A stretch of 64,000 nt of DNA. It comes from Mytilus galloprovincialis (taxonomy: Eukaryota). This document shows, one piece after another, positions 1 through 64,000 of this stretch; position 1 is the first letter of the stretch, and the number at the start of each line of letters is the position of its first letter. The position numbers and the translations under genes are program-made. Location: positions 74,781,723 to 74,845,722 of the forward strand of contig NC_134841.1 in assembly GCF_965363235.1 (NCBI RefSeq), read 5' to 3'. The notes under the pieces were generated by a model that saw only the letters and a program-made list of their open reading frames with translations, searched no databases and had not been told where the DNA came from.

Positions 1-3000
1 CTGCATTTGATTATGAGACAAAATTTGAATTTGACAGGAAAAGAGATAACTAATCTTTACTTCCTATAAATGTTTACATGTACTGAACAAGCTGTTGAGT
101 ATAAGTCCATTCATGTTAATTGACAACTTATTTGCTATTATCTTAAGGAGAATCAATATGAAAATGATATATATCTGAAGTTGATATTCCTCAGGTTACA
201 GATGTATATCAGCTTGTTATATTTATAGAAACTGACCTACATTTCCAAAGGGGAGGAGTTCATGTTCAAGGTACTGATCATGCCTCAGAAATTAGAAAAA
301 GATTGGCCTGAAATAAGAAAAGGAAAAGACAAGTTTTTAACTAAAATAAAATAGCATGCATTTAATTTTTTAGTGCAGAACATTATATTTAGGGTAAATT
401 TTTTTGTTTGCAATTCTATTTCAATTGTTTTTCACTATTTTACATGCAGATAGGCCAAAATTCATCATATAAGCTTAACTGCTATTTTCATGTCCCTGTG
501 TCACAGGCTAAGTAGACAGTAAGTGTAACTCTTGACTGTCCGTGCAACTTAAGTCCGTCTATCCTGTATTCCATCCTTCCTATTTCATTTCAGCTTAGGT
601 TTGCTTCATGCATATTTTCTGAAATTGATACACAATGTTAAGAACCTAAGTGACTAACAAATTGCAAAATTCCACAATCTCCAGAAATTTCAAAATAACC
701 ATTGTTATCATGTAAATTAAATGAATATTATTTGAAGAAAATGTATTGTTGGAGACCTGATAAAAAGTGGATGTACTGATATAACATTGATGACCTTTAC
801 ATTCCTGCATTTCCCCAAGCATTCCCAATGTCAAAATGCTGAAGTTATTACATCACAGTAAGAGTTCATTGTACGTTGTTGTCATTTATGCTAATTGACC
901 TCTCGATAACATCATAAATATAGCTCATTCTCATTCATAAAAATGAACCTGAAATTTGTCTTTATCCAAAATATACTTTATATAGCTGTACTTTGTGCAT
1001 CAAACATATTTGTTCTACATCTAGACAGCTATTTAAATCATTGGAAGGTCTTCCAAGAACTCTCAACTCCAAACAAGATTGGTTTTGCTCTTATGGTCTA
1101 CTATTTAAAGTAAATATGTACACAAATATTAAAAATACAAGCTACGTACACCTAAACTTGTTCTGTGGTTATCAATAATAGATATATAAATTATAAATAC
1201 ACCCTGCTCCGGTGCCAAATAGTAAGGTTTCCAAGTCTTGACTAAAATTACAAGTTCCCTTTATGGAATTAGATTGACCTTGGAACAAAGAGTACAAACC
1301 CATTAGTCTAAGCAGATGTGATGTATTTGTTCAACATTATGACTTTCACCAGAGGTTATTCAATCCTTGCACAGGGAGAATTAATGTAAATCTAAAATCT
1401 CTCTGGACATGAGAGAGATTATCCAGAATGAAAGCTGTTATCAAGATATGAAATATTTACTGGCATCATGGAATACTATATTGATTTTTCCTTGTTCAAT
1501 GCATTTGAAGTAAATGGCTCACAAAATTGTAATTTTTTTATGGTGCACTTTGCAAGTACTTGTATAGGTAGTAAAATTAAAGTGGATTGAATAATTCATA
1601 AAACCATATATTAAAGGAACAGATTTGTACATGTAATTGTATTTGATTGAATATAAGTATTTATTCTGGTGACAGCTTGTAAGTTCATAGAAATGTTGAC
1701 CAAGATATTGAAAGTCTTTCTTTTGATAAAATGGCATGTATATGATGTAGGATGAAAAATTTCATCACAAAAAAGGCCACCTATGGACCATCTACTAGGA
1801 GTTGTACACCCCTCTATACATGCTATATATGATAAGATCTACTCTCATAGCAGCAGAGGCTAATCAAGTTTAATGAAGAGTGCATTTGTTTCTAACAGGA
1901 AATTTTGTTATAGATGACTATGGTTTAGGAAACGTTACGCTGCTAGAAACAAATACATAGTTTAATAATCTTTATCGACCCAACGTAGTAGAGACAGAAA
2001 TAGATTACACTCACACACTGTAAACAAACAGGTAAAAGTGCGGGAAATGAATAACCAGGACTTTGCGAAAACAAAATGTGCTCGTAATAATTAAAACGAC
2101 AGATGCAGAAACAAAATTCATTGTTTACACGTCTCAACGATAAATGATCAACGATTACGCGATGTCAACATTGACCAAAAAATATAAGAAACAGATGGAT
2201 TAAACGACTCCGCGTGTAATCGTTTGCATCGTTTAGGTTAGAAACAAATGCGCTCGTAGTTCTGTACCTTGGCTACCTTTAAAAGAAAAACTCCAGTATT
2301 GAAAAGAGTCCAGTAGAGAGTAGCCCAACAACAAAATGAAACGAAAATGAATACTAGAGGTCAGCATAGGGTCTTTAATGCCAGAAAAGGGTACATGTAC
2401 ATACTATGTGTCAAAATCTAATTAGCCTCCCCTAAATCACTGACAATATATGCTTCCAAGAATAAAAATTGACTGAACAACTATAGTTATATATAGTACC
2501 TAAAAATAAAAAAGGGGAATTTACGATGACCCATAAACGTTACAATACAGCATGCCACACTGTTATATCCATTATTGTACATGTGCAAGAGATTTTCTTA
2601 AGATCTTAAATACAACAACTAACAATTAAGGTAGGAGCTGTAGATTGTATGACTTTGATTTTGAGGAAGAAAATATATTCAGATTTGTGTAATGTTGACT
2701 GGCATGATGAAAATACTTGTAAACTAATATTTCTGAATGTTATGTCTTTATTTAAGTCACATGTATTGGTGTTAAATATTTCTGTTGTATGTTTTATAAT
2801 TCATCAAACAAGTCATATTCTAAATCGGAGATGAAACAAAGAACTCTGAACTTTGATATGAGTTATATATACAAAGTATATTTATTTATTTCATCTTTGT
2901 TACTGAATTAATTTAGGTCTGAGCCCAGGGACATGACCAATTATTGACCTAAGCCATTATTCATTCTCGGTAAACTTCTTACATATTGGCTAATATCACT

Positions 3001-6000
3001 TCTGTATATTAATAATAATAATGTAGTACTTTTAGATAATGAATATATATGATTTGTTGCTTATATAGGCATAGATGATCCATTTACATACATGTAATTA
3101 ATGAGATGAAGATATTTATAATGGGGAAAACACACCTTAATTTAGTAAATACTGGTGTTAAATGAAATGTAAATTTATACATGTTCAATGTGCGTCACAG
3201 ACAATGTGTGTGAAAAAAGAGTCTGATATTGATCAACAACTGGAAGTTTTTCCCTTTTTCCAGATACTGGGTGAGTTTGCTGATCTTTCTCCCAGCATTT
3301 CAAGACTTGATTTATAAGACTGACCAATTCTATAATTAAGCTCTATAAGTCTGGGATTTAAAAAAAAAGAAGGACATTTTGAACACAGGTCATCTTTGTT
3401 GTCAATGGTTGAGTAAATACTCAACGGGATGAAACCAAGTTTTTTGGTGTGGTTATCTCAATTATTAGTTCTCTGTGTAGTGTTTCGATGGCTGTTGTTG
3501 GTCCTTTTTCCTTGTTACGAGTATCTGTTTTTCTCTGACTTGTTGTTTTTGATTGCTACCATGGTATATTCTCCCTGTTTTCTGAAAGTTTTACTGGATT
3601 TAGAATCGTTTATTGTTTTGAATCAATTTGACAAAAGGAATGATTTGACCAGTCTTCTTCCCTGTTTTGAAGTTTTTATTATATATATATCTAAAAAAAA
3701 GTTTGGCCTAAAACAACAAATAGGTTTCTTTGACTACATGCTTTATATGTGCTTTGAATATCTTAACAGTCTGATCTATATACCTAGATATATATAAATA
3801 TAAGTAAACCTTCAGAACCTGACATTTTATATGAAATATATAAGTAATCCAATTTCCATATATAAATCTTAGATTTTTTATACCTTAAACAATTTTTTTT
3901 TTATATATGCATTTTTATATTTGTGTAATTTTGTAAACTGTTTGAAAATTGATTAAATTTTTTTTTTCTTCATATAAATTTCATAACCTTGTCTGAAATT
4001 TGTCTAATATTCTGAGATTCTGTGATTGGCTGAGTTTGTGAGGCCGAATTTGTTATAGGCTGAGTTTATAATAGTCTTGAGAACGTTCTTCTCTGAGTCA
4101 TAAGGGAGTCCAGCGGAAGTAGTAATATCAGAAACTGATAATAATGACGGAAAATACATCTGGAAATCATTTTATTTCAAATCATTCCCTAAATAACAAA
4201 AATAATTGTTTGGAAGGAAAACACACTACAGTTTGTATACTACTTTAAGGGTATAGAATTATATTGATTACTGTAATCTGAAAATCATCAGGCTGCTGTC
4301 CCATTGACATATAGTCCACTTCACCTATGTCTATCAGTTTTCACTTGTCAAAGTGTCAATTTCAATAGCACACTAATTATATATTTTTTTTAAATGTTGT
4401 ATAGACTATTTGCTACCTCTAGTTTTGATATTATGACTTAAAGATGTTCAGGGTTTGATCAATTAGGTATGATATTGTTCTTAATTTCTACACCTATGGT
4501 CTAAAAGTGTTTTGCTTAGGTATGTTAAACAAGAAGACAGATATTAGAATGTTACCGTCTGACACCTGTACTCTATTAGGTTCTATGATATATGTAGTAC
4601 ATTTCTTTAAACTGACATATAAGGTCAGGACTTCTGTTTCTGAGGTGTGAGTTAATGAGTTTTGGGTCAATTTGTATCTATATATGGTGTAAAAATTTAT
4701 ATATAACAGTTTACTAAAGGAGGCTTACAACATGTACAGCACATGTCTCAATAGATCAACAATAAAACCTGTTACAAGAGCCTGCAAATCTTGTGCCAAT
4801 CTAACAATTTTTCAAATTGTTTGAGGGCCAACAGACAACACAAACAAAAAATTTGACGATTTTCACTTAGTCAATGCATAATTCATTATTCCTTCATTCC
4901 TCTATATAACTTTAATCCATCTCCTTTGAATATTGAATTTAGTGGAAAATTGGGACAAACTAAAGTGTTATATTCATAGCTGATTGTTTAATGGTGTCAT
5001 TTCCTGACAGAATTTCCAGCAATTACATGTGCAAAATTGATGCTAATGAAATGTTTTGGTTAGAACAGGCTTCTGAAAACCAATCCTTCATATAGTGGGT
5101 AGAAAAGTTATCTTCAGGAAATTCTGACTTAATCATGTGCTTGAAAACTTGTGGTAAAAGGGAGTAAAGATTAAGACCCTGACTTCCTGTTCAATTACAC
5201 TTTTGTTTTGGTCAGACACTGGATTCTTTTGTATATACATGTAGCTAGCATATTCCTCTTTTTGACCTTGAAGATAAACAAATATGTTTCAGGCTGTACA
5301 TTATTAGTTTTATTTGCCAATGTCAACAAATATCCACACACATTTTATGAAAAGAAATCTATGTATTTTGAAATTGATTTCTCTTTTGAAACTAAACAAT
5401 AACAATGATTAGACATATGCCATTCACTCAGTGTGAAATATATATATTTATTCAAACACTTGACCTCGATCTAATAATAAAGATTATTCGAAACCAATAC
5501 CAGTTCCAATCAATAATATCAAAATTGTATCTGACACAACATGTGATGTTAAAAGTTAGAATATACCTATTTGAAAGTAAAATTTCATTTCCATTATTTC
5601 ATAACATATTGGATAATGAAGTCATGGCCTAGTTTTTTGACTTGTTGATGATGTGTTGTGAAATATGAAGATTTAAATGTTTGTCATGACGTCAACAGTC
5701 CCAGTTACTAGACAAACAATTCTGCGTACATGTAATTGGTGGGCTAAGTACATTTCTAAGTATTAAATCAAGTTTATGTTTATTTGTCCTTGCTCAAACT
5801 TCCTCATGCTTGTTCTTTTATTCAAAACTTTAAAATCTAAATTAAATTATGACATAAAAATTACGTTTAAAAGGAAATGTTCATCTGTTGTCAGGATGTT
5901 ATGTGATCATCGATTTTTACTCCTACACTGGATTAGTAACAGTGAAAACGTTCATTACTATAACAAAGATTGCACCACATTTTTGTGGCATCTGTTTAGG

Positions 6001-9000
6001 TGTGGGGTTAATGTTTGCGTCTCTCACAAATTTAAATATTCCTTTGTCTAGTATGTTCAAAGCAAAGTGTTTCATAAATTTATGATTCAATCCAACCTTA
6101 ATGTTGCTTGGTTTAAACCAGTCCTTGGAAACACACTTGAGTTCAGTAATTTTGAGTAACCAGAATCAGGCATGACTTAATTGAAATGCAACAGGCTGAG
6201 AATTACAGAAAAACAAGGAAATTGTGGATTACTCGGAAAAAGACATAAAAATATACCTGTATAGGAAATCAGATCATTTTGGTTCATTGATTTTGTTTTT
6301 ATTTATTTTAAAATATGTAGTATGTTTAAATCAGAGGAAGACATGCTTTTGATGGTCATGTTTTGAACAGGAAGAGACTGACTGAATAAACAGGATAAAC
6401 CTGTATAAACAATTCTCCCTTCCCTTTGTCTGCATAGTAAAGCTCAAGAGTACATGAATTGTTTATTAGTTTCAAGATAATGTGTTGTAGCTTTTCCTAG
6501 AATTTTAATTTTCTACAAAAATGGTGGTATTGATTATGGTTAAAACTTATGAATCTAATTATATAATATATTGACATAGTGCAACATGTTGCCAAATGGA
6601 ATTTGATATTTTTAAATTTGATATGCTACTTTAAATGATGTGAGCTGGTGTATGTACATATAGGGAGTGAATATTATAAAAATCATAAAACAGTAAAATT
6701 CTTCCTTTTCCTGTTTTATAATCCTGGTACCTTTGATAACTACTGTCACAACTAGATATGATTTTAGATTGAACCTTGCTTTTAAAAGCTTACCAGGGAG
6801 AAATCAAATTTATTTCAAATCTGATAGAATTATCATTAAAACAAAGCATTTTCATCCAGCAACACATTACATAATCATGAGATTCTTCTTAGTTTTACCT
6901 TCCCAGGGTCAAATGTGTGGTGTGGTGAGACATTCCATTAAATATGCTTACTCAGCAGGTTTAATGACGATGTTAATTTTGTTTTGCATGCTACAATAGT
7001 TAAGGTACATATAGGTAAGATATAGGTTTAACTCCCGGTCAGAAGAAACACCTGCTTTCAAAATTTGTAAATAACCCCAGTAAACAATATCTGCACTTTG
7101 ACTTGATCTTATCCGCTTTCACCTTCAAGTCCTCGTATTATAAACAAAAATGTGTGGAGGTATTTCATGATGATACCTTGTCACCTGACTTTGACTACGG
7201 TACTTTTTCATGCTTTAGTGGGCTGGATAATTATTTCAAGATGAACCCCAGTGGTTGGGTTGTGTTCAAGATAAGGTTCTGTCACAGGTAGTTTTGAGAT
7301 CTTTTCGTTGGTGAGTTAGTGAAACACCTCATTTTCATGGTTTAGTAAATCAGATTTTACTTATCCATACTGTTACTTTCTATTACTGAACTTGTTAGAT
7401 TCAAGACCTCATTTACCTGAGCAAGACATTTATGTGTGTCCTCTTTTGTTATTAATTTGTTTTTACTGTTGATAATAATTTTGTGGTTTACTTGTACACA
7501 TTATGATCCATCTTTAATGACATTTTTTTTGCTGCGTATATGATAATTGTTAAATTACTAAACTAGATTTGTTTGCATTTAAGGTTTCAGGAAATCTATT
7601 GTTTATTCATAAGGCCTAATTAGCATGAGTCATTTACATGTATGGTTTATATGAAAATATTGTGAAGAGACAACATTTCATCATGTATCCAAAGTTGAAT
7701 TTTGAAATTCTTCTTTTGATAAGTACATAAATCTAATTTAAACTTAATTATCATAAAATTGTCATCTTCAGTGACAAACAGAGATATAGTAAACCAGAAA
7801 TGATGTCCTTGTTACAATTTAATGCACATATTTTATTTATTAACTGCATATATATCACCAATACGAGTCCAGCATATATAAGACAAATATATGTTAAAGT
7901 AGCAGTACTTATAGCTACAACATATTCAGTTATCTAGTCATTTAAGTCCAGTTGCAGGAATATATCTAAAATTTAAAAGTGTATGTTTTCGTACATTTAA
8001 AGAAAATTTTTAATATCTTTTTAAAAAAAGCTATTTCTACATTGTCTAGATACAGAACCAGTCTTAAGACAATATCACTGCAGTTTGTTTTTTTTAAAAG
8101 AAAGACAACTCTAGCATATATGTTCATTTATAAACTAAGTCACTTTACAAAGTTGCTTCTTAAGTATTGTGTTTATATCTTTATGTTATGTCCCATCTCC
8201 TCTAAACGGAGATAAAGTGTGAATAAAGTGTGACTAATGACCATCTTTTTGTTTGCTATCGAATAAAACAGTTGTCTAGCTTTAATTTCTTTCTGCCTGT
8301 AGAATTGGAGCAGATTTTTGGTTTATAAGTCTTATAATAGTATTTACACTGTTGACGTTGTTACATTACATCTAGTTCTATAGCAAAGCATCACAGTTTA
8401 TGATATTAGTACACAGTAATGTTAATTAGTACTGAATTCAGACCTCTCAGGGCCTTATTTTCACAGCAGATGTGATGGAGGTGTAACTCAATAAATAAGT
8501 CAGAATTAATTGGTTAGGGATTAAAGGATGTCAGGTTGTAAAGTTTAGATCAGAGTATGTAGAGGATTCTTTTATTTATTTTGCTTCCTTAATTGATACA
8601 TGATTGTACTTTCAGAATCATAAGAATGATTTATTAACCTTTATGTACTGAACTTAGACAATGCATACACTTTATTTCATTACTTTTATAGGGACATTTA
8701 AAAATCAAAGCATGTTCCAGTTAAGCAAAGATACATGTAGACAGTCATGTTTACCTGGAAGGAAAATTGATGAAACGATCAGTTGATTGTAACCAAAAGA
8801 TTGTAGACTGTCTGATTTGACATTTCTTTGGAAAAAAATTCTTAAGATATGGACTTGGAATTAATTTTGATTTTATTTTTTCCTGTTGCACAGTCAAAAC
8901 CCAGTATACTGAACAGAAAATTCATTGAAATCCTATACACCACTTGAAATATTCAAATGAAAATTCTTGTGTACAGTACAGAAATGTTAGTTATTAAAAT

Positions 9001-12000
9001 TGTATACATGTATCAAATTAGATAGTCGATTCTAGTCTGTTGTGTATGATTATTTTGCCTATCTAATTTTAAAAATAGAGATAAAAACCAACAAAACCCA
9101 TGTTTGATTCATATACCTAACACTTGAAAAAATCTATAACTTTCATTAAAACATTGAGATTTCTTGAATTAACATATACACCTTCCTAGATAAAACTGTT
9201 GGGATTGTGTATGTTTGGTATGTCTGGAATTTGATATAAAGTACAAGTAATTAGATTTACTACTTTAATCCAGGTTTTTGCAATTGGTAAAAAATAATCT
9301 GTTCAACAAAGCTAAGTTAAAAGGTATTACATATGTTAATTCCAGTATTAATTTCTGTAGATCATGGTAGACAGTAGTTATGCACTATTAGGCAAATTTA
9401 ACCTTATGTCATTCAAAACAAAATTTTGCCTCAAGTGTAAACAAATTTTCAGATCCGCCTGGCCCTAGAAGCTATACAAATTTATTTCGCTATAATTAAC
9501 TTCATGGTTTTTTCACAATACATATAGATTGGAAGTCATTGAACTGTTGTTTATTATCTGTTTTAAAGTTTATGGAAGTCTATATTTTAAAAGGGTATTT
9601 TTATTAACATCATAGCTGTATGGTATATGAGGTTAACCTTTCGGATAGAAAAACAGCAAAACAGCAATGACATCACAGTCTATACCACATGCCAAACTTT
9701 AATTGTCTGGAGTTTTACTTGTCTTATGTTCAGAAAAGTTGTGGCTACCAAAGATTTGCAATTTAGGCTAAACATGTTTGCAGAACAAAAAGCTGTATTT
9801 AAAAAAAAAGAAACCGACAACCACCAAGGTTCATGACTTTGTGGTGCAGTATTCACTATTCAGGCACATTTTTTTGTATAGCACAATCCTTAGAAACTTG
9901 TCTTATGAATAAACAATGTACTTTTGATGTTTAAGGTGGATCGGGACTATTCGACTGCACATAATTTCACGCATGAATTACAATGTATTTTTCTTAAATT
10001 CGATATTATTTTTTTTAAATATTTTGATTGATTAGAAATGTTAAATCATTGTTGTTATGTCACTAAAAGAATATTTTCATTATAAGGTGTATCTGTTAAA
10101 GGCTCAAAATGACATTTCACCCATTTTCACCATTTTCCCGCCAAAATTTGGGTTTTAAGGCAAAATAATTTTTTTTCCTTATCGGTGACCTATGTTTTTG
10201 ATTTGCTCATTCTTTGAAGCTATATTTCAGCTTTATATATTACAGTTTTGGACAAAGTGTCATAGAATGTTTTTTTGATATTCCAATAAAAATATGTCAA
10301 CACTTCTATTTTCCCTATCATTTCAAAATTGAAAAATGGTCCCATTTATATACCTGTTTAAAAGTAAAATTTTGAGCTTAAATGGTCTGTGACCCCCTAT
10401 TTTTTTTAGACCAATTTTATTCACCTTCCGTAAAGAATAAAATAACTGAAAATAAGGCACTTCTGGTAGAAACTTAGTATAGGCCCAAGCCACCTTAATA
10501 TGAAAATGTTCTTATGCTGTAGATGTTAAAAAAAACAGAAATCCTTGTCCTGTATTCATGTTTTTTTTGTTGGCCAAAACACCTGAGAGATTATTATTTT
10601 TGAAGATTCTGTTGCAATATTTTGACCATGTGTTGTTTTGATCGTTTACAGTAATCATTGAACTCTGTTACACAATATATCCTTGTTACTTTATCCCATT
10701 GCTTGGTCCGTGATATGAAAAGTTAAGTTTCATTTGTACAAAAAGGGATATATGATACACCTCCCAATCCTCCTTGTTGTGTTTTGATCGTCTAATCCTA
10801 AGCAAAATAGTATTTCTATACTGCATAACACCTTATGAATCAATAACTTTTTTAACAAACAATCCTACGAAAAAATATACATTTCAGCATAATTTACTAT
10901 AAAATTGTGTTATATCGTAATATTTGTTTGTGAAAGAAATGCAGGACTTTGTGTAGTGAGCAGTTCATGTTTCCTAGTCTTTACTAAAGTTGATAAGAAA
11001 GAAAGATATTAGCACGTTTGTAGAGATACTAAACTTCTTGAGATGCAATCTTTAATTTTTATCTGGTATCTAAAAATGGCTTTATCATGGTTATTGCACA
11101 AAATCTAGTCATGCAATTGTTTGTTCCAATCAGTTTTTCACTACATTGGTTTTTCTGATGTGTGTATGCATATTATTTTTTTCCTTCACTCATAGGATAT
11201 ATGATAAGTGTTTCTGCCATGTGATGTTTTGACTGTTGAGTAAAGGTCGGTCAGAGCTGGTCTAGATAGAAGACAATAATTATGTGTAAGTTCAAAGCCT
11301 TATTTCTCAACCATTGTATCCTTAGATGTCACGTACATGAATGTTGGTAAATAAACTATATTTGTATTATCTCTTTCACCAAAGGCCAGTAAGTATATAA
11401 ATGAAAGTTAAAAGTTGACTAATATTGGCAGTGGTCCAAATGTTATCAAGTGTTGGAAATTCTATTAAATGATCTCTTAATTGTTATATTGATATCTGGT
11501 CAGGTAATTGAATCTGACTGTAAAACATACCTACTTAAGTTCATTAGTAGGTAATTGATGCAACAGGGGGTCAAGTGGGATAAAGCTTCTGTAATATCAG
11601 AATTTATTGTATGCAGGTATTATTGCAATTTTTGAAGAATGGACAAAAATGCAACATTTTAGTATTGCAATTGCAAGATAATCTGCATCATGATATATAT
11701 ATGTATCTGATTGCGAGTTCTTATTGCAAAACATACCCAGCATTATTTGCATTAATAAAAACCACACAATAATTACTGAATTAACAGTATTCAAATGGTA
11801 ACAGATATTTTATGATGTTTTTGTCTGTTGTTATGACGGATCTTCCAATACAAAAGAAGAAAATTGATAAAACAAAAAATTGGGAAAATTTCCAATTTCT
11901 TCTGAATTTATTTTTTTAAAGGTTTGATTAAAGTCTTTTGAAGGACTTTAAGGTTCAAATGAAGATTTTATTCTGAGAATTAAACATCTTAAAGAAGTCA

Positions 12001-13188
12001 CACAAACAAATACAGGAAGTTAAACAGAAAAGGAAATATGTCAAGAAACAAGTGTTATCAATTTATGAGGGATTGTTGCCAGTCTTGAAATCATTGTTGA
12101 GTGAAAATTTTCACACAATTTATTTTCTTTTAGCATTTAAGAAGATCTTTCTTATTAATTGGACTGTGAAACAATCCTCTTAATTCATTTGAAGTCTATC
12201 AAGTCTAAATACTACAAAGGTTTTATGTAAAGTTCATCTGAAGTTTGTATGGTGAAGGGTTCTAAAGTTAGAATCATTTATAAACCAATGACCTTACAAT
12301 TGTCATTTGCTGCTGCTCTATCAAGCAAGTTAGTCTGAAGCATTCTGCATTTAGTAACTATCAGAATAGTATATGCTAAACAGACAGAAATCCCATTCCT
12401 CATTAAAGTCCAGAAAATATTAAAGGGACCATATTAAAAGAGGTTGTTGTATCTGCATGTGTCAGGGTAATGAATTTGTGACATTTGCTATTCTTTTCTA
12501 TGTTGCATTGTATCTATGACTGATTTATTGTATCTTTAGAAAAATGATTTATAGGATAGTGTCTGACCAATTTATTTACATGGAATAGTAATTGACTTCT
12601 TCATGTATTATATACCATAGTAAATGACTTATTAATCAGGTGTACTTATTGATTTTTACTGCATAATGGGTTTTGACATGGTAGCTATTGTCTTTACAAA
12701 AATAGACTTAAAATGTAGGTTAGTGAAATGAGGGTAATTAATGAAAAAGATAAAAAAAAAATCTGAAGCCTTTCAAAAAATTTCTTACAAGTTAGCTCTT
12801 TTGGACCTTGAATGTGTTTAATTGAATAAGCCTGTGGATGTTATACATATTGTTTATGTAGAATATTACTCTTGTTTTGGTTGATCACATATATCTCTGA
12901 AATAGGAGTTCTGAAATCTCGACCCAGACACTTGACTTCAGAGAGAGATTTCATTATTTTTTCAACAGTAAAAGTTATTGTATATATATGAGTATGGTCA
13001 TTTGCACATATATAATATACATTCTAATGCAACAACATTTGTAACGTTCATTTTGATTGGATAACGTCACTTTCTTACATGGCATCAATTGACAATTGAT
13101 GATATGGGACGTACGCGCAAGCGCAGACGGCATATGACAGATTTTAAATACATGTTTTAACGTTGTTTTCTGTCAGTTTCATTAGAAT

Positions 13189-13355
13189 GGAGATAACAAT
13201 ATTGTATTTTAAGCTCCGACGGCATCAATTTGGGATTTGATGGTCGCAAATACCCGTTTACTGTCTCCGCTAGCGCGTCGCCAGTAAACTTAATTTGCGA
13301 CCATCAAATCCCCAATTGATGCCGTCAGAGCTTAAAATACAATACAGTTATCTCC
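13189..13355. repeat. MITE-like palindromic element, copy 1 (arms ~65 bp, centre GCTAGC; outer motif TATTTTAAGCTCCGAC)
   Basis: Seen: GGAGATAACAATATTGTATTTTAAGCTCCGACGGCATCAATTTGGGATTTGATGGTCGCAAAT ... ATTTGCGACCATCAAATCCCCAATTGATGCCGTCAGAGCTTAAAATACAATACAGTTATCTCC is a near-perfect inverted repeat around a GC-rich centre. Related copy at 38186-38330. Sits ~90 bp upstream of the amine-oxidase exon. Confidence 0.5.
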
Positions 13356-13443
13356 TATTTGCTCAAGGAGCATAGATCTCTAGCATGACAGTAAAACAAA
13401 TGTATTTGTTTTCATTGGTATATATTCTTACCTTTCTTTTTCA

Positions 13444-13562
13444 GGACCAGATGGGGAAATAACCCTTACACCAGAGGATCATATAGTTTCCTGAAAGTAG
13501 GAGCTCAGGCCGTAGATGTAGATGCTCTGTCAGAACCCTTAATGGGGTCAGAATCTGATAAG
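13444..13562 (+). CDS. Polyamine oxidase (PAOX/SMOX-like, flavin amine oxidase) penultimate coding exon
   Basis: Acceptor cctttcttttcag|G. Translation (phase 2 start): TRWGNNPYTRGSYSFLKVGAQAVDVDALSEPLMGSESDK, then donor GTGAGA. Matches the conserved ..RW.S.PY.RGSYSY..G....D.D.L..PL.. block of vertebrate PAOX/SMOX (established knowledge). Confidence 0.7.
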
Positions 13563-15687
13563 GTGAGAGAGATCATTATGAAACTTCAATGATAAAAGAA
13601 GTGACTTTCAGGATATGAGAAAACTTTCAAGACCCACTTATTGATTGTTGTACTGTAAATTCAGAAATTATTGCGTGCATTTATTATTGCGATTTTGTTA
13701 TTTTAGACTTAAATGCAATTTTAAATTTTATGATTTTTGAGAAAAAAATCCAGTATTAATTCATATAAAATATTTCAAAATGCAAGTTTAAATTATGGCA
13801 TTTTTGGCTATAGTAAAAACCTCACAACAATTTCTGAATTTACAGTATTTAGAAATAAGATGTGGTATGTGTGTCAGTGAGACAACCCTCCATCCAAGTC
13901 ACAATTTGTAAAAATTAACAATAACAGATCAAAATACGCACTTCAACTCGGAGCCTTGGCTCACACCAAACAGCAAACTGTAATGAAAATTGAACCTGCA
14001 AAGCTGGATTAAGGTCAAGTTGCTAAGATTACATATTCAGCATGAGAGCAATTAAACAAATTATCAAACAAAAAGGTATAAAATGTAGGATTACTGGAAT
14101 GGAGCTTAGGAAGTTTGGTCTGGACTATAAATAAAGAAGAAAAACAATGTTAGATCTGCAAATTTGCATCAGCAAAGTTTTGTTCTTCCCTCAGTGGAAC
14201 CCTTGCTGTTGTGACATCTTGGCAACACAGTCTGGGACTGTGTCTAGTGCCCTAGACCTCTTGATTAACTAAGCAATATAAAATGTAGCTTTGTTTATTT
14301 TGAGTAATGCCTTATTAATATATTCCTGTGTAATAGACACAACACAAATGTTGTAATCATCAAATGGGTTTAGACTAGTAAAAACTGAATCCAAAGGGAA
14401 AATTTATCTGAGCACCAACTGACTCCTTGTCAACATATCATAAACAAACCTATATATTGACAAATTAGTATTTACTTTAGTTACCTGTAATTCATGTCTT
14501 GACCTACTTTCAAAAGAATAATCCATTATAGATTTTTTATGTACATTGACCAGGTTATATTATTTAAGTCTGATAAAGTTTTTGTTTAGGTGGATGATAT
14601 TGTTTAAAAAGAAAACTGCATGATATATATGCACATACTTTAAACTTTCTTTTGATTATGTTTAGATTATCTTTTCTCAGTGTTCTGCTGAAATAGAATT
14701 AGTTTGAGAATATAATTTAATGAGATTTTTTTTTACATTTTTGAGACATTGAACTTTTGATCAGCAGATTGTTATAGTGTTACATTCATTTATATGGTAT
14801 ATGTTGAATGAAGGTCATCTTGAAGCAATAAAATATCTCTTTTTTGTTTGGCATGAATAATAGTAAGCTTTGTTAATGTATTTATATTAGAAAGTAACAA
14901 AGTTTTTTTGTAGTATTGCTCATTTATAATGACATAATTTTTCTAGTTGAGAAAGTCACATTAATAAGTTGCGCCATGAAAGACTTTGGTTCACAGTACT
15001 TTAAAGCCATGTTTTTATGCTTTGAAAAAATCAAAAAAATCAGGGGAATTAGTGCTTCTTTTTCACCAGTAACCAGAAAAGTGAATGCTTTTGATGAAGT
15101 ATTGACAAATTTTCTCCAAATCTTTTTGTCTTGTGATGAGAAAAGTTTAATTCATATCACATGAAGCTTAGAGTTCAAATAAACATCACCAGATGTCGGT
15201 GTATGACATCAACTTGAAATTAACAACAAAAAAATGTCAATAACAATAAAAAATGAAAATATTTTAGATAAACAACATGATCATGACCTAATCTTTTTTA
15301 TCTGTTATTTCAAAAATCTTATCAAATTATTAATTGTTAATTATGTATTTCCCACATGCACAATTAATAATAATCAAATCAAGGTTGAATAGCTATTAAC
15401 CATTTCTATTTCAAACATTGCCTTATGTCCATAGAAATATACAACAAAACATGAATGAGGATAGATTGATTTCATTACTTTTACAATTGCTTATTTTAAA
15501 CTTTATAGAATACAGTCTGAAACAAAAAAAATAATTCGTTATAAATAAGAATACTGGGTTTGGTTTGCCTTGTTCATTCATTGCATGTTTACCAGCATTC
15601 TTACAATATTTTACATTACAGATAAGAATATACACAAACAAAACAATTATAATAGTCTGAAGATCATCTTTTTCTAAGTACTAATAA

Positions 15688-15831
<144 letters not shown>

Positions 15832-18800
15832 TGATAGTTGTCATGTAGTCTCATTTTATGTTGTATCATATTGACACAAATTTTGTGAGAGTTATGAATG
15901 GTGCAAATGATCATATATATTATTTCTCATTTTATAGCATTATCTCCCTTAAACTTACCCATACCCATAAATTTACTGCATATGATATTTTAATGTCCAT
16001 TTTATAATATTTGTAAGTTTATTTTACTGTTAGAGTTTGATTTGCATAAAGCTAAGTTTTCTGTGACCTCTATATTTAATAGCAAGTGGAAATGGCAAAT
16101 TTTATAATTATATGCTTGAAATTCACTTATTTTAACTGACAAGTCGACTTTAGCCAGGAAAATGAATGATGTAGAATTATGGACATTAGTTGATCTATAT
16201 TACATACAAGTAGACTTAAAAGAAACCTTTTTAAGAAGAATAGAAAAATAAACCATGAAGGTGGTACCTAACACTACAGGGAGATAACTCTGTAAAATCA
16301 GCTAAACATTTTAATTATGTTGTGTTGATAAGGGAATATTATGCTTCTCAATGATAAAAATTAGTGTTTGTCAAACTGCTATATATATAACCAGTGTAAT
16401 TTTTCTGATAAAATGGTTGGTTCAAATTTTTTGAAATTTTTATAATTTTGTCAAAGGGTCAAAGTGTTTACTGTCAAAATTTTATGAAAATTAAACGAGC
16501 CAAATTAATTTTAGTGAAGGTGTTGGGTACCACCTTAAACTACATTTTGGGAAAGAAACAATATTTTAGAACTTGGATTGATCCTTGCACTTCATTTGTC
16601 AAATTTCTAATACTTTGATATGAATATTGCCACTATTAAATGTAAATACAAATTTTAGGAAATTACCATGAAAAAATAGTTTATTGACAAGTATGTAGAA
16701 AACCTGGAATTTTAATAGTATTCTGTTGACCTCTGCTTTTATAGGAGTCAGTATAATATTATTCAGTACAAAAGTTGACCTCAGTATATTTTGTTTATTG
16801 ATAAGAAGGCATTTTATAAATTGTTTTATTTTTAACAATAGAAAAAACAACAACAAGAAACTAATGATTATAAAAGAGCATAATAATTTCTAGGAAGATT
16901 TGTCCCCTTCTAAAATATGTAACGCAAAGTCTGATTTTATTTATTCACTGATATATATAGTACAAAGGTCTTATATGAGCTGTTATAATAAATGTTAAGG
17001 GATACTATAAAAAAATAAAAAATTAGCATAATGTTCAAGACATTGTCTGAAATTTTTCAGGAAGGTCAGCAGGCCTGAAGAGGTATTTTAGGTATCTAGA
17101 CTAATTCCATTTGTATTTTTATCAATATAACAGGCTTTTCATAAAAGATGGCCATACCTTTATTGAACATTGATTCAAAAGCTGATACATGTACCTTTTA
17201 TTTTTTAATGTTTTGATATTATTTTCACAAAAGTTTGTGTTTTTATGAAAAGTAAGTTCAACTTTTATACATGTATCTCCTTTGACATGAATTTCCCACA
17301 AAACCAGCTTGTTGAATTTTAGCTTTATAATATTTTTATGACAAAGGTCTAGGTTGTTGAATTTGAAGTGAAAATGTCACATTATAAGTAGCATCTGTGA
17401 ATTTAGTGGAAATTTAACACACAAAAATTTAATTTGCTGTTTTGATCACCTAATAACCACAGGAATAATTGAAAGGTACATCAGCATGTTGGCGTTGTGT
17501 ATAATTATTTCAATTATTATTTATATAGCATTGTATTATCACCTATGAGCGGGTCTTTTAATACCTCAGACTACCAACTCGTTAATGTTATTTATTAAAT
17601 TTATAGCTAATTCTGTTTGAACACAGTTTATGCATTTTGTTAAAATATCTCCACATATATTTATCATATGATCATTTAAACCAATGTTGATTTTTTTCTG
17701 ATAGATGAAAGATATTGTTTTGTTATTGTGGGCTTATGAGAAATTTTAAAATGGTGCTCACTGGTCTGTGTACAAGGGAGATTATTCTCTGTTCACAGGA
17801 AAAAATAATTTACACAGCTTTGATTGGAAATTGAAGCTGTCATTGACAGGTATTTGTAATTGTCGTCACTGGCAATGAGTATTTGCAAGTGGTTTGTTCA
17901 ATCTTGTTGCAGAGTTTTTTATTTACTTTGTTCTACCTCATAAGTTTTGTTCAATTGTCTATGTGAATCTAACATCTTTTTGAGAAGTCAGTATGCTACA
18001 AAAAATCACTGTCATAATCCTACAAGAAAAAGAAAGTGTTATCATTTTTTTTTTTGGCTGCATTTACATTTACATTTTCTAAGAATACATATTATACAAC
18101 GAAAATGGACCAAAGATGAATTTCACATCCTTGCCTCAGAAGCTTAGTATCTTCTCCTAGCATAACTTGGGAAATAATAAAGATGGTAGTAAATTTGTCT
18201 CCCTTTTTCTAATCCTTATCAAAAGGAACATAAGTTGAAGGCAGTGATGTTTGAAGAAAACTTTTGTCTGATGGAATAGTGTATTTTTTTCCAACAGTGA
18301 AACGAGTAAAATTGCAAAAGTTGCCAAAAAATAGGGGAAAAAGAAAGAATTTAGAATGTAAGTTTGTTATAGTTTGCTTTAGTGTATTTTTTTATTTTTA
18401 TGCACTGATAGTTGGATTGATTGAAGAAAGAGTCATGTTTTGTTTTAAAATCCACGTTGAATGCAAATGTTTTAGTTTGTCAGATTTTATAAAAAAGGAA
18501 GGAAAAATGTAATGCAATGTATGTTTCATTTAAGTATATCATCACATATTTATTTATGTCATTTTTTTCCCTAGTCAGTCAGTGGTATATATTGTAGTTA
18601 TTTAGAATTTCTGTAATATTCGGAACTTGTATTTTTAATCATCAGTGATTGTGCAACCAAAATATCAGAGTTTTTGAAAATATGTCAATATAATCTTTTA
18701 ACAAAGTCATAGAGATGAATTGGAACTAATACAAAAATTAATGTTCTACTTTTATTTTAAATGAGAAGACTTATAATAAGTTAAATTTAATAAAAATTTA

Positions 18801-19868
18801 AAAGCATCTCACACACTGAAAAAGTTGTGGGTGCTAAAATTTCCCATTTATTAACTCTGATGTTTTGTGTGTAGAATAGTAGGTTATTTCTAACAGGGCT
18901 TTTCTAGAAAAGAAAAAAAAATGATAATATTGAAGAAAGATTAATACTTTTGTTATTTCAATATATTGGGGATTAGGGAAAAGGATCAAAAACAGTTGTC
19001 ATTTCATTTGATTGGGACAATTTACCTGTTTTTAAAAAATCAGTATTCTAAATTTCTTTATTTATTTATTTATATGCAAGCAATTTCTTCATTAAAGTTT
19101 GGTTTTGGCATCTGCTCGGAAAAACCAAGAAAATCAACATCAAATACAATTTAATGACAACATGGTCTATGTTTGCAGCCATAACTGTTTCTAGAAAGGC
19201 CCTTTTTTATCATCCAGATAAATTATGTTTGATGCCAAGTGAATTTATAAAAATTGTGCAATTGATTTATTTTTAATTGTGTATCAATATTGAATGTATC
19301 TGTACATGTATGTTCTAAGTAAATTAAGTGATGAATGCTAATCTTATTTATACACTGTACATCAGAATTGGAATGTGTACATGTTGAAATCAATGTCAAG
19401 TCAGCTCAATTGTCATGACACTGCAAAGGCTTGTTTTGTCTTCTTAAGGTTTCTACCTTCCCTGACTTGTGACTTCCTACTGGTTCTTAGGAAAACATAT
19501 AATGGCTTCTTTTTATATATACTTTACACGTTTAGCTAAAATAATATTAAGTGATTGTACATGATACTGAAGAGGCAAATTTACTGAAAAATAGGAAGTC
19601 AAGATGACCAAAAGATGTCTATGGTATGGTCAGCCTAGTGACTAGCATGATTATGAAACTTTTGTAAAATATCTAATGTCTTGTATATAAGATGTCAGTT
19701 TGATAAAACATGTCAGATTTTTGTTCAATAACAGACATTTTATTTTAAAAAAAACAAATTGAATTGTATCTGAAATTTACGTATCAATGGTTAGTTGAAG
19801 TTCATCCATGTTGTATGTTACAGTACTGATTTTGCATTTATTATCTTTATGTCTTGGTTTTTATAAGT

Positions 19869-19996
19869 GATCTAATGATCACTTAAGAGACCAGGACATT
19901 AATGCAAAATCAAACAATCACTTAAAAGACCAGGGCATTATTGCAAAATCACACCATCACTTGAAAGACCAGGACATAAATGCACAAAATTACATG
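19869..19996. repeat. Minisatellite, ~39-bp unit x3 (ATCACTTAAGAGACCAGGACATTAATGCAAAATCAAACA)
   Basis: Three tandem imperfect copies seen directly. Confidence 0.5.
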
Positions 19997-22639
19997 ATCA
20001 CTTTGGGTTCTGATTTTTAAAATTAAAACAGTCATGTTACTTGTATTTTTCATATCATAAATGAAGAAAAAACAAGCCTTTACTTTAATAATTGAAACTA
20101 CCTTAATTTTAAGTTGACATTGACAGGATTATTATATCTTGGGATTTTCATTCAGTAATTATATTATGATGTTGTTTTCAATTGTTTAATTTATGTACAT
20201 TTATCAGCAATCTAATAATTTAAAACCGTCCATGGGATGAAAATTATGCCATGCAAACTGGAGTAGGTTTTTATTTCCCTAAAGTTGGTGGATAACAATA
20301 TGTGAATTTTAAAAACAACCATGACAAAATGTTGCCTTGGATTTGTTTTGCTAGAGAATGTACTATACTTTTGTTTGGCTATGCCTTTCTAATATTTATT
20401 TGATTTTTTAAATTGTATCTCTCAAAAAAGCAGTATGACCTTGACAAGTCCTTATTTATTTGAAATAATAGTATTGTTTATTACATATATACTACAGGTT
20501 ATTTCATGCAAGTTTTTATTTATTTTTTTCAAAATAATTGTTTTGCAAAATTATTAAGAGGAAAAATAACTGATATTTTTTTCAAAATACAATCACAAAC
20601 AGTAACTGTTATAGAATTGAAAGGCCTTGTATTGCTCTGTTACAAACATGTTTTGGAAAAAAAAGACATGATATAAGAGGGTTTACACTTTATCTATCGT
20701 CTATTGAAATACCAAGAGAAATATAGAAAAAGTACAAAAAGGGGTTCAACACCCAAAAGATATTTTGTTTTTTTTTATTTTATTTAATACGTAAAAAAAA
20801 ATGTTATTAACAGACTTGCCAAACACCAAGAGAGTTGAATATTACTTAGAGGCAGAATTAAAGTAAATAATACACTGTAATGTAAGGTTTGAATTGAAGA
20901 ATCCATTTGATTTGATGTAGTAAAATGATGAATTGATGTCATGAAATGTCCTCACATGGAGACAGTTGTAGGATACACATAAGTATCAACTGATAATCAA
21001 GCAAAACAAATATAAGTCATTGCAAAGTTATTTGTTAGTTTTTGATGAATTGAAATACATTGACAAGATTTTAACAGATTTTTTATGAAATGGCAGAGTT
21101 GTATTGTTAAACTTTTCTATTTTCTTGTAGATAGGGTAATGTAATCTTTTGTGTCCTATACTCCAGATGATATCTTTGAGATTATTTTATTAATGTCATT
21201 ATTCAAAAATGTCTTTTCATTGTATCTACACTAAAGAACAGATTAAAAAAAGAATGAATTTTCCTGAGAAAACCAAGCATTGTTTGCTCTGTATTGGAGT
21301 AAGGGAACCAGTTTCTACAAAGGGATTACATTGTCCTTTCTTATATAGATCAGAATTAATGGATGGTGTGTTAGATTGCTCAGTGCTGACTATAGCAGCA
21401 TACTTATTGTCACATTAAAATGTTCTGAGTATTAAATAAAGTATAATAAATATATCAACAGTTGACTATTATTTTAAACATGACTAAAAGGAGACATGGG
21501 ACAAATGTCATTGAGATAGCAACCCATGTATTTAAGTAAACCAAAACAAGTATTAAGTGGCCAAATTGTTTTTTAAAGGCAAATTTAGGTTTATTGATTT
21601 TGATGATGTTTTTTTTGCGAAGTAAGATTGAAAAGAAAGAAAAGTGCATGAGGCAATATTATGATATCTCAAAAAGTTCAAAAGAATAGCTCTTTTATTA
21701 CTATTTTTTGTACCTATCTAAAAAAGAAGTGGGATGCAGAAAATACCAAAGCGACAATCAAAATTTATAATTTCGAAGATGAAACTAAAAAACTGCAGTC
21801 TACAAAAAACACTAAGAGGGACTTAGACGTGCTGTTGTCAGTGTCAGCAGTGTAAACCATTGTTAAGTTACTGATAAGGTCAGTTTTAGATGAACCACCA
21901 AGTCCATGATATTATGTATGCAGTTGTGTTAGCATTGACACATGTCTCATTGTCCCCTGCCTTGTCATGAGTCATTGACCAAATTTTTTTGCATAGTTTA
22001 CATGATCAAGGTTGTAATTAGGTCAGTATAGGCAAAACTTATTGAAAAAAATACATATCTAAGAAATTTGAAAAGAAAAAGTTATATGGGATGTAAAATC
22101 ATTGTAACCCTCACCCATTTTCTCAAAATTTTGGCTGAAAAGACTAGATTAGTAATAAAATTTGAAAATTTTATTACTCAAAAACTGCTTATTGGAAATG
22201 TACAATTTTTTCACAGAGTAAAGTTTGATTATGATATTTTTCAAATTCATTGCTATTTTCCACTTTTAACCCATGTTTTGGAAATAATTTCAGAACGAGA
22301 TTTCAATGAGACTGAATGAGACATCCTTAAGCCTTGATTCATACCAATTCCATGTCCCAACCCCTCAATTGTAGTCAGTTGAAATCACACGTTTTGCCTA
22401 GTTTCGATGTTGAAGTTTTTGATTTTATTATTTGCATATACTATTAAATTACAAACAGGAAATATTAATCCCACATTATGCATGGATTAAGTGCAGAACA
22501 AAAAAGTCACATCTGACACCAGGAAGAGGCAACGTCTTGAATAAGTAAAATACCCATCATGCAAAAATTAGTATGTATTGATATTGATTATGGTTAGTGG
22601 TCTTTCTGATTTGAAATGATCCGTCAAAGGGAGGCAAAT

Positions 22640-23660
22640 GATAACAAAGGGACATTCAAACTCATAAGTTGAAAGTTGACATCGCAAATTTTAAACAAAG
22701 AAAAAAAGTCAAAAAGACATCCAACAGTACACAAATTACAAAACATAAAAAACTAGACTGATCAACATGAACCCCACTAAAACTGGGGTGATATCATGTG
22801 CTCCGGAAGAGTAAGCACATCCTGATCCACATGTTGCACCCATCGTGTTGCTCAGGGTAGTACACACACAATTATTAGACTAATTAGGTTGTTCACATTT
22901 GGGGAAAAGTGGACGAGACATGTAGTTACGACAATTTGAATGTTACATTTGATATCTGTGAAACAGATATTCCATAAGGCCAATCAACTCGTGATGGCGT
23001 CTGTAAAATTAACGAAAACTTAAAACTCTTGGTTTAATAGCTTTCTTGTCAACAGCAACTCAAAGAAATCGTAATAGTAATTAAAGTCCTGGAATTCTGT
23101 ATCAGCTGGGAGATATATACTCCGTATACAGGCGCTGCCGGAATAATGATACATACAAATGGAAAGTTCACGATTGGGAAGCTGGAATCTCTTTTGTCGT
23201 AAAGTGTTAAATTTTGTATTTACGCAAGACGCGAGTTTTGTCTACAAAAGACTCATCAAACACGCTCGAATCCAAAAAAGTTTAAAAGGCCAAATAAAGT
23301 ACGAAGTTGAAGAGCATTGAGGACCAGAACTCCTAAATTTTTGCCAAATACAGCTAATGTAATCAATTCCAAGGCTCCATGTGGAAGGCAGTACCTCTAA
23401 CGTATATACATTGCGACTTGGATGGAGAGTTGTCTTATTAGTTCTCCTACCATATCTCATTTTCTGTTGTTTTAAAACGACCGTCAATTTCAATTTCTAG
23501 ATGTAAGTTAAGATATGAAGCAGAACTGTATCTGTTGTATCCCTGTCTGATGAATAAATGCGTATAACATAGTCACCAAATTTTTGATTATTAAAGGAGA
23601 GAACATCATTTAAAGAAAGGAAATTAAATTAAACGATACTGCAAACTTCAATGTTTTCTT
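22640..23660 (-). mobile_element. Interspersed repeat family copy contiguous with Penelope-like RT tail (orientation -), carries a decayed hammerhead motif
   Basis: Homologous in reverse orientation to 48763-49320 (e.g. GCAGCGCCTGTATACGGAGTATATATCTCCCAGCTGATAC vs its reverse complement at ~48920; CGTGATGGCGTC block shared). The 23560-23660 segment matches the RT motif-C tail of the 48690-48760 PLE fragment. Smaller fragments at 24760-24970, 32084-32340 and 52150-52200. Confidence 0.45.
23221..23265 (-). ncRNA. Hammerhead ribozyme motif, degenerate (TTGATGA..AAAAC)
   Basis: Reverse complement reads CGTGTTTGATGAGTCTTTTGTAGACAAAACTCGCGTCTTGCGTA. HHR architecture with point changes in the catalytic core. 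Confidence 0.35.
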
Positions 23661-23831
23661 GTATGAATTCAGCCTCAGTTGAATAAAGAAACAAGTCGGC
23701 AAGAAGAGAAGCATAGTTGGTTCTCATGGGAATACGAATTGTTTGTTGAAAATAAAATTAAACACGTCAATAACTATGAAACCCGTTTATTTGCTGATAA
23801 TAGCTATCAAAGGTACCAGGATTATAATTTA

Positions 23832-23875
23832 GTACGCCAGACGCGCGTTTTGTCTGCACAAGACTCATCAGTGAG
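23832..23875 (-). ncRNA. Hammerhead ribozyme motif, near-intact (CTGATGA core, GAAAC->AAAAC)
   Basis: Reverse complement reads CACTGATGAGTCTTGTGCAGACAAAACGCGCGTCTGGCGTAC, followed by the conserved TAAATTATAATCCTGGTACCTTTGATA tail. Confidence 0.45.
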
Positions 23876-25747
23876 TTATAAAGTCAAAACAAGTACAAAG
23901 TTGAACAGCATTGACGATCCAAAATTCAAAAAAAAAAAAAACTGTGCCAAATACGGATAAAGTAACTATGCATGGGATATGAAAATCCGCAGTTTATCGA
24001 AAAATTCAAAGTTTTATAAACAGGAAATTTATAAAAATGACAACATAACATTGATGCTGATACTTTGGAAAGATTGTTCTTGGAGCACTAGGAAGAGTCA
24101 GCAAAATAACGTAGTTTGTAAGGTTAATTATGTAGTAAGGTATCCAATACAGTGACAGAAAATCCAGTTCTTCATCTTTGGTTGAATATCCAGAGGAACA
24201 AACGTAGCTATGATTATGAAGAATTTCCTTCTTTGTAAGTTTCGATGGGGTTTAAAAGTTGACTTTCTAAGTGAAATGTCAATACAATTTCCAAGCATTT
24301 AGTACAATGTGTTTTACACACAAAACGATGTAGTTTTTGGCTTTACCTGCATGGACAACACTATATTTGTCCAGTAGATAAAACAAGTGTTTTGCAACAT
24401 TTGGGTCTGTACAAATTGATGTAGTATGGGTATTCATAGAGACATTCAGTTTTCAATTCTTATTTGTGTCACAGCCTTAATCAATTCGGGAAGATTATAT
24501 AGGTCTTCTTTCTCGACTTAATACCATTACCTGGCATAATCCTCGACTTGATATATAATTATTTTGAAGTTGTAGTTCGATTGATGGATTTAGGCGGACG
24601 AAATGTCGGGCCTTTGGATAACACATTTTGCGGAGAAGTGTGATTGACAATGCTTAGGTCATAAGTAATAACGTTGCCAGCCGGACAATATATGAATGGA
24701 GAACTAGCACAGATGCAGAGGTTTAGACTTGAAGTCGTCAATATTGAGATCCAACATCACGTGATTGTAGAGTAAGAACATCCTGCTCCATATGTTTAGT
24801 TTAGTATATTTATATTAAAAAAAGGTCGAAAGATACCAAATGGTTATTCAAATTGATAAATCGAAAATAAACTGACAACGCCAAGGTTAAAAAAAGAAGC
24901 AGATATCAATAGTACACAAAACACAACATAAAAAAAGACTAAGCAACACGAACCCTCAAATGATAGATACAGGCTGATCTTTAAAATGTAAACTGCATCG
25001 AGGAATCATCAGTTCGGAAGTCAGGACTTCGGTACCGATTACCTCAACATTGACTACACAATTAACATTTTGTACGACTGACGTAATCTAAAAAAGACTG
25101 CAACGTGTATATTTCTGTCTGACAGGTATCATTTGACATGGACATCGTTTTCATGGTTTATTGGTCAATGTTAAGCCTTCTTTGTTTAGTTTGGTTCTTA
25201 GATACTATATGCAATTTGATCCAAATAATAATTTTAAGGTGTACATATCTGTTTTGCATGCTTTATTGATCAATATAAAACTTTCATTGTTTGGTCTGTT
25301 ACATTTATACTATATATAAGCAATAGGTCAACAATATTTGGTGTATGGCAAGATTGTGGGGTGTACATGTATTCATGGTTTGGTTTATCTGACATTACCT
25401 CATTTTCTTTGATCATGTAAAGTTTATGTGATACATGAAGTTAAACTTTATATCAACATAAATTCAATGGCAAATAATACATGCGAAACATTCCAGCGTG
25501 TGCACTTATATTTATTAACCCTTTCATCAGCCCAGTAGTCAGCACTTCGGTGTTGACATGAATATCAATTATATGGTAATTTTCATAAATTTCCTGTTAC
25601 AAAACTTGGAATTTTTCGAAAAACTTAGAATTGTCTTATCCCAGGAATTGATTACCTTATCCGTATTCAGCACAACTTTTTGGAATTTCGGATCCTCAAT
25701 GCTCTTCAACTTTGTACTTGTTTGACTTTATATTTTTTTTTTATCTG

Positions 25748-25793
25748 AACGTCACTGATGAGTCTTATGTAGACGAAACGCGCGTCTGGCGTA
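25748..25793 (+). ncRNA. Hammerhead ribozyme (type I-like minimal HHR), intact catalytic core
   Basis: ACGTCA-CTGATGA-GTCT(tatgt)AGAC-GAAAC-GCGCGTCTGGCGTA. Has CUGAUGA and GAAA boxes, 4-bp helix II with 5-nt loop, short helix III (CGC/GCG) and a GUA cleavage triplet. Helix I is ~1 bp, as in dimeric PLE/retrozyme HHRs. Confidence 0.65.
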
Positions 25794-25847
25794 TTAAATT
25801 ATAATCGTGGTACCTTTGATAACTATTTCAACTTTTTTTTATTTTAT

Positions 25848-25884
25848 CGTAACTGACGAGTAATTATAAACGAAACGCGTGTAC
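25848..25884 (+). ncRNA. Hammerhead ribozyme motif, degenerate (CTGACGAG...CGAAAC)
   Basis: AACTGACGAGTAATTATAAACGAAACGCGTGTAC. Core boxes recognisable; helix II lost. Confidence 0.3.
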
Positions 25885-28023
25885 AAAATGATCAAAATAC
25901 TAACTTGACAACCAAGTCACTGCTGATAGAGGTTTCTTCTAAGAAGGTATAACTAACTTAGCAGTCAGCACTTGTGTTTTGTTGAAATGAATTCTCATTG
26001 ATATGGCCATACTTAAAACCTAATTATTACACTACTTTGTTTTGTTCGAAATGCTAAAGAATGTATATCCATGGAATAAATTACCATGGCTATGTTTAAC
26101 AAAAAAAGTCGGAAAGATTGGTCCTCAATGCTCTTCAACTTCTTAATTTATTTGTTTTTTTACTTTTTATATTCGATTGCGTCGATGAGATTTGCGCGTC
26201 TAACGTTCAAAATAAAAAGTGTGGTATTTTTGATGATTTTTTTTTAAAACACAATGTCGATGCCTAACATGATTGAGATTTCCTCTCTGAGGGTATCACC
26301 AGCACGGTAGTCAGAAATTTTGTGTTGACATGAATTATCACAAACTACCTGTTCCAAACACTTTGAATTGCTTGAAATATTTATGATTTTTTATACCCAA
26401 GTCTAGATTATGTGAGCTGTATTTGACAAAACATTTTGGAATTTTGAGTTCTAAATGCTCATTGATTTACTTTCTTTATTTATTGAGCCTTTGATCCTTT
26501 TTTACCGCGTGGCAGATGAGTATTATGGTACCATTGATAAGTTGTTTTACAAACACTTGGTCGATGCCACTGCTGGCATGAATTATCCTTAGGATGGTCT
26601 TATTTCTAAATTAACTGTTTACGAAACTTTGAATTGTTCATAATATTGTTACGAAATGTGGGTCCCCTGAAATTTAACTTGTTCCCCTAAAATTGTGTGA
26701 TGACGTTGTTCAGACTAGAATACTGTTAAGATATTTGATATTTGTATTTATCGGTAATTTGTACATATTTCCTTTGATGTGTACTCGCTGATAATGTCAG
26801 TATCAGTGGACTGGCAGTGATATAAAAATTAGGGGGTCAGTACGCAAATGACATGCGCGAATGCAACGCGCAAAGATCTACTTTTCTCTTTCATTCGCAA
26901 AATTGCGCGTGAATTTTTTCGCAGAAATGAACGAATTTTTAGGCGAATGAAACACTTGTCATTGTTTGAAGCTCCCACAAAGTTAGTTTAGCCTTTTTGA
27001 TTGATTGTTGTGAAAATATGCCATGCACAGATAAACTTTATCTACACTATTATTGATAAATGCAATTCAAGCTTTCCTTGCTATTCACATGCCAAGGACG
27101 TACGTCTAACAGTAACATTTCGTTCATGCTGTTCCAATCCGAGTTTTTATTCATAAAATACCAATACATAGCCTGGTGCTGTTCCAAGTATAGTTTTCTT
27201 TTTCTGCTTCTTGAGAAGTATTTGTTTTACTTGTTCAGTCACTATAAAGTGTAATAGTTCATATTTAGACGCAACACATAAATAGTGACCAAAAAGGTAC
27301 CACTATTGCATGAGAGAATCTAGGGAAGAAAATGAAATACACATTTTCGACATTTTTGTGGGACTGTCATATACAATTTTAAAAGATGTGGTTTCATTGT
27401 CAATATAAAAGACAGATATTCATAGAACGAAGAGCAAAATAAAAGAACATATTTAAATGCAGATCTAGGATAAATTTTAAAAAGGGGGCACCAAACTAGA
27501 GGCTCACCTGATATTTTACTGTGATAAAGTCAGTATCAAAAACAATAATAAAGTCTGATATTTTACTGCGATAAAGTCCGTATAAAAAACAAAAAGTCTT
27601 TATTCTATATGTATTGATGATATTTAATGCATTTAACATTGAGTTTTACCATACAAAACCTTTACTCTAATCTACTCTTTTATATACGAGTTATTACCTC
27701 ACAAGAGTAACCAACCTTACCCGAATGGTAGACATATAACCAGAGTGCTACGAAACCAAAAGGCCATTCTACCGAAGAAGGGTCACCAGTAATAACTTGT
27801 ATTTCTTATATACTCGTACATTCTATCAAAACACATTCTTATAGCAACGCACTAAGACATAAACATTTATAGTTTAACACTAAGGCCCGACTGCTCGGTT
27901 TTCCTTACAATACTTATAATTGTATACCCCAGGAATAAATTACTTTGGCTGCATTTGACCAGACCCTTAGGAATAATAAGTTCTCAAAAGAAAATTTTTT
28001 TATTAAGCCTTTTTACTTTTTTT

Positions 28024-28071
28024 AGCGTCACTGGTGAGTCTTATGTAGACAAAATGTGCATCTGGCGTACA
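28024..28071 (+). ncRNA. Hammerhead ribozyme motif, degenerate (CTGGTGAG...AAAAT)
   Basis: AGCGTCACTGGTGAGTCTTATGTAGACAAAATGTGCATCTGGCGTAC. Confidence 0.3.
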
Positions 28072-29351
28072 AAATTATCAACCTGGTATATTTGATGAGT
28101 TAGTTTTACAACCACTGGGACGATGTCACTGCTGGTGGAGGTTTCGTACCCGAGAGTACCACCAGCCTAGAAGTTATCACAATTGTGGTGACATGAATTA
28201 TCTCTTATATGTTCATACCTATAAATTAACTTATCACAAAATTGAATGATTCGAATAACAAAGGATTTTAACCATAATAATAGATTACCGTAGCTGGATA
28301 TGCAAAATATTTCGAAATATAGGCCCTCAGCGGTCTTCAACTCAGCACTTTATTATTGATATGGTCATATTTATAAAATAACTTATCACAAAGCCTTGAA
28401 TTGTTCGAAATAACTATATAGTTATTGTTTCGCCCCGACGCTCTTAGTTCTGGATCTTTCGACCCATCTCTGTTATGAGATGTCTTTTCGATTTCGTTCT
28501 AACTGGTCTTTCATTTCAGCCTCACCTGTTCTGCGCCCAGATATCTTCGGACATATTTTTCCTTTCCCTTCTTGTATCCATCTTAGGGCAACTCTGGTCT
28601 TATCTTCACCTGGTCTTCGTAGAACATGACCAATCTATCTTCATCTTTATTGCCACAGTAGAGTTCCATGTTGTAGCCCTGTTGTTTCATTGGAACCTTT
28701 GTTTATGATCTTACGTGATCAGAATGTCCTTAAAAGCTTTCTAAGGTAGTCGTTGTAAAAACTGGAAAGATTGTTAATGTCTTTTCAGTCATTCTTTAGT
28801 ATTCTGTTCTATATGACAGCACTGATAGTACACATCTACAGTATAGGGTAATTTTAAGGTTCCGTCTGATGTTGCTATACTTCAAGATGTTGCGTAGCTT
28901 TAAAAAGCAGTTCTTGTTTTTCATATTCTGGCTCGGATGACTTTATCTACTCATCCATCTAATGCTACAATGCTGCCTAGGTAAGAGAATGATGAACTGC
29001 ATTACAGATGTGTCCCATTCATATCTATTATAGGAGGCTTTTAAAAGATGTTAAGGGGTATAAACTCTGATTCGGTGATGTTTAGTCCAACCTGACTTAC
29101 ATTCCCTTGTAACTTGGTGGTTTTGGTTTGAATCTATTTTTAAAGATGTGCCAGTAAAGCCAGATGATCTGCGGTGTCCAGGGTTTGAAGTCATAAAACT
29201 TTGCTCACTGCTTGGAGCACAAAAATCATGCTCGAAACATGAAATCCAGCATTTTGATTGGTTGATTTTGGAGTATGAGTACAAAAAAATGACCCGAAAG
29301 TTTTATGACTTCAAGGCCAGATCTTGGAAGATCTTCCATAGTTCGAGCTAA

Positions 29352-29377
29352 ACTAATGAGTCTTTTGTAGACGAAAC
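29352..29377 (+). ncRNA. 5' half of a hammerhead motif (CTAATGAGTCTTTTGTAGACGAAAC) interrupted by transposon insertion
   Basis: Joins with 33154-33175 (CGAAACGCTTGTCTGTCGTA) to restore CTAATGA-GTCT..AGAC-GAAAC-GCTTGTCTGTCGTA once the element and one TSD copy are removed. Confidence 0.5.
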
Positions 29378-29413
29378 TATGGAACGCCGTAACTGCCTTA
29401 TGGTACTTCATTC

Positions 29414-29742
29414 TTTATCATGATGAGGTTTTTCTTTATTATGATGAGGTTTTTCTCTATCATGATGAGGTTTTTCTCTATTATGATGAGCTTTTTCTTT
29501 ATTATGATGAGTTTTTTCTCTATTATGATGAGGTTTTTCTTTATTATGATGAGGTTTTTCTCTATTATGATGAGGTTTTTCTTTATTATGATGAGGTTTT
29601 TCTCTATTATGATGAGGTTTTTCTTTATCATGATGAGGTTTTTCTCTATCATGATGAGCTTTTTCTCTATCATGATGAGCTTTTTCTCTATTATGATGAG
29701 CTTTTTCTTTATTATGAGGTTTCTCTCTATTATGATGAGCTG
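29414..29742. repeat. Left subterminal array, ~16 x 21-bp unit (TATCATGATGAGGTTTTTCTC)
   Basis: Tandem imperfect 21-mers, alternating TCATGATGAGG / TTATGATGAGG variants. Produces the spurious ORFs 29398-29673(-) and 29420-29746(+). Confidence 0.8.
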
Positions 29743-29812
29743 TTAGAAGGGAATCATGGGAAATTAAGAGAATTATGGGAAATTAAGAGAATTAAGATAA
29801 ACAAAAAGAAAA

Positions 29813-30187
29813 ATGGCAGAATCAGAAACGTTGAAAGTTTTTCGGAAAGTTGGCTTGCTCCATGTGCGGGAAATGTTTGATAAAGAAAAAATAACACCAA
29901 ATATTGTCAGCATGCTTTCAAAACATGAACTGGAATATCTAGGAGTTTCCATTCCAGCCCATATGATGACACTGCGAATGGAATGCATTAAGTATGGAAA
30001 CATGAAACCTGAGAAAACTGATAGTTTGGATGGCCATCCAAAATACCATGTCGACAAAAATGTACTGGAATCGTTGTTGGATTGTGACTTTAAGATATCG
30101 GACAGTGGAAATCGCTTTCAACTCTCAAAGAGAACAATCTATCGACGGATGGCTCATTTTGGACTACAGAAAAGAGATTTTTTCTGA
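29813..30187 (+). CDS. Transposase N-terminal part: SAM-like domain + helix-turn-helix; frame broken in T6 run at 30178-30183
   Basis: MAESETLKVFRKVGLLHVREMFDKEKITPNIVSMLSKHELEYLGVSIPAHMMTLRMECIKYG resembles a sterile-alpha-motif fold. LSKRTIYRRMAHFGLQKRD is HTH-like. Deleting one T in GATTTTTTCTGAC joins this frame to the 30030-31130 frame (QKRDF|SDIDDDNLD). Confidence 0.5.
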   Translation: MAESETLKVFRKVGLLHVREMFDKEKITPNIVSMLSKHELEYLGVSIPAHMMTLRMECIKYGNMKPEKTDSLDGHPKYHVDKNVLESLLDCDFKISDSGNRFQLSKRTIYRRMAHFGLQKRDFF

Positions 30188-31130
30188 CATTGATGATGAC
30201 AACCTTGACAATATACTTTCCGGCATTGTGGTAGACTTTTCACGTTGTGGCGAACGCATGTTGCGTGAAATACTGAAAGGACAAGGAATTAAAATACAAA
30301 GATGGAGGTTAAGAGATGCCATTCATAGAATAGACTATGCTGGTACTCAAGAAAGAAAGACCGGTCGACTACACAGGCGTGTATACAACGTAATGGCACC
30401 GAACCACTTGTGGCACATAGACAGTAACCATAAATTAGTAAGATGGAGATTCATTATACTGGGTGGAGTTGATGGGTTCAGTAGGCTGATTATGTTCCTG
30501 CAGTGTCGTGACAACAACACTTCCGCCACCGTATTGAATAGCTTCCTCTGTGGAGTAGCGAATTTTGGTATATCCTTAAGGGTTCGGTCAGATAAGGGAC
30601 TAGAAAATGTATCTGTGGCGGATTTCATGTTGTCAAAACATGGTGACGGCAGTATGATTACAGGCCCAAGCACGCACAATCAGAGAATAGAGAGATTATG
30701 GAGGGACGTTTACGAGGGTGTTTTGAGCTATTTCTACAACTTATTCTATCATTTGGAAGATCAGGGAATTCTAGATCCACTAAGCGAACAGCATTTAGTA
30801 GGCCTGCACTACATTTACATGGATGAAATTAACAGAAGACTTGATATTTGGACTCAAGCTTGGGCAAGCCATAGAATGAGAACAACAAAATCATCTCCTA
30901 TCAACATTTGGATCGCCGGTCAAATACAGAATCAAGTTGGTACACAACTCAGTGAACGAGATTTAGTTGATTATGGATTAGAGGGAAACGTCGATGCGGC
31001 TAATCTTACGGACGACGGAAGGCCAATTAATGACCAACTTATTAGAGCAGATTTCAATAGGACAGGTACCAACTTTGGCATTGATGACTTTGTGAATTGT
31101 GTTGAATCCTTTCTGCACAAGCCTGATTGA
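30030..31130 (+). CDS. Transposase catalytic part: second HTH + DD(33)E integrase-like (rve-type) core
   Basis: WHIDSNHKL (D) ... 56 aa ... RVRSDKGLENV (D) ... 33 aa ... HNQRIERLWRDV (E). Spacing and surrounding residues match the retroviral-integrase/IS481-type DDE fold (established knowledge about the fold; family assignment not made). Confidence 0.6.
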   Translation: MAIQNTMSTKMYWNRCWIVTLRYRTVEIAFNSQREQSIDGWLILDYRKEIFSDIDDDNLDNILSGIVVDFSRCGERMLREILKGQGIKIQRWRLRDAIHRIDYAGTQERKTGRLHRRVYNVMAPNHLWHIDSNHKLVRWRFIILGGVDGFSRLIMFLQCRDNNTSATVLNSFLCGVANFGISLRVRSDKGLENVSVADFMLSKHGDGSMITGPSTHNQRIERLWRDVYEGVLSYFYNLFYHLEDQGILDPLSEQHLVGLHYIYMDEINRRLDIWTQAWASHRMRTTKSSPINIWIAGQIQNQVGTQLSERDLVDYGLEGNVDAANLTDDGRPINDQLIRADFNRTGTNFGIDDFVNCVESFLHKPD

Positions 31131-31799
31131 ACTTTTCAGTGACTTTTTGCATACAATAACAAGTAATATTTTACATGATCATTGTTTATTTCTTCGCCTG
31201 TTTTAGTCTTGTTTTTGTTTTCCGTCATTAAACTCATCTGGTACACCTATCTATAAAAGATGATGTTGTATGATTGCCAATATTAATGATACAACTCTTT
31301 ACATGAGACCAGATGACACAGACATTAACAACTATGCATTGTAGGTCACCTCACGGTATTCAACAATAAGCAAATCACATACCACATAGACCGCAATAAA
31401 AGGCCCTGAAATGACAATGTAAAACCATTCAAACGAGAAAACTAATTTATGTACAAAAATTAAAGAAAAACAAATATGTAACACATAAACAAATTACAAC
31501 CACTGAATTACTGGCTTCTGATTTTGGACAGGCACATAAATACAGAATGTCATGGTGTTAAACATGTTATCTGGAGCCCCAACTCTCCCTCTAACCTGGA
31601 ACAGTGGTGTAGCAGTACAACTTAGGAACGGACTATAAAAAATCAGTTGAAATGGCTAAACTCATCAGATGGATAAACATACAAATACTACTAATACAAG
31701 TGGACATGGCCGCGCGAGTACTTGTACATCCTTACAAAAGAAAACTAATAAAAAAAGATCATACATCTACGACTAAATTTTCAATTAGTACACATCAAC

Positions 31800-32560
31800 C
31801 AACTAGATACAATGAATATCCATAAAATGACCTTGAACCCTATTTATTTTCAAGGTCATGCGTCAAAGGTCAAGATCATTAATGGACTTCAAATTTTCAG
31901 CAGACACCCTTATGAACACAGTCACTCGAGAATCAAAATCTCTCAATGAATGTCAAGCAAGCGTAGAACAATGGATGTGCATAGCAAGACCTTGAACCCT
32001 AATGATTTCAAGGTCATTGGTCAATGTCCTTTGAGAATTTTTCATCCAATATCATCCTTGCGAACACTGTAGAATTACTATTGCTAAATGGATATCAACC
32101 ATTTTGGTACAATGAAAATCCATAATAGAGGAACTAAAGATACCAGAGGGACGGTCAAACTCATAAATCGAAAATAAACTGACAACACCTGGCTAAAAAG
32201 GAAAAAGACAAAACATAGAAAACTTAAGAATAAGCAACACGAACCCCACCAAAAACTAGGGGTGATCTCAGGTGCTCCGATAGGGTAAGCAGATCCTGCT
32301 CCACATGTGGCACCAGACATGTTGCTTATGTTAGAAAAAATCCGGTAAATAGTCATAACAAGACCTTGAACCCTATTGATTTACAAGGCCATGCGTCAAA
32401 GGTTTAGGTCTTTATGGGACTGAAATTTTCAGCAGAAAAGCTTATGAACACTACAATCAAAATATGTCAATTGATTTCAATTAAATGGAGTACAATGGAT
32501 TTCCATATCAAGACCTTGAACCCTAATTGAATTGATTTTCAGGGTCATTTAAGTACTTAG
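31800..32560. repeat. Internal tandem repeats (~270-bp period, 3-4 units) with palindromic core AAGACCTTGAACCCTA..TTCAAGGTCAT, inside the DNA transposon
   Basis: Units near 31800, 31980, 32350 and 32500 share ..AAGACCTTGAACCCTAATGATTTCAAGGTCATTGGTCAATG.. / ..GCGTCAAAGGTCAAGATCATTAATGGACTTCAAATTTTCAGCAGA.. Confidence 0.45.
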
Positions 32561-32851
32561 ATTTAATTTTAGCATTTAGGGTATAGTTAAATATCTGCAT
32601 AGCTTGACAACTCAGATCACATCAGAATTATTTGATATAGGATAAAAAGAGTTGGTTGAGGAATACAAAACATATAAATACAATATTTTTATTGAACAAA
32701 TTAAAAGAAAAATGGTAACAAATATTAAGATACTCAATCTTATTTTGTGACTAGATGAACACTAAATATGTCTTTGGTATCTACATAAGAAGTCAAAGGG
32801 GCGTATATAGTATCGGAGAGTGCAACGACATGGGCATTGTTTGGATATTAA

Positions 32852-33118
32852 GCTCATCATAATAAAGAAAAACCTCATCATAAAAGAGAAAAACCTCATC
32901 TTGATAGAGAAAAAGCTCATCATAATAAAGAAAAAGCTCATCATAATAAAGAAAAACCTCATCACAATAGAGAAAAACCTCATCATAATAAAGAAAAACC
33001 TCATCATAATAGAGAAAAACCTCATCATAATAAAGAAAAACCTCATCATAATTAAGAAAAACCTCATCATGATAGAGAAAAACCTCATCATAATAAAGAA
33101 AACCTCATCATGATAAAG
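32852..33118. repeat. Right subterminal array, ~13 x 21-bp unit (reverse complement GAGAAAAACCTCATCATGATA)
   Basis: Mirror image of the left array. Produces the spurious ORFs 32762-33178(-) and 32820-33113(+). Confidence 0.8.
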
Positions 33119-33454
33119 AATGAAGTACCATAAGGCAGTTACGGCGTTCCATACGAAACGCTTGTCTGTCGTACACAATTATAATCCTGTTATATTTGAT
33201 GAGTCATTCTTCAGCATATTTGATTAACGTTTACCGCATGTTGCACTTTGGTCAGCCATTATTCTAGCTGATAATTCCCGATGGGAATTCCATGTTTATT
33301 GTTCGATACCAGATTCGGGTTTCAATATTAATATATATGAAAAGTTTATTTTTTTGTTCTTTTTTGCTGACTTATGGCACAACTTTTTGGAATTTTGGGT
33401 CCTCAATGCTCTCTAACTTTGTATTTGTTTGGCTTTTTAACTATTTTGATCTGA

Positions 33455-33500
33455 GCGTCACTGATGAGTCTTATGTAGACGAAACGCGCGTCTGGCGTAT
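33455..33500 (+). ncRNA. Hammerhead ribozyme (intact core), in the repeat unit that hosts the DNA transposon
   Basis: GAGCGTCA-CTGATGA-GTCTTATGTAGAC-GAAAC-GCGCGTCTGGCGTA, then ATAAAATTATAATCCTGGTACTTTTGATAACTATT. Identical core to 25748-25793. Confidence 0.65.
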
Positions 33501-33722
33501 AAAATTATAATCCTGGTACTTTTGATAACTATTATAACCCTCTGCTTTTATTCATATCCAATATACATAAAACATAAATGAGGGTCATAGTAAGACGCAC
33601 AACGAAGTTGTTTTTAATGTATGTTTTAGTCTTATGGTATATGGTGTAAATAAACAAAAAAGAAAGCATGTTTAAGACATCATATTTTGAGATGGACCAA
33701 ATCAGCCTATCTGGACTATGTG

Positions 33723-33725
<3 letters not shown>

Positions 33726-33786
<61 letters not shown>
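33726..33786. repeat. (AT)n microsatellite, ~30 units
   Basis: Seen directly. Source of the YIYIYI ORF 33532-33915(-). Confidence 0.9.
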
Positions 33787-33790
<4 letters not shown>

Positions 33791-35044
33791 CAGATATGAC
33801 CGACAATAACCAGCGAGGAACACTGAATAACATGCTCTTGACAGCCACATAAAGCAAGTGACGGGCTTATAAGCGCCAAACCCTTTTCTAACCAGAGAAA
33901 GCGGTATACCAGCACAACATGGATATTGCTCGACTAATACGATTGAGAAGAAGCTAACAACTTACACAAAGACACAAACTACCGATCATACATTTCTCGT
34001 TGTTATAAAAAGCTAGTGCAAAACCAATTACAACTAATGCATAAAACATTTATTTTCTCTCAAGTATCAATCAATTCAAATCGAAAGGATTAAGTATGAG
34101 ACGCAACAACTTTGTGCAGTGGAAATTATAAGTACCTGTGGAACTATAATAAATTTGTAGCAATACATATTTATATTTATCAAAACAAAATCAATAGTTC
34201 CTAATACAACGCTATTCAAAATAAATATCTTTATTCCAAAGACCAATGATAATTCTTATTCTACACTTGTACTTGTCACAAAGTAATGGTATGTAGTTTA
34301 TATGACAGTAAAAATTTGATTTGAAGAAAAAACGAATACGACAAGAAGGACTTACTGACCTTCTTCACTTGAACGTGTTGAAGATTATCAATTATTAATA
34401 AGCTGTTACACGATGATGTATTTAAAAAACTCAGTTGCACTTCACCTGCATATTAACATAACACGTCAATCACATGTCCTATTGCGTTTAAAACAAACAA
34501 TGCTACTGTCATTGGTTTAAAAATAACGTCATTCTCGTGCACAAGACTTGCATCACAGTCAAGAAGTGCATATGCTTCCAAATGTATTTTTCTGTGGGAA
34601 AAAAATGTTCTCTCTTTTATTAGTCTATGGTTCTTTTGATATTTCTAAATGATAATTAATCTTAAGCTTTTATACTCTTTTAAATATCAAAGAAAAATAA
34701 ATCATTGACATGTATATTCCATAGCTTTTATCTACTGCTTTTCATTTCATTTAAAGCCTGTCACTAAACTCTTAAACTTAATACCCGTCTAGCAGTCTAA
34801 TAAAAATTCACATATATTTAGGGATTATTTACACGAACATTCGGTAAAAGAAATTTTAAACCCTGCATGTATCGTGCTTTTCGCTGAAAGACCCTTTTCT
34901 TTAATTATGGATCACCATCATTCTGCATTGACAATAATATTTTGGCGTAAATATGTTACACCGGGCGTACTCCCTCATCAATGTATCTAAAACATGACTA
35001 AAATTAGGTGTTTATTATGAATACGCCACATTAAAATCAGAAAA

Positions 35045-36700
35045 ATACATATATAGAGAACAGAATTTGTTGATATACGTCAGCAACGACTACGATAAAA
35101 CCAGAAAACGTATCTTGTTCTGGAGGTCAACGTCTTCAAGAATGGATAAATTCGTATTTCTTATGTCAAGCTATAGATCGCTCGGAATTATGAACCAATT
35201 TAAGAGAGATATCAAAAACCATCAACACCCAAATGTTTTAAACGAAAGAAACACTAAGATTCCATAAGATGACAAATCTAAAGAGACTTGAAACGGAAAC
35301 ATTTACAGGACAAAAATGAAATTCATTTATAGAAAACGCGTTTAACCGGTATTAAATTAAAAAAAAAAAAAAAAAACACAGGTTAAGAGACAAAAAAGAA
35401 AAAAAAAAAGGAAATGAAGTACAGACCAACACGTAAGTCAAGGTACCAGTAATACTATGGTACGTACGACTGTATAAAAGAATGTCGTTATGATTGGAAC
35501 AAAGCTCACAGAGTACCAATTCTTCTAGTATAGAAATCATACCTTCTTACATACATATTCTAATATTGGTTTCTTCAATTTAAACTTAAATTCACACAGC
35601 AATGTCATTAACAATATAGAAAAAACGATACGGTGACACGACACAAGGAGTAAAGTGTAGATACATAAAACATGAGTAGTTTGAAGTAGTGTTCCATGCC
35701 CTAACTCACAAAATACAAGAATCAATAAAAACAAAACAACCGTATATCTATAACATTTGTAATTAATGTTATAAGTCACTTAAGGGTAACATAATGATCT
35801 TAATATGTTGTTTTTTAAATTGCAAGAGAGAGAGAAAAAAATTATAAGTATGTTTATTACAAGATTTTTTTCTACTGATATTCATTTGGGTAACATAATA
35901 TATTACAGAACAAAATACTCGACAAACAGTTTGAGGGAATACCTTTATACGTATGCATATGAAGAGGTATTAATTGTCTATACGTAAATAAGGCCAGATT
36001 AAAACCAGACAAGACATATATAAAGAAAAGAAGATGTTGATTTACGTCATCTAATCCGACAACAATAAAACTAGAAGAAAAGCATCTCAAGGTCAACGTC
36101 TTCAATAATAGATAAATGTCTATATCATGTGTCAATCTTTAAATCGCTCAGGGATTTTGAGACAATATAACAGAAACTACCAAAGCAATCAAAAGAAAGT
36201 GTGTTAATCAGCGAAACAATACTATTTCCATGATAAAGATAAAGGGAGAAATTAACTAACAAGGTTTCTGACTTAAACAGATACATTGGCATAACACAAA
36301 TACAGATCGTTTAATATAGAATCAATATTAAAGATGATCAAACACAGAGTTAAAAGTACAAGTAAAACTATGCCAAATGAATTTTTAATACTGTACATAA
36401 AATAATGATAGTAGTTATTGAAAGAAAGCTACCTTCTAGTATAGAAGTCATGCCCCTTTACATACATATTCTATTACCATCATATTACTTCAAAGTTAAC
36501 TGCACACAGCAGCGAACCCATGGACAGTATAGAAAACACGAAACGGTTCAACCACAGTCAGAGTAAACTGTAGATAAATGAAACAAAAGTAGTGCAAATT
36601 GTGTTTCTAACTCACACCCTCCCAAAATACAAGAACCAATAATATCCAAACAAAGGTCTATCCATAACATTTATAATTAATTTTATAAGTTATTTTTGGC
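35045..36700. repeat. Diverged tandem duplication, two ~700-750-bp units (35045-35800, 36010-36700), period ~965 bp
   Basis: Colinear blocks, e.g. GGTCAACGTCTTCAAGAATGGATAAAT / GGTCAACGTCTTCAATAATAGATAAAT and CTACCTTCTTACATACATATTCTAATATTGG / CTACCTTCTAGTATAGAAGTCATGCCCCTTTACATACATATTCTATTACC, ending ..AACATTTGTAATTAATGTTATAAGT / AACATTTATAATTAATTTTATAAGT. Confidence 0.45.
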
Positions 36701-38185
36701 ATAACAGAAGGACCTAAATAAACTCATTTCCAAATTTAAGATTTCATGCTTATTTATAGTTTTATTGTGATGTGAAAGCCTTGACCGAAGCACATTGAGA
36801 ATGATGTGGAAGCGACTCGTATTTATGTATGTGTGCACGATCAATGCTTTAACAACCCTATAAAATCATAAAAAAGAAGCATTCAATTTTTATGATTAGA
36901 TGTAATTATGAAACGAAAAGTTATATTAAGCTGTTATTTTTTAAACGCTTAAAAAAAGTGACGGATATCACGTGCAACCATAGCAGTTGTATTTTATTTA
37001 CAAAATCGAATTCCCCTCAAAGAAGCTTTTTGAAAGTCCTATTAAAATTTGTATGCTGCAATTCTATTGTTATCTATGCCTTGTTTCAAAATTTTCACGG
37101 AAAGCACAGTCAAATCTGTTTTGTTTATCCGGAAATAAAATATGATATTGAGTACCTCGCAAGTGTAGCCAGCCTATCAAAATAACGGATTCAATTGAAG
37201 CAGAAATGTAATATATAGTTATACGGAAATAACATATGAAACTAGAGTGCCTCGGAATTGTTGCCGGACAATCAAAATAACAGATTCAAATGAAACATAC
37301 ATGCAATGTAATCTTATATAAACAGAAACCACAAAAATCTTTTTTAGAACTTTTATTAAATCTGAAAGTCAAATCACCCTTCACATTAAATCCCTTTATT
37401 TGAAAAAAAACTTCTTGTACTATTTGTAACCAATTTATGTAATATGTTTCCCTATGGTTAAAATGGTTCTATTCCAGTACTGGAGAACTCAATAAGTCCT
37501 GTTTGTTACCATCATACGCATATCACATTTAGCTGATATATAAACTGTTTGTTTGTTAAATATCATGTCAATCACTCAACAGTAAACACACACGTCATGC
37601 AGCAGCTGTTCCAAGGACATTAACATTCGTCACAGTTAATATGACGATGTACGCACATTCAAATTATTGACCTTTGCTGAATGTAAACAAAATACTCTTA
37701 AATGATTTTTTTTGAGTTTTTTTAAATTTCGTGCAAGAGGTTTAGATTTTAAAATCAAAGTTTCATTATTTATAAAAAAAGAAACATTAGCGTACATCGT
37801 CATCATTTATTGACCAAGCATATGTTTGTTTGTTCTCATCCCTCATTCCTTCCTAGATGCTGAACAGTGAAAAGATATTTTTCAAATGAAATAGATTTGA
37901 AAGATTGATATTCAACAAGTGGAACAAATAAATACAAAAGGCTGTTTAATTGGGTGTATTTCGTTATATTTAGGTTAATATGCCTTTCACCAGTTAAGAT
38001 TACCAATCCTTTAAGATGAATTACAGGTTCATTTGTATAACCTTAAATTTCAATATAAAATTGGGAGATACTGCGACTCTTTTACAAGAAATCTTAAGAG
38101 TAAAATTACTCGTAAGTCATTCATCTTTCAGTATAACTTACGATCCATTTTAATCACATGTTTTATTGTGTGAAAAGAGCTGCTG

Positions 38186-38330
38186 TATTGAATTTTAAGC
38201 TCGGACTTCGTTAAACGTAGATTTTACTGTCGCAAAATGAGTTTTCCAAGCGACGTGTAGCGGAGCTAGGTAAACGGATATTTGTGACAGTAAAATCAAG
38301 TTTTACATAGACAAGCTTAAAATACACTAA
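38186..38330. repeat. MITE-like palindromic element, copy 2 (same family as 13189-13355)
   Basis: TTGAATTTTAAGCTCGGACTTCG..AGATTTTACTGTCGCAAA ... TTTGTGACAGTAAAATCAAG..ACAAGCTTAAAATACAC. Shares the TTTTAAGCTC(C/G)GAC ends and GTCGCAAA/TTTG(C/T)GAC inner arms with copy 1. Confidence 0.45.
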
Positions 38331-49320: not shown

Positions 49321-50573
49321 TTCTATGTTATGTCTTTGTACTATTATTTGTCTGTTTTGCTTTTAGCTGTTGTCATATTATTTTCAATCTATGAGTTTGA
49401 ATGTCCCTCTAGTATCTTTCGCCACTCTTCAAAGTTTTTTTTATCCCATCCATAAATGGCAAACGGTAAAATAAGCAATAAAGAGAAAACAATGCATTTC
49501 TGTTATGTATAATTTTAAGAGCACCTACCACGTTATATATTTAAGATAAAACGTTGTTTGGATAGGGTAAATTAATTTAAAAAAAATCAAACAAATATAT
49601 AGCTAAAACTACGGGTACTAGGTTGCATTTTAATTTGAATGAAAAGTAGGTATCCGCAGTCTGCAAAAAAGACACATCTAGTTGGGTCCGTCCTCTGTAC
49701 ATGCATTTAATCTATATATTGGTCTTTTACAGCTATATATGTTGAATTTGTATCTTCTTCATCATCTACATAACATAACAATAAGAACAGTAAACATTAT
49801 TTATCGCTATAGCTGATATAGGTAATGAGAAATACTAATTTTTTTAAAGTTTTTATGGCAATTTTCCGACATGTTTTTCTTATTTTTTTCAGATGATTTG
49901 TTTTAATTGGTATGTTCTAATAAAGAAGGATTCCTATTTTGCAACTTCGATCACGTTTCGGATTGAACCTTATCAAATGAATTGAGTATTAAACTACATT
50001 ATTTACGATCAATCTAAAAAATTTCGATTGATTTTGAATCAAATTTTTCTCAAAAATATTAATAATTATCAATAATACATCTATAATTAGAGTATTTTTT
50101 GGCGAATGGTTTTCGTATTTAAACTTTTGTCGTGGTAACAAAGCCAGTAACATGAAAGATATCTTTAAATAATATTCGTATACAAGCAAAAACAAAATGA
50201 AAGTATTCCATGCGTTCACTGTTTTATCAACTTCTGCATAAACATATATACTTTTTAAAAGTCAACATCCAATCATAAATTTAAACGTCATCAAAGATGT
50301 CTTTTAATATCAATTGATATATGTTTAAAGTTCCACAAGACCGAAATGATGAATGTAATTGAAATCGTCTTCGACAAGGCCGATTAAACTGCCTCATTTT
50401 TAGATTGCTTTAAACGTTATTGTTGCTGAACTCTACTTGTCTTTTTGTTTTTTTCAATGTTGTGTCGTGAGGATGCTATCACACAGAGGAACATCCAATA
50501 TCTCTTCTAATTCATAATATTAAAAGCTAGAGTTTCGTATGAAGTTAGAACTGAAATTCAGTATAAGTAATAC

Positions 50574-50859
50574 TTGTATGAAACAAAGAGATTAACATCA
50601 GTGCTGATAGATCCGTCTGCGTTTGTTGCTGTACATGTGTATACCCCTGCATCATTTACTGTTACATCCATGATAAAGAATTCATCACTGTCTGACATTT
50701 TATGCATTCGCCTTTCTTGTGCAGCAGGAAAATCATCAGCGTCATCTTTTGACCATGAAATGGTCGGAGTTGATCGACCAGTAGCTGCACACTCAAATCG
50801 AGCAAACTGTCCCTTTTTTACCCAGACGTCAGATGGTGTTTTGATAAAATGGATGCTTT
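50574..50859 (-). CDS. Immunoglobulin I-set/C2-type domain exon (IgSF cell-adhesion-type)
   Basis: Minus-strand acceptor tttttacag|AA (phase 1). Translation ESIHFIKTPSDVWVKKGQFARFECAATGRSTPTISWSKDDADDFPAAQERRMHKMSDSDEFFIMDVTVNDAGVYTCTATNADGSISTDVNLFVSYK has the full I-set signature (G..A.F.C...G.P.P.ISW.KD ... DAGVYTC.A.N..G). The 3' boundary is uncertain (weak donor AA|GTATTA at ~50574, or stop at 50558). The + ORF 50574-50885 is its antisense. Confidence 0.55.
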
Positions 50860-53800
50860 CTGTAAAAATATCTCAAACCAAATAGTTAGTGTTCCTTCCA
50901 CATTTACTGTGTAAACGATGATGTTTAGTATCAATTTTCATTAATTATGACGTGTGCCACTCAGTATACACCACATTTCCCTTAAAACGGTATCGTATAA
51001 TGCCAGAGAAAAGAAATAAATAATCTAGCTGCAGGGGTATCTGCTAACTATAAGAAAAACACGTTATTCAATGCCAAATATGAGGAATTGGCTCTGGTGT
51101 AAATATAAACTTTCAATCCATGTATCTTTGATAAGTTTATTGAGTAATGCGTCCATAGCAATTTTTATAAGGTAGGTCAGTACAAATCGTCTAATCTCTA
51201 ACTGTTTCAGTCGTTTATTGAACACAATTTATTGCTTGGAATGCACATATATACAATACATTCACCAAATAAATTTTGCGTACATTTCAACGTTTAGATT
51301 TAAGTGTTTCGTAAAAAGTATATCCAGACAAGCGCTAGGTACAAACCAAATTTATAAAATGCTTATTTTGAATTATATAAACAGAAAATAGTAAAAAATG
51401 TACATGATGCATCAACATTTCTTTTATATTTTCAAGCTTGCAATGACTGTCTGCTTATTGAAACTTATGCAAGGTCATGTTCTCAACAATGATATAACAG
51501 GTCCGACATCACAATTGTCGTCCCTTGATTTTCGTTGTTCACAAATATAGTCCCTAGTGTTGACAGTGGGTTACTTGACATTAATTTTTATACCCCTTCC
51601 AAATTTATGTCTCCATGTTTAATGCCTAAAATTGCAAGAAGGGGGGTGAAATTACACTGTATAAAAATTTGGGTTCAGAATTTTAAAGGAAAGTAGTGAT
51701 TTGGTCCAGCTGAAAAAGGTTGAAAATTAGCACTTCGGAAGCTGTCAAAAGATTTCAAGACGCCCTAAACATAAAATTGTCCATATTTTGAGTTAGAGCC
51801 GATGAAGTTTTCTATAATTTTGATATAATTTGTCCCAAAAGTAATACAACACACTGTAAAAATTTCATTGAGAAAGCGTAGGTGGGATTTTTTTTTAATT
51901 TTCATTTATCTTCTAAAAGAAATGCACTACGAAATAATTGTGGTCTCGGACCAACAATGATTGATGGTTTCGCCATAGGATTCGATGTAGCATCTATAAC
52001 TTGTGTGATTAAGTATATCTCATTAATTTTATTATAAATTCCTTTGGACCTAATACTAGTAGATATAAAAATAATAGACACAATTACAGTGAGTTGACTA
52101 TGTGTGTTACCGTTCACCTGTATCTATTGTTCAACCAGATTTACATCCCAGTTCCTTTGTTCTAACAGGGGTGATCTGAGCCGGATCACCCCTATCAGAT
52201 CACCCCAGTTTTAGTTTCTGTATTATGCATGCTTTCCTTTGTTCTGTAACATTTTGGCTGAAATGTCAAATCCAGTATAAAACTTATAATTAATTATACG
52301 GAGAAGACTATCTATCAAAATTCACGTAGAAAAAATCCAGTGTATATGCTGGGATTCGAACTCAAGACCTTTAGCATATCAAGCCACGACACATACACTT
52401 CATCAGGACGACTGGATCTATCAGAAATTTAACATACTTAAAGGAAGCAAGATATTTTTATAACTGGGGGGAGTTGGCAGACCTTTACTCAGTGGCGTTT
52501 AAACCCTTTTCGTTAAATAAATTAGTTGTCAGACTGATTGTTCAATTCGATTTTACACTTTTTTAAAGTTGGGCGAGTCGGTTACAAGAGTGGGGCGATT
52601 TTTTCATAAAGTGGCGATAAAGTGTGGGCCAATTGGCCAGTGGGGCGAGTTGATATTGTTTGATATCTACTTATCGTGTTAGGGGGTCATATAAAGAGTA
52701 TGCATCATATAGTAATATATAAAGTATATTATACTGGTTGTGTGTCTTTTTAAAGTAGATTTTATGAATGGTAAATGGTTTTTCGTCTAATCTTAAACAG
52801 CTGGGATGTAAAATAGTTATCCCATTCGGACTTGGTGTGTCAGTGTAAGATCATCCCGATGGCGTCCTTATGGGAAAACTATGAATGAAACATTGACAAT
52901 ACAATAGGGACATTTAAATTGACTATAGTGAGTGATAACATTTTGTGAGGGAATTCGATGTTTGCTATACCACTGTTCATTTTAACTCACTTTATGACAA
53001 AATCACTCATTCAATCAGAATGAAAATTTATGCAGTGTTTTAAGAAATGATTTTACTTTGTATTCACTTATTGTTTGAGAAACTTTTAGTGTTTGAAAAG
53101 GGCGAATTTTCTGTATAAAGTCAATAATTATGTTTATTGCCTTAAATACACAAATGAATGATCCAAAAACTATACCAATACTGAACGACATGTTTATGAA
53201 ACTAAAGCAAAACTTTTGGTTGATAATTTTTTATTAGTTATTGCGAAAATTGAACTAAAAATATTTGTCATTTTCTCCCTACCCAATTCACCCCTATTTC
53301 TTATATGATGTAGACCGGTCATTGTTATTGAATCTTACACAATTTGATTTGATAAAGCTATGTATTTGTTAACCTTACTGCACATGCTTTTCATACATGT
53401 ATATTAAATAAATCCGAACGTGCATGAATGTGTACAGTAACTGAAATGACCTTAAACTGGGCACTGGACGATTCCACATTCTGTTGTATCAATTAAACTA
53501 AAGGTATGATAGATAAGAAAGGCCACTTCTTATATTTTAACAAAATTTTACGAATACACAATTGAAAAATTATTTTTTAAAAGCCTATTGCGAAGAACAA
53601 ACGATATCTTACAAATAAGACGTTTTGCTTATTACAAAAAACCATTTATAAAAGATAAATGCCAAAATACATTTTACGCACAGCTACACCAGGTAAAAAC
53701 TATAGTGTTTATTTTAACCAAAAAAGAGCATTTTTCAATTTAATTGAAATATGTTAATTACAATTAATCCCATATAAATAAAGTCAATATAAGTCCGATC

Positions 53801-54883
53801 TGCATGTTTTTTGACATCAAAAGTCAATATGATCGTTTTAAGGTCGATTTCGTCTACCTCACAAAATCTTGTTAGGCACTATAGTTGGTTTTGTTAGATT
53901 TTAAAAATCTATCTTGATGCTACCTGTAAAAAAAATTATTCACATAACCCAAAATTTCAGCATGCATTTTTCTGAAGTTTTTCTTATCCTATCACTTCAC
54001 CTGTTTAATTGTTACTGTTGTAGTATAACTGGGAAATGTTTTTTTTTAAATTATAAATATGTCATCAAGGCTTCAATTTTTATCTTTTTGTTGAATAACA
54101 TAATATGCATTCAGTCTAAATTAGTTTATATAGTTTGATTAATGCTAGAATATGACCACTTATATAGGATAACTAGACACAAACTTATTTCATGTTCTTA
54201 CATTAACTAAACACTGTGAATTTGAAAAAAAAATCCTTTTCTCATGTTTTTTTTATTAGAGAACCCTACAACAGGTAAAGAAATTAACATTGTTATTAGT
54301 CTTTTTGTTATGGAAATGGATGTTTTCCGTGAAATAATTGGTCATCCAAATTCTAAAAAGCACAAAATTTAGACGGAAAAAGAGAATTTATTTACTAGAT
54401 CATTTAAAATTTTAGAAGAAGGCAAGCCAAATCAAGACTATATGTTTTTTAAGGGAATTTAATTGCATGTCATATAATTCACTACATTTCCTCTTTAATG
54501 TTTTCATAGTCAAATACTATGAGTGCTTAGATTTTTTGTATGTTTTGTGTTGTATCTCTTTGGCTAATTGGAACTAACTCAAAATAATTTGTTTTTGAAA
54601 TGTTCCTTGTACAAATTGTTAATGTATATTCCTATTGAAATATCAAAATCCATTTGAATGAACTATTTTATTTACTCTACATATTTTACATCTCATCCAG
54701 TATTCCTTTTTCTTTATCTGAAATAATGTATAACATTTTTCCTATTTTATAAACATGATGAAAGTTTTCGAATATTTGTTCACACTTTTGACTATATAAA
54801 TATCATTATCGAAAATAAAAACTTGAAGGTACATTATAAAGAAATGCACGAAATATAATCAATTTAGTTTTTAGAGAATAAAG

Positions 54884-55151
<268 letters not shown>

Positions 55152-56721
55152 AAAATTGATACTGAAGTCACCTGGATAGCTGTTTCACCTGTCACTGACA
55201 AATGGACAATACTATATATATATATGATGGTTATAAATTTAAAGAATCATTTATTATTTAAAAACAGTTTTAATTTTCATACATATTAATATGCAGTTAA
55301 CAAAATATTTTACTGATTAGGATTTTATGGTAAATTTAAGAAATATTATAAATACTGGGGATTAAAAACAATGAAAACCATAAATATTTCTTCCCTTATA
55401 TTTTTTTGATAGAATAATCCTTGGTCAAGAAAAACTTCAGGAAAAAAGCATGCTGAAATTTTGGGTCAGGTGAATAAATTTTTTTACAGGTAGCATCAAG
55501 GTAGATTTTATTTTTACAAAAGCCACTGGTCAATTTAAATATCCCTATTGTATTGTCAATGTTTAAATCTGGTTGAACAATACAGGTACAGGTAAACGAT
55601 AACACTCATAGTCAACTCACTGTAACACACCAGTCACAGTCTACTACCCAGACACGGATATAACCATCCTCAACTTTTCAACTACTCTTACCAGAAAACT
55701 GTAAACTTATAAAATTTCAGGTAACAAGTTTATTTCCAATGTGCAGGTTGTTAGTGAAGAGAAGTACAAACTTTGCGACACAACATCATTACATAAGCTC
55801 AAAGAAGCAGACACCTAGTGCAAGTTTTAGAATTGCACGAAAAATCTTGATTCACTTCACAAGGGCCAAACTCCTTTCAGATATCATTCAGAAATAATAT
55901 CTGTGAACCTCTTTTTATTTGTGCATTACGTGCAATTCTTTATATTTACTAAAACGGCTGACCGCGACAAAGGTTGGTTTCCGCACATGAAAAGGCATGG
56001 ATCTTGTGTTCTGAGTGGAATGTTTTTTTTTAACTAATAATTGGTTTTAACCTAATTCAATCATACGCAAACTTTTCTAAAGTTTTACCACTTTTCACTA
56101 GAAAAAAATTCGACCACCTTCTGAAACCGTTTTGTTTTTTTTTTCTCTTTTGAAATGCAAGGGGGGTAAACATGAATTGCTTTCGAATTGATTATTTTGG
56201 GTAAATTACTATATTCTTCTCTTAACTACAGAAAGACAATGAGAAGTGACATAATTTTTGAAGCATAACAATACGTAAGTAATAAATAATTTACATTGTA
56301 TATAATATATCAGCCAGTAAATCAACAATATTTTGTTCCAAATGTTTCGACGTTATTTTACACATTTTGTTTTATAAAAGAAAATAATATTTTCTTTCAC
56401 CTTTCGAAATTTATATTTACTCAATATGAGGTTTTGTATACGATCAGTTTTATTTCGGATTGTCATTCAACGAATGACAATTATTAATTCTAAAACATGT
56501 ATTAAGCAGTTGTACTATTATATAATATTGAAGATACAATATACAATTTTGTAACTGGGTGCTAATACAAAATTATTACAAAACATCACTTTTTCCGGTG
56601 GAACTCATAACCATATAACAATTTATAACTTTAAGTAAAACCATTCCTCTAACTGTAATTACTTTACAATAAGCTACTTGACATGCGTACTAATAACCAT
56701 CTTTCAATTTATTTTCCTTAC

Positions 56722-56938
56722 CGTTGACGGCATTTACTTGAAGTAAGACCATTTTCCTAATTGAATATCCATAAACTTCGCATACGTACTTTCCTGCATC
56801 GTCTGGTTTGACATCCTTTAGAACTAAATTCCAGTCGTTTGCTCCTGTTGCATGTTGAATGGATATACGTGAATCAGGAATCACCACGGATTCTTCAACA
56901 GTTAATAGTTGTACACCAAAATTACGTATCCAGATCAC
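56722..56938 (-). CDS. IgSF V-like half-domain exon (strands C-G), lachesin/IgLON-like; paralogue of 59704-59914
   Basis: Acceptor aacaatatacag|GTGATCTGG (phase 0). Translation VIWIRNFGVQLLTVEESVVIPDSRISIQHATGANDWNLVLKDVKPDDAGKYVCEVYGYSIRKMVLLQVNAVN(G), donor G|GTAAGG (phase 1). Has the RISI.H....W.L.I..V...D.G.Y.C motif of insect/mollusc IgLON-type first Ig domains. Confidence 0.6.
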
Positions 56939-57845
56939 CTGTATATTGTTTAAATCAATAACAACTTATTTTTGATGACGAATAAGCAAAAAGAGATATT
57001 GGGTCAATAGAAAAGAGACAGCAACCCTTAGACAACAAAAGACATCGTAGCTGGTGATTTGATAAGGGTCGTTTGTTTTTGGAGTGATCTTTATAAAAGG
57101 GATGTTTGTAGTCTAGAGTATTCTTGGCATATGCACAAATTGTGGTGTGTTAAAGCAAATATACAGCTTAGTGGGGTTCCTGTTTTTCTGACATTGGTTT
57201 TCTTTGTTGAGTTTTTTTGTCTGTTTGATGTTTTTTTTGTTCGTTTTCGACAAATGAGTTTGAATATCCCTTTGAAATATTGCACTTGTCTTGAAATTGC
57301 AATGATAACTAAACCCTTTAGATACTCAAATAACTTTACAGTAACTTATTAATTGATTGATGTGCTTTCCGTAATGCCGTCTTAATAAAATGTAAGTATA
57401 TAGTCTCATAGTCTTTTGTTTTGGCAATCGGTTCGTGAATGTGTTTAAACTAAATATACTTATATACTTATATCTTAAGCTTTAACTTTTCTTTCAAATT
57501 AAGAAAATCTAGCTTAACTGAAATACGTAGGCAAGTATAAAGAGTGGTTAATTTATAAAACTCCATCCAGTAGCAGTAACATCAATTATAAGTATGCATT
57601 GTTTCAAAGTGGATAATCTTGTTTATAGAACTAATTGATGTTTTATTGTGAATATGTAACAAGTGACTTTCCCATTATCACGAAGAGTGGACAATTCAAA
57701 AAATGTTGTGCCAAATACGGCTAAGGTAATCTATTCCAATAAAAGTTTGCATGATGTCATTTCATTTGAGAGTTTCCAGCGGAGCTAAATCCCTGAGAGC
57801 GTTACGGATGTATCAAATATATGTTTTGGCGATTTTTTTTTATCC

Positions 57846-57893
57846 GAGCGTCACTGATGAGTCTTCTGTAGACAAAGCGCATGTCTGGCGCAC
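57846..57893 (+). ncRNA. Hammerhead ribozyme motif, mildly degenerate (CTGATGA intact; GAAAC->AAAGC)
   Basis: GAGCGTCACTGATGAGTCTTCTGTAGACAAAGCGCATGTCTGGCGCA, then CTAAATTATAAGCCTTGTACCTTTTGATAGCTATT. Confidence 0.4.
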
Positions 57894-59703
57894 TAAATTA
57901 TAAGCCTTGTACCTTTTGATAGCTATTATTTATGTGTTTCTCTGTCCTATATGTTCTTGTTTTATTTATATTGTAGTCCTGTCATGTAATGTTGTCATTT
58001 TAATGTTATATTTGACATTGTCATACAAGCGGGAGGTTTGACTAGCAACAAAACCAGGTTCAACCCACCATTTTTTTCTCTAAAAAATGTCCTGTTCCAA
58101 GTTAGCAAAATGGCAATAGCTATGGTATAGTTTGTTTCTCTGTGTGTTGCATTGTCGTTTGTTTTTTGTTGTTTGTTCACTTCAGTGTTTCTGTTGTTTC
58201 GTTGTTGAAATGTGCTATATTGTTTTGTTTATTTGCATAATTCTCTGTTATGAATATTGTTGCATTTATTTGTACTCTATTTATATTGTAGTCCTGTCAT
58301 GTAATGTTGTCATTTTAATGTTATATTTAACATTGTCATACAAGCGGGAGGTTTGGCTAGCCACAAATCCAGATTCAACCCACCATTTAAAAGAAAATGT
58401 CCGGAATATGGTCAATGTTATATTATAGTTCGTTTCTGCGTGTGTTGCATTTAAGTGTTGTGTTTCTGTTGTGTCGATAGTCTCCTCTTATATTTGAAGT
58501 GTTTCCCTCAGTATTTGTTTGTAACCTGAATTTGTTTTTTTTCCTCGATCGAGTAATGAATATCGAACAGCGGCATACTACTGTTGCCTTTATTTGTACA
58601 TTTTATTTTCATTTTACATTAACAATGAAATAGTTAGTTTTACATGCGATTTAAGAAAAAACAAACAGAATATTTCCCACGGTTAAGCGTCCAACAAAGA
58701 TAATGCTTTAACCTTTTGAAGGATATAAAACGAAAGCTCGAGATACCGTTTCAACAAAACATAACAATCATACATACATTTAGAGATATCAAATAAAATT
58801 CATTGGAATCATGACAAGTTGAGTTACTATTAGATAAGCTTTACAAAACCTGTGTATATTTAAATTTTGCAAAGGTGTTTCACCAAAATAACTTGAGATA
58901 TGGTTGTTTCGCTTTGACAATAAAAACCAAGCTCATAACAAAGTTTACATTTGTAAATAATTTGTTCAGATATAACTTTGAGAAATTTTTGAAGAAGCGT
59001 TATGAAATTATATCATGAAATGCGACATACCTTCATTATAAATGGTCTTGATATTTCAAAGATTGTTCTGCCTTTTACAAGGACAAAAACGAATAAGTAA
59101 CATTTCGTTGTATTAGTAGTTTTGAAACGTTTACAATTCACACACTTACAAATAATCTGCCTGGCCACTTAACAGAACAAACCAGTGTGGCTGTGTCCCC
59201 CTCAGTAACATATACTTCTTCTGCTGATGGTTTAAAAGCAGGAGTAGGAATTGGTATCGCTGAAACTGTTATATGCGAAATATATTGATCAAATTTATAG
59301 CTATTGCAATCATAAGTTTATATCTCATATCTTGACGCACATCTAGAAATTAGTTATGAAGGTCGGTTGAGAATAAAACTGTATTTATTCCATTATCATT
59401 CTGTATCGAATATCTATTAGTTCCTTTGCTTACGGTTCAATAACAGGAGATATGTACCGCTGAAACTGTTATATTCCAAATATATTGCTTAAGTTTATAG
59501 AAATTGCAATACAAGTTTATATCTTTATCTGAGTTTTGGTGAACCGTCAGTTTCATTTTACAATGATATTTTTTGGAACTGTTGAAAATTAAAGAAAAAT
59601 AAATATTGATTTCAAAATGCGGTACTGCTACAAAATTGTTACAAAACATCACTATTTGTAGCTTGTGGAACTCATAGAATATATATCAATTTATTTTTCT
59701 TAC

Positions 59704-59914
59704 CATTAACTTTTAGTAAAACCGTTCCTGTAGCGAAAATTCCTTTACCATTTACTTGACATACGTATTTTCCTGCATCGTAGAGTTTGACATTCCTTAT
59801 AAGTAAATTCCAATCGTTTTTTCTTGAATGTTGAATCGATATTCTTTCATCATAGGTATACACTAATGTTCCAACAGTTAATGGATTCCCATCAGATACT
59901 CGTGTCCAGATAAC
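59704..59914 (-). CDS. IgSF V-like half-domain exon (strands C-G), lachesin/IgLON-like
   Basis: Acceptor ctttaccaatttgcag|GTTATCTGG (phase 0). Translation VIWTRVSDGNPLTVGTLVYTYDERISIQHSRKNDWNLLIRNVKLYDAGKYVCQVNGKGIFATGTVLLKVN(G), donor G|GTAAGA (phase 1). The intron just upstream is also homologous to that of the 56938 exon. Confidence 0.6.
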
Positions 59915-61276
59915 CTGCAAATTGGTAAAGATTATTACAACTTACTTTTTTTTTTATCCCGAACAAGAAAAACAAGATATGGGGTAATAATCAATGAGAA
60001 AGCAATCATAAGAGGTGTAATACCACCATTGATTTTTCCTATTAGACTTTGTAATTTGCACTTTTCCAAAAATTGTGCAGATTTTATCTGTGTTTCAAAT
60101 AAAGAAATACTTGGCATGAGCGAAGATTTATTCTGTCTAGTACTATAGAAAAAATTTCAAAGCACATTTCATTGCATATTAGAAAATAACCATCACTGGA
60201 ATTTAACCAATCAAAATTCCCCCCTACTTCACATTTGTACATGCTTTAGTAACCATGTAACCTCATGTTTCCAAAATATTGTTTAGAAACCCCAAATAAA
60301 AAATACTGGTTCTTTGAAATACCCAAGACATATGTTAATGAACCAGAAATGTTTATTTTGTTATTTTACGTTTTACATACTATTTAATTTCAATACGTAT
60401 TAAACATGCACATGATCGTTTGTCAACAATTAGGTATATTTCATATTTCTCATACTAGTACAAAATATATAATGTCAACATGTTAACGTAAAGGTTTGCA
60501 GGATATCATTTCGTTTGTGAATTTCCAGCGAAGGTAAATCTAGAATAGCGTTTCAGACGCACCCAATAAATACATTATTTCATTTTATATATTTACAATG
60601 AAATAGTGAGCTTTACGTGCAATTTAAGTAAAAAGAGGCAAAATATGTATCAGAGTTTAGCGCCCAACAAAGAGGATGTTTTTAAGTTTTAGAAGGAATA
60701 TAAAACGAAAGTTCTGGATACCGTATGAACAAAATATTACAATCATACATACATTTGTAGATATTAAAAAGCGTTTAATAAAAAAGATGGGCGAAAGATA
60801 CCTTTAGGGTCATTCCACCATGGCAAGTTGAGTAACATCAAGAAAACAAAACAAAATGCGTGTATATTTTCAATTTTGCTATAGTGTTTCACGTAATGAG
60901 TTGGAAAAAACTTTAAATATGGTTGTTTCCTTTCACAATAAATCCAAGCTTTAACTTAATTTACGTTTGTAAGTAGTTCGTAAAGAAATAACTTCGAGAA
61001 TTTTTTAAAGAAGTGACGTAAGATGATATCATATAAGAAGTAACAAGCATAACATCAAAAAATGTTCTTGATATTTAAAAGATTGTTCAGCCTTTTACAA
61101 GGACAATATCAAATAAGATACATTTGATTAAATTAGTAGTTTTGAAAATACTTGGGCTTTCCTACCCCGGGAATAGATTACCTTTCCTCTATTTTGCAAA
61201 ACCTTTAGGAATTTTTGGTCCTTTCTACTCTTCAATTGCCTATATTTATATACATTTCAACCCTTTTTGTGATTCG

Positions 61277-61323
61277 AGCGTTACTGATAAGTGTTTTGTA
61301 GACGAAACGCGAGTCTGGCGCAA
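61277..61323 (+). ncRNA. Hammerhead ribozyme motif, degenerate (CTGATAAG..GAAAC)
   Basis: GAGCGTTACTGATAAGTGTTTTGTAGACGAAACGCGAGTCTGGCGCA, inside the SINE-like insert of the second duplicated block. Confidence 0.35.

Positions 61324-64000: not shown

Follow-up and report, generated by a model that had tools for sequence, protein, structure and literature searches.

Repeats in a 64-kb window of the Mytilus galloprovincialis genome as probable copies of a published hammerhead retrozyme

The repeats found throughout the 64,000-nucleotide stretch of Mytilus galloprovincialis DNA analysed here (the window) are best read as copies of the non-LTR retrozyme of Mytilus, a mobile element some 350 bp long that is noncoding and AT-rich and contains a type I hammerhead ribozyme, a reading to which we assign a probability of roughly 0.87. 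The family is already published and is not a new kind of element. Mg353, the M. galloprovincialis retrozyme cloned by Cervera and de la Peña (NAR 2020, PMC7229834), and the cloned circular RNA consensus (PMC7229834) align to every unit of the window at 68–88% identity. These alignments, some of which extend the full length of a unit, bear out the bivalve-type retrozyme call of the first-pass annotation. Unit size (about 345–354 bp), low GC content, tandem organization and host genus all agree with Mg353; a transposase ORF in the window also assigns this DNA to Mytilus. Furthermore, the base composition is retrozyme-like (GC 33%), no Pfam-recognizable ORF was found in or beside the window copies, and in an external dimer (L006) the ribozymes are spaced 354 bp apart and the unit closes on itself. 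Mg353 itself self-cleaves with a kobs of about 0.1 per min, a monomer is released from a dimeric construct and then circularized by RtcB, and circular RNAs of the family are abundant in tissues (PMC7229834).

The 25-nt hammerhead core CTGATGAGTCTTATGTAGACGAAAC occurs eight times in the window at up to three mismatches, with none expected from 100 shuffles, and aligning all candidate sites gave 13 hammerhead-like segments (Table 1), in both orientations as first described. Those at 29353 and 33165 belong to a single copy that a transposon has cut in two; the earlier count of 13 therefore holds for segments, and the independent copies number 12. Two ribozymes are predicted to be intact, at the places where they had been located before, and both match Rfam Hammerhead_1 (RF00163, gathering score 34 bits) in full-length alignments, one above and one just below that score. 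The ribozyme at 25749–25792 combines a 6-bp helix I (ACGUCA/UGGCGU), a CUGAUGA...GAAA core, a 4-bp helix II (GUCU/AGAC) closed by the 5-nt loop UAUGU, and a 2-bp helix III (AC/GU) with the loop GCGC. The cleavage triplet is GUC and not GUA, as it had been annotated, with predicted cuts between 25786 and 25787 and between 33492 and 33493; the published site of Mg353 lies after GCGCGTC (PMC7229834).

The window ribozymes share the architecture of Mg353, from whose self-cleaving ribozyme the copy at 25749–25792 differs by 2 nt and that at 33455–33498 by a single loop-2 base, the latter being identical to metagenome copies L001 and L002. Two Mytilus retrozyme ribozyme variants with different loops 1 and 2 have been reported (PMC7229834); the intact window copies have loop 2 UAUGU and the tail ...AATTATAATCCTGGTACCTTTGATAACTATT, whereas Mg353 has UUUGU and ...AAATTTGGTCCTGATATCTATGATGAG. 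Retrozymes, with their canonical type I hammerheads, are distinguished from Penelope-like elements (PLEs) and Terminons, whose hammerheads are minimal variants (PMC7229834), and by these classes the motif is of the retrozyme type; its earlier description as a minimal hammerhead with a very short helix I was mistaken.

In a register test, 85.8% of cells pair as proposed, compared with at most 50% when the partners are slid. No significant covariation was found among the 12 aligned copies. Single-sequence folding misses the hammerhead fold (z-scores 0.5–0.8) but does not discriminate, because the active Mg353 control fails likewise, and the folds of the monomers do not exceed shuffles in stability (z = +0.5 and +0.2; Mg353, −1.25). 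The absence of covariation and folding signal in this small set, together with the tandem layout, high AT content, lack of coding capacity and predicted death of most ribozymes, would suit ordinary satellite DNA carrying a functionless hammerhead-like string, with copies propagated by unequal crossing-over and not via RNA. We give this explanation next to no credence: the motif exceeds the Rfam threshold, a near-identical ribozyme self-cleaves and circular RNAs of the family abound (PMC7229834), and 5′-truncated copies lie dispersed on both strands with a common 3′ end and unrelated flanks. Copies that are dispersed and 3′-anchored in this way cannot have arisen by unequal crossing-over.

Table 1. 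Retrozyme copies, hammerhead segments and interrupting sequences in the window. A-type, younger subfamily; B-type, older Mg353-like subfamily.
Feature	Position	Strand	Hammerhead segment	Details
27-nt remnant, extreme 5′ truncation	6716–6742	+		canonical 3′ tail alone
B-type fragment	23209–23377	−	23259	Mg353 93–253, 87.7% identity; hammerhead 23222–23265 predicted dead (C3U, G12A)
A-type copy	23806–24058	−	23871	canonical 3′ end; 8-bp direct repeat TATCAGCA at flanks; hammerhead 23834–23877 predicted dead (G12A, helix I changes)
A-type solo monomer, near full length	25518–25829	+	25755	Mg353 1–243, 79.5% identity
Predicted intact type I hammerhead	25749–25792	+		RF00163 36.1 bits, E = 2.1e-5
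B-type first unit, 5′-truncated	25826–25983	+	25853	Mg353 174–353; hammerhead remnant 25847–25889 (CUGACGA/GAAA kept, helices I and II unpaired)
B-type unit U2	25984–26327	+	about 26180	Mg353 1–352, 68% identity; remnant near 26170–26210 (helix II 3′ strand and GAAAC deleted)
B-type unit U3, internal deletions	26328–26576	+	about 26510	aligned to Mg353; remnant near 26503–26530, mostly deleted
B-type unit U4, 5′ part	26577–26638	+		Mg353 3–63
Unrelated 1.27-kb insertion	26639–27908			splits U4 (Mg353 alignment stops at 63, resumes at 67)
B-type unit U4, 3′ part	27909–28189	+	28031	Mg353 67–349; hammerhead 28025–28068 predicted dead (A6G, G12A, C15.2U, helix III CpG changes)
B-type unit U5	28190–28412	+		Mg353 1–169, then rearranged piece (Mg353 14–70)
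Frameshifted coding-like fragment	28413–29336	−		between array and its probable last unit
Split unit, hammerhead 5′ half	29337–29377	+	29353	CUAAUGA (G5A); rest cut off by transposon
DNA transposon, 3,776 bp	29378–33153			inside hammerhead core, splitting one ribozyme
Split unit, hammerhead 3′ half and tail	33154–33205	+	33165	ends ...TTTGATGAGTCATT, matching the canonical 3′ terminus position
A-type solo monomer, 5′-truncated	33373–33533	+	33461	canonical 3′ end ...GATAACTATTAT; 89.9% identity to 25518–25829, 86.8% to Mg353
Predicted intact type I hammerhead	33455–33498	+		RF00163 33.0 bits, E = 2.4e-4, 1 bit under gathering score
A-type copy, 5′-truncated	57813–57927	+	57854	canonical 3′ end; hammerhead 57848–57891 predicted dead (G12A, A15.1G in catalytic core)
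B-type copy	61131–61366	+	61284	Mg353 61–284, 77.8% identity; hammerhead 61278–61321 predicted dead (G8A, helix II mismatch)
Short fragment, strongly diverged	63265–63353	+	63288	hammerhead 63282–63324 (CUGAUGA/GAAA retained, helices II and III broken)

The tandem part of the window is an old B-type array that spans about 25826–28412, with about 4.5 units whose ribozymes are all predicted to be dead. Recognizable array sequence ends at 28412 in the Mg353 alignment, and the array probably continues to about 33205, past the coding-like fragment, at which about 120 bp of one unit is missing, and past the transposon, the two halves of the split unit being probably its last unit. At its start, the truncated first unit aligns to an Mg353 dimer with a local score of 80; the left flank of the array scores 27 against that unit and 33 against the dimer, where shuffles of the flank average 27.5. 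Tandem Repeats Finder reported no period of about 340 bp, because the units are only about 60–71% alike and carry indels, and the array is visible by profile or BLAST searches only. The tandem units annotated at first pass within 25480–28450 are real, but the interval as drawn includes the unrelated 1.27-kb insertion and begins with a unit of the younger subfamily.

Of the three sequences that interrupt the array, the 1.27-kb insertion has no second copy in the window, self-BLAST returning that stretch alone. The coding-like fragment appears, on a reading of motifs, similar to the C-terminal part of a LINE reverse transcriptase (its translations contain FSYLGS..., ...LYCRCVLSVLSY... and IGHVLRR...); a homologue search and Pfam gave no matches for it. 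The transposon has perfect 55-bp terminal inverted repeats, subterminal 21-bp tandem arrays and an rve/rva_4 integrase-type ORF at 30030–31130, is flanked by a 6-bp target duplication (CGAAAC, 29372–29377 and 33154–33159) and belongs outside the retrozyme. A chromosome of Mytilus trossulus carries another copy of this transposon, which is 92% identical.

Both intact ribozymes are located in solo monomers of the A-type, and have remained intact because these copies are young. The monomer at 25518–25829, which abuts the array, is 81% identical to other A-type copies as against 63–67% to the adjoining array units, has an unrelated left flank that scores no higher than shuffles, and terminates at the canonical ...TTTGATAACTATT. 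What had been described as a graded decay series is real as decay, but pools copies of two subfamilies that differ in age, and the supposedly mildly degenerate copy near 57846 carries core changes predicted to kill it; a short inverted body fragment (57692–57739, minus strand) lies just 5′ of that copy. Many scattered copies are 5′-truncated pieces and not, as first described, complete units of about 340 bp. The lone tail noted near 6720 was confirmed at 6714–6744 with three mismatches, among four tail matches where none is expected. Among the point-mutated copies, four of seven carry G12A at the C11.1–G12 CpG, and substitutions are about 1.8-fold enriched per CpG site (odds ratio 2.1, Fisher P = 0.026), which suggests that CpG decay largely accounts for ribozyme loss.

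The ends of the copies point to how they were inserted. Twelve of the 13 A-type 3′ termini, 5 in the window and 7 on metagenome contigs (L001, L002 and L004–L008), fall within a few nucleotides of ...TTTGATAACTATT(AT), and beyond every one of them lies unrelated sequence; the exception is external copy L009, which extends beyond the canonical end (...GATAACTATT). This common terminus lies about 42 nt beyond the cleavage site, which itself is the start or end of no copy examined in the window and contigs. The 5′ ends are scattered, from 27 nt to 1.26 units, and a clear target-site duplication (8 bp) was seen in one case only and is not consistent among copies. Judged from the sequences, a shared 3′ terminus with variable 5′ ends is the signature of Penelope-like, target-primed integration: PLE insertions are described as highly 5′-truncated partial tandems that have their hammerhead close to the 3′ end and whose target duplications are often indiscernible (PMC8557442).

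Solo copies whose 3′ end is defined and whose 5′ truncation varies would also be expected of a SINE-like, tRNA-derived Pol III element such as Sm-alpha, whose linear RNA is moved by a LINE and whose tandems are secondary, and two further features would suit it: the LINE-like fragment of the window and, within the hairpin portion of a full unit, the B-box-like motif GGGTCGATGCC (consensus GGTTCGANNCC). That portion, however, is exactly what the solo copies are missing. Moreover, searches for tRNA-like sequence with ARAGORN (across the window) and for tRNA with Rfam (in the units) were negative, the 3′ end lacks a poly(A) or simple-repeat tail, multimers and dimers alike keep phase and their units close, and circular RNAs are documented for the Mytilus retrozyme family (PMC7229834), all of which makes such an origin very improbable.

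A somewhat less remote, though still unlikely, explanation is that the repeats are pseudo-LTRs or 3′-terminal regions of an autonomous PLE and the solo monomers heavily 5′-truncated insertions of it. PLEs likewise have a fixed 3′ end with the hammerhead close by, are strongly truncated at the 5′ side and occur as partial tandems, and a 2026 preprint argues for an origin of animal retrozymes from PLE pseudo-LTRs, retrozyme consensus sequences in Xenopus being homologous to them (10.64898/2026.07.22.740005). No ORF for a reverse transcriptase or GIY-YIG domain of such an element, however, was found in the window or in the flanks of six external copies; the only reverse transcriptase in the window belongs to a Ty3/gypsy-type LTR element 7 kb away. 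The longest copies share no upstream sequence and close at 354 bp (L006), collinearity extends from the unit to both the cloned retrozyme of 353 nt and the circular RNA consensus, and the hammerhead is of the type assigned to retrozymes and not of the minimal PLE variants (PMC7229834). The 'Penelope-LTR' label given initially fails as to membership, for want of a PLE ORF in the window, and stands as to the mode of integration. As neither the window nor the neighbourhood of the external copies yielded a PLE, the identity of the mobilizing enzyme is taken from the literature.

On the retrozyme reading, the cycle begins as described for the Mytilus family: tandem units are transcribed and cut after GUC by each hammerhead, an RtcB-type tRNA ligase circularizes the monomer so released, which bears a 5′-OH and a 2′,3′-cyclic phosphate, and the circular RNA builds up to high levels (PMC7229834). 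Circular or multimeric RNA would then serve as template for target-primed copying, the reverse transcriptase being supplied by an autonomous non-LTR element, of which a PLE is the likeliest. Priming from a fixed site about 42 nt 3′ of the cleavage site, and copying backwards over anything between 27 nt and more than one unit, would yield both 5′-truncated solo monomers and multimers with a 5′-truncated first unit. In the window, an old Mg353-like multimer starting at about 25826 would have decayed and later been struck by three unrelated insertions, while younger monomers inserted beside it (25518–25829 and 33373–33533) and elsewhere. No locus here has two functional ribozymes around a unit, and hence no circle would be released; the loci are thus presumably dead offspring and not sources of circular RNA.

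This is also where the window departs from Mg353, its copies being genomic relics in which 10 of 12 ribozymes are predicted to be inactive and no locus has two live ones. PLE pseudo-LTRs (Cervera and de la Peña 2014; Craig et al. 2021, PMC8557442) are similar in having a hammerhead near the 3′ end of the element and 3′-anchored, strongly 5′-truncated insertions, often partial tandems with target duplications that are hard to discern, and PLEs are the likely source of the mobilizing enzyme; they differ in that the window units are only about 350 bp long, self-closing and devoid of a reverse transcriptase/GIY-YIG ORF, with a canonical retrozyme ribozyme in place of the minimal PLE variant (PMC7229834). 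Newt satellite 2 and the axolotl retrozymes likewise form tandem units of about 330–350 bp with one type I hammerhead each, a 2-bp helix III with a tetraloop and circular RNA products, but belong to another host phylum and have no similarity beyond the catalytic core. Schistosoma Sm-alpha is, like the mussel repeats, a short, noncoding, dispersed retroelement with a type I hammerhead; it is tRNA-related, whereas a tRNA-like part was undetected in the window units. Plant LTR retrozymes, unlike the mussel units, have LTRs, a PBS, a PPT and type III ribozymes, with about 700 bp between ribozymes and a GC content above 55%, and share with them the character of non-autonomous retroelements that rely on hammerhead self-cleavage and circular RNA intermediates.

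A scan of the whole 64-kb window with the Rfam covariance models returned a single match over the curated threshold, a type I hammerhead (Hammerhead_1, RF00163) at 25749-25792(+) with 36.1 bits (E=2.1e-5) against a gathering score of 34 bits. At permissive thresholds, a second full-length match to the same model at 33455-33498 scored 33.0 bits (E=2.4e-4), 1 bit under the gathering score. Both contain CUGAUGA, GAAA and GUC, in keeping with the CUGANGA ... GAAA core and NUH cleavage triplet of the hammerhead, and they are the two cores that a first-pass annotation, made from the raw sequence, had singled out as intact. A 25-nt core string has 8 matches at up to 3 mismatches and none in 100 dinucleotide-preserving shuffles. 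The 13 recurrences of the motif reported in that annotation do align as 13 hammerhead-like segments, but they represent only 12 independent copies, because a transposon has split one ribozyme, leaving its left half at 29353 and its right half at 33165. Copies occur on both strands, as had been noted, and the tail of the unit, seen alone near 6720, is indeed found in isolation at 6714-6744 (4 matches of the tail motif, 0 expected). A ribozyme scan of viral and prokaryotic genome collections gave no match.

In the Rfam and family alignments, helix I is (A/G)CGUCA/UGGCGU, 6 bp long and open at its end, which is the type I topology. The catalytic core runs from CUGAUGA through a 4-bp helix II (GUCU/AGAC) closed by UAUGU to GAAA, and helix III is a 2-bp AC/GU closed by GCGC; the covariance-model alignment of 25749-25792 spans model positions 1-45. 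Cleavage is predicted after GUC, at 25786/25787 and 33492/33493, and the construct table of PMC7229834 puts the cut at the same place, after GCGCGTC. The initial parse, in which helix III led into GUA and helix I was very short, is thus wrong on both the triplet and the helix. The register proposed here is clearly right, with 85.8% of cells pairing compared with 19-50% when the partners are slid. The 12 closely related aligned copies show no significant covariation, and minimum free energy folding of single 52-nt segments does not recover the hammerhead (z ~0; -6.4 kcal/mol for the hammerhead structure vs -9.7 for the minimum), a test that does not discriminate because the experimentally active ribozyme of Mg353, a cloned M. 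galloprovincialis retrozyme, behaves alike. The sequence of the helix III segment, ACGCGCGU, is palindromic, and cofolding two copies gives, as a thermodynamic prediction only, two hammerheads with a common 8-bp intermolecular helix III (-30.9 vs 2 x -9.7 kcal/mol), which recalls the dimeric Penelope-type and newt hammerheads. Monomer folds show no excess stability over shuffles in the window units (z = +0.5 and +0.2; -1.25 for Mg353). Since neither covariation nor single-molecule folding lends support, the case for a ribozyme rests on the covariance-model score and on near-identity to a ribozyme proven to cleave.

That ribozyme belongs to an experimentally characterised family. M. galloprovincialis has repeats of ~350-390 bp that together hold ~5000 type I hammerheads; self-cleavage of a cloned genomic unit proceeds at a kobs of ~0.1/min, a dimeric construct frees the monomer, which RtcB circularises, and mussel tissues hold abundant retrozyme circRNAs (Cervera & de la Peña 2020, PMC7229834, whose supplement gives the Mg353 clone sequence and a cloned-circRNA consensus). 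Mg353 aligns to every unit of the window at 68-88% identity, the circRNA consensus matches them in the same pattern, and the ribozymes at 33455 and 25749 lie one loop-2 base and two bases away, respectively, from that of Mg353. Judged by sequence, the window element is the published mussel retrozyme family, so the main interpretation of the first-pass annotation, a retrozyme with type I hammerheads, is correct; the element is not novel, because the family was already described, cloned and shown to yield abundant mussel circRNA in 2020 (PMC7229834). The two hammerheads appear intact, with cleavage published for their relative Mg353. At 51095-51141, a 47-nt stretch weakly matches (81%) the opening 46 nt of the circRNA consensus, its post-cleavage tail, and may be one more tiny remnant.

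Metazoan non-LTR retrozymes are head-to-tail repeats of ~150-450 bp (350-390 bp in mussel), arranged as dimers to multimers, with a GC content below 45-50%, they are non-coding and without LTR, PBS or PPT, and they are expressed as abundant circRNA with a high degree of self-pairing (PMC7229834). The units studied here have a GC content of 0.33-0.34, no ORF overlapping a retrozyme copy has a Pfam match, and self-comparison found no long direct repeats flanking the copies. There are ~4.5 in-phase units in 25826-28412, and an external dimer has 354-bp spacing, yet at no window locus do two functional ribozymes flank one unit. The loci of the window are retrozyme members by descent, from which circle production is not expected.

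Features of the retrozyme loci, alignments to Mg353 and hammerhead changes in the window
Feature	Position	Strand	Remarks
A-type (younger) monomer	25518-25829	+	near full length; loop 2 UAUGU; tail ...AATTATAATCGTGGTACCTTTGATAACTATT
Older B-type (Mg353-like) multimer, start	25826	+	mid-unit, Mg353 position 174; directly after A-type monomer
Later B-type units	begin 25984, 26328, 26577, 28190	+	profile search, Mg353 coordinates, unit alignment
Unrelated insertion	26639-27908		1.27 kb; splits unit beginning 26577
Frameshifted coding-like fragment	28413-29336	-	between array and probable last unit
Split ribozyme	29337-29377 and 33154-33205	+	after LINE-like fragment
DNA transposon	29378-33153		3776 bp; inserted exactly in GAAAC of hammerhead core
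Mg353 1-243	25555-25795		79.5% identity
Mg353 1-352	25984-26314		68% identity
Mg353 67-349	27909-28174		71% identity
Mg353 93-253	23367-23209		87.7% identity
Mg353 114-242	33375-33500		86.8% identity
Mg353 61-284	61140-61366		77.8% identity
Decayed hammerhead	23265	-	C3U, G12A
Decayed hammerhead	23877	-	G12A and helix I changes
Decayed hammerhead	28025		A6G, G12A, C15.2U
Decayed hammerhead	29353		G5A and transposon insertion
Decayed hammerhead	57848		G12A, A15.1G
Decayed hammerhead	61278		G8A and helix II mismatch
Decayed hammerheads	63282 and 25847		core kept, helices lost
Decayed hammerheads	~26180 and ~26510		deletions

The ~340-bp tandem array initially placed at 25480-28450 is real, with its boundaries corrected to 25826-28412, where recognisable array sequence ends; it contains a 1.27-kb insertion, and what had been taken as its first monomer belongs to another subfamily. 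The A-type label is our own and does not refer to HHR A/B of PMC7229834; loop 2 of this monomer is UAUGU, against UUUGU in Mg353. The A-type monomer is 81% identical to 23806-24058(-) and 33373-33533 and only 63-67% identical to its neighbours, and the B-type units are 56-71% identical to one another (60-71% among units U2-U4). Tandem Repeats Finder calls no ~340-bp period in the window because the units are too diverged; profile and BLAST searches show the array. The left flank, 25380-25517, was considered as a further decayed unit and rejected, its local alignment score equalling the shuffle mean. The 1.27-kb insertion occurs only once in the window. It contains a 41-nt direct repeat (27508-27548 and 27555-27595) and shows neither clear terminal inverted repeats (TIRs) nor a clear target duplication. 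The coding-like fragment that follows resembles, on our own reading of its motifs (FSYLGS..., LYCRCVLSVLSY..., IGHVLRR...ALRW...), a LINE reverse transcriptase in its C-terminal part; its composite translation gave no homologue or Pfam family. As ~120 bp of a unit are absent at this fragment, we infer rather than observe that one original multimer ran from 25826 to ~33205 and received three later insertions, an arrangement with which orientation and unit coordinates are consistent.

The transposon within the split ribozyme appears to have inserted recently, judging by its perfect 55-bp TIRs (29378-29432 and 33099-33153). It is flanked by a 6-bp target duplication, CGAAAC, and its subterminal regions hold a 21-bp repeat in inverted arrays (29411-29739 and 32853-33120). 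Its ORF at 30030-31130 encodes 366 aa with the integrase core domain PF24764 (rva_4, E=5.7e-73). Its best named matches come from M. trossulus (94%), M. coruscus (85-87%), M. edulis and M. galloprovincialis, which places the window in a Mytilus species. Homologues occur widely across bivalves and cnidarians, and an exact sequence look-up of the ORF returned no record. A Mytilus trossulus chromosome carries another copy of the transposon with 92% identity (locus L003, 9581-14081). L003 is without a retrozyme copy, and the possibility that it and the window are one locus was considered and rejected.

Other repeats share the window. A young ~6-kb LTR retrotransposon at 40831-46862 has LTRs of 552-556 bp that are 98-99% identical, and its ORFs run from a gag-like one (SCAN domain) through integrase (H2C2 zinc finger, rve and C-terminal SH3) to RT-RNase H. 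The integrase thus lies upstream of the reverse transcriptase despite Ty3/gypsy-type domains, an order that is, we presume, reminiscent of Gmr1-like elements. Perfect microsatellites occur at 54884-55151, (TATC)67, and 33726-33786, (AT)30, the latter giving spurious weak miRNA-family matches in Rfam.

Only the hammerheads at 25749 and 33455 are intact. The core positions substituted in the other copies are essential according to established biochemistry, and the copy near 57846, once described as mildly degenerate, is functionally not mild, given its two core changes. Measured against the consensus 44-mer, the copies carry 51 substitutions, 16 of them of the CpG-deamination type, at 12 CpG positions; per site, substitutions are ~1.8x as frequent at CpG positions as elsewhere (odds ratio 2.1, Fisher p=0.026), and G12A, within the C11.1-G12 CpG, is present in 4 of the 7 point-mutated copies, from both subfamilies. 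Ribozyme loss therefore seems to proceed mostly via CpG decay. Both intact ribozymes lie in A-type solo copies, each alone at its locus with neighbours dead or absent, and neither locus can free unit-length RNA by double cleavage because it has no functional partner ribozyme. The youth of these copies most simply accounts for their intactness.

Additional copies were obtained by scanning metagenome contigs for the ribozyme (L001, ENA ORXM01079405; L002, JACSEI010003086.1) and by searching a protein collection with a spurious ORF across the ribozyme, which gave 17 'proteins' from one ENA assembly, ERZ6864376, of which six contigs were taken (L004-L009). Such spurious short 'proteins' spanning the ribozyme (…SVTDESYVDETRVWR…) are gene-caller predictions. 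Although filed as metagenome, these contigs, with Mytilus-type retrozymes and intact hammerheads, are presumably host (mussel) DNA.

Across this set, 12 of the 13 A-type 3′ termini fall within a few nucleotides of ...TTTGATAACTATT(AT), also written ...GATAACTATT(AT), ~41-43 nt past the cleavage site, with unrelated and differing sequence beyond each of the 12. Five are in the window (25829, 33533, 57927, 23806(-) and 6742) and seven are external (L001, L002, L004, L005, L006, L007 and L008); the exception, in L009, extends past the canonical 3′ end. The counterpart in the Mg353-like subfamily is ...GATGAGTTTATT, and the B-type copies and the probable array end at 33205 terminate at the equivalent position. 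In contrast to this fixed end, 5′ extents vary (27, ~90, ~110, ~160, ~180, ~195, ~250-275, ~290 and ~312 nt), and the L006 copy is a dimer of 1.26 units whose ribozymes are spaced by 354 bp, its unit closing on itself via ...TACACCACTTGGTCGATGCC...CCAGTAGTCAGCAC.... The ribozyme cleavage site marks neither the start nor the end of any aligned copy, and consistent target duplications were not found among the copies, the sole clear case being the 8-bp TATCAGCA around 23806-24058.

A fixed 3′ end, variable 5′ truncation and occasional products longer than a unit are the signature of target-primed reverse transcription; from it we infer the mobilising enzyme and a circular or multimeric template. 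We give about even odds (roughly 0.5) to the reading that integrated elements of the family, monomers and multimers alike, have a true fixed 3′ terminus ~42 nt downstream of cleavage, with 5′ truncation to any length up to more than one unit, and that priming takes place at one site on the RNA. Reverse transcription would then be primed at one specific site on circular or multimeric RNA, rather than on the ribozyme-cut linear monomer, and the retrozyme would in this way mimic the 3′ end of its Penelope-like helper. Such a terminus is not spelled out for the mussel family in the retrozyme literature consulted. If the reading is true, the end pattern could be used to identify the helper and, by counting 3′ ends, to date insertions.

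The same ends bear on what else the repeats might be. Plain satellite DNA is contradicted by dispersed, 3′-anchored and 5′-truncated copies on both strands. A tRNA-derived SINE finds little in the unit beyond an isolated B-box-like 11-mer, GGGTCGATGCC, in a part missing from solo copies: ARAGORN finds 0 tRNA genes in the window, no Rfam tRNA match falls within the units, and the 3′ ends have no A-rich or simple-repeat tail. Full units conserve the motif (Pol III B-box consensus, GGTTCGANNCC) within their hairpin portion, as GGGACGATGTC at 28116-28126, as the 11-mer in Mg353 and at ~3095-3110 of L006; it may match by chance or offer a clue to source-array transcription.

As regards significance, the case is mainly a positive control, in that a reader of raw sequence recognised a self-cleaving ribozyme family. 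The window further illustrates fates after insertion, with ribozymes decaying at CpG sites, transposons landing in arrays and intact ribozymes only in the youngest solo copies. The sole increments, both still provisional, are the combination of a constant 3′ terminus and 5′ truncation, drawn from 13 termini in the window and a handful of contigs, and the CpG-driven loss.

Insertions of Penelope-like elements (PLEs) are highly 5′-truncated, form partial tandems and carry a hammerhead near the 3′ end, and their target duplications are often not discernible (Craig et al. 2021, PMC8557442). PLEs have been put forward as likely retrozyme mobilisers (Cervera & de la Peña), and a July 2026 preprint describes retrozyme/PLE co-occurrence, homology between Xenopus retrozymes and PLE pseudo-LTRs, and frequent monomer derivatives (10.64898/2026.07.22.740005). 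Just upstream of the 5′-truncated copy at 57813-57927(+), a short piece of the retrozyme body lies inverted at 57692-57739(-); it is faintly like the inverted 5′-truncated copies found beside PLE insertions, although here the inverted piece is without the element's 3′ end. Membership of an autonomous PLE, with which the copies share their fixed 3′ end, 5′ truncation, partial tandems and hammerhead near the 3′ end, is nevertheless not supported. The only reverse transcriptase in the window is of the Ty3/gypsy type (44906-46216), and Pfam searches of window ORFs of at least 90 aa found no PLE reverse transcriptase with GIY-YIG attached to the copies, the other ORFs having no Pfam match; ORFs of at least 100 aa in L007 and L008 likewise have none, and the retrozyme unit runs back into itself after 354 bp. 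The common 3′ end with variable 5′ truncation offers modest sequence-level support for the proposed mobilisation of animal retrozymes by PLEs through target-primed reverse transcription. In its insertion architecture the element works like a PLE, which is a likeness of behaviour rather than evidence of being one.

Follow-up and report, generated by a model that had tools for sequence, protein, structure and literature searches.

The window analysed here is a 64,000-nucleotide stretch of the Mytilus galloprovincialis genome. It contains a transposon of 3,776 bp (3.8 kb, window positions 29378–33153) that interrupts a degenerate unit of a hammerhead ribozyme (HHR) repeat family. The features of the locus, in window coordinates, are as follows.

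25749–25792, plus strand: the window's best-preserved HHR of this family (Rfam Hammerhead_1, RF00163, 36.1 bits, above the gathering score; nhmmer)
29337–29377, plus strand: left half of the interrupted HHR-family unit, with GCTAAA as the helix I 5' strand, CTAATGA as the mutated core, GTCT..AGAC as helix II, and the GAAAC box
29372–29377: left copy of the target-site duplication, CGAAAC, read directly and identical to 33154–33159
29378–29432, plus strand: left terminal inverted repeat (TIR), starting TATGGAACGCCGTAACTGCC; 55 nt, 100% complementary to 33099–33153
29411–29739, plus strand: subterminal array at the left end, in which a 21-bp unit, TTCTCTATTATGATGAGGTTT, is repeated 15.8 times (TRF); mirrored at the right end
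29813–31130, plus strand: decayed transposase gene (ORFs, Pfam matches, alignment with relatives)
31794–32560, plus strand: internal non-coding region with a duplication at a spacing of roughly 530 bp and about 80% identity (repeat search)
32853–33120, minus strand: subterminal array at the right end, in which the 21-bp unit of the left array is repeated 12.8 times in inverted orientation (TRF)
33099–33153, minus strand: right TIR, ending ...GGCGTTCCATA, the perfect partner of the left repeat
33154–33159: right copy of the target-site duplication, CGAAAC, read directly
33160–33204, plus strand: right half of the interrupted unit, with GC/TTGT as the helix III remnant, the cleavage-site C at 33166, TGTCGT as the helix I 3' strand, and the conserved tail AATTATAATCCTG..TTTGATGA
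33455–33498, plus strand: next HHR of the same family, catalytic core intact (Rfam Hammerhead_1, 33.0 bits against a gathering score of 34, E 2.4e-4)

The transposon and its superfamily

The left junction reads ...CTAATGAGTCTTTTGTAGACGAAAC followed directly by TATGGAACGCC..., and the right junction ...GGCGTTCCATA followed directly by CGAAACGCTTGTCTGTCGTACACAATTATAATCCTG. The element therefore has TA..TA termini, read as TATGG...CCATA, and its terminal 29-mer, TATGGAACGCCGTAACTGCCTTATGGTAC, occurs twice in the window, at the two element ends, against an expectation of 0 from shuffled sequence. The flanks, boundaries and target-site duplication given in a preliminary description of this DNA are as quoted there, with perfect 55-nt TIRs and CGAAAC on both sides. 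The 21-bp subterminal arrays are presumed to be transposase-binding repeats. The internal non-coding region is part of the element: blastn shows it to be collinear in a complete M. trossulus copy, L001.

The transposase frame is broken by a +1 frameshift within a run of T at 30178–30183, where an ORF at 29813–30187 joins one at 30030–31130. Compared with P0122, an intact 445-aa relative, the protein has lost 8 aa through a deletion and differs at its C-terminus. The catalytic residues D203, D260 and E293 are present, and are invariant in the alignment with relatives. Pfam matches are to PF24764 (rva_4; 8.9e-73, residues 190–374) and PF00665 (rve; 2.3e-5), and the protein is of the 438–445 aa, rve/rva_4 integrase-type class. 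Among the best homologues, identity is 94% to both P0122 and M. trossulus XP_063432010, and 86% to the M. coruscus protein. No Pfam zinc finger or Integrase_Zn match was obtained for the transposase at E<=0.1, no CxxC motif is present in its sequence N-terminal to residue 190, and no recorded sequence is identical to the 366-aa ORF of the window.

The published signature of the IS3EU/GingerRoot elements consists of TA..TA termini, a 6-bp duplication and the lack of an HHCC motif (PMC10045372; PMC6839031). The window element has these termini and this duplication length, and its rve-fold DDE transposase lacks an HHCC zinc-binding domain. Assigned in this way, by domain, termini and duplication length, it is most probably a cut-and-paste-type DNA transposon of the IS3EU/GingerRoot superfamily. 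It shares with the described members (2019, PMC6839031; Kojima and Bao 2023, PMC10045372) a DDE transposase of rve-like type, about 440 aa long and lacking the HHCC zinc finger, as well as long TIRs, animal hosts and the absence of a strict target sequence. It differs from them in its perfect 55-nt TIRs, followed by 13–16 copies of the 21-bp subterminal repeat, whereas the TIRs described for GingerRoot itself are 100–150 bp. The window copy is best regarded as non-functional but fairly young.

The preliminary description had drawn an analogy with the Dada transposons. Dada transposases are about 1,400 aa, are encoded by several exons, have zinc fingers of the CCCC/CCHC type along with a DxxH motif, and are akin to those of hAT, MuDR, P and Kolobok; the elements are 4.7–11 kb, and every family inserts strictly at its own site within snRNA or tRNA genes, as described by Kojima and Jurka (2013, PMC3706591). 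The window element shares none of these traits. Like Dada it is a class II element and, in this copy, lies inside a multicopy small-RNA-like sequence. Its 6-bp duplication fits the 6–7 bp of Dada but is common to several superfamilies and is not diagnostic. Unlike the large DxxH/zinc-finger proteins (about 1,000–1,400 aa), its transposase matches only rva_4 and rve. Dada identity was rejected on that Pfam result and the published description of the Dada transposase (PMC3706591), and the analogy does not extend to transposase architecture.

The interrupted hammerhead unit

The empty site was rebuilt in silico by removing the element and one CGAAAC, which gives the predicted empty allele ...GTAGACGAAACGCTTGTC.... 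A 221-nt HHR-repeat profile, built from seven other copies in the window, matches reconstructed positions 29337–29422 (window 29337–29377 plus 33160–33204) at profile positions 125–210, and the match runs uninterrupted over the junction (E 2e-17, 59 bits; nhmmer). The left half was identified by this match and by a motif search allowing 1 mismatch; the right half is 83% identical over 48 nt to the HHR-repeat copy at 33463 (blastn). As had been proposed, the transposon therefore sits within the GAAA box of a unit of the same family as 33455–33498. A weak match to Rfam Hammerhead_3 at 29336–29382 (24.5 bits, E 0.85) combines the left half-motif with the transposon end, and was rejected as a type III ribozyme. 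No ORF with a start codon crosses the reconstructed junction, and no allele lacking the insertion came to light.

Would excision of the transposon restore a ribozyme, as the same description held? The reconstructed core is CUAAUGA and not CUGAUGA, so that the invariant G5 is replaced by A, although GAAA is present. Substitutions of G5 abolish hammerhead cleavage. Of the helices, II (GUCU/AGAC) is undamaged, III (ACGC/UUGU) contains a mismatch as well as a wobble pair, and in I there are 4 of the 6 pairs left. The energy of the HHR structure is +1.3 kcal/mol for the reconstructed unit, as opposed to -3.1 and -3.4 for two intact copies. The unit is in addition a 5'-truncated fragment of roughly 85 nt, covering profile positions 125–210 only. 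Judged from its sequence, the restored motif is an HHR-like relic and not a catalytically plausible ribozyme. Real excision by a DDE transposase would, moreover, normally leave both CGAAAC copies in place and no precise empty site. On these grounds the proposed restoration of a ribozyme is not supported.

The surrounding repeats belong to a family that is common in mussels. About 5,000 HHRs in repeats of 350–390 bp have been reported from the mussel genome (Cervera and de la Pena 2020, PMC7229834). The window family has the type I HHR in tandem repeats of about 350–390 bp that characterizes retrozymes. It resembles the mussel non-LTR retrozymes (PMC7229834) in its type I HHR, whose helix III is minimal (RF00163, 36.1 and 33.0 bits in the two intact copies), in its loose tandem arrays with units about 326–433 bp apart, and in its setting in a low-GC Mytilus genome. 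It differs in that the unit hit by the transposon is a relic that lacks its 5' part and has a mutated core. The predicted cleavage sites of the interrupted motif and of the HHR at 33455, which lies downstream, are 326 nt apart, a distance that would correspond to a retrozyme-like tandem spacing; profile matches place plus-strand units 336–433 bp apart at 25.6–26.5 kb. The HHR at 25749–25792 is one of a group of plus-strand units that lie loosely in tandem at 25.6–28.4 kb. The full HHR core is kept in two of the nine motifs of the window, the other seven being decayed like the interrupted one. Repeats of the HHR family make up 3.4% of the window; across the 141 kb examined, their share is 2.0%.

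Insertion sites of related copies and target choice

If the element sought out HHR repeats, related copies should be found in them. The comparison set comprised 3 same-family and 5 sister-family copies or ends from M. trossulus, M. coruscus, M. edulis and Crassostrea. The sample is small, with 4 other complete insertions and 5 solo ends, only 3 of them same-family. Within the family, L001 is complete with the duplication GAAAAC, L003 (M. coruscus) is complete with the duplication GTTTGG, and L002 is a solo end flanked by AATCTG. Among the sister families, L018 has both ends and the duplication CACCCT, L017 has both ends and the duplication TGTTAG as well as one solo end flanked by ATATAA, and L006 has two left ends flanked by AGATTC and CTTAGT. 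The sister families have the same terminal 11-mer as the window family, conserved as far as oysters, and TA..TA termini are also found in L001, L018 and L006.

None of these 8 other ends or copies was shown to lie in an HHR repeat, and their duplications differ from CGAAAC; 6 of the 8 were checked by nhmmer and/or Rfam, and the two L006 ends were judged by flanking sequence only. Rfam found no HHR in L001, L002 or L003 at E<=1. The nhmmer profile had no match at the insertion sites of L001, L002, L003, L017 and L018, the nearest being about 820 bp away in L003. A wider search yielded little. An exact scan of metagenome and viral contigs for the 26-nt terminus gave 0 matches, and the peptide encoded by the TIR and array (WNAVTALWYF...), used as a query for junction-spanning ORFs, gave one irrelevant match (E 0.02). 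The 44 related metagenome loci are all at <=55% identity and from other hosts, with no complete element bearing a duplication; the single terminal-motif match among them was spurious. For the Crassostrea relative P0008, 23 of 24 contigs are Logan contigs of about 1.6 kb without flanks, and the Crassostrea genomic locus L006 has no clear terminal-repeat pair around the gene.

We consider it very probable that an IS3EU/GingerRoot transposon, of a family without HHR targeting, was nested by chance in an old and decayed HHR repeat, and that its removal recreates no active ribozyme. A single insertion in such a repeat is unremarkable because the repeat covers 2–3.4% of the DNA examined. The transposon would have landed in an old, 5'-truncated and already decayed type I hammerhead 'retrozyme' unit within a local repeat cluster. 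The duplication would have arisen when CGAAAC was cut on the two strands at points 6 bp apart and the gaps were then repaired, as the chemistry of DDE transposases suggests; the position within the GAAA box would be incidental. This is how ordinary nested insertions of transposable elements look, with a younger element inside a decayed repeat of greater age that makes up a few percent of the genome, and nothing substantive sets the present case apart, its sole peculiarity being the GAAA-box coincidence. Given the small sample, there may be a modest enrichment at HHR repeats.

That same coincidence, an insertion exactly in the conserved GAAA box, and a duplication within the Dada size range are what speak for a transposon that specifically targets a structured HHR or small-RNA-like repeat as a safe haven, in the manner of Dada at snRNA and tRNA genes. 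Such targeting is nevertheless very improbable. The transposase of the window element has an architecture unrelated to that of Dada (PMC3706591), and the insertion of a whole family at one small-RNA-gene site, as in Dada, is contradicted by L001, L003, L018 and L017, which lie in unrelated sequences. The target copy is a degenerate fragment and not a conserved multicopy gene, and DDE transposases act on duplex DNA, for which RNA structure is irrelevant. The target preference for the HHR repeat raised in the preliminary description is not borne out by tabulation of the insertion sites, the check that it had itself put forward: the other retrievable copies lie in unrelated non-HHR sequence with other duplications, and the HHR GAAAC junction does not recur among them. 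An assembly artefact or chance similarity, with the duplication and split motif reflecting no real insertion, is hardly credible. No point in its support was found, and against it stand the perfect TIRs and 6-bp duplication, the contiguous profile match across the junction, and full-length collinear copies with 6-bp duplications of their own in two other Mytilus species.

A third alternative is that the family prefers a short target, roughly A immediately before SNAAAC, which the CGAAAC of the HHR fits, so that HHR repeats would be struck above their coverage among very many suitable sites. The duplications CGAAAC (window), GAAAAC (L001) and GTTTGG (L003; CCAAAC on the other strand) share AAAC at positions 3–6, and position -1 is A in all three complete same-family sites in the same orientation. 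In a simulation with real genomic hexamers, P=6.8e-4 was obtained for these three sites; for any three out of the five complete sites the value was 6.6e-3. The AAAC shared by these duplications implies that target choice may not be fully random. However, the pattern was spotted post hoc, and AAAC is missing at the fourth same-family site (the L002 solo end) and at all sister-family sites (CACCCT, TGTTAG, ATATAA, AGATTC and CTTAGT). Likewise, 72 GingerRoot duplications show no apparent nucleotide preference (PMC6839031), and in a genome of 67% A+T, AAAC occurs about every 80 bp when both strands are counted and would confer little specificity. We regard this preference as unlikely, though less so than the targeting of HHR repeats as such.

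Significance for the family and its hosts

The picture of a transposon inside a ribozyme resolves into an ordinary nested insertion in a dead repeat, and as it stands it matters little. What the locus does provide is a well-delimited mussel element of the IS3EU/GingerRoot kind, copies of which occur in three or more Mytilus species. If the AAAC lead were true, thousands of hammerhead/retrozyme repeats would offer, in their invariant CGAAAC box, a place where the element could land again and again, mostly without harm, and a superfamily described until now as without nucleotide preference would show a weak 'safe-haven' bias driven by sequence. Should the bias hold genome-wide, it would be the first preference for a target sequence in this superfamily, on which little work has been done, while still falling short of a site specificity like that of Dada.

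Element boundaries and the interrupted repeat unit

Read directly from the window, the left flank ends ...CTAATGAGTCTTTTGTAGACGAAAC and the element starts TATGGAACGCCGTAACTGCC... at 29378, while its 3' end, ...GGCGTTCCATA, lies at 33153 and is followed by the flank CGAAACGCTTGTCTGTCGTACACAATTATAATCCTG. These flanks are as the preliminary description quoted them, and the boundaries and the 6 bp target-site duplication (TSD) are confirmed by perfect 55 nt inverted repeats, by a terminal 29-mer occurring twice in the window, at both element ends (0 expected from 100 shuffles), and by CGAAAC on each side.

Repeats of the element and its target-site duplication
29372–29377 and 33154–33159: CGAAAC duplication, on both sides of the element
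29378–29432 and 33099–33153: terminal inverted repeats, 55 nt, 100% complementary
29411–29739: left array of 21 bp units, 15.8 copies, inside the terminal repeat
32853–33120: right array of 21 bp units, 12.8 copies, inside the terminal repeat

With a degenerate core pattern, nine hammerhead ribozyme (HHR) cores are found in the window and none are expected. Two of the nine are intact, at 25749–25792 (Rfam Hammerhead_1, 36.1 bits; gathering score, 34) and at 33455–33498 (33.0 bits, below that score); the others have mutated CUGAUGA or GAAA boxes. A 221 nt profile of the HHR repeat was built from seven copies, and an empty site was reconstructed as the window minus the element and one CGAAAC. 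Profile positions 125–210 match reconstructed 29337–29422 (window 29337–29377 plus 33160–33204; E 2e-17), unbroken through the junction, as expected of the contiguous unit of the same family that had been claimed. By this match, one unit of the HHR repeat family is split by the element. The duplicated hexamer comprises the last helix II base, the core GAA and the first two helix III bases. Predicted cleavage in the interrupted motif is after 33166, 326 nt upstream of that in the intact HHR at 33455–33498 (after 33492).

The repeat family fits the mussel 'retrozyme', with about 5,000 type I HHRs in 350–390 bp tandem repeats (PMC7229834). Plus-strand units here are 336–433 bp apart and form a loose tandem cluster with this spacing at 25621–28357. 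Elsewhere in the window, an (AT)n microsatellite (33719–33794) gives spurious sub-threshold Rfam matches to mir-297 and mir-1277, and a tRNA-like match at 52341–52398 (-) (24.5 bits, below the gathering score of 29) may represent a pseudogene or the head of a tRNA-derived SINE.

State of the reconstructed ribozyme

Would excision restore the ribozyme, as was proposed? Aligned, the two intact copies read GCGUCA-CUGAUGA-GUC..GAC-GAA-ACGC-GCGU-C-UGGCGU and the reconstructed motif GCUAAA-CUAAUGA-GUC..GAC-GAA-ACGC-UUGU-C-UGUCGU. The reconstruction has A in place of the invariant G5 of the CUGAUGA box, a change that abolishes hammerhead cleavage. Of the six helix I pairs, four remain. Helix III has one mismatch and one wobble pair, and the HHR structure has an energy of +1.3 kcal/mol, whereas the intact copies reach -3.1 and -3.4. 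The interrupted copy retains just 85 nt of the 221 nt unit, from its 3' part. Removal of the element would not yield a functional ribozyme. Moreover, excision by DDE enzymes normally leaves the duplication in place, so that any 'restoration' is in silico only. Seven of the nine HHR motifs in the window are core-mutated like the interrupted one. The element is comparatively young, its terminal repeats and duplication both being perfect, and the insertion therefore most likely struck a unit that had already died.

Transposase and internal structure

Overlapping ORFs at 29813–30187 and 30030–31130 together give a 438 aa protein when an extra T is dropped from the run at 30178–30183. It matches Pfam PF24764 (rva_4, integrase core domain; 8.9e-73) and, weakly, PF00665 (rve); Pfam detected no zinc-finger domain. 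Its nearest relatives are proteins of Mytilus trossulus (94%) and M. coruscus (86%) and an intact 445 aa Logan protein, P0122 (94%), which identifies the window as mussel DNA. With one frameshift, an 8 aa deletion and an altered C-terminus, the gene reads as a mildly decayed pseudogene.

Dada elements by definition encode a multi-exon transposase of about 1,400 aa, in which a DxxH motif is combined with two zinc fingers (PMC3706591); against this definition, Dada identity was rejected for the 438 aa rva_4/rve protein. The published signature of IS3EU/GingerRoot is TA..TA termini, TSDs usually of 6 bp and absence of the HHCC motif (PMC10045372; PMC6839031), and all of these are found here. Placed by these signature features, the element adds a new Mytilus member to this known kind. 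Its subterminal 21 bp arrays exceed in length the terminal inverted repeats published for GingerRoot and, when translated, give long spurious ORFs of MMRFF repeats on either strand. The non-coding 3' part contains an internal duplication at 31794–32560 (~530 bp spacing, ~80% identity), in which a hairpin-like AAGACCTTGAACCCTA...TCAAGGTCAT motif recurs; the M. trossulus copy is collinear over this region and has an additional insertion of ~400 bp.

Insertion sites of related copies

All other retrievable copies were compared. The sister families have 54–64% protein identity and the terminal 11-mer TATGGAACGCC in common.

Other copies and the sequences at their ends
L001, M. trossulus: same family, complete, 92% identical; duplication GAAAAC
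L003, M. coruscus: same family, complete, 1 nt insertion in left terminus; duplication GTTTGG
L002, M. coruscus: same family, solo end; flank AATCTG
L018, M. coruscus: sister family; CACCCT at both ends
L017, M. edulis: sister family, left terminus diverged; TGTTAG at both ends
L017, neighbouring solo end: flank ATATAA
L006, Crassostrea angulata: sister family, two left ends; flanks AGATTC and CTTAGT

At a cut-off as loose as E<=1, Rfam still yields no hammerhead for L001, L002 or L003, and the HHR profile has no match at the insertion sites of L001, L002, L003, L017 and L018, the nearest being ~820 bp off, in L003. No HHR repeat was found at the two L006 ends, judged from flanking sequence only. 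Other copies at unrelated sequences with unrelated TSDs are the outcome that the preliminary description had named as refuting a site preference; with the scanned copies lying at non-HHR sites with different duplications, the suggested target preference for HHR repeats fails. The retrieved copies exclude strict Dada-like HHR specificity and are compatible with mild HHR enrichment. HHR repeats make up 3.4% of the window sequence and 2.0% of all 141 kb analysed, and the window insertion lies within a local cluster of units; one HHR insertion, which is also the one from which the finding arose, is within chance expectation.

Might the family instead prefer a short motif? In one orientation, the three complete same-family duplications are A/CGAAAC, A/GAAAAC and A/CCAAAC, with AAAC at positions 3–6 in all three. 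Among sampled real genomic hexamers, three sites with a common in-register 4-mer in any orientation have P=6.8e-4, and any such triple among five complete sites P=6.6e-3. However, the pattern was spotted post hoc, AAAC is absent from the fourth same-family end and every sister-family site, and nucleotide preference was not apparent among 72 GingerRoot duplications (PMC6839031). A real AAAC preference is therefore improbable and, if true, would not amount to HHR targeting because AAAC is so frequent in an AT-rich genome.

The 11-mer, often extended to ~25 nt, is conserved in Mytilus and Crassostrea (L006:2811–2846 and 4351–4386; L017:10384–10419; L018:9390–9425 and 17039–17074; window 29378–29388), which suggests strong constraint on the site by which transposases of this bivalve IS3EU/GingerRoot clade recognise element ends. 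At L017:5500–5600 a gap of ~35 bp, in which an ATGGAAC fragment lies, separates the left end of the M. edulis element from the solo right end of another, related one (...GGCGTTCCATA at 5542), the two insertions being nested or adjacent. In Crassostrea, the homologue P0008 (442 aa) recurs with identical sequence on ~1.6 kb Logan contigs (L007–L015) from many sequencing runs, and no pair of terminal repeats is obvious at its genomic locus, L006. Expression or domestication of this copy is one possible reading, a collapsed repeat another.

What was first observed (the split unit, the boundaries and the TSD) stands, and its interpretation is only partly supported, with ribozyme restoration, the Dada analogy and HHR targeting set aside. 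The juxtaposition is an ordinary nested insertion whose target, to judge from its core and length, is a decayed copy of a known retrozyme repeat, and the split HHR helps to pin the boundaries of the element.

Follow-up and report, generated by a model that had tools for sequence, protein, structure and literature searches.

A DNA transposon of 3,776 bp lies at positions 29378-33153 of the 64,000-nucleotide stretch of the Mytilus galloprovincialis genome that was analysed here, referred to below as the window. We are highly confident that it is a copy of an IS3EU/GingerRoot DNA transposon that has become non-autonomous by mutation. Its superfamily has already been catalogued, and the element does not represent a novel class of mobile DNA; the view of the first-pass annotation, namely that no named superfamily matched, gives way to this assignment.

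Anatomy of the element

The element is bounded by terminal inverted repeats (TIRs) that are perfect over 55 bp, on the left at 29378..29432 (+ strand, starting with TATGGAACGCCGTAACTGCC) and on the right at 33099..33153 (- strand, ending with ...GGCGTTCCATA), and they first diverge at position 56, through an indel of a single T. Its 36-bp terminus is matched at exactly two places of the window, 29378 (+) and 33153 (-), both with 0 mismatches and against a by-chance expectation of 0. The ends read TATGGAAC...GTTCCATA, that is, TATGG...CCATA. The termini are followed by subterminal arrays of a 21-bp unit with the consensus CTcTATtATGATGAGgTTTTT: 15.8 copies on the left (29411..29739, + strand), where a 42-bp alternation is visible, and 12.8 inverted copies of the same unit on the right (32853..33120, - strand). 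All near-matches to this unit in the 64-kb window (26/26) are found inside the two arms, while chance would give 0.05 in all. The arms therefore extend over about 362 bp on the left and about 301 bp on the right. These counts bear out the architecture described in the first-pass annotation: an inverted 36-bp terminus with a one-T indel, 13-16 tandem copies per end and TIRs of ~300-370 bp.

Between the left array and the start codon lies a short 19-bp repeat in 2.5 copies (29747..29794, + strand). The transposase gene is the single ORF of this 3.8-kb element, which encodes neither a polymerase nor a protease nor capsid proteins and lacks LTRs. It is followed by a non-coding 3' region of 1.7 kb (31131..32852, + strand), whose colinearity with a copy in Mytilus trossulus, at ~89%, indicates that it belongs to the transposon family. 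Dispersed repeats are internal to this region (31795-32535), and a short interspersed repeat within it (32136-32333) occurs again elsewhere in the window.

The transposase and its defects

Once repaired for one extra T, the ORF at 29813-31130 gives a single-exon product of 438 aa, one residue shorter than first reported. It begins with a SAM (sterile alpha motif) domain of five helices (codons 1-62, 29813..29998, + strand). This domain is real: in a profile search the N-terminus matches the SAM domain of tankyrase-1 with E=2e-7, nearly all of the profile matches listed are SAM domains, including every one with E<0.5, and in a fold comparison SAM domains account for 50/50 best matches (TM 0.64-0.70, rmsd 1.9 A). 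A helix-turn-helix (HTH) DNA-binding segment follows (codons 82-115, 30056..30157, + strand; helices 82-90, 95-102 and 106-115 in the model), which is degenerate in the window copy. The interval between HTH and core is occupied by a second all-helical segment in the model (codons 128-183, 30195..30362, + strand).

The RNase H-fold DDE catalytic core (codons 190-374, 30381..30935, + strand) matches Pfam rva_4 (PF24764) at 8.9e-73 and carries a conserved triad of D203 (30420-30422), D260 (30591-30593) and E293 (30690-30692). The 56 residues between D203 and D260 agree with the spacing given earlier, while D260 and E293 are separated by 32 residues and not by 33. A C-terminal tail of low model confidence (30936..31130, + strand) ends in the stop codon at 31128-31130. 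Retroviral integrases, IstA, TnsB and MuA are the best fold matches of the full-protein model. Among 48 homologues, a domain search detects SAM_1 in 19, SAM_2 in 15 and HTH_23 in 42, and zinc-finger families in none; the HHCC domain is absent. The profile and fold searches confirm the first-pass annotation's sketch of a SAM-like N-terminus, HTH segments and an integrase fold.

The reading frame of the window copy is broken by a T6 homopolymer with one extra T (30178..30183, + strand), which splits the ORF into 29813-30187 and 30030-31130. The single homopolymer frameshift noticed earlier is located here; the M. trossulus copy has T5 at this place and a continuous frame. Given the homopolymer, the extra T could be a sequencing error. 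Two further features, both missed by the first-pass annotation, independently argue for decay: an in-frame deletion of 24 nt (8 codons) at ~31023, seen by comparison with the M. trossulus copy and situated in a segment present in the 48-protein alignment, and amino-acid changes in the HTH segment, among them E106K, which alters a residue that hardly varies otherwise. With the frameshift, the 8-codon deletion and the HTH substitutions, the window copy would now be mobile only with transposase from an intact relative.

Assignment to IS3EU/GingerRoot

The 105-aa core was compared with the reference transposase sequences in Data S3 of PMC10045372. It is 76.2% identical to IS3EU-6_CGi and 75.2% to IS3EU-3_CGi, both catalogued in Repbase, 64% to IS3EU-1_SK, 50% to the coral GingerRoot AD_GR-001 and 38% to the Selaginella element SL_GR-020. 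By pairwise similarity scores all IS3EU/GingerRoot references match at E<=8e-9; for Ginger2 and Ginger1 the values are no better than E=1.7e-4 and 0.08, and IS3 is not matched at all. A total of 1,534 homologues was retrieved, the best from M. trossulus (94%), followed by many from bivalves and cnidarians. Two of them, P0021 and P0018, are full-length homologues with 53-54% identity at 97% coverage that have the SAM + HTH + DDE layout in common with the window element. The core of P0021 is 100% identical to IS3EU-6_CGi and that of P0018 99% identical to IS3EU-3_CGi. A full-length match to a catalogued family, which the first-pass annotation had named as the observation that would speak against novelty, has thus essentially been found.

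The hallmarks of the superfamily point the same way. IS3EU elements have TA..TA termini, TSDs usually of 6 bp and no HHCC domain (PMC10045372); TA..TA termini are also described for GingerRoot (PMC6839031), and the ends of IS3EU in fungi read TAYGG..CCRTA (PMC12730594). The window element shows these termini, a 6-bp target site duplication (TSD) and no HHCC domain. D203, its first catalytic D, falls within the 100-300 residues from the N-terminus that characterize IS3EU/GingerRoot, and its TIRs (55 bp perfect, arms of 301-362 bp) agree with the lengths of >30 bp in the superfamily, 100-150 bp in GingerRoot.

Within the superfamily, the element resembles IS3EU-6_CGi and IS3EU-3_CGi of Crassostrea gigas in its core, in the layout of the core-identical proteins P0021 and P0018 and in the hallmarks, but it differs in host genus and its full-length protein identity is only ~54%. 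For these reasons we regard it as a separate family, judged by the proteins compared. GingerRoot, described from Selaginella lepidophylla, corals and fish (Cerbin et al. 2019; PMC6839031), shares the 6-bp TSD and the TA..TA termini. Its TIRs are likewise long, measuring 100-150 bp in Selaginella, and its DDE transposase is also related to integrases and devoid of HHCC or GPY motifs. Unlike the coral element, with its core identity of 50%, the Selaginella elements are much more distant (33-38%). GingerRoot TSDs are reported to be GC-rich without nucleotide preference, whereas the flanks analysed here carry A at position -9 and the interior of their TSDs is AT-rich, and neither tandem-array TIRs nor a SAM domain is reported in the GingerRoot paper (PMC6839031).

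Relatives and conserved arrays

Three loci of the exact window family were retrieved: the window copy, the M. trossulus copy (L001) and a rearranged one (L002). The 20-bp terminus and the phased 21-bp arrays recur much more widely, in Mytilus, Crassostrea and ~50 metagenome termini, and are therefore a clade trait; a related oyster element from C. angulata (L003), for example, shows this 20-bp terminus together with 21-bp arrays. The units have drifted apart in sequence, but the 21-bp periodicity, an ATGATG/ATGCTG core and a TTT ~3-5 nt downstream are conserved in the Mytilus, Crassostrea and metagenome families. That periodicity and core are kept despite this divergence suggests that the arrays are a conserved functional feature. 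Three further full copies are likewise flanked by 6-bp TSDs, which read GAAAAC at L001 of M. trossulus, CACCCT at L013 of M. coruscus and TGTTAG at L014 of M. edulis.

A proposed mechanism of transposition

How might such an element move? The transposase of the family is ~440 aa long and combines a SAM domain at its N-terminus with HTH modules for DNA binding and a retroviral-integrase-like DDE core (D203, D260, E293). Its contacts on the element most likely comprise the conserved terminus TATGGAACGCCnnAACTGCC as well as the phased subterminal repeats of 21 bp, whose units we presume from the anatomy to be its putative binding sites. The same anatomy suggests that the HTH modules would make these DNA contacts and that the two ends would be brought together, probably aided by SAM-mediated oligomerisation. 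By cut-and-paste chemistry, 3'-OH ends would be freed and joined to the target with a stagger of 6 bp, the repair of which would produce the 6-bp duplication. In this way the window copy would have entered a retrozyme-like hammerhead-ribozyme repeat at its CGAAAC core; its frameshift, deletion and HTH substitutions have arisen since.

The 13-24 binding-site-like units are exactly 21 bp, or two helical turns, apart, so that all of them would point to the same side of the double helix. We tentatively raise the idea that the marine-invertebrate IS3EU clade assembles its transpososome by an undescribed route, in which a polymerising, tankyrase-like SAM domain would form a head-to-tail filament along each arm and thereby pair the ends or regulate transposition.

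The same family might instead transpose replicatively, by copy-out/paste-in through a circular intermediate as the bacterial IS3 and IS481 families do, though we consider this unlikely. A published tree does place IS3EU together with IS481EU, close to the bacterial IS481 and IS3 (PMC10045372), but the termini of the window element are TA..TA and not the TG..CA of IS3/IS481 (PMC10045372), and the IS3EU element Styx of Zymoseptoria has been interpreted as non-replicative (PMC10853768). Cut-and-paste transposition is in line with what is known of Styx, whose movement has been seen in pedigrees, with 6-bp TSDs and apparently without replication, and of which one copy moved in trans although its own integrase was defective (PMC10853768). 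By description, Styx of Z. tritici can be likened to the window element in its IS3EU-type DDD/E transposase, its 6-bp TSD and the trans mobilisation of defective copies; it differs in its length of 7.9 kb, its four coding sequences and its fungal host (PMC10853768). Within the window, nothing favours either cut-and-paste or copy-out/paste-in.

Insertion into a hammerhead repeat

The TSD, CGAAAC, is present on both flanks (29372-29377 and 33154..33159, neither assigned to a strand), as first reported. The host target is a decayed type-I hammerhead repeat, whose 5' half lies at 29347..29377 (+ strand, CTAATGAGTC...GACGAAAC) and whose 3' half resumes at 33160. Rfam matches are a Hammerhead_3 fragment at 29336-29382 and a Hammerhead_1 at 33455-33498, the latter an intact tandem neighbour that would lie 326 bp downstream with the element removed. 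After removal of the element together with one copy of the TSD, the flanks align without gaps to three paralogous repeats of the window; the insertion was therefore precise and accompanied by a 6-bp duplication.

The TSD coincides exactly with CGAAAC in the catalytic core of the interrupted, retrozyme-like hammerhead repeat, and only ~5,000 hammerhead ribozymes are present in M. galloprovincialis (PMC7229834), which makes a random landing on this 6-bp core rare a priori. Both observations would fit an element that homes to the hammerhead core of retrozyme repeats, as Dada does to small-RNA genes, but we consider such target specificity very improbable. CGAAAC/GTTTCG adjoins the terminus in only 2/57 independent flanks, both of them ends of the window copy. 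No hammerhead was found by an Rfam search of L001-L003, and the family member in M. trossulus sits at GAAAAC in non-hammerhead DNA. Hammerhead repeats are also locally dense, with at least nine fragments in the window, and the transposase of Dada is a different protein (PMC3706591). What the clade shows instead, over these flanks, is a weak and degenerate target preference which the hammerhead site happens to fit: position -9 is A in 38/57 flanks (p=5e-6) and position -1 is G or C. The interior of the TSD is AT-rich. As no other examined terminus lies in a hammerhead, the window copy is best read as one insertion into a weakly preferred site, and a Mytilus family with a real bias for the hammerhead core of retrozyme repeats is the less likely reading.

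Comparison with other transposon groups

Could the element found an undescribed superfamily, or a deep subfamily, of integrase-type DNA transposons? The 21-bp subterminal arrays are not mentioned in the published IS3EU and GingerRoot descriptions examined, and a search of the literature library found no joint mention of a SAM domain, transposase and IS3EU. We nevertheless hold this to be extremely improbable: two IS3EU families already in the catalogue share 75-76% identity with the core, the full-length homologues P0021 and P0018 match these families at 99-100% identity in the core, all published IS3EU hallmarks are present, and the dedicated Pfam model rva_4 matches at 9e-73. At the superfamily level, the core identity and these two homologues refute it.

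The first-pass annotation had likened the element to Foldback (FB) of Drosophila. This holds for the architecture of long inverted-repeat arms made largely of short tandem repeats and not for family identity. FB elements make 9-bp TSDs, not the 6 bp found here, and are not known to be associated with an rve-type transposase; each arm of the window element opens with a unique conserved terminus of at least 36 bp, and its transposase is of the IS3EU type.

Dada, Ginger and IS481-like elements, formerly put forward as the nearest candidates, are excluded by protein type, termini and TSD length. IS481EU, known from parabasalids and close to prokaryotic IS481, is set aside by description, with TSDs of ~4, 15 or 25 bp against 6 bp and a parabasalid against a bivalve host. 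The Ginger1 integrase is closely similar to that of Gypsy, with HHCC and GPY/F motifs. Polinton/Maverick elements are self-synthesising, 15-20 kb long, and encode a protein-primed DNA polymerase, protease, ATPase and capsid proteins.

Dada shares the 6-7-bp TSD and, at the window copy, a location in a small structured-RNA motif. It differs in its hAT/MuDR/P-like transposase of ~1,000-1,400 aa, with DxxH after the second D, CCCC and CCHC zinc fingers and usually an intron-bearing gene (PMC3706591), against a 438-aa single-exon SAM + HTH + rve-like protein without zinc fingers, and in a strict targeting that other copies do not reproduce here, the hammerhead being found only at the window copy.

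An origin as Ginger1/Ginger2, a Polinton-type integrase element or an LTR-retroelement fragment has next to no probability: the rve-like fold and, for Polinton, the 6-bp TSD as sole shared trait stand against the weak Ginger core matches, termini of TG..CA and TSDs of 4 bp (Ginger1) or 4-5 bp (Ginger2) in Ginger, the HHCC domain of Ginger1 and LTR integrases (PMC10045372, PMC6839031), and a 3.8-kb element with one transposase ORF.

Elsewhere in the window, at 43585-44307, lies a genuine HHCC integrase, quite unlike the transposase of the element.

Anatomy of the element and its insertion

The element at 29378–33153 is bounded by a 36-bp terminus, TATGGAACGCCGTAACTGCCTTATGGTACTTCATTC, which occurs exactly twice in the 64-kb window, at 29378 (+) and 33153 (-), with 0 mismatches and 0 copies expected by chance. 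As the first-pass annotation had proposed, these termini are inverted and a single-T indel separates the two arms; a repeat scan finds the inverted repeat perfect over 55 bp, with this indel as the first difference. Behind each end lie tandem copies of a 21-bp unit, previously put at 13–16 and measured by the scan at 15.8 copies on the left (29411–29739) and 12.8 on the right (32853–33120). All 26 near-matches to this unit in the window fall within the two arms, against 0.05 expected. The proposed 6-bp target-site duplication (TSD), CGAAAC, is present at each end. Taking out the element together with one CGAAAC leaves a joined sequence that aligns gap-free to three paralogous repeats elsewhere in the window; the insertion was therefore precise and duplicated 6 bp.

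The transposase ORF (29813–31130) is interrupted by a frameshift, caused by a single surplus T in the run 30178–30183. The repaired protein has 438 residues, with D203, D260 and E293 spaced by 56 and 32 residues. The frameshift, the triad and its first spacing had been read correctly, while the length (~439 residues) and the second spacing (33) had not; such small numerical corrections aside, the element is present as it was described overall.

A three-part transposase

A search of a large protein collection returned 1,534 relatives of the transposase. The closest is from Mytilus trossulus (94% identity), followed by proteins of M. coruscus, Crassostrea, Pinctada, Mizuhopecten, Dreissena and corals with some 45–60% identity over 92–99% of the length. 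This ranking places the window in a Mytilus genome. Three conserved parts emerge when 48 full-length relatives are aligned. Residues 190–374 match two Pfam models, PF24764 (rva_4, ‘Integrase core domain’) at 8.9e-73 and, below threshold, rve, and the fold of this catalytic core resembles those of retroviral integrase, IstA, TnsB and MuA. It is preceded by a helix-turn-helix (HTH) at residues 82–115, recognized as HTH_23 in 42 of the 48 relatives, and by a second helical segment at residues 128–183. The HTH segments and integrase-fold DDE core suggested from the sequence are supported by these matches.

The same is true of the SAM-like N-terminus. A profile of the first 68 residues matched mainly SAM domains in the PDB, including every match with E<0.5 (tankyrase-1 at E=2e-7, then CNK2, BICC1, ANKS6 and SARM1), and SAM_1 and SAM_2 are found in 19 and 15 of the 48 relatives, respectively. 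In an AlphaFold model the segment forms five helices, and the best 50 Foldseek matches of this model in the PDB are all SAM domains, with tankyrase-1 at TM 0.64–0.70 and an rmsd of 1.9 Å. The SAM domain of the transposase is real. Our literature search found no paper that combines a SAM domain, a transposase and IS3EU, and the domain is absent from the IS3EU and GingerRoot descriptions in the accessible literature.

Family assignment

Repbase has listed the IS3EU/GingerRoot superfamily since 2013, its description under the name GingerRoot dates from 2019, and Pfam covers it with a model of its own. Can the element be placed within it? We compared its DDE core by BLASTP with the aligned reference cores in Data S3 of PMC10045372. 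The best identities were to IS3EU-6_CGi (76.2%) and IS3EU-3_CGi (75.2%), two Repbase families of Crassostrea gigas, followed by IS3EU-1_SK (64%), IS3EU-1_CVi (59%), the coral GingerRoot AD_GR-001 (50%) and the Selaginella GingerRoots (33–38%). Ginger2 and Ginger1 reached only E=1.7e-4 and E=0.08, and the IS3 core gave no match. The ends of the element, TATGG...CCATA, and its 6-bp TSD are likewise those of IS3EU, whose fungal members end in TAYGG..CCRTA (PMC12730594). [quoted passage not shown]

The first-pass annotation had assigned the element to no named superfamily and suggested that it may be an undescribed family or subfamily. Two full-length protein homologues speak against this: the core of P0021 is 100% identical to IS3EU-6_CGi and that of P0018 is 99% identical to IS3EU-3_CGi, so that the entire SAM, HTH and DDE architecture belongs to catalogued families. 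Together they amount, in essence, to a strong full-length match to a catalogued family. We therefore regard the element as very probably a member of the IS3EU/GingerRoot superfamily, where it is expected to fall in the ‘NHKL(V/I)RW’ branch. Ginger1/2, IS481EU and Polinton are ruled out by termini, TSD length, size and similarity. Dada, formerly the leading candidate, is excluded by its strict targeting and a different protein architecture: transposases of about 1,400 residues, hAT/MuDR/P-like and intron-containing, with a DxxH motif and two zinc fingers (PMC3706591).

The Mytilus family itself is new, or at least not demonstrably catalogued, within a known kind of element. The SAM domain, the 20-bp terminus and the 21-bp phasing discussed below are modest specialist points and not a new element class. 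For annotation, the region should be labelled an IS3EU/GingerRoot DNA transposon, neither a gene nor a new class of element. Gene models named ‘Integrase catalytic domain-containing protein’ in the assemblies of Mytilus, Crassostrea and Pinctada likewise represent IS3EU/GingerRoot transposases.

Conservation of termini and arrays among related copies

A full copy from M. trossulus (L001, 5585–10077; TSD GAAAAC) carries the same terminus and arrays as the window element, to which its first 2.4 kb are 92% identical and its CDS 96.2% identical. The 3' non-coding stretch of the window element, 1.7 kb long, is colinear with this copy too, at about 89%, which shows that this region belongs to the family and rules out a nested insertion as its source. 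A short interspersed repeat lies within it at 32136–32333 and recurs in the window at 24829–24893 and 49207–49337 (-); its presence in the M. trossulus copy dates its acquisition to before the two copies diverged.

More distant copies retain the same plan. An M. coruscus copy of a different family (L013), 64% identical at the protein level, combines 21-bp arrays with perfect 32-bp termini that begin TATGGAACGCCGTAACTGCC, and its TSD is CACCCT. An M. edulis copy (L014, 57% protein identity) has 318-bp array-bearing arms and the TSD TGTTAG. In a C. angulata copy (L003, 57%), TATGGAACGCCTCAACTGCC is followed by 24 copies of a 21-bp unit; its right end was not found within 5 kb. A second M. coruscus locus (L002) is rearranged, with one recognisable terminus only. 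Metagenome contigs scanned with TATGGAACGCCNNAACTGCC returned 76 stretches. About 50 of these are genuine termini, from no fewer than three additional families, and many of them break off at the arrays. No long ORF was found in the contigs of the ‘TTATATGTTTAT’ family.

The unit sequence differs among families, yet the 21-nt period and an ATGATG/ATGCTG core are kept, with TTT about 3–5 nt downstream. Because period and core persist despite the drift of the unit, the ‘foldback-like’ arms are a conserved feature of the clade. Chance satellite expansion would account for them less well than phased, predicted transposase-binding sites. The 20-bp terminus TATGGAACGCCnnAACTGCC is conserved among transposases only about 55–60% identical, and it makes a convenient probe that recovers about 50 metagenome termini. 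We found no description of either this deeply conserved terminus or the 21-bp array phasing in the accessible literature.

Several loci hold additional features. The C. angulata locus L003 has two left ends in direct orientation (2811–3170 and 4351–4888), and in L014 a stray GGCGTTCCATA right end (7532–7542) lies immediately upstream of the M. edulis element; such extra solo ends beside full copies suggest clustered or nested insertions of these elements. P0008, an oyster transposase, is encoded on identical 1.6-kb contigs, each with the ORF and about 150 bp on either side, in 24 contigs from separate run assemblies (including L004–L012, Logan). Most are about 1.6 kb long and end at the arrays, which is compatible with transcription or with assembly breaks there. 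In the M. edulis locus, a host gene with SAM_1 and HECT domains occupies 10513–17320 (-), some 1.2 kb downstream from the transposase ORF and apparently inside the inferred bounds of the element (about 7568–12419). Its SAM domain is probably a coincidence and not the source of that in the transposase.

The hammerhead target site

The TSD of the window copy coincides with the CGAAAC in the core of a type-I hammerhead ribozyme, a point that the first-pass annotation had missed. An Rfam hammerhead fragment ends at the insertion point, and two intact Hammerhead_1 motifs are found at 25749–25792 (36.1 bits) and 33455–33498 (33 bits). With the element removed, the interrupted copy lies 326 bp from the one at 33455. 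This retrozyme-like tandem pair of predicted ribozymes resembles in kind the 350–390-bp tandem retrozyme repeats of M. galloprovincialis, a species with about 5,000 hammerheads (PMC7229834). The repeats in the window are of type I with a very short, loop-less palindromic helix III, and are locally dense, with at least nine fragments in 64 kb. A further copy lies at 63288–63312 and decayed copies at 23235–23346 (-), 23789–23933 (-), 28035–28100, 57853–57907 and 61283–61317. Just downstream of the intact repeat at 33455–33498, an (AT)n microsatellite (33720–33795) gives only spurious, low-score Rfam matches.

Is the hammerhead a preferred target? Targeting of the Dada kind, here to the position GACGAAAC|GC of hammerhead repeats, was not reproduced. 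The M. trossulus copy lies outside any hammerhead, and Rfam detected none in L001–L003. Among 57 independent flanks of elements with the terminus (from the window, L001–L003, L013 and L015–L089), CGAAAC/GTTTCG stands next to the terminus in just two, both of them ends of the window copy. What the flanks share is a weak, symmetric preference: A at -9 in 38 of 57 (p=5e-6), an AT-rich TSD interior, T-richness at -2 and G or C at -1. The Selaginella GingerRoots are different in this respect, their TSDs having been reported as ‘GC-rich, no nucleotide preference’. Both window flanks fit the preference found here. The insertion is most simply read as a single event at a site that these elements weakly prefer and that, by chance, belongs to a second mobile element. 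The case neatly illustrates how one such element can disrupt another; it is not evidence of targeting.

State of the copy and a proposed transposition mechanism

Relative to the M. trossulus copy, which has T5 and reads through, the window copy carries an extra T. Comparison with that copy and the family alignment also reveals a 24-nt in-frame deletion at about 31023 and HTH substitutions, among them E106K, which alters an almost invariant residue. We reject programmed frameshifting at the T-run, as in bacterial IS3, since every homologue is one continuous ORF, with the frame uninterrupted at this point in each of the 47 aligned homologues and in the M. trossulus copy. The latter carries its own in-frame stop codon. 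Given its perfect termini and TSD, the window copy is a fairly recent insertion, and one no longer able to make transposase.

Within the family the DDE triad is intact, in an integrase fold, and 6-bp TSDs are found in four independent full copies. In the mechanism that we propose, the HTH modules would bind both the terminus and the 21-bp units. Oligomerisation through the SAM domain would then connect the protomers bound along each arm and help to pair the ends, and the DDE core would join the 3'-OH ends to the target at positions staggered by 6 bp. Bacterial IS3 and IS481 elements use copy-out/paste-in, and such a route may also apply here. Cut-and-paste transposition is nevertheless favoured by the behaviour of Styx, the one IS3EU relative to have been studied functionally: in pedigrees it inserted anew with 6-bp TSDs, its transposition was interpreted as non-replicative and a defective copy was mobilised in trans (PMC10853768).

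A neighbouring retroelement

The window also contains retroelement genes at 41981–46216 (+), which Pfam identifies in the order Gag (SCAN-like capsid), integrase (H2C2, rve and SH3), reverse transcriptase and RNase H. The integrase thus lies upstream of the reverse transcriptase, an arrangement that departs from the standard Gypsy order.
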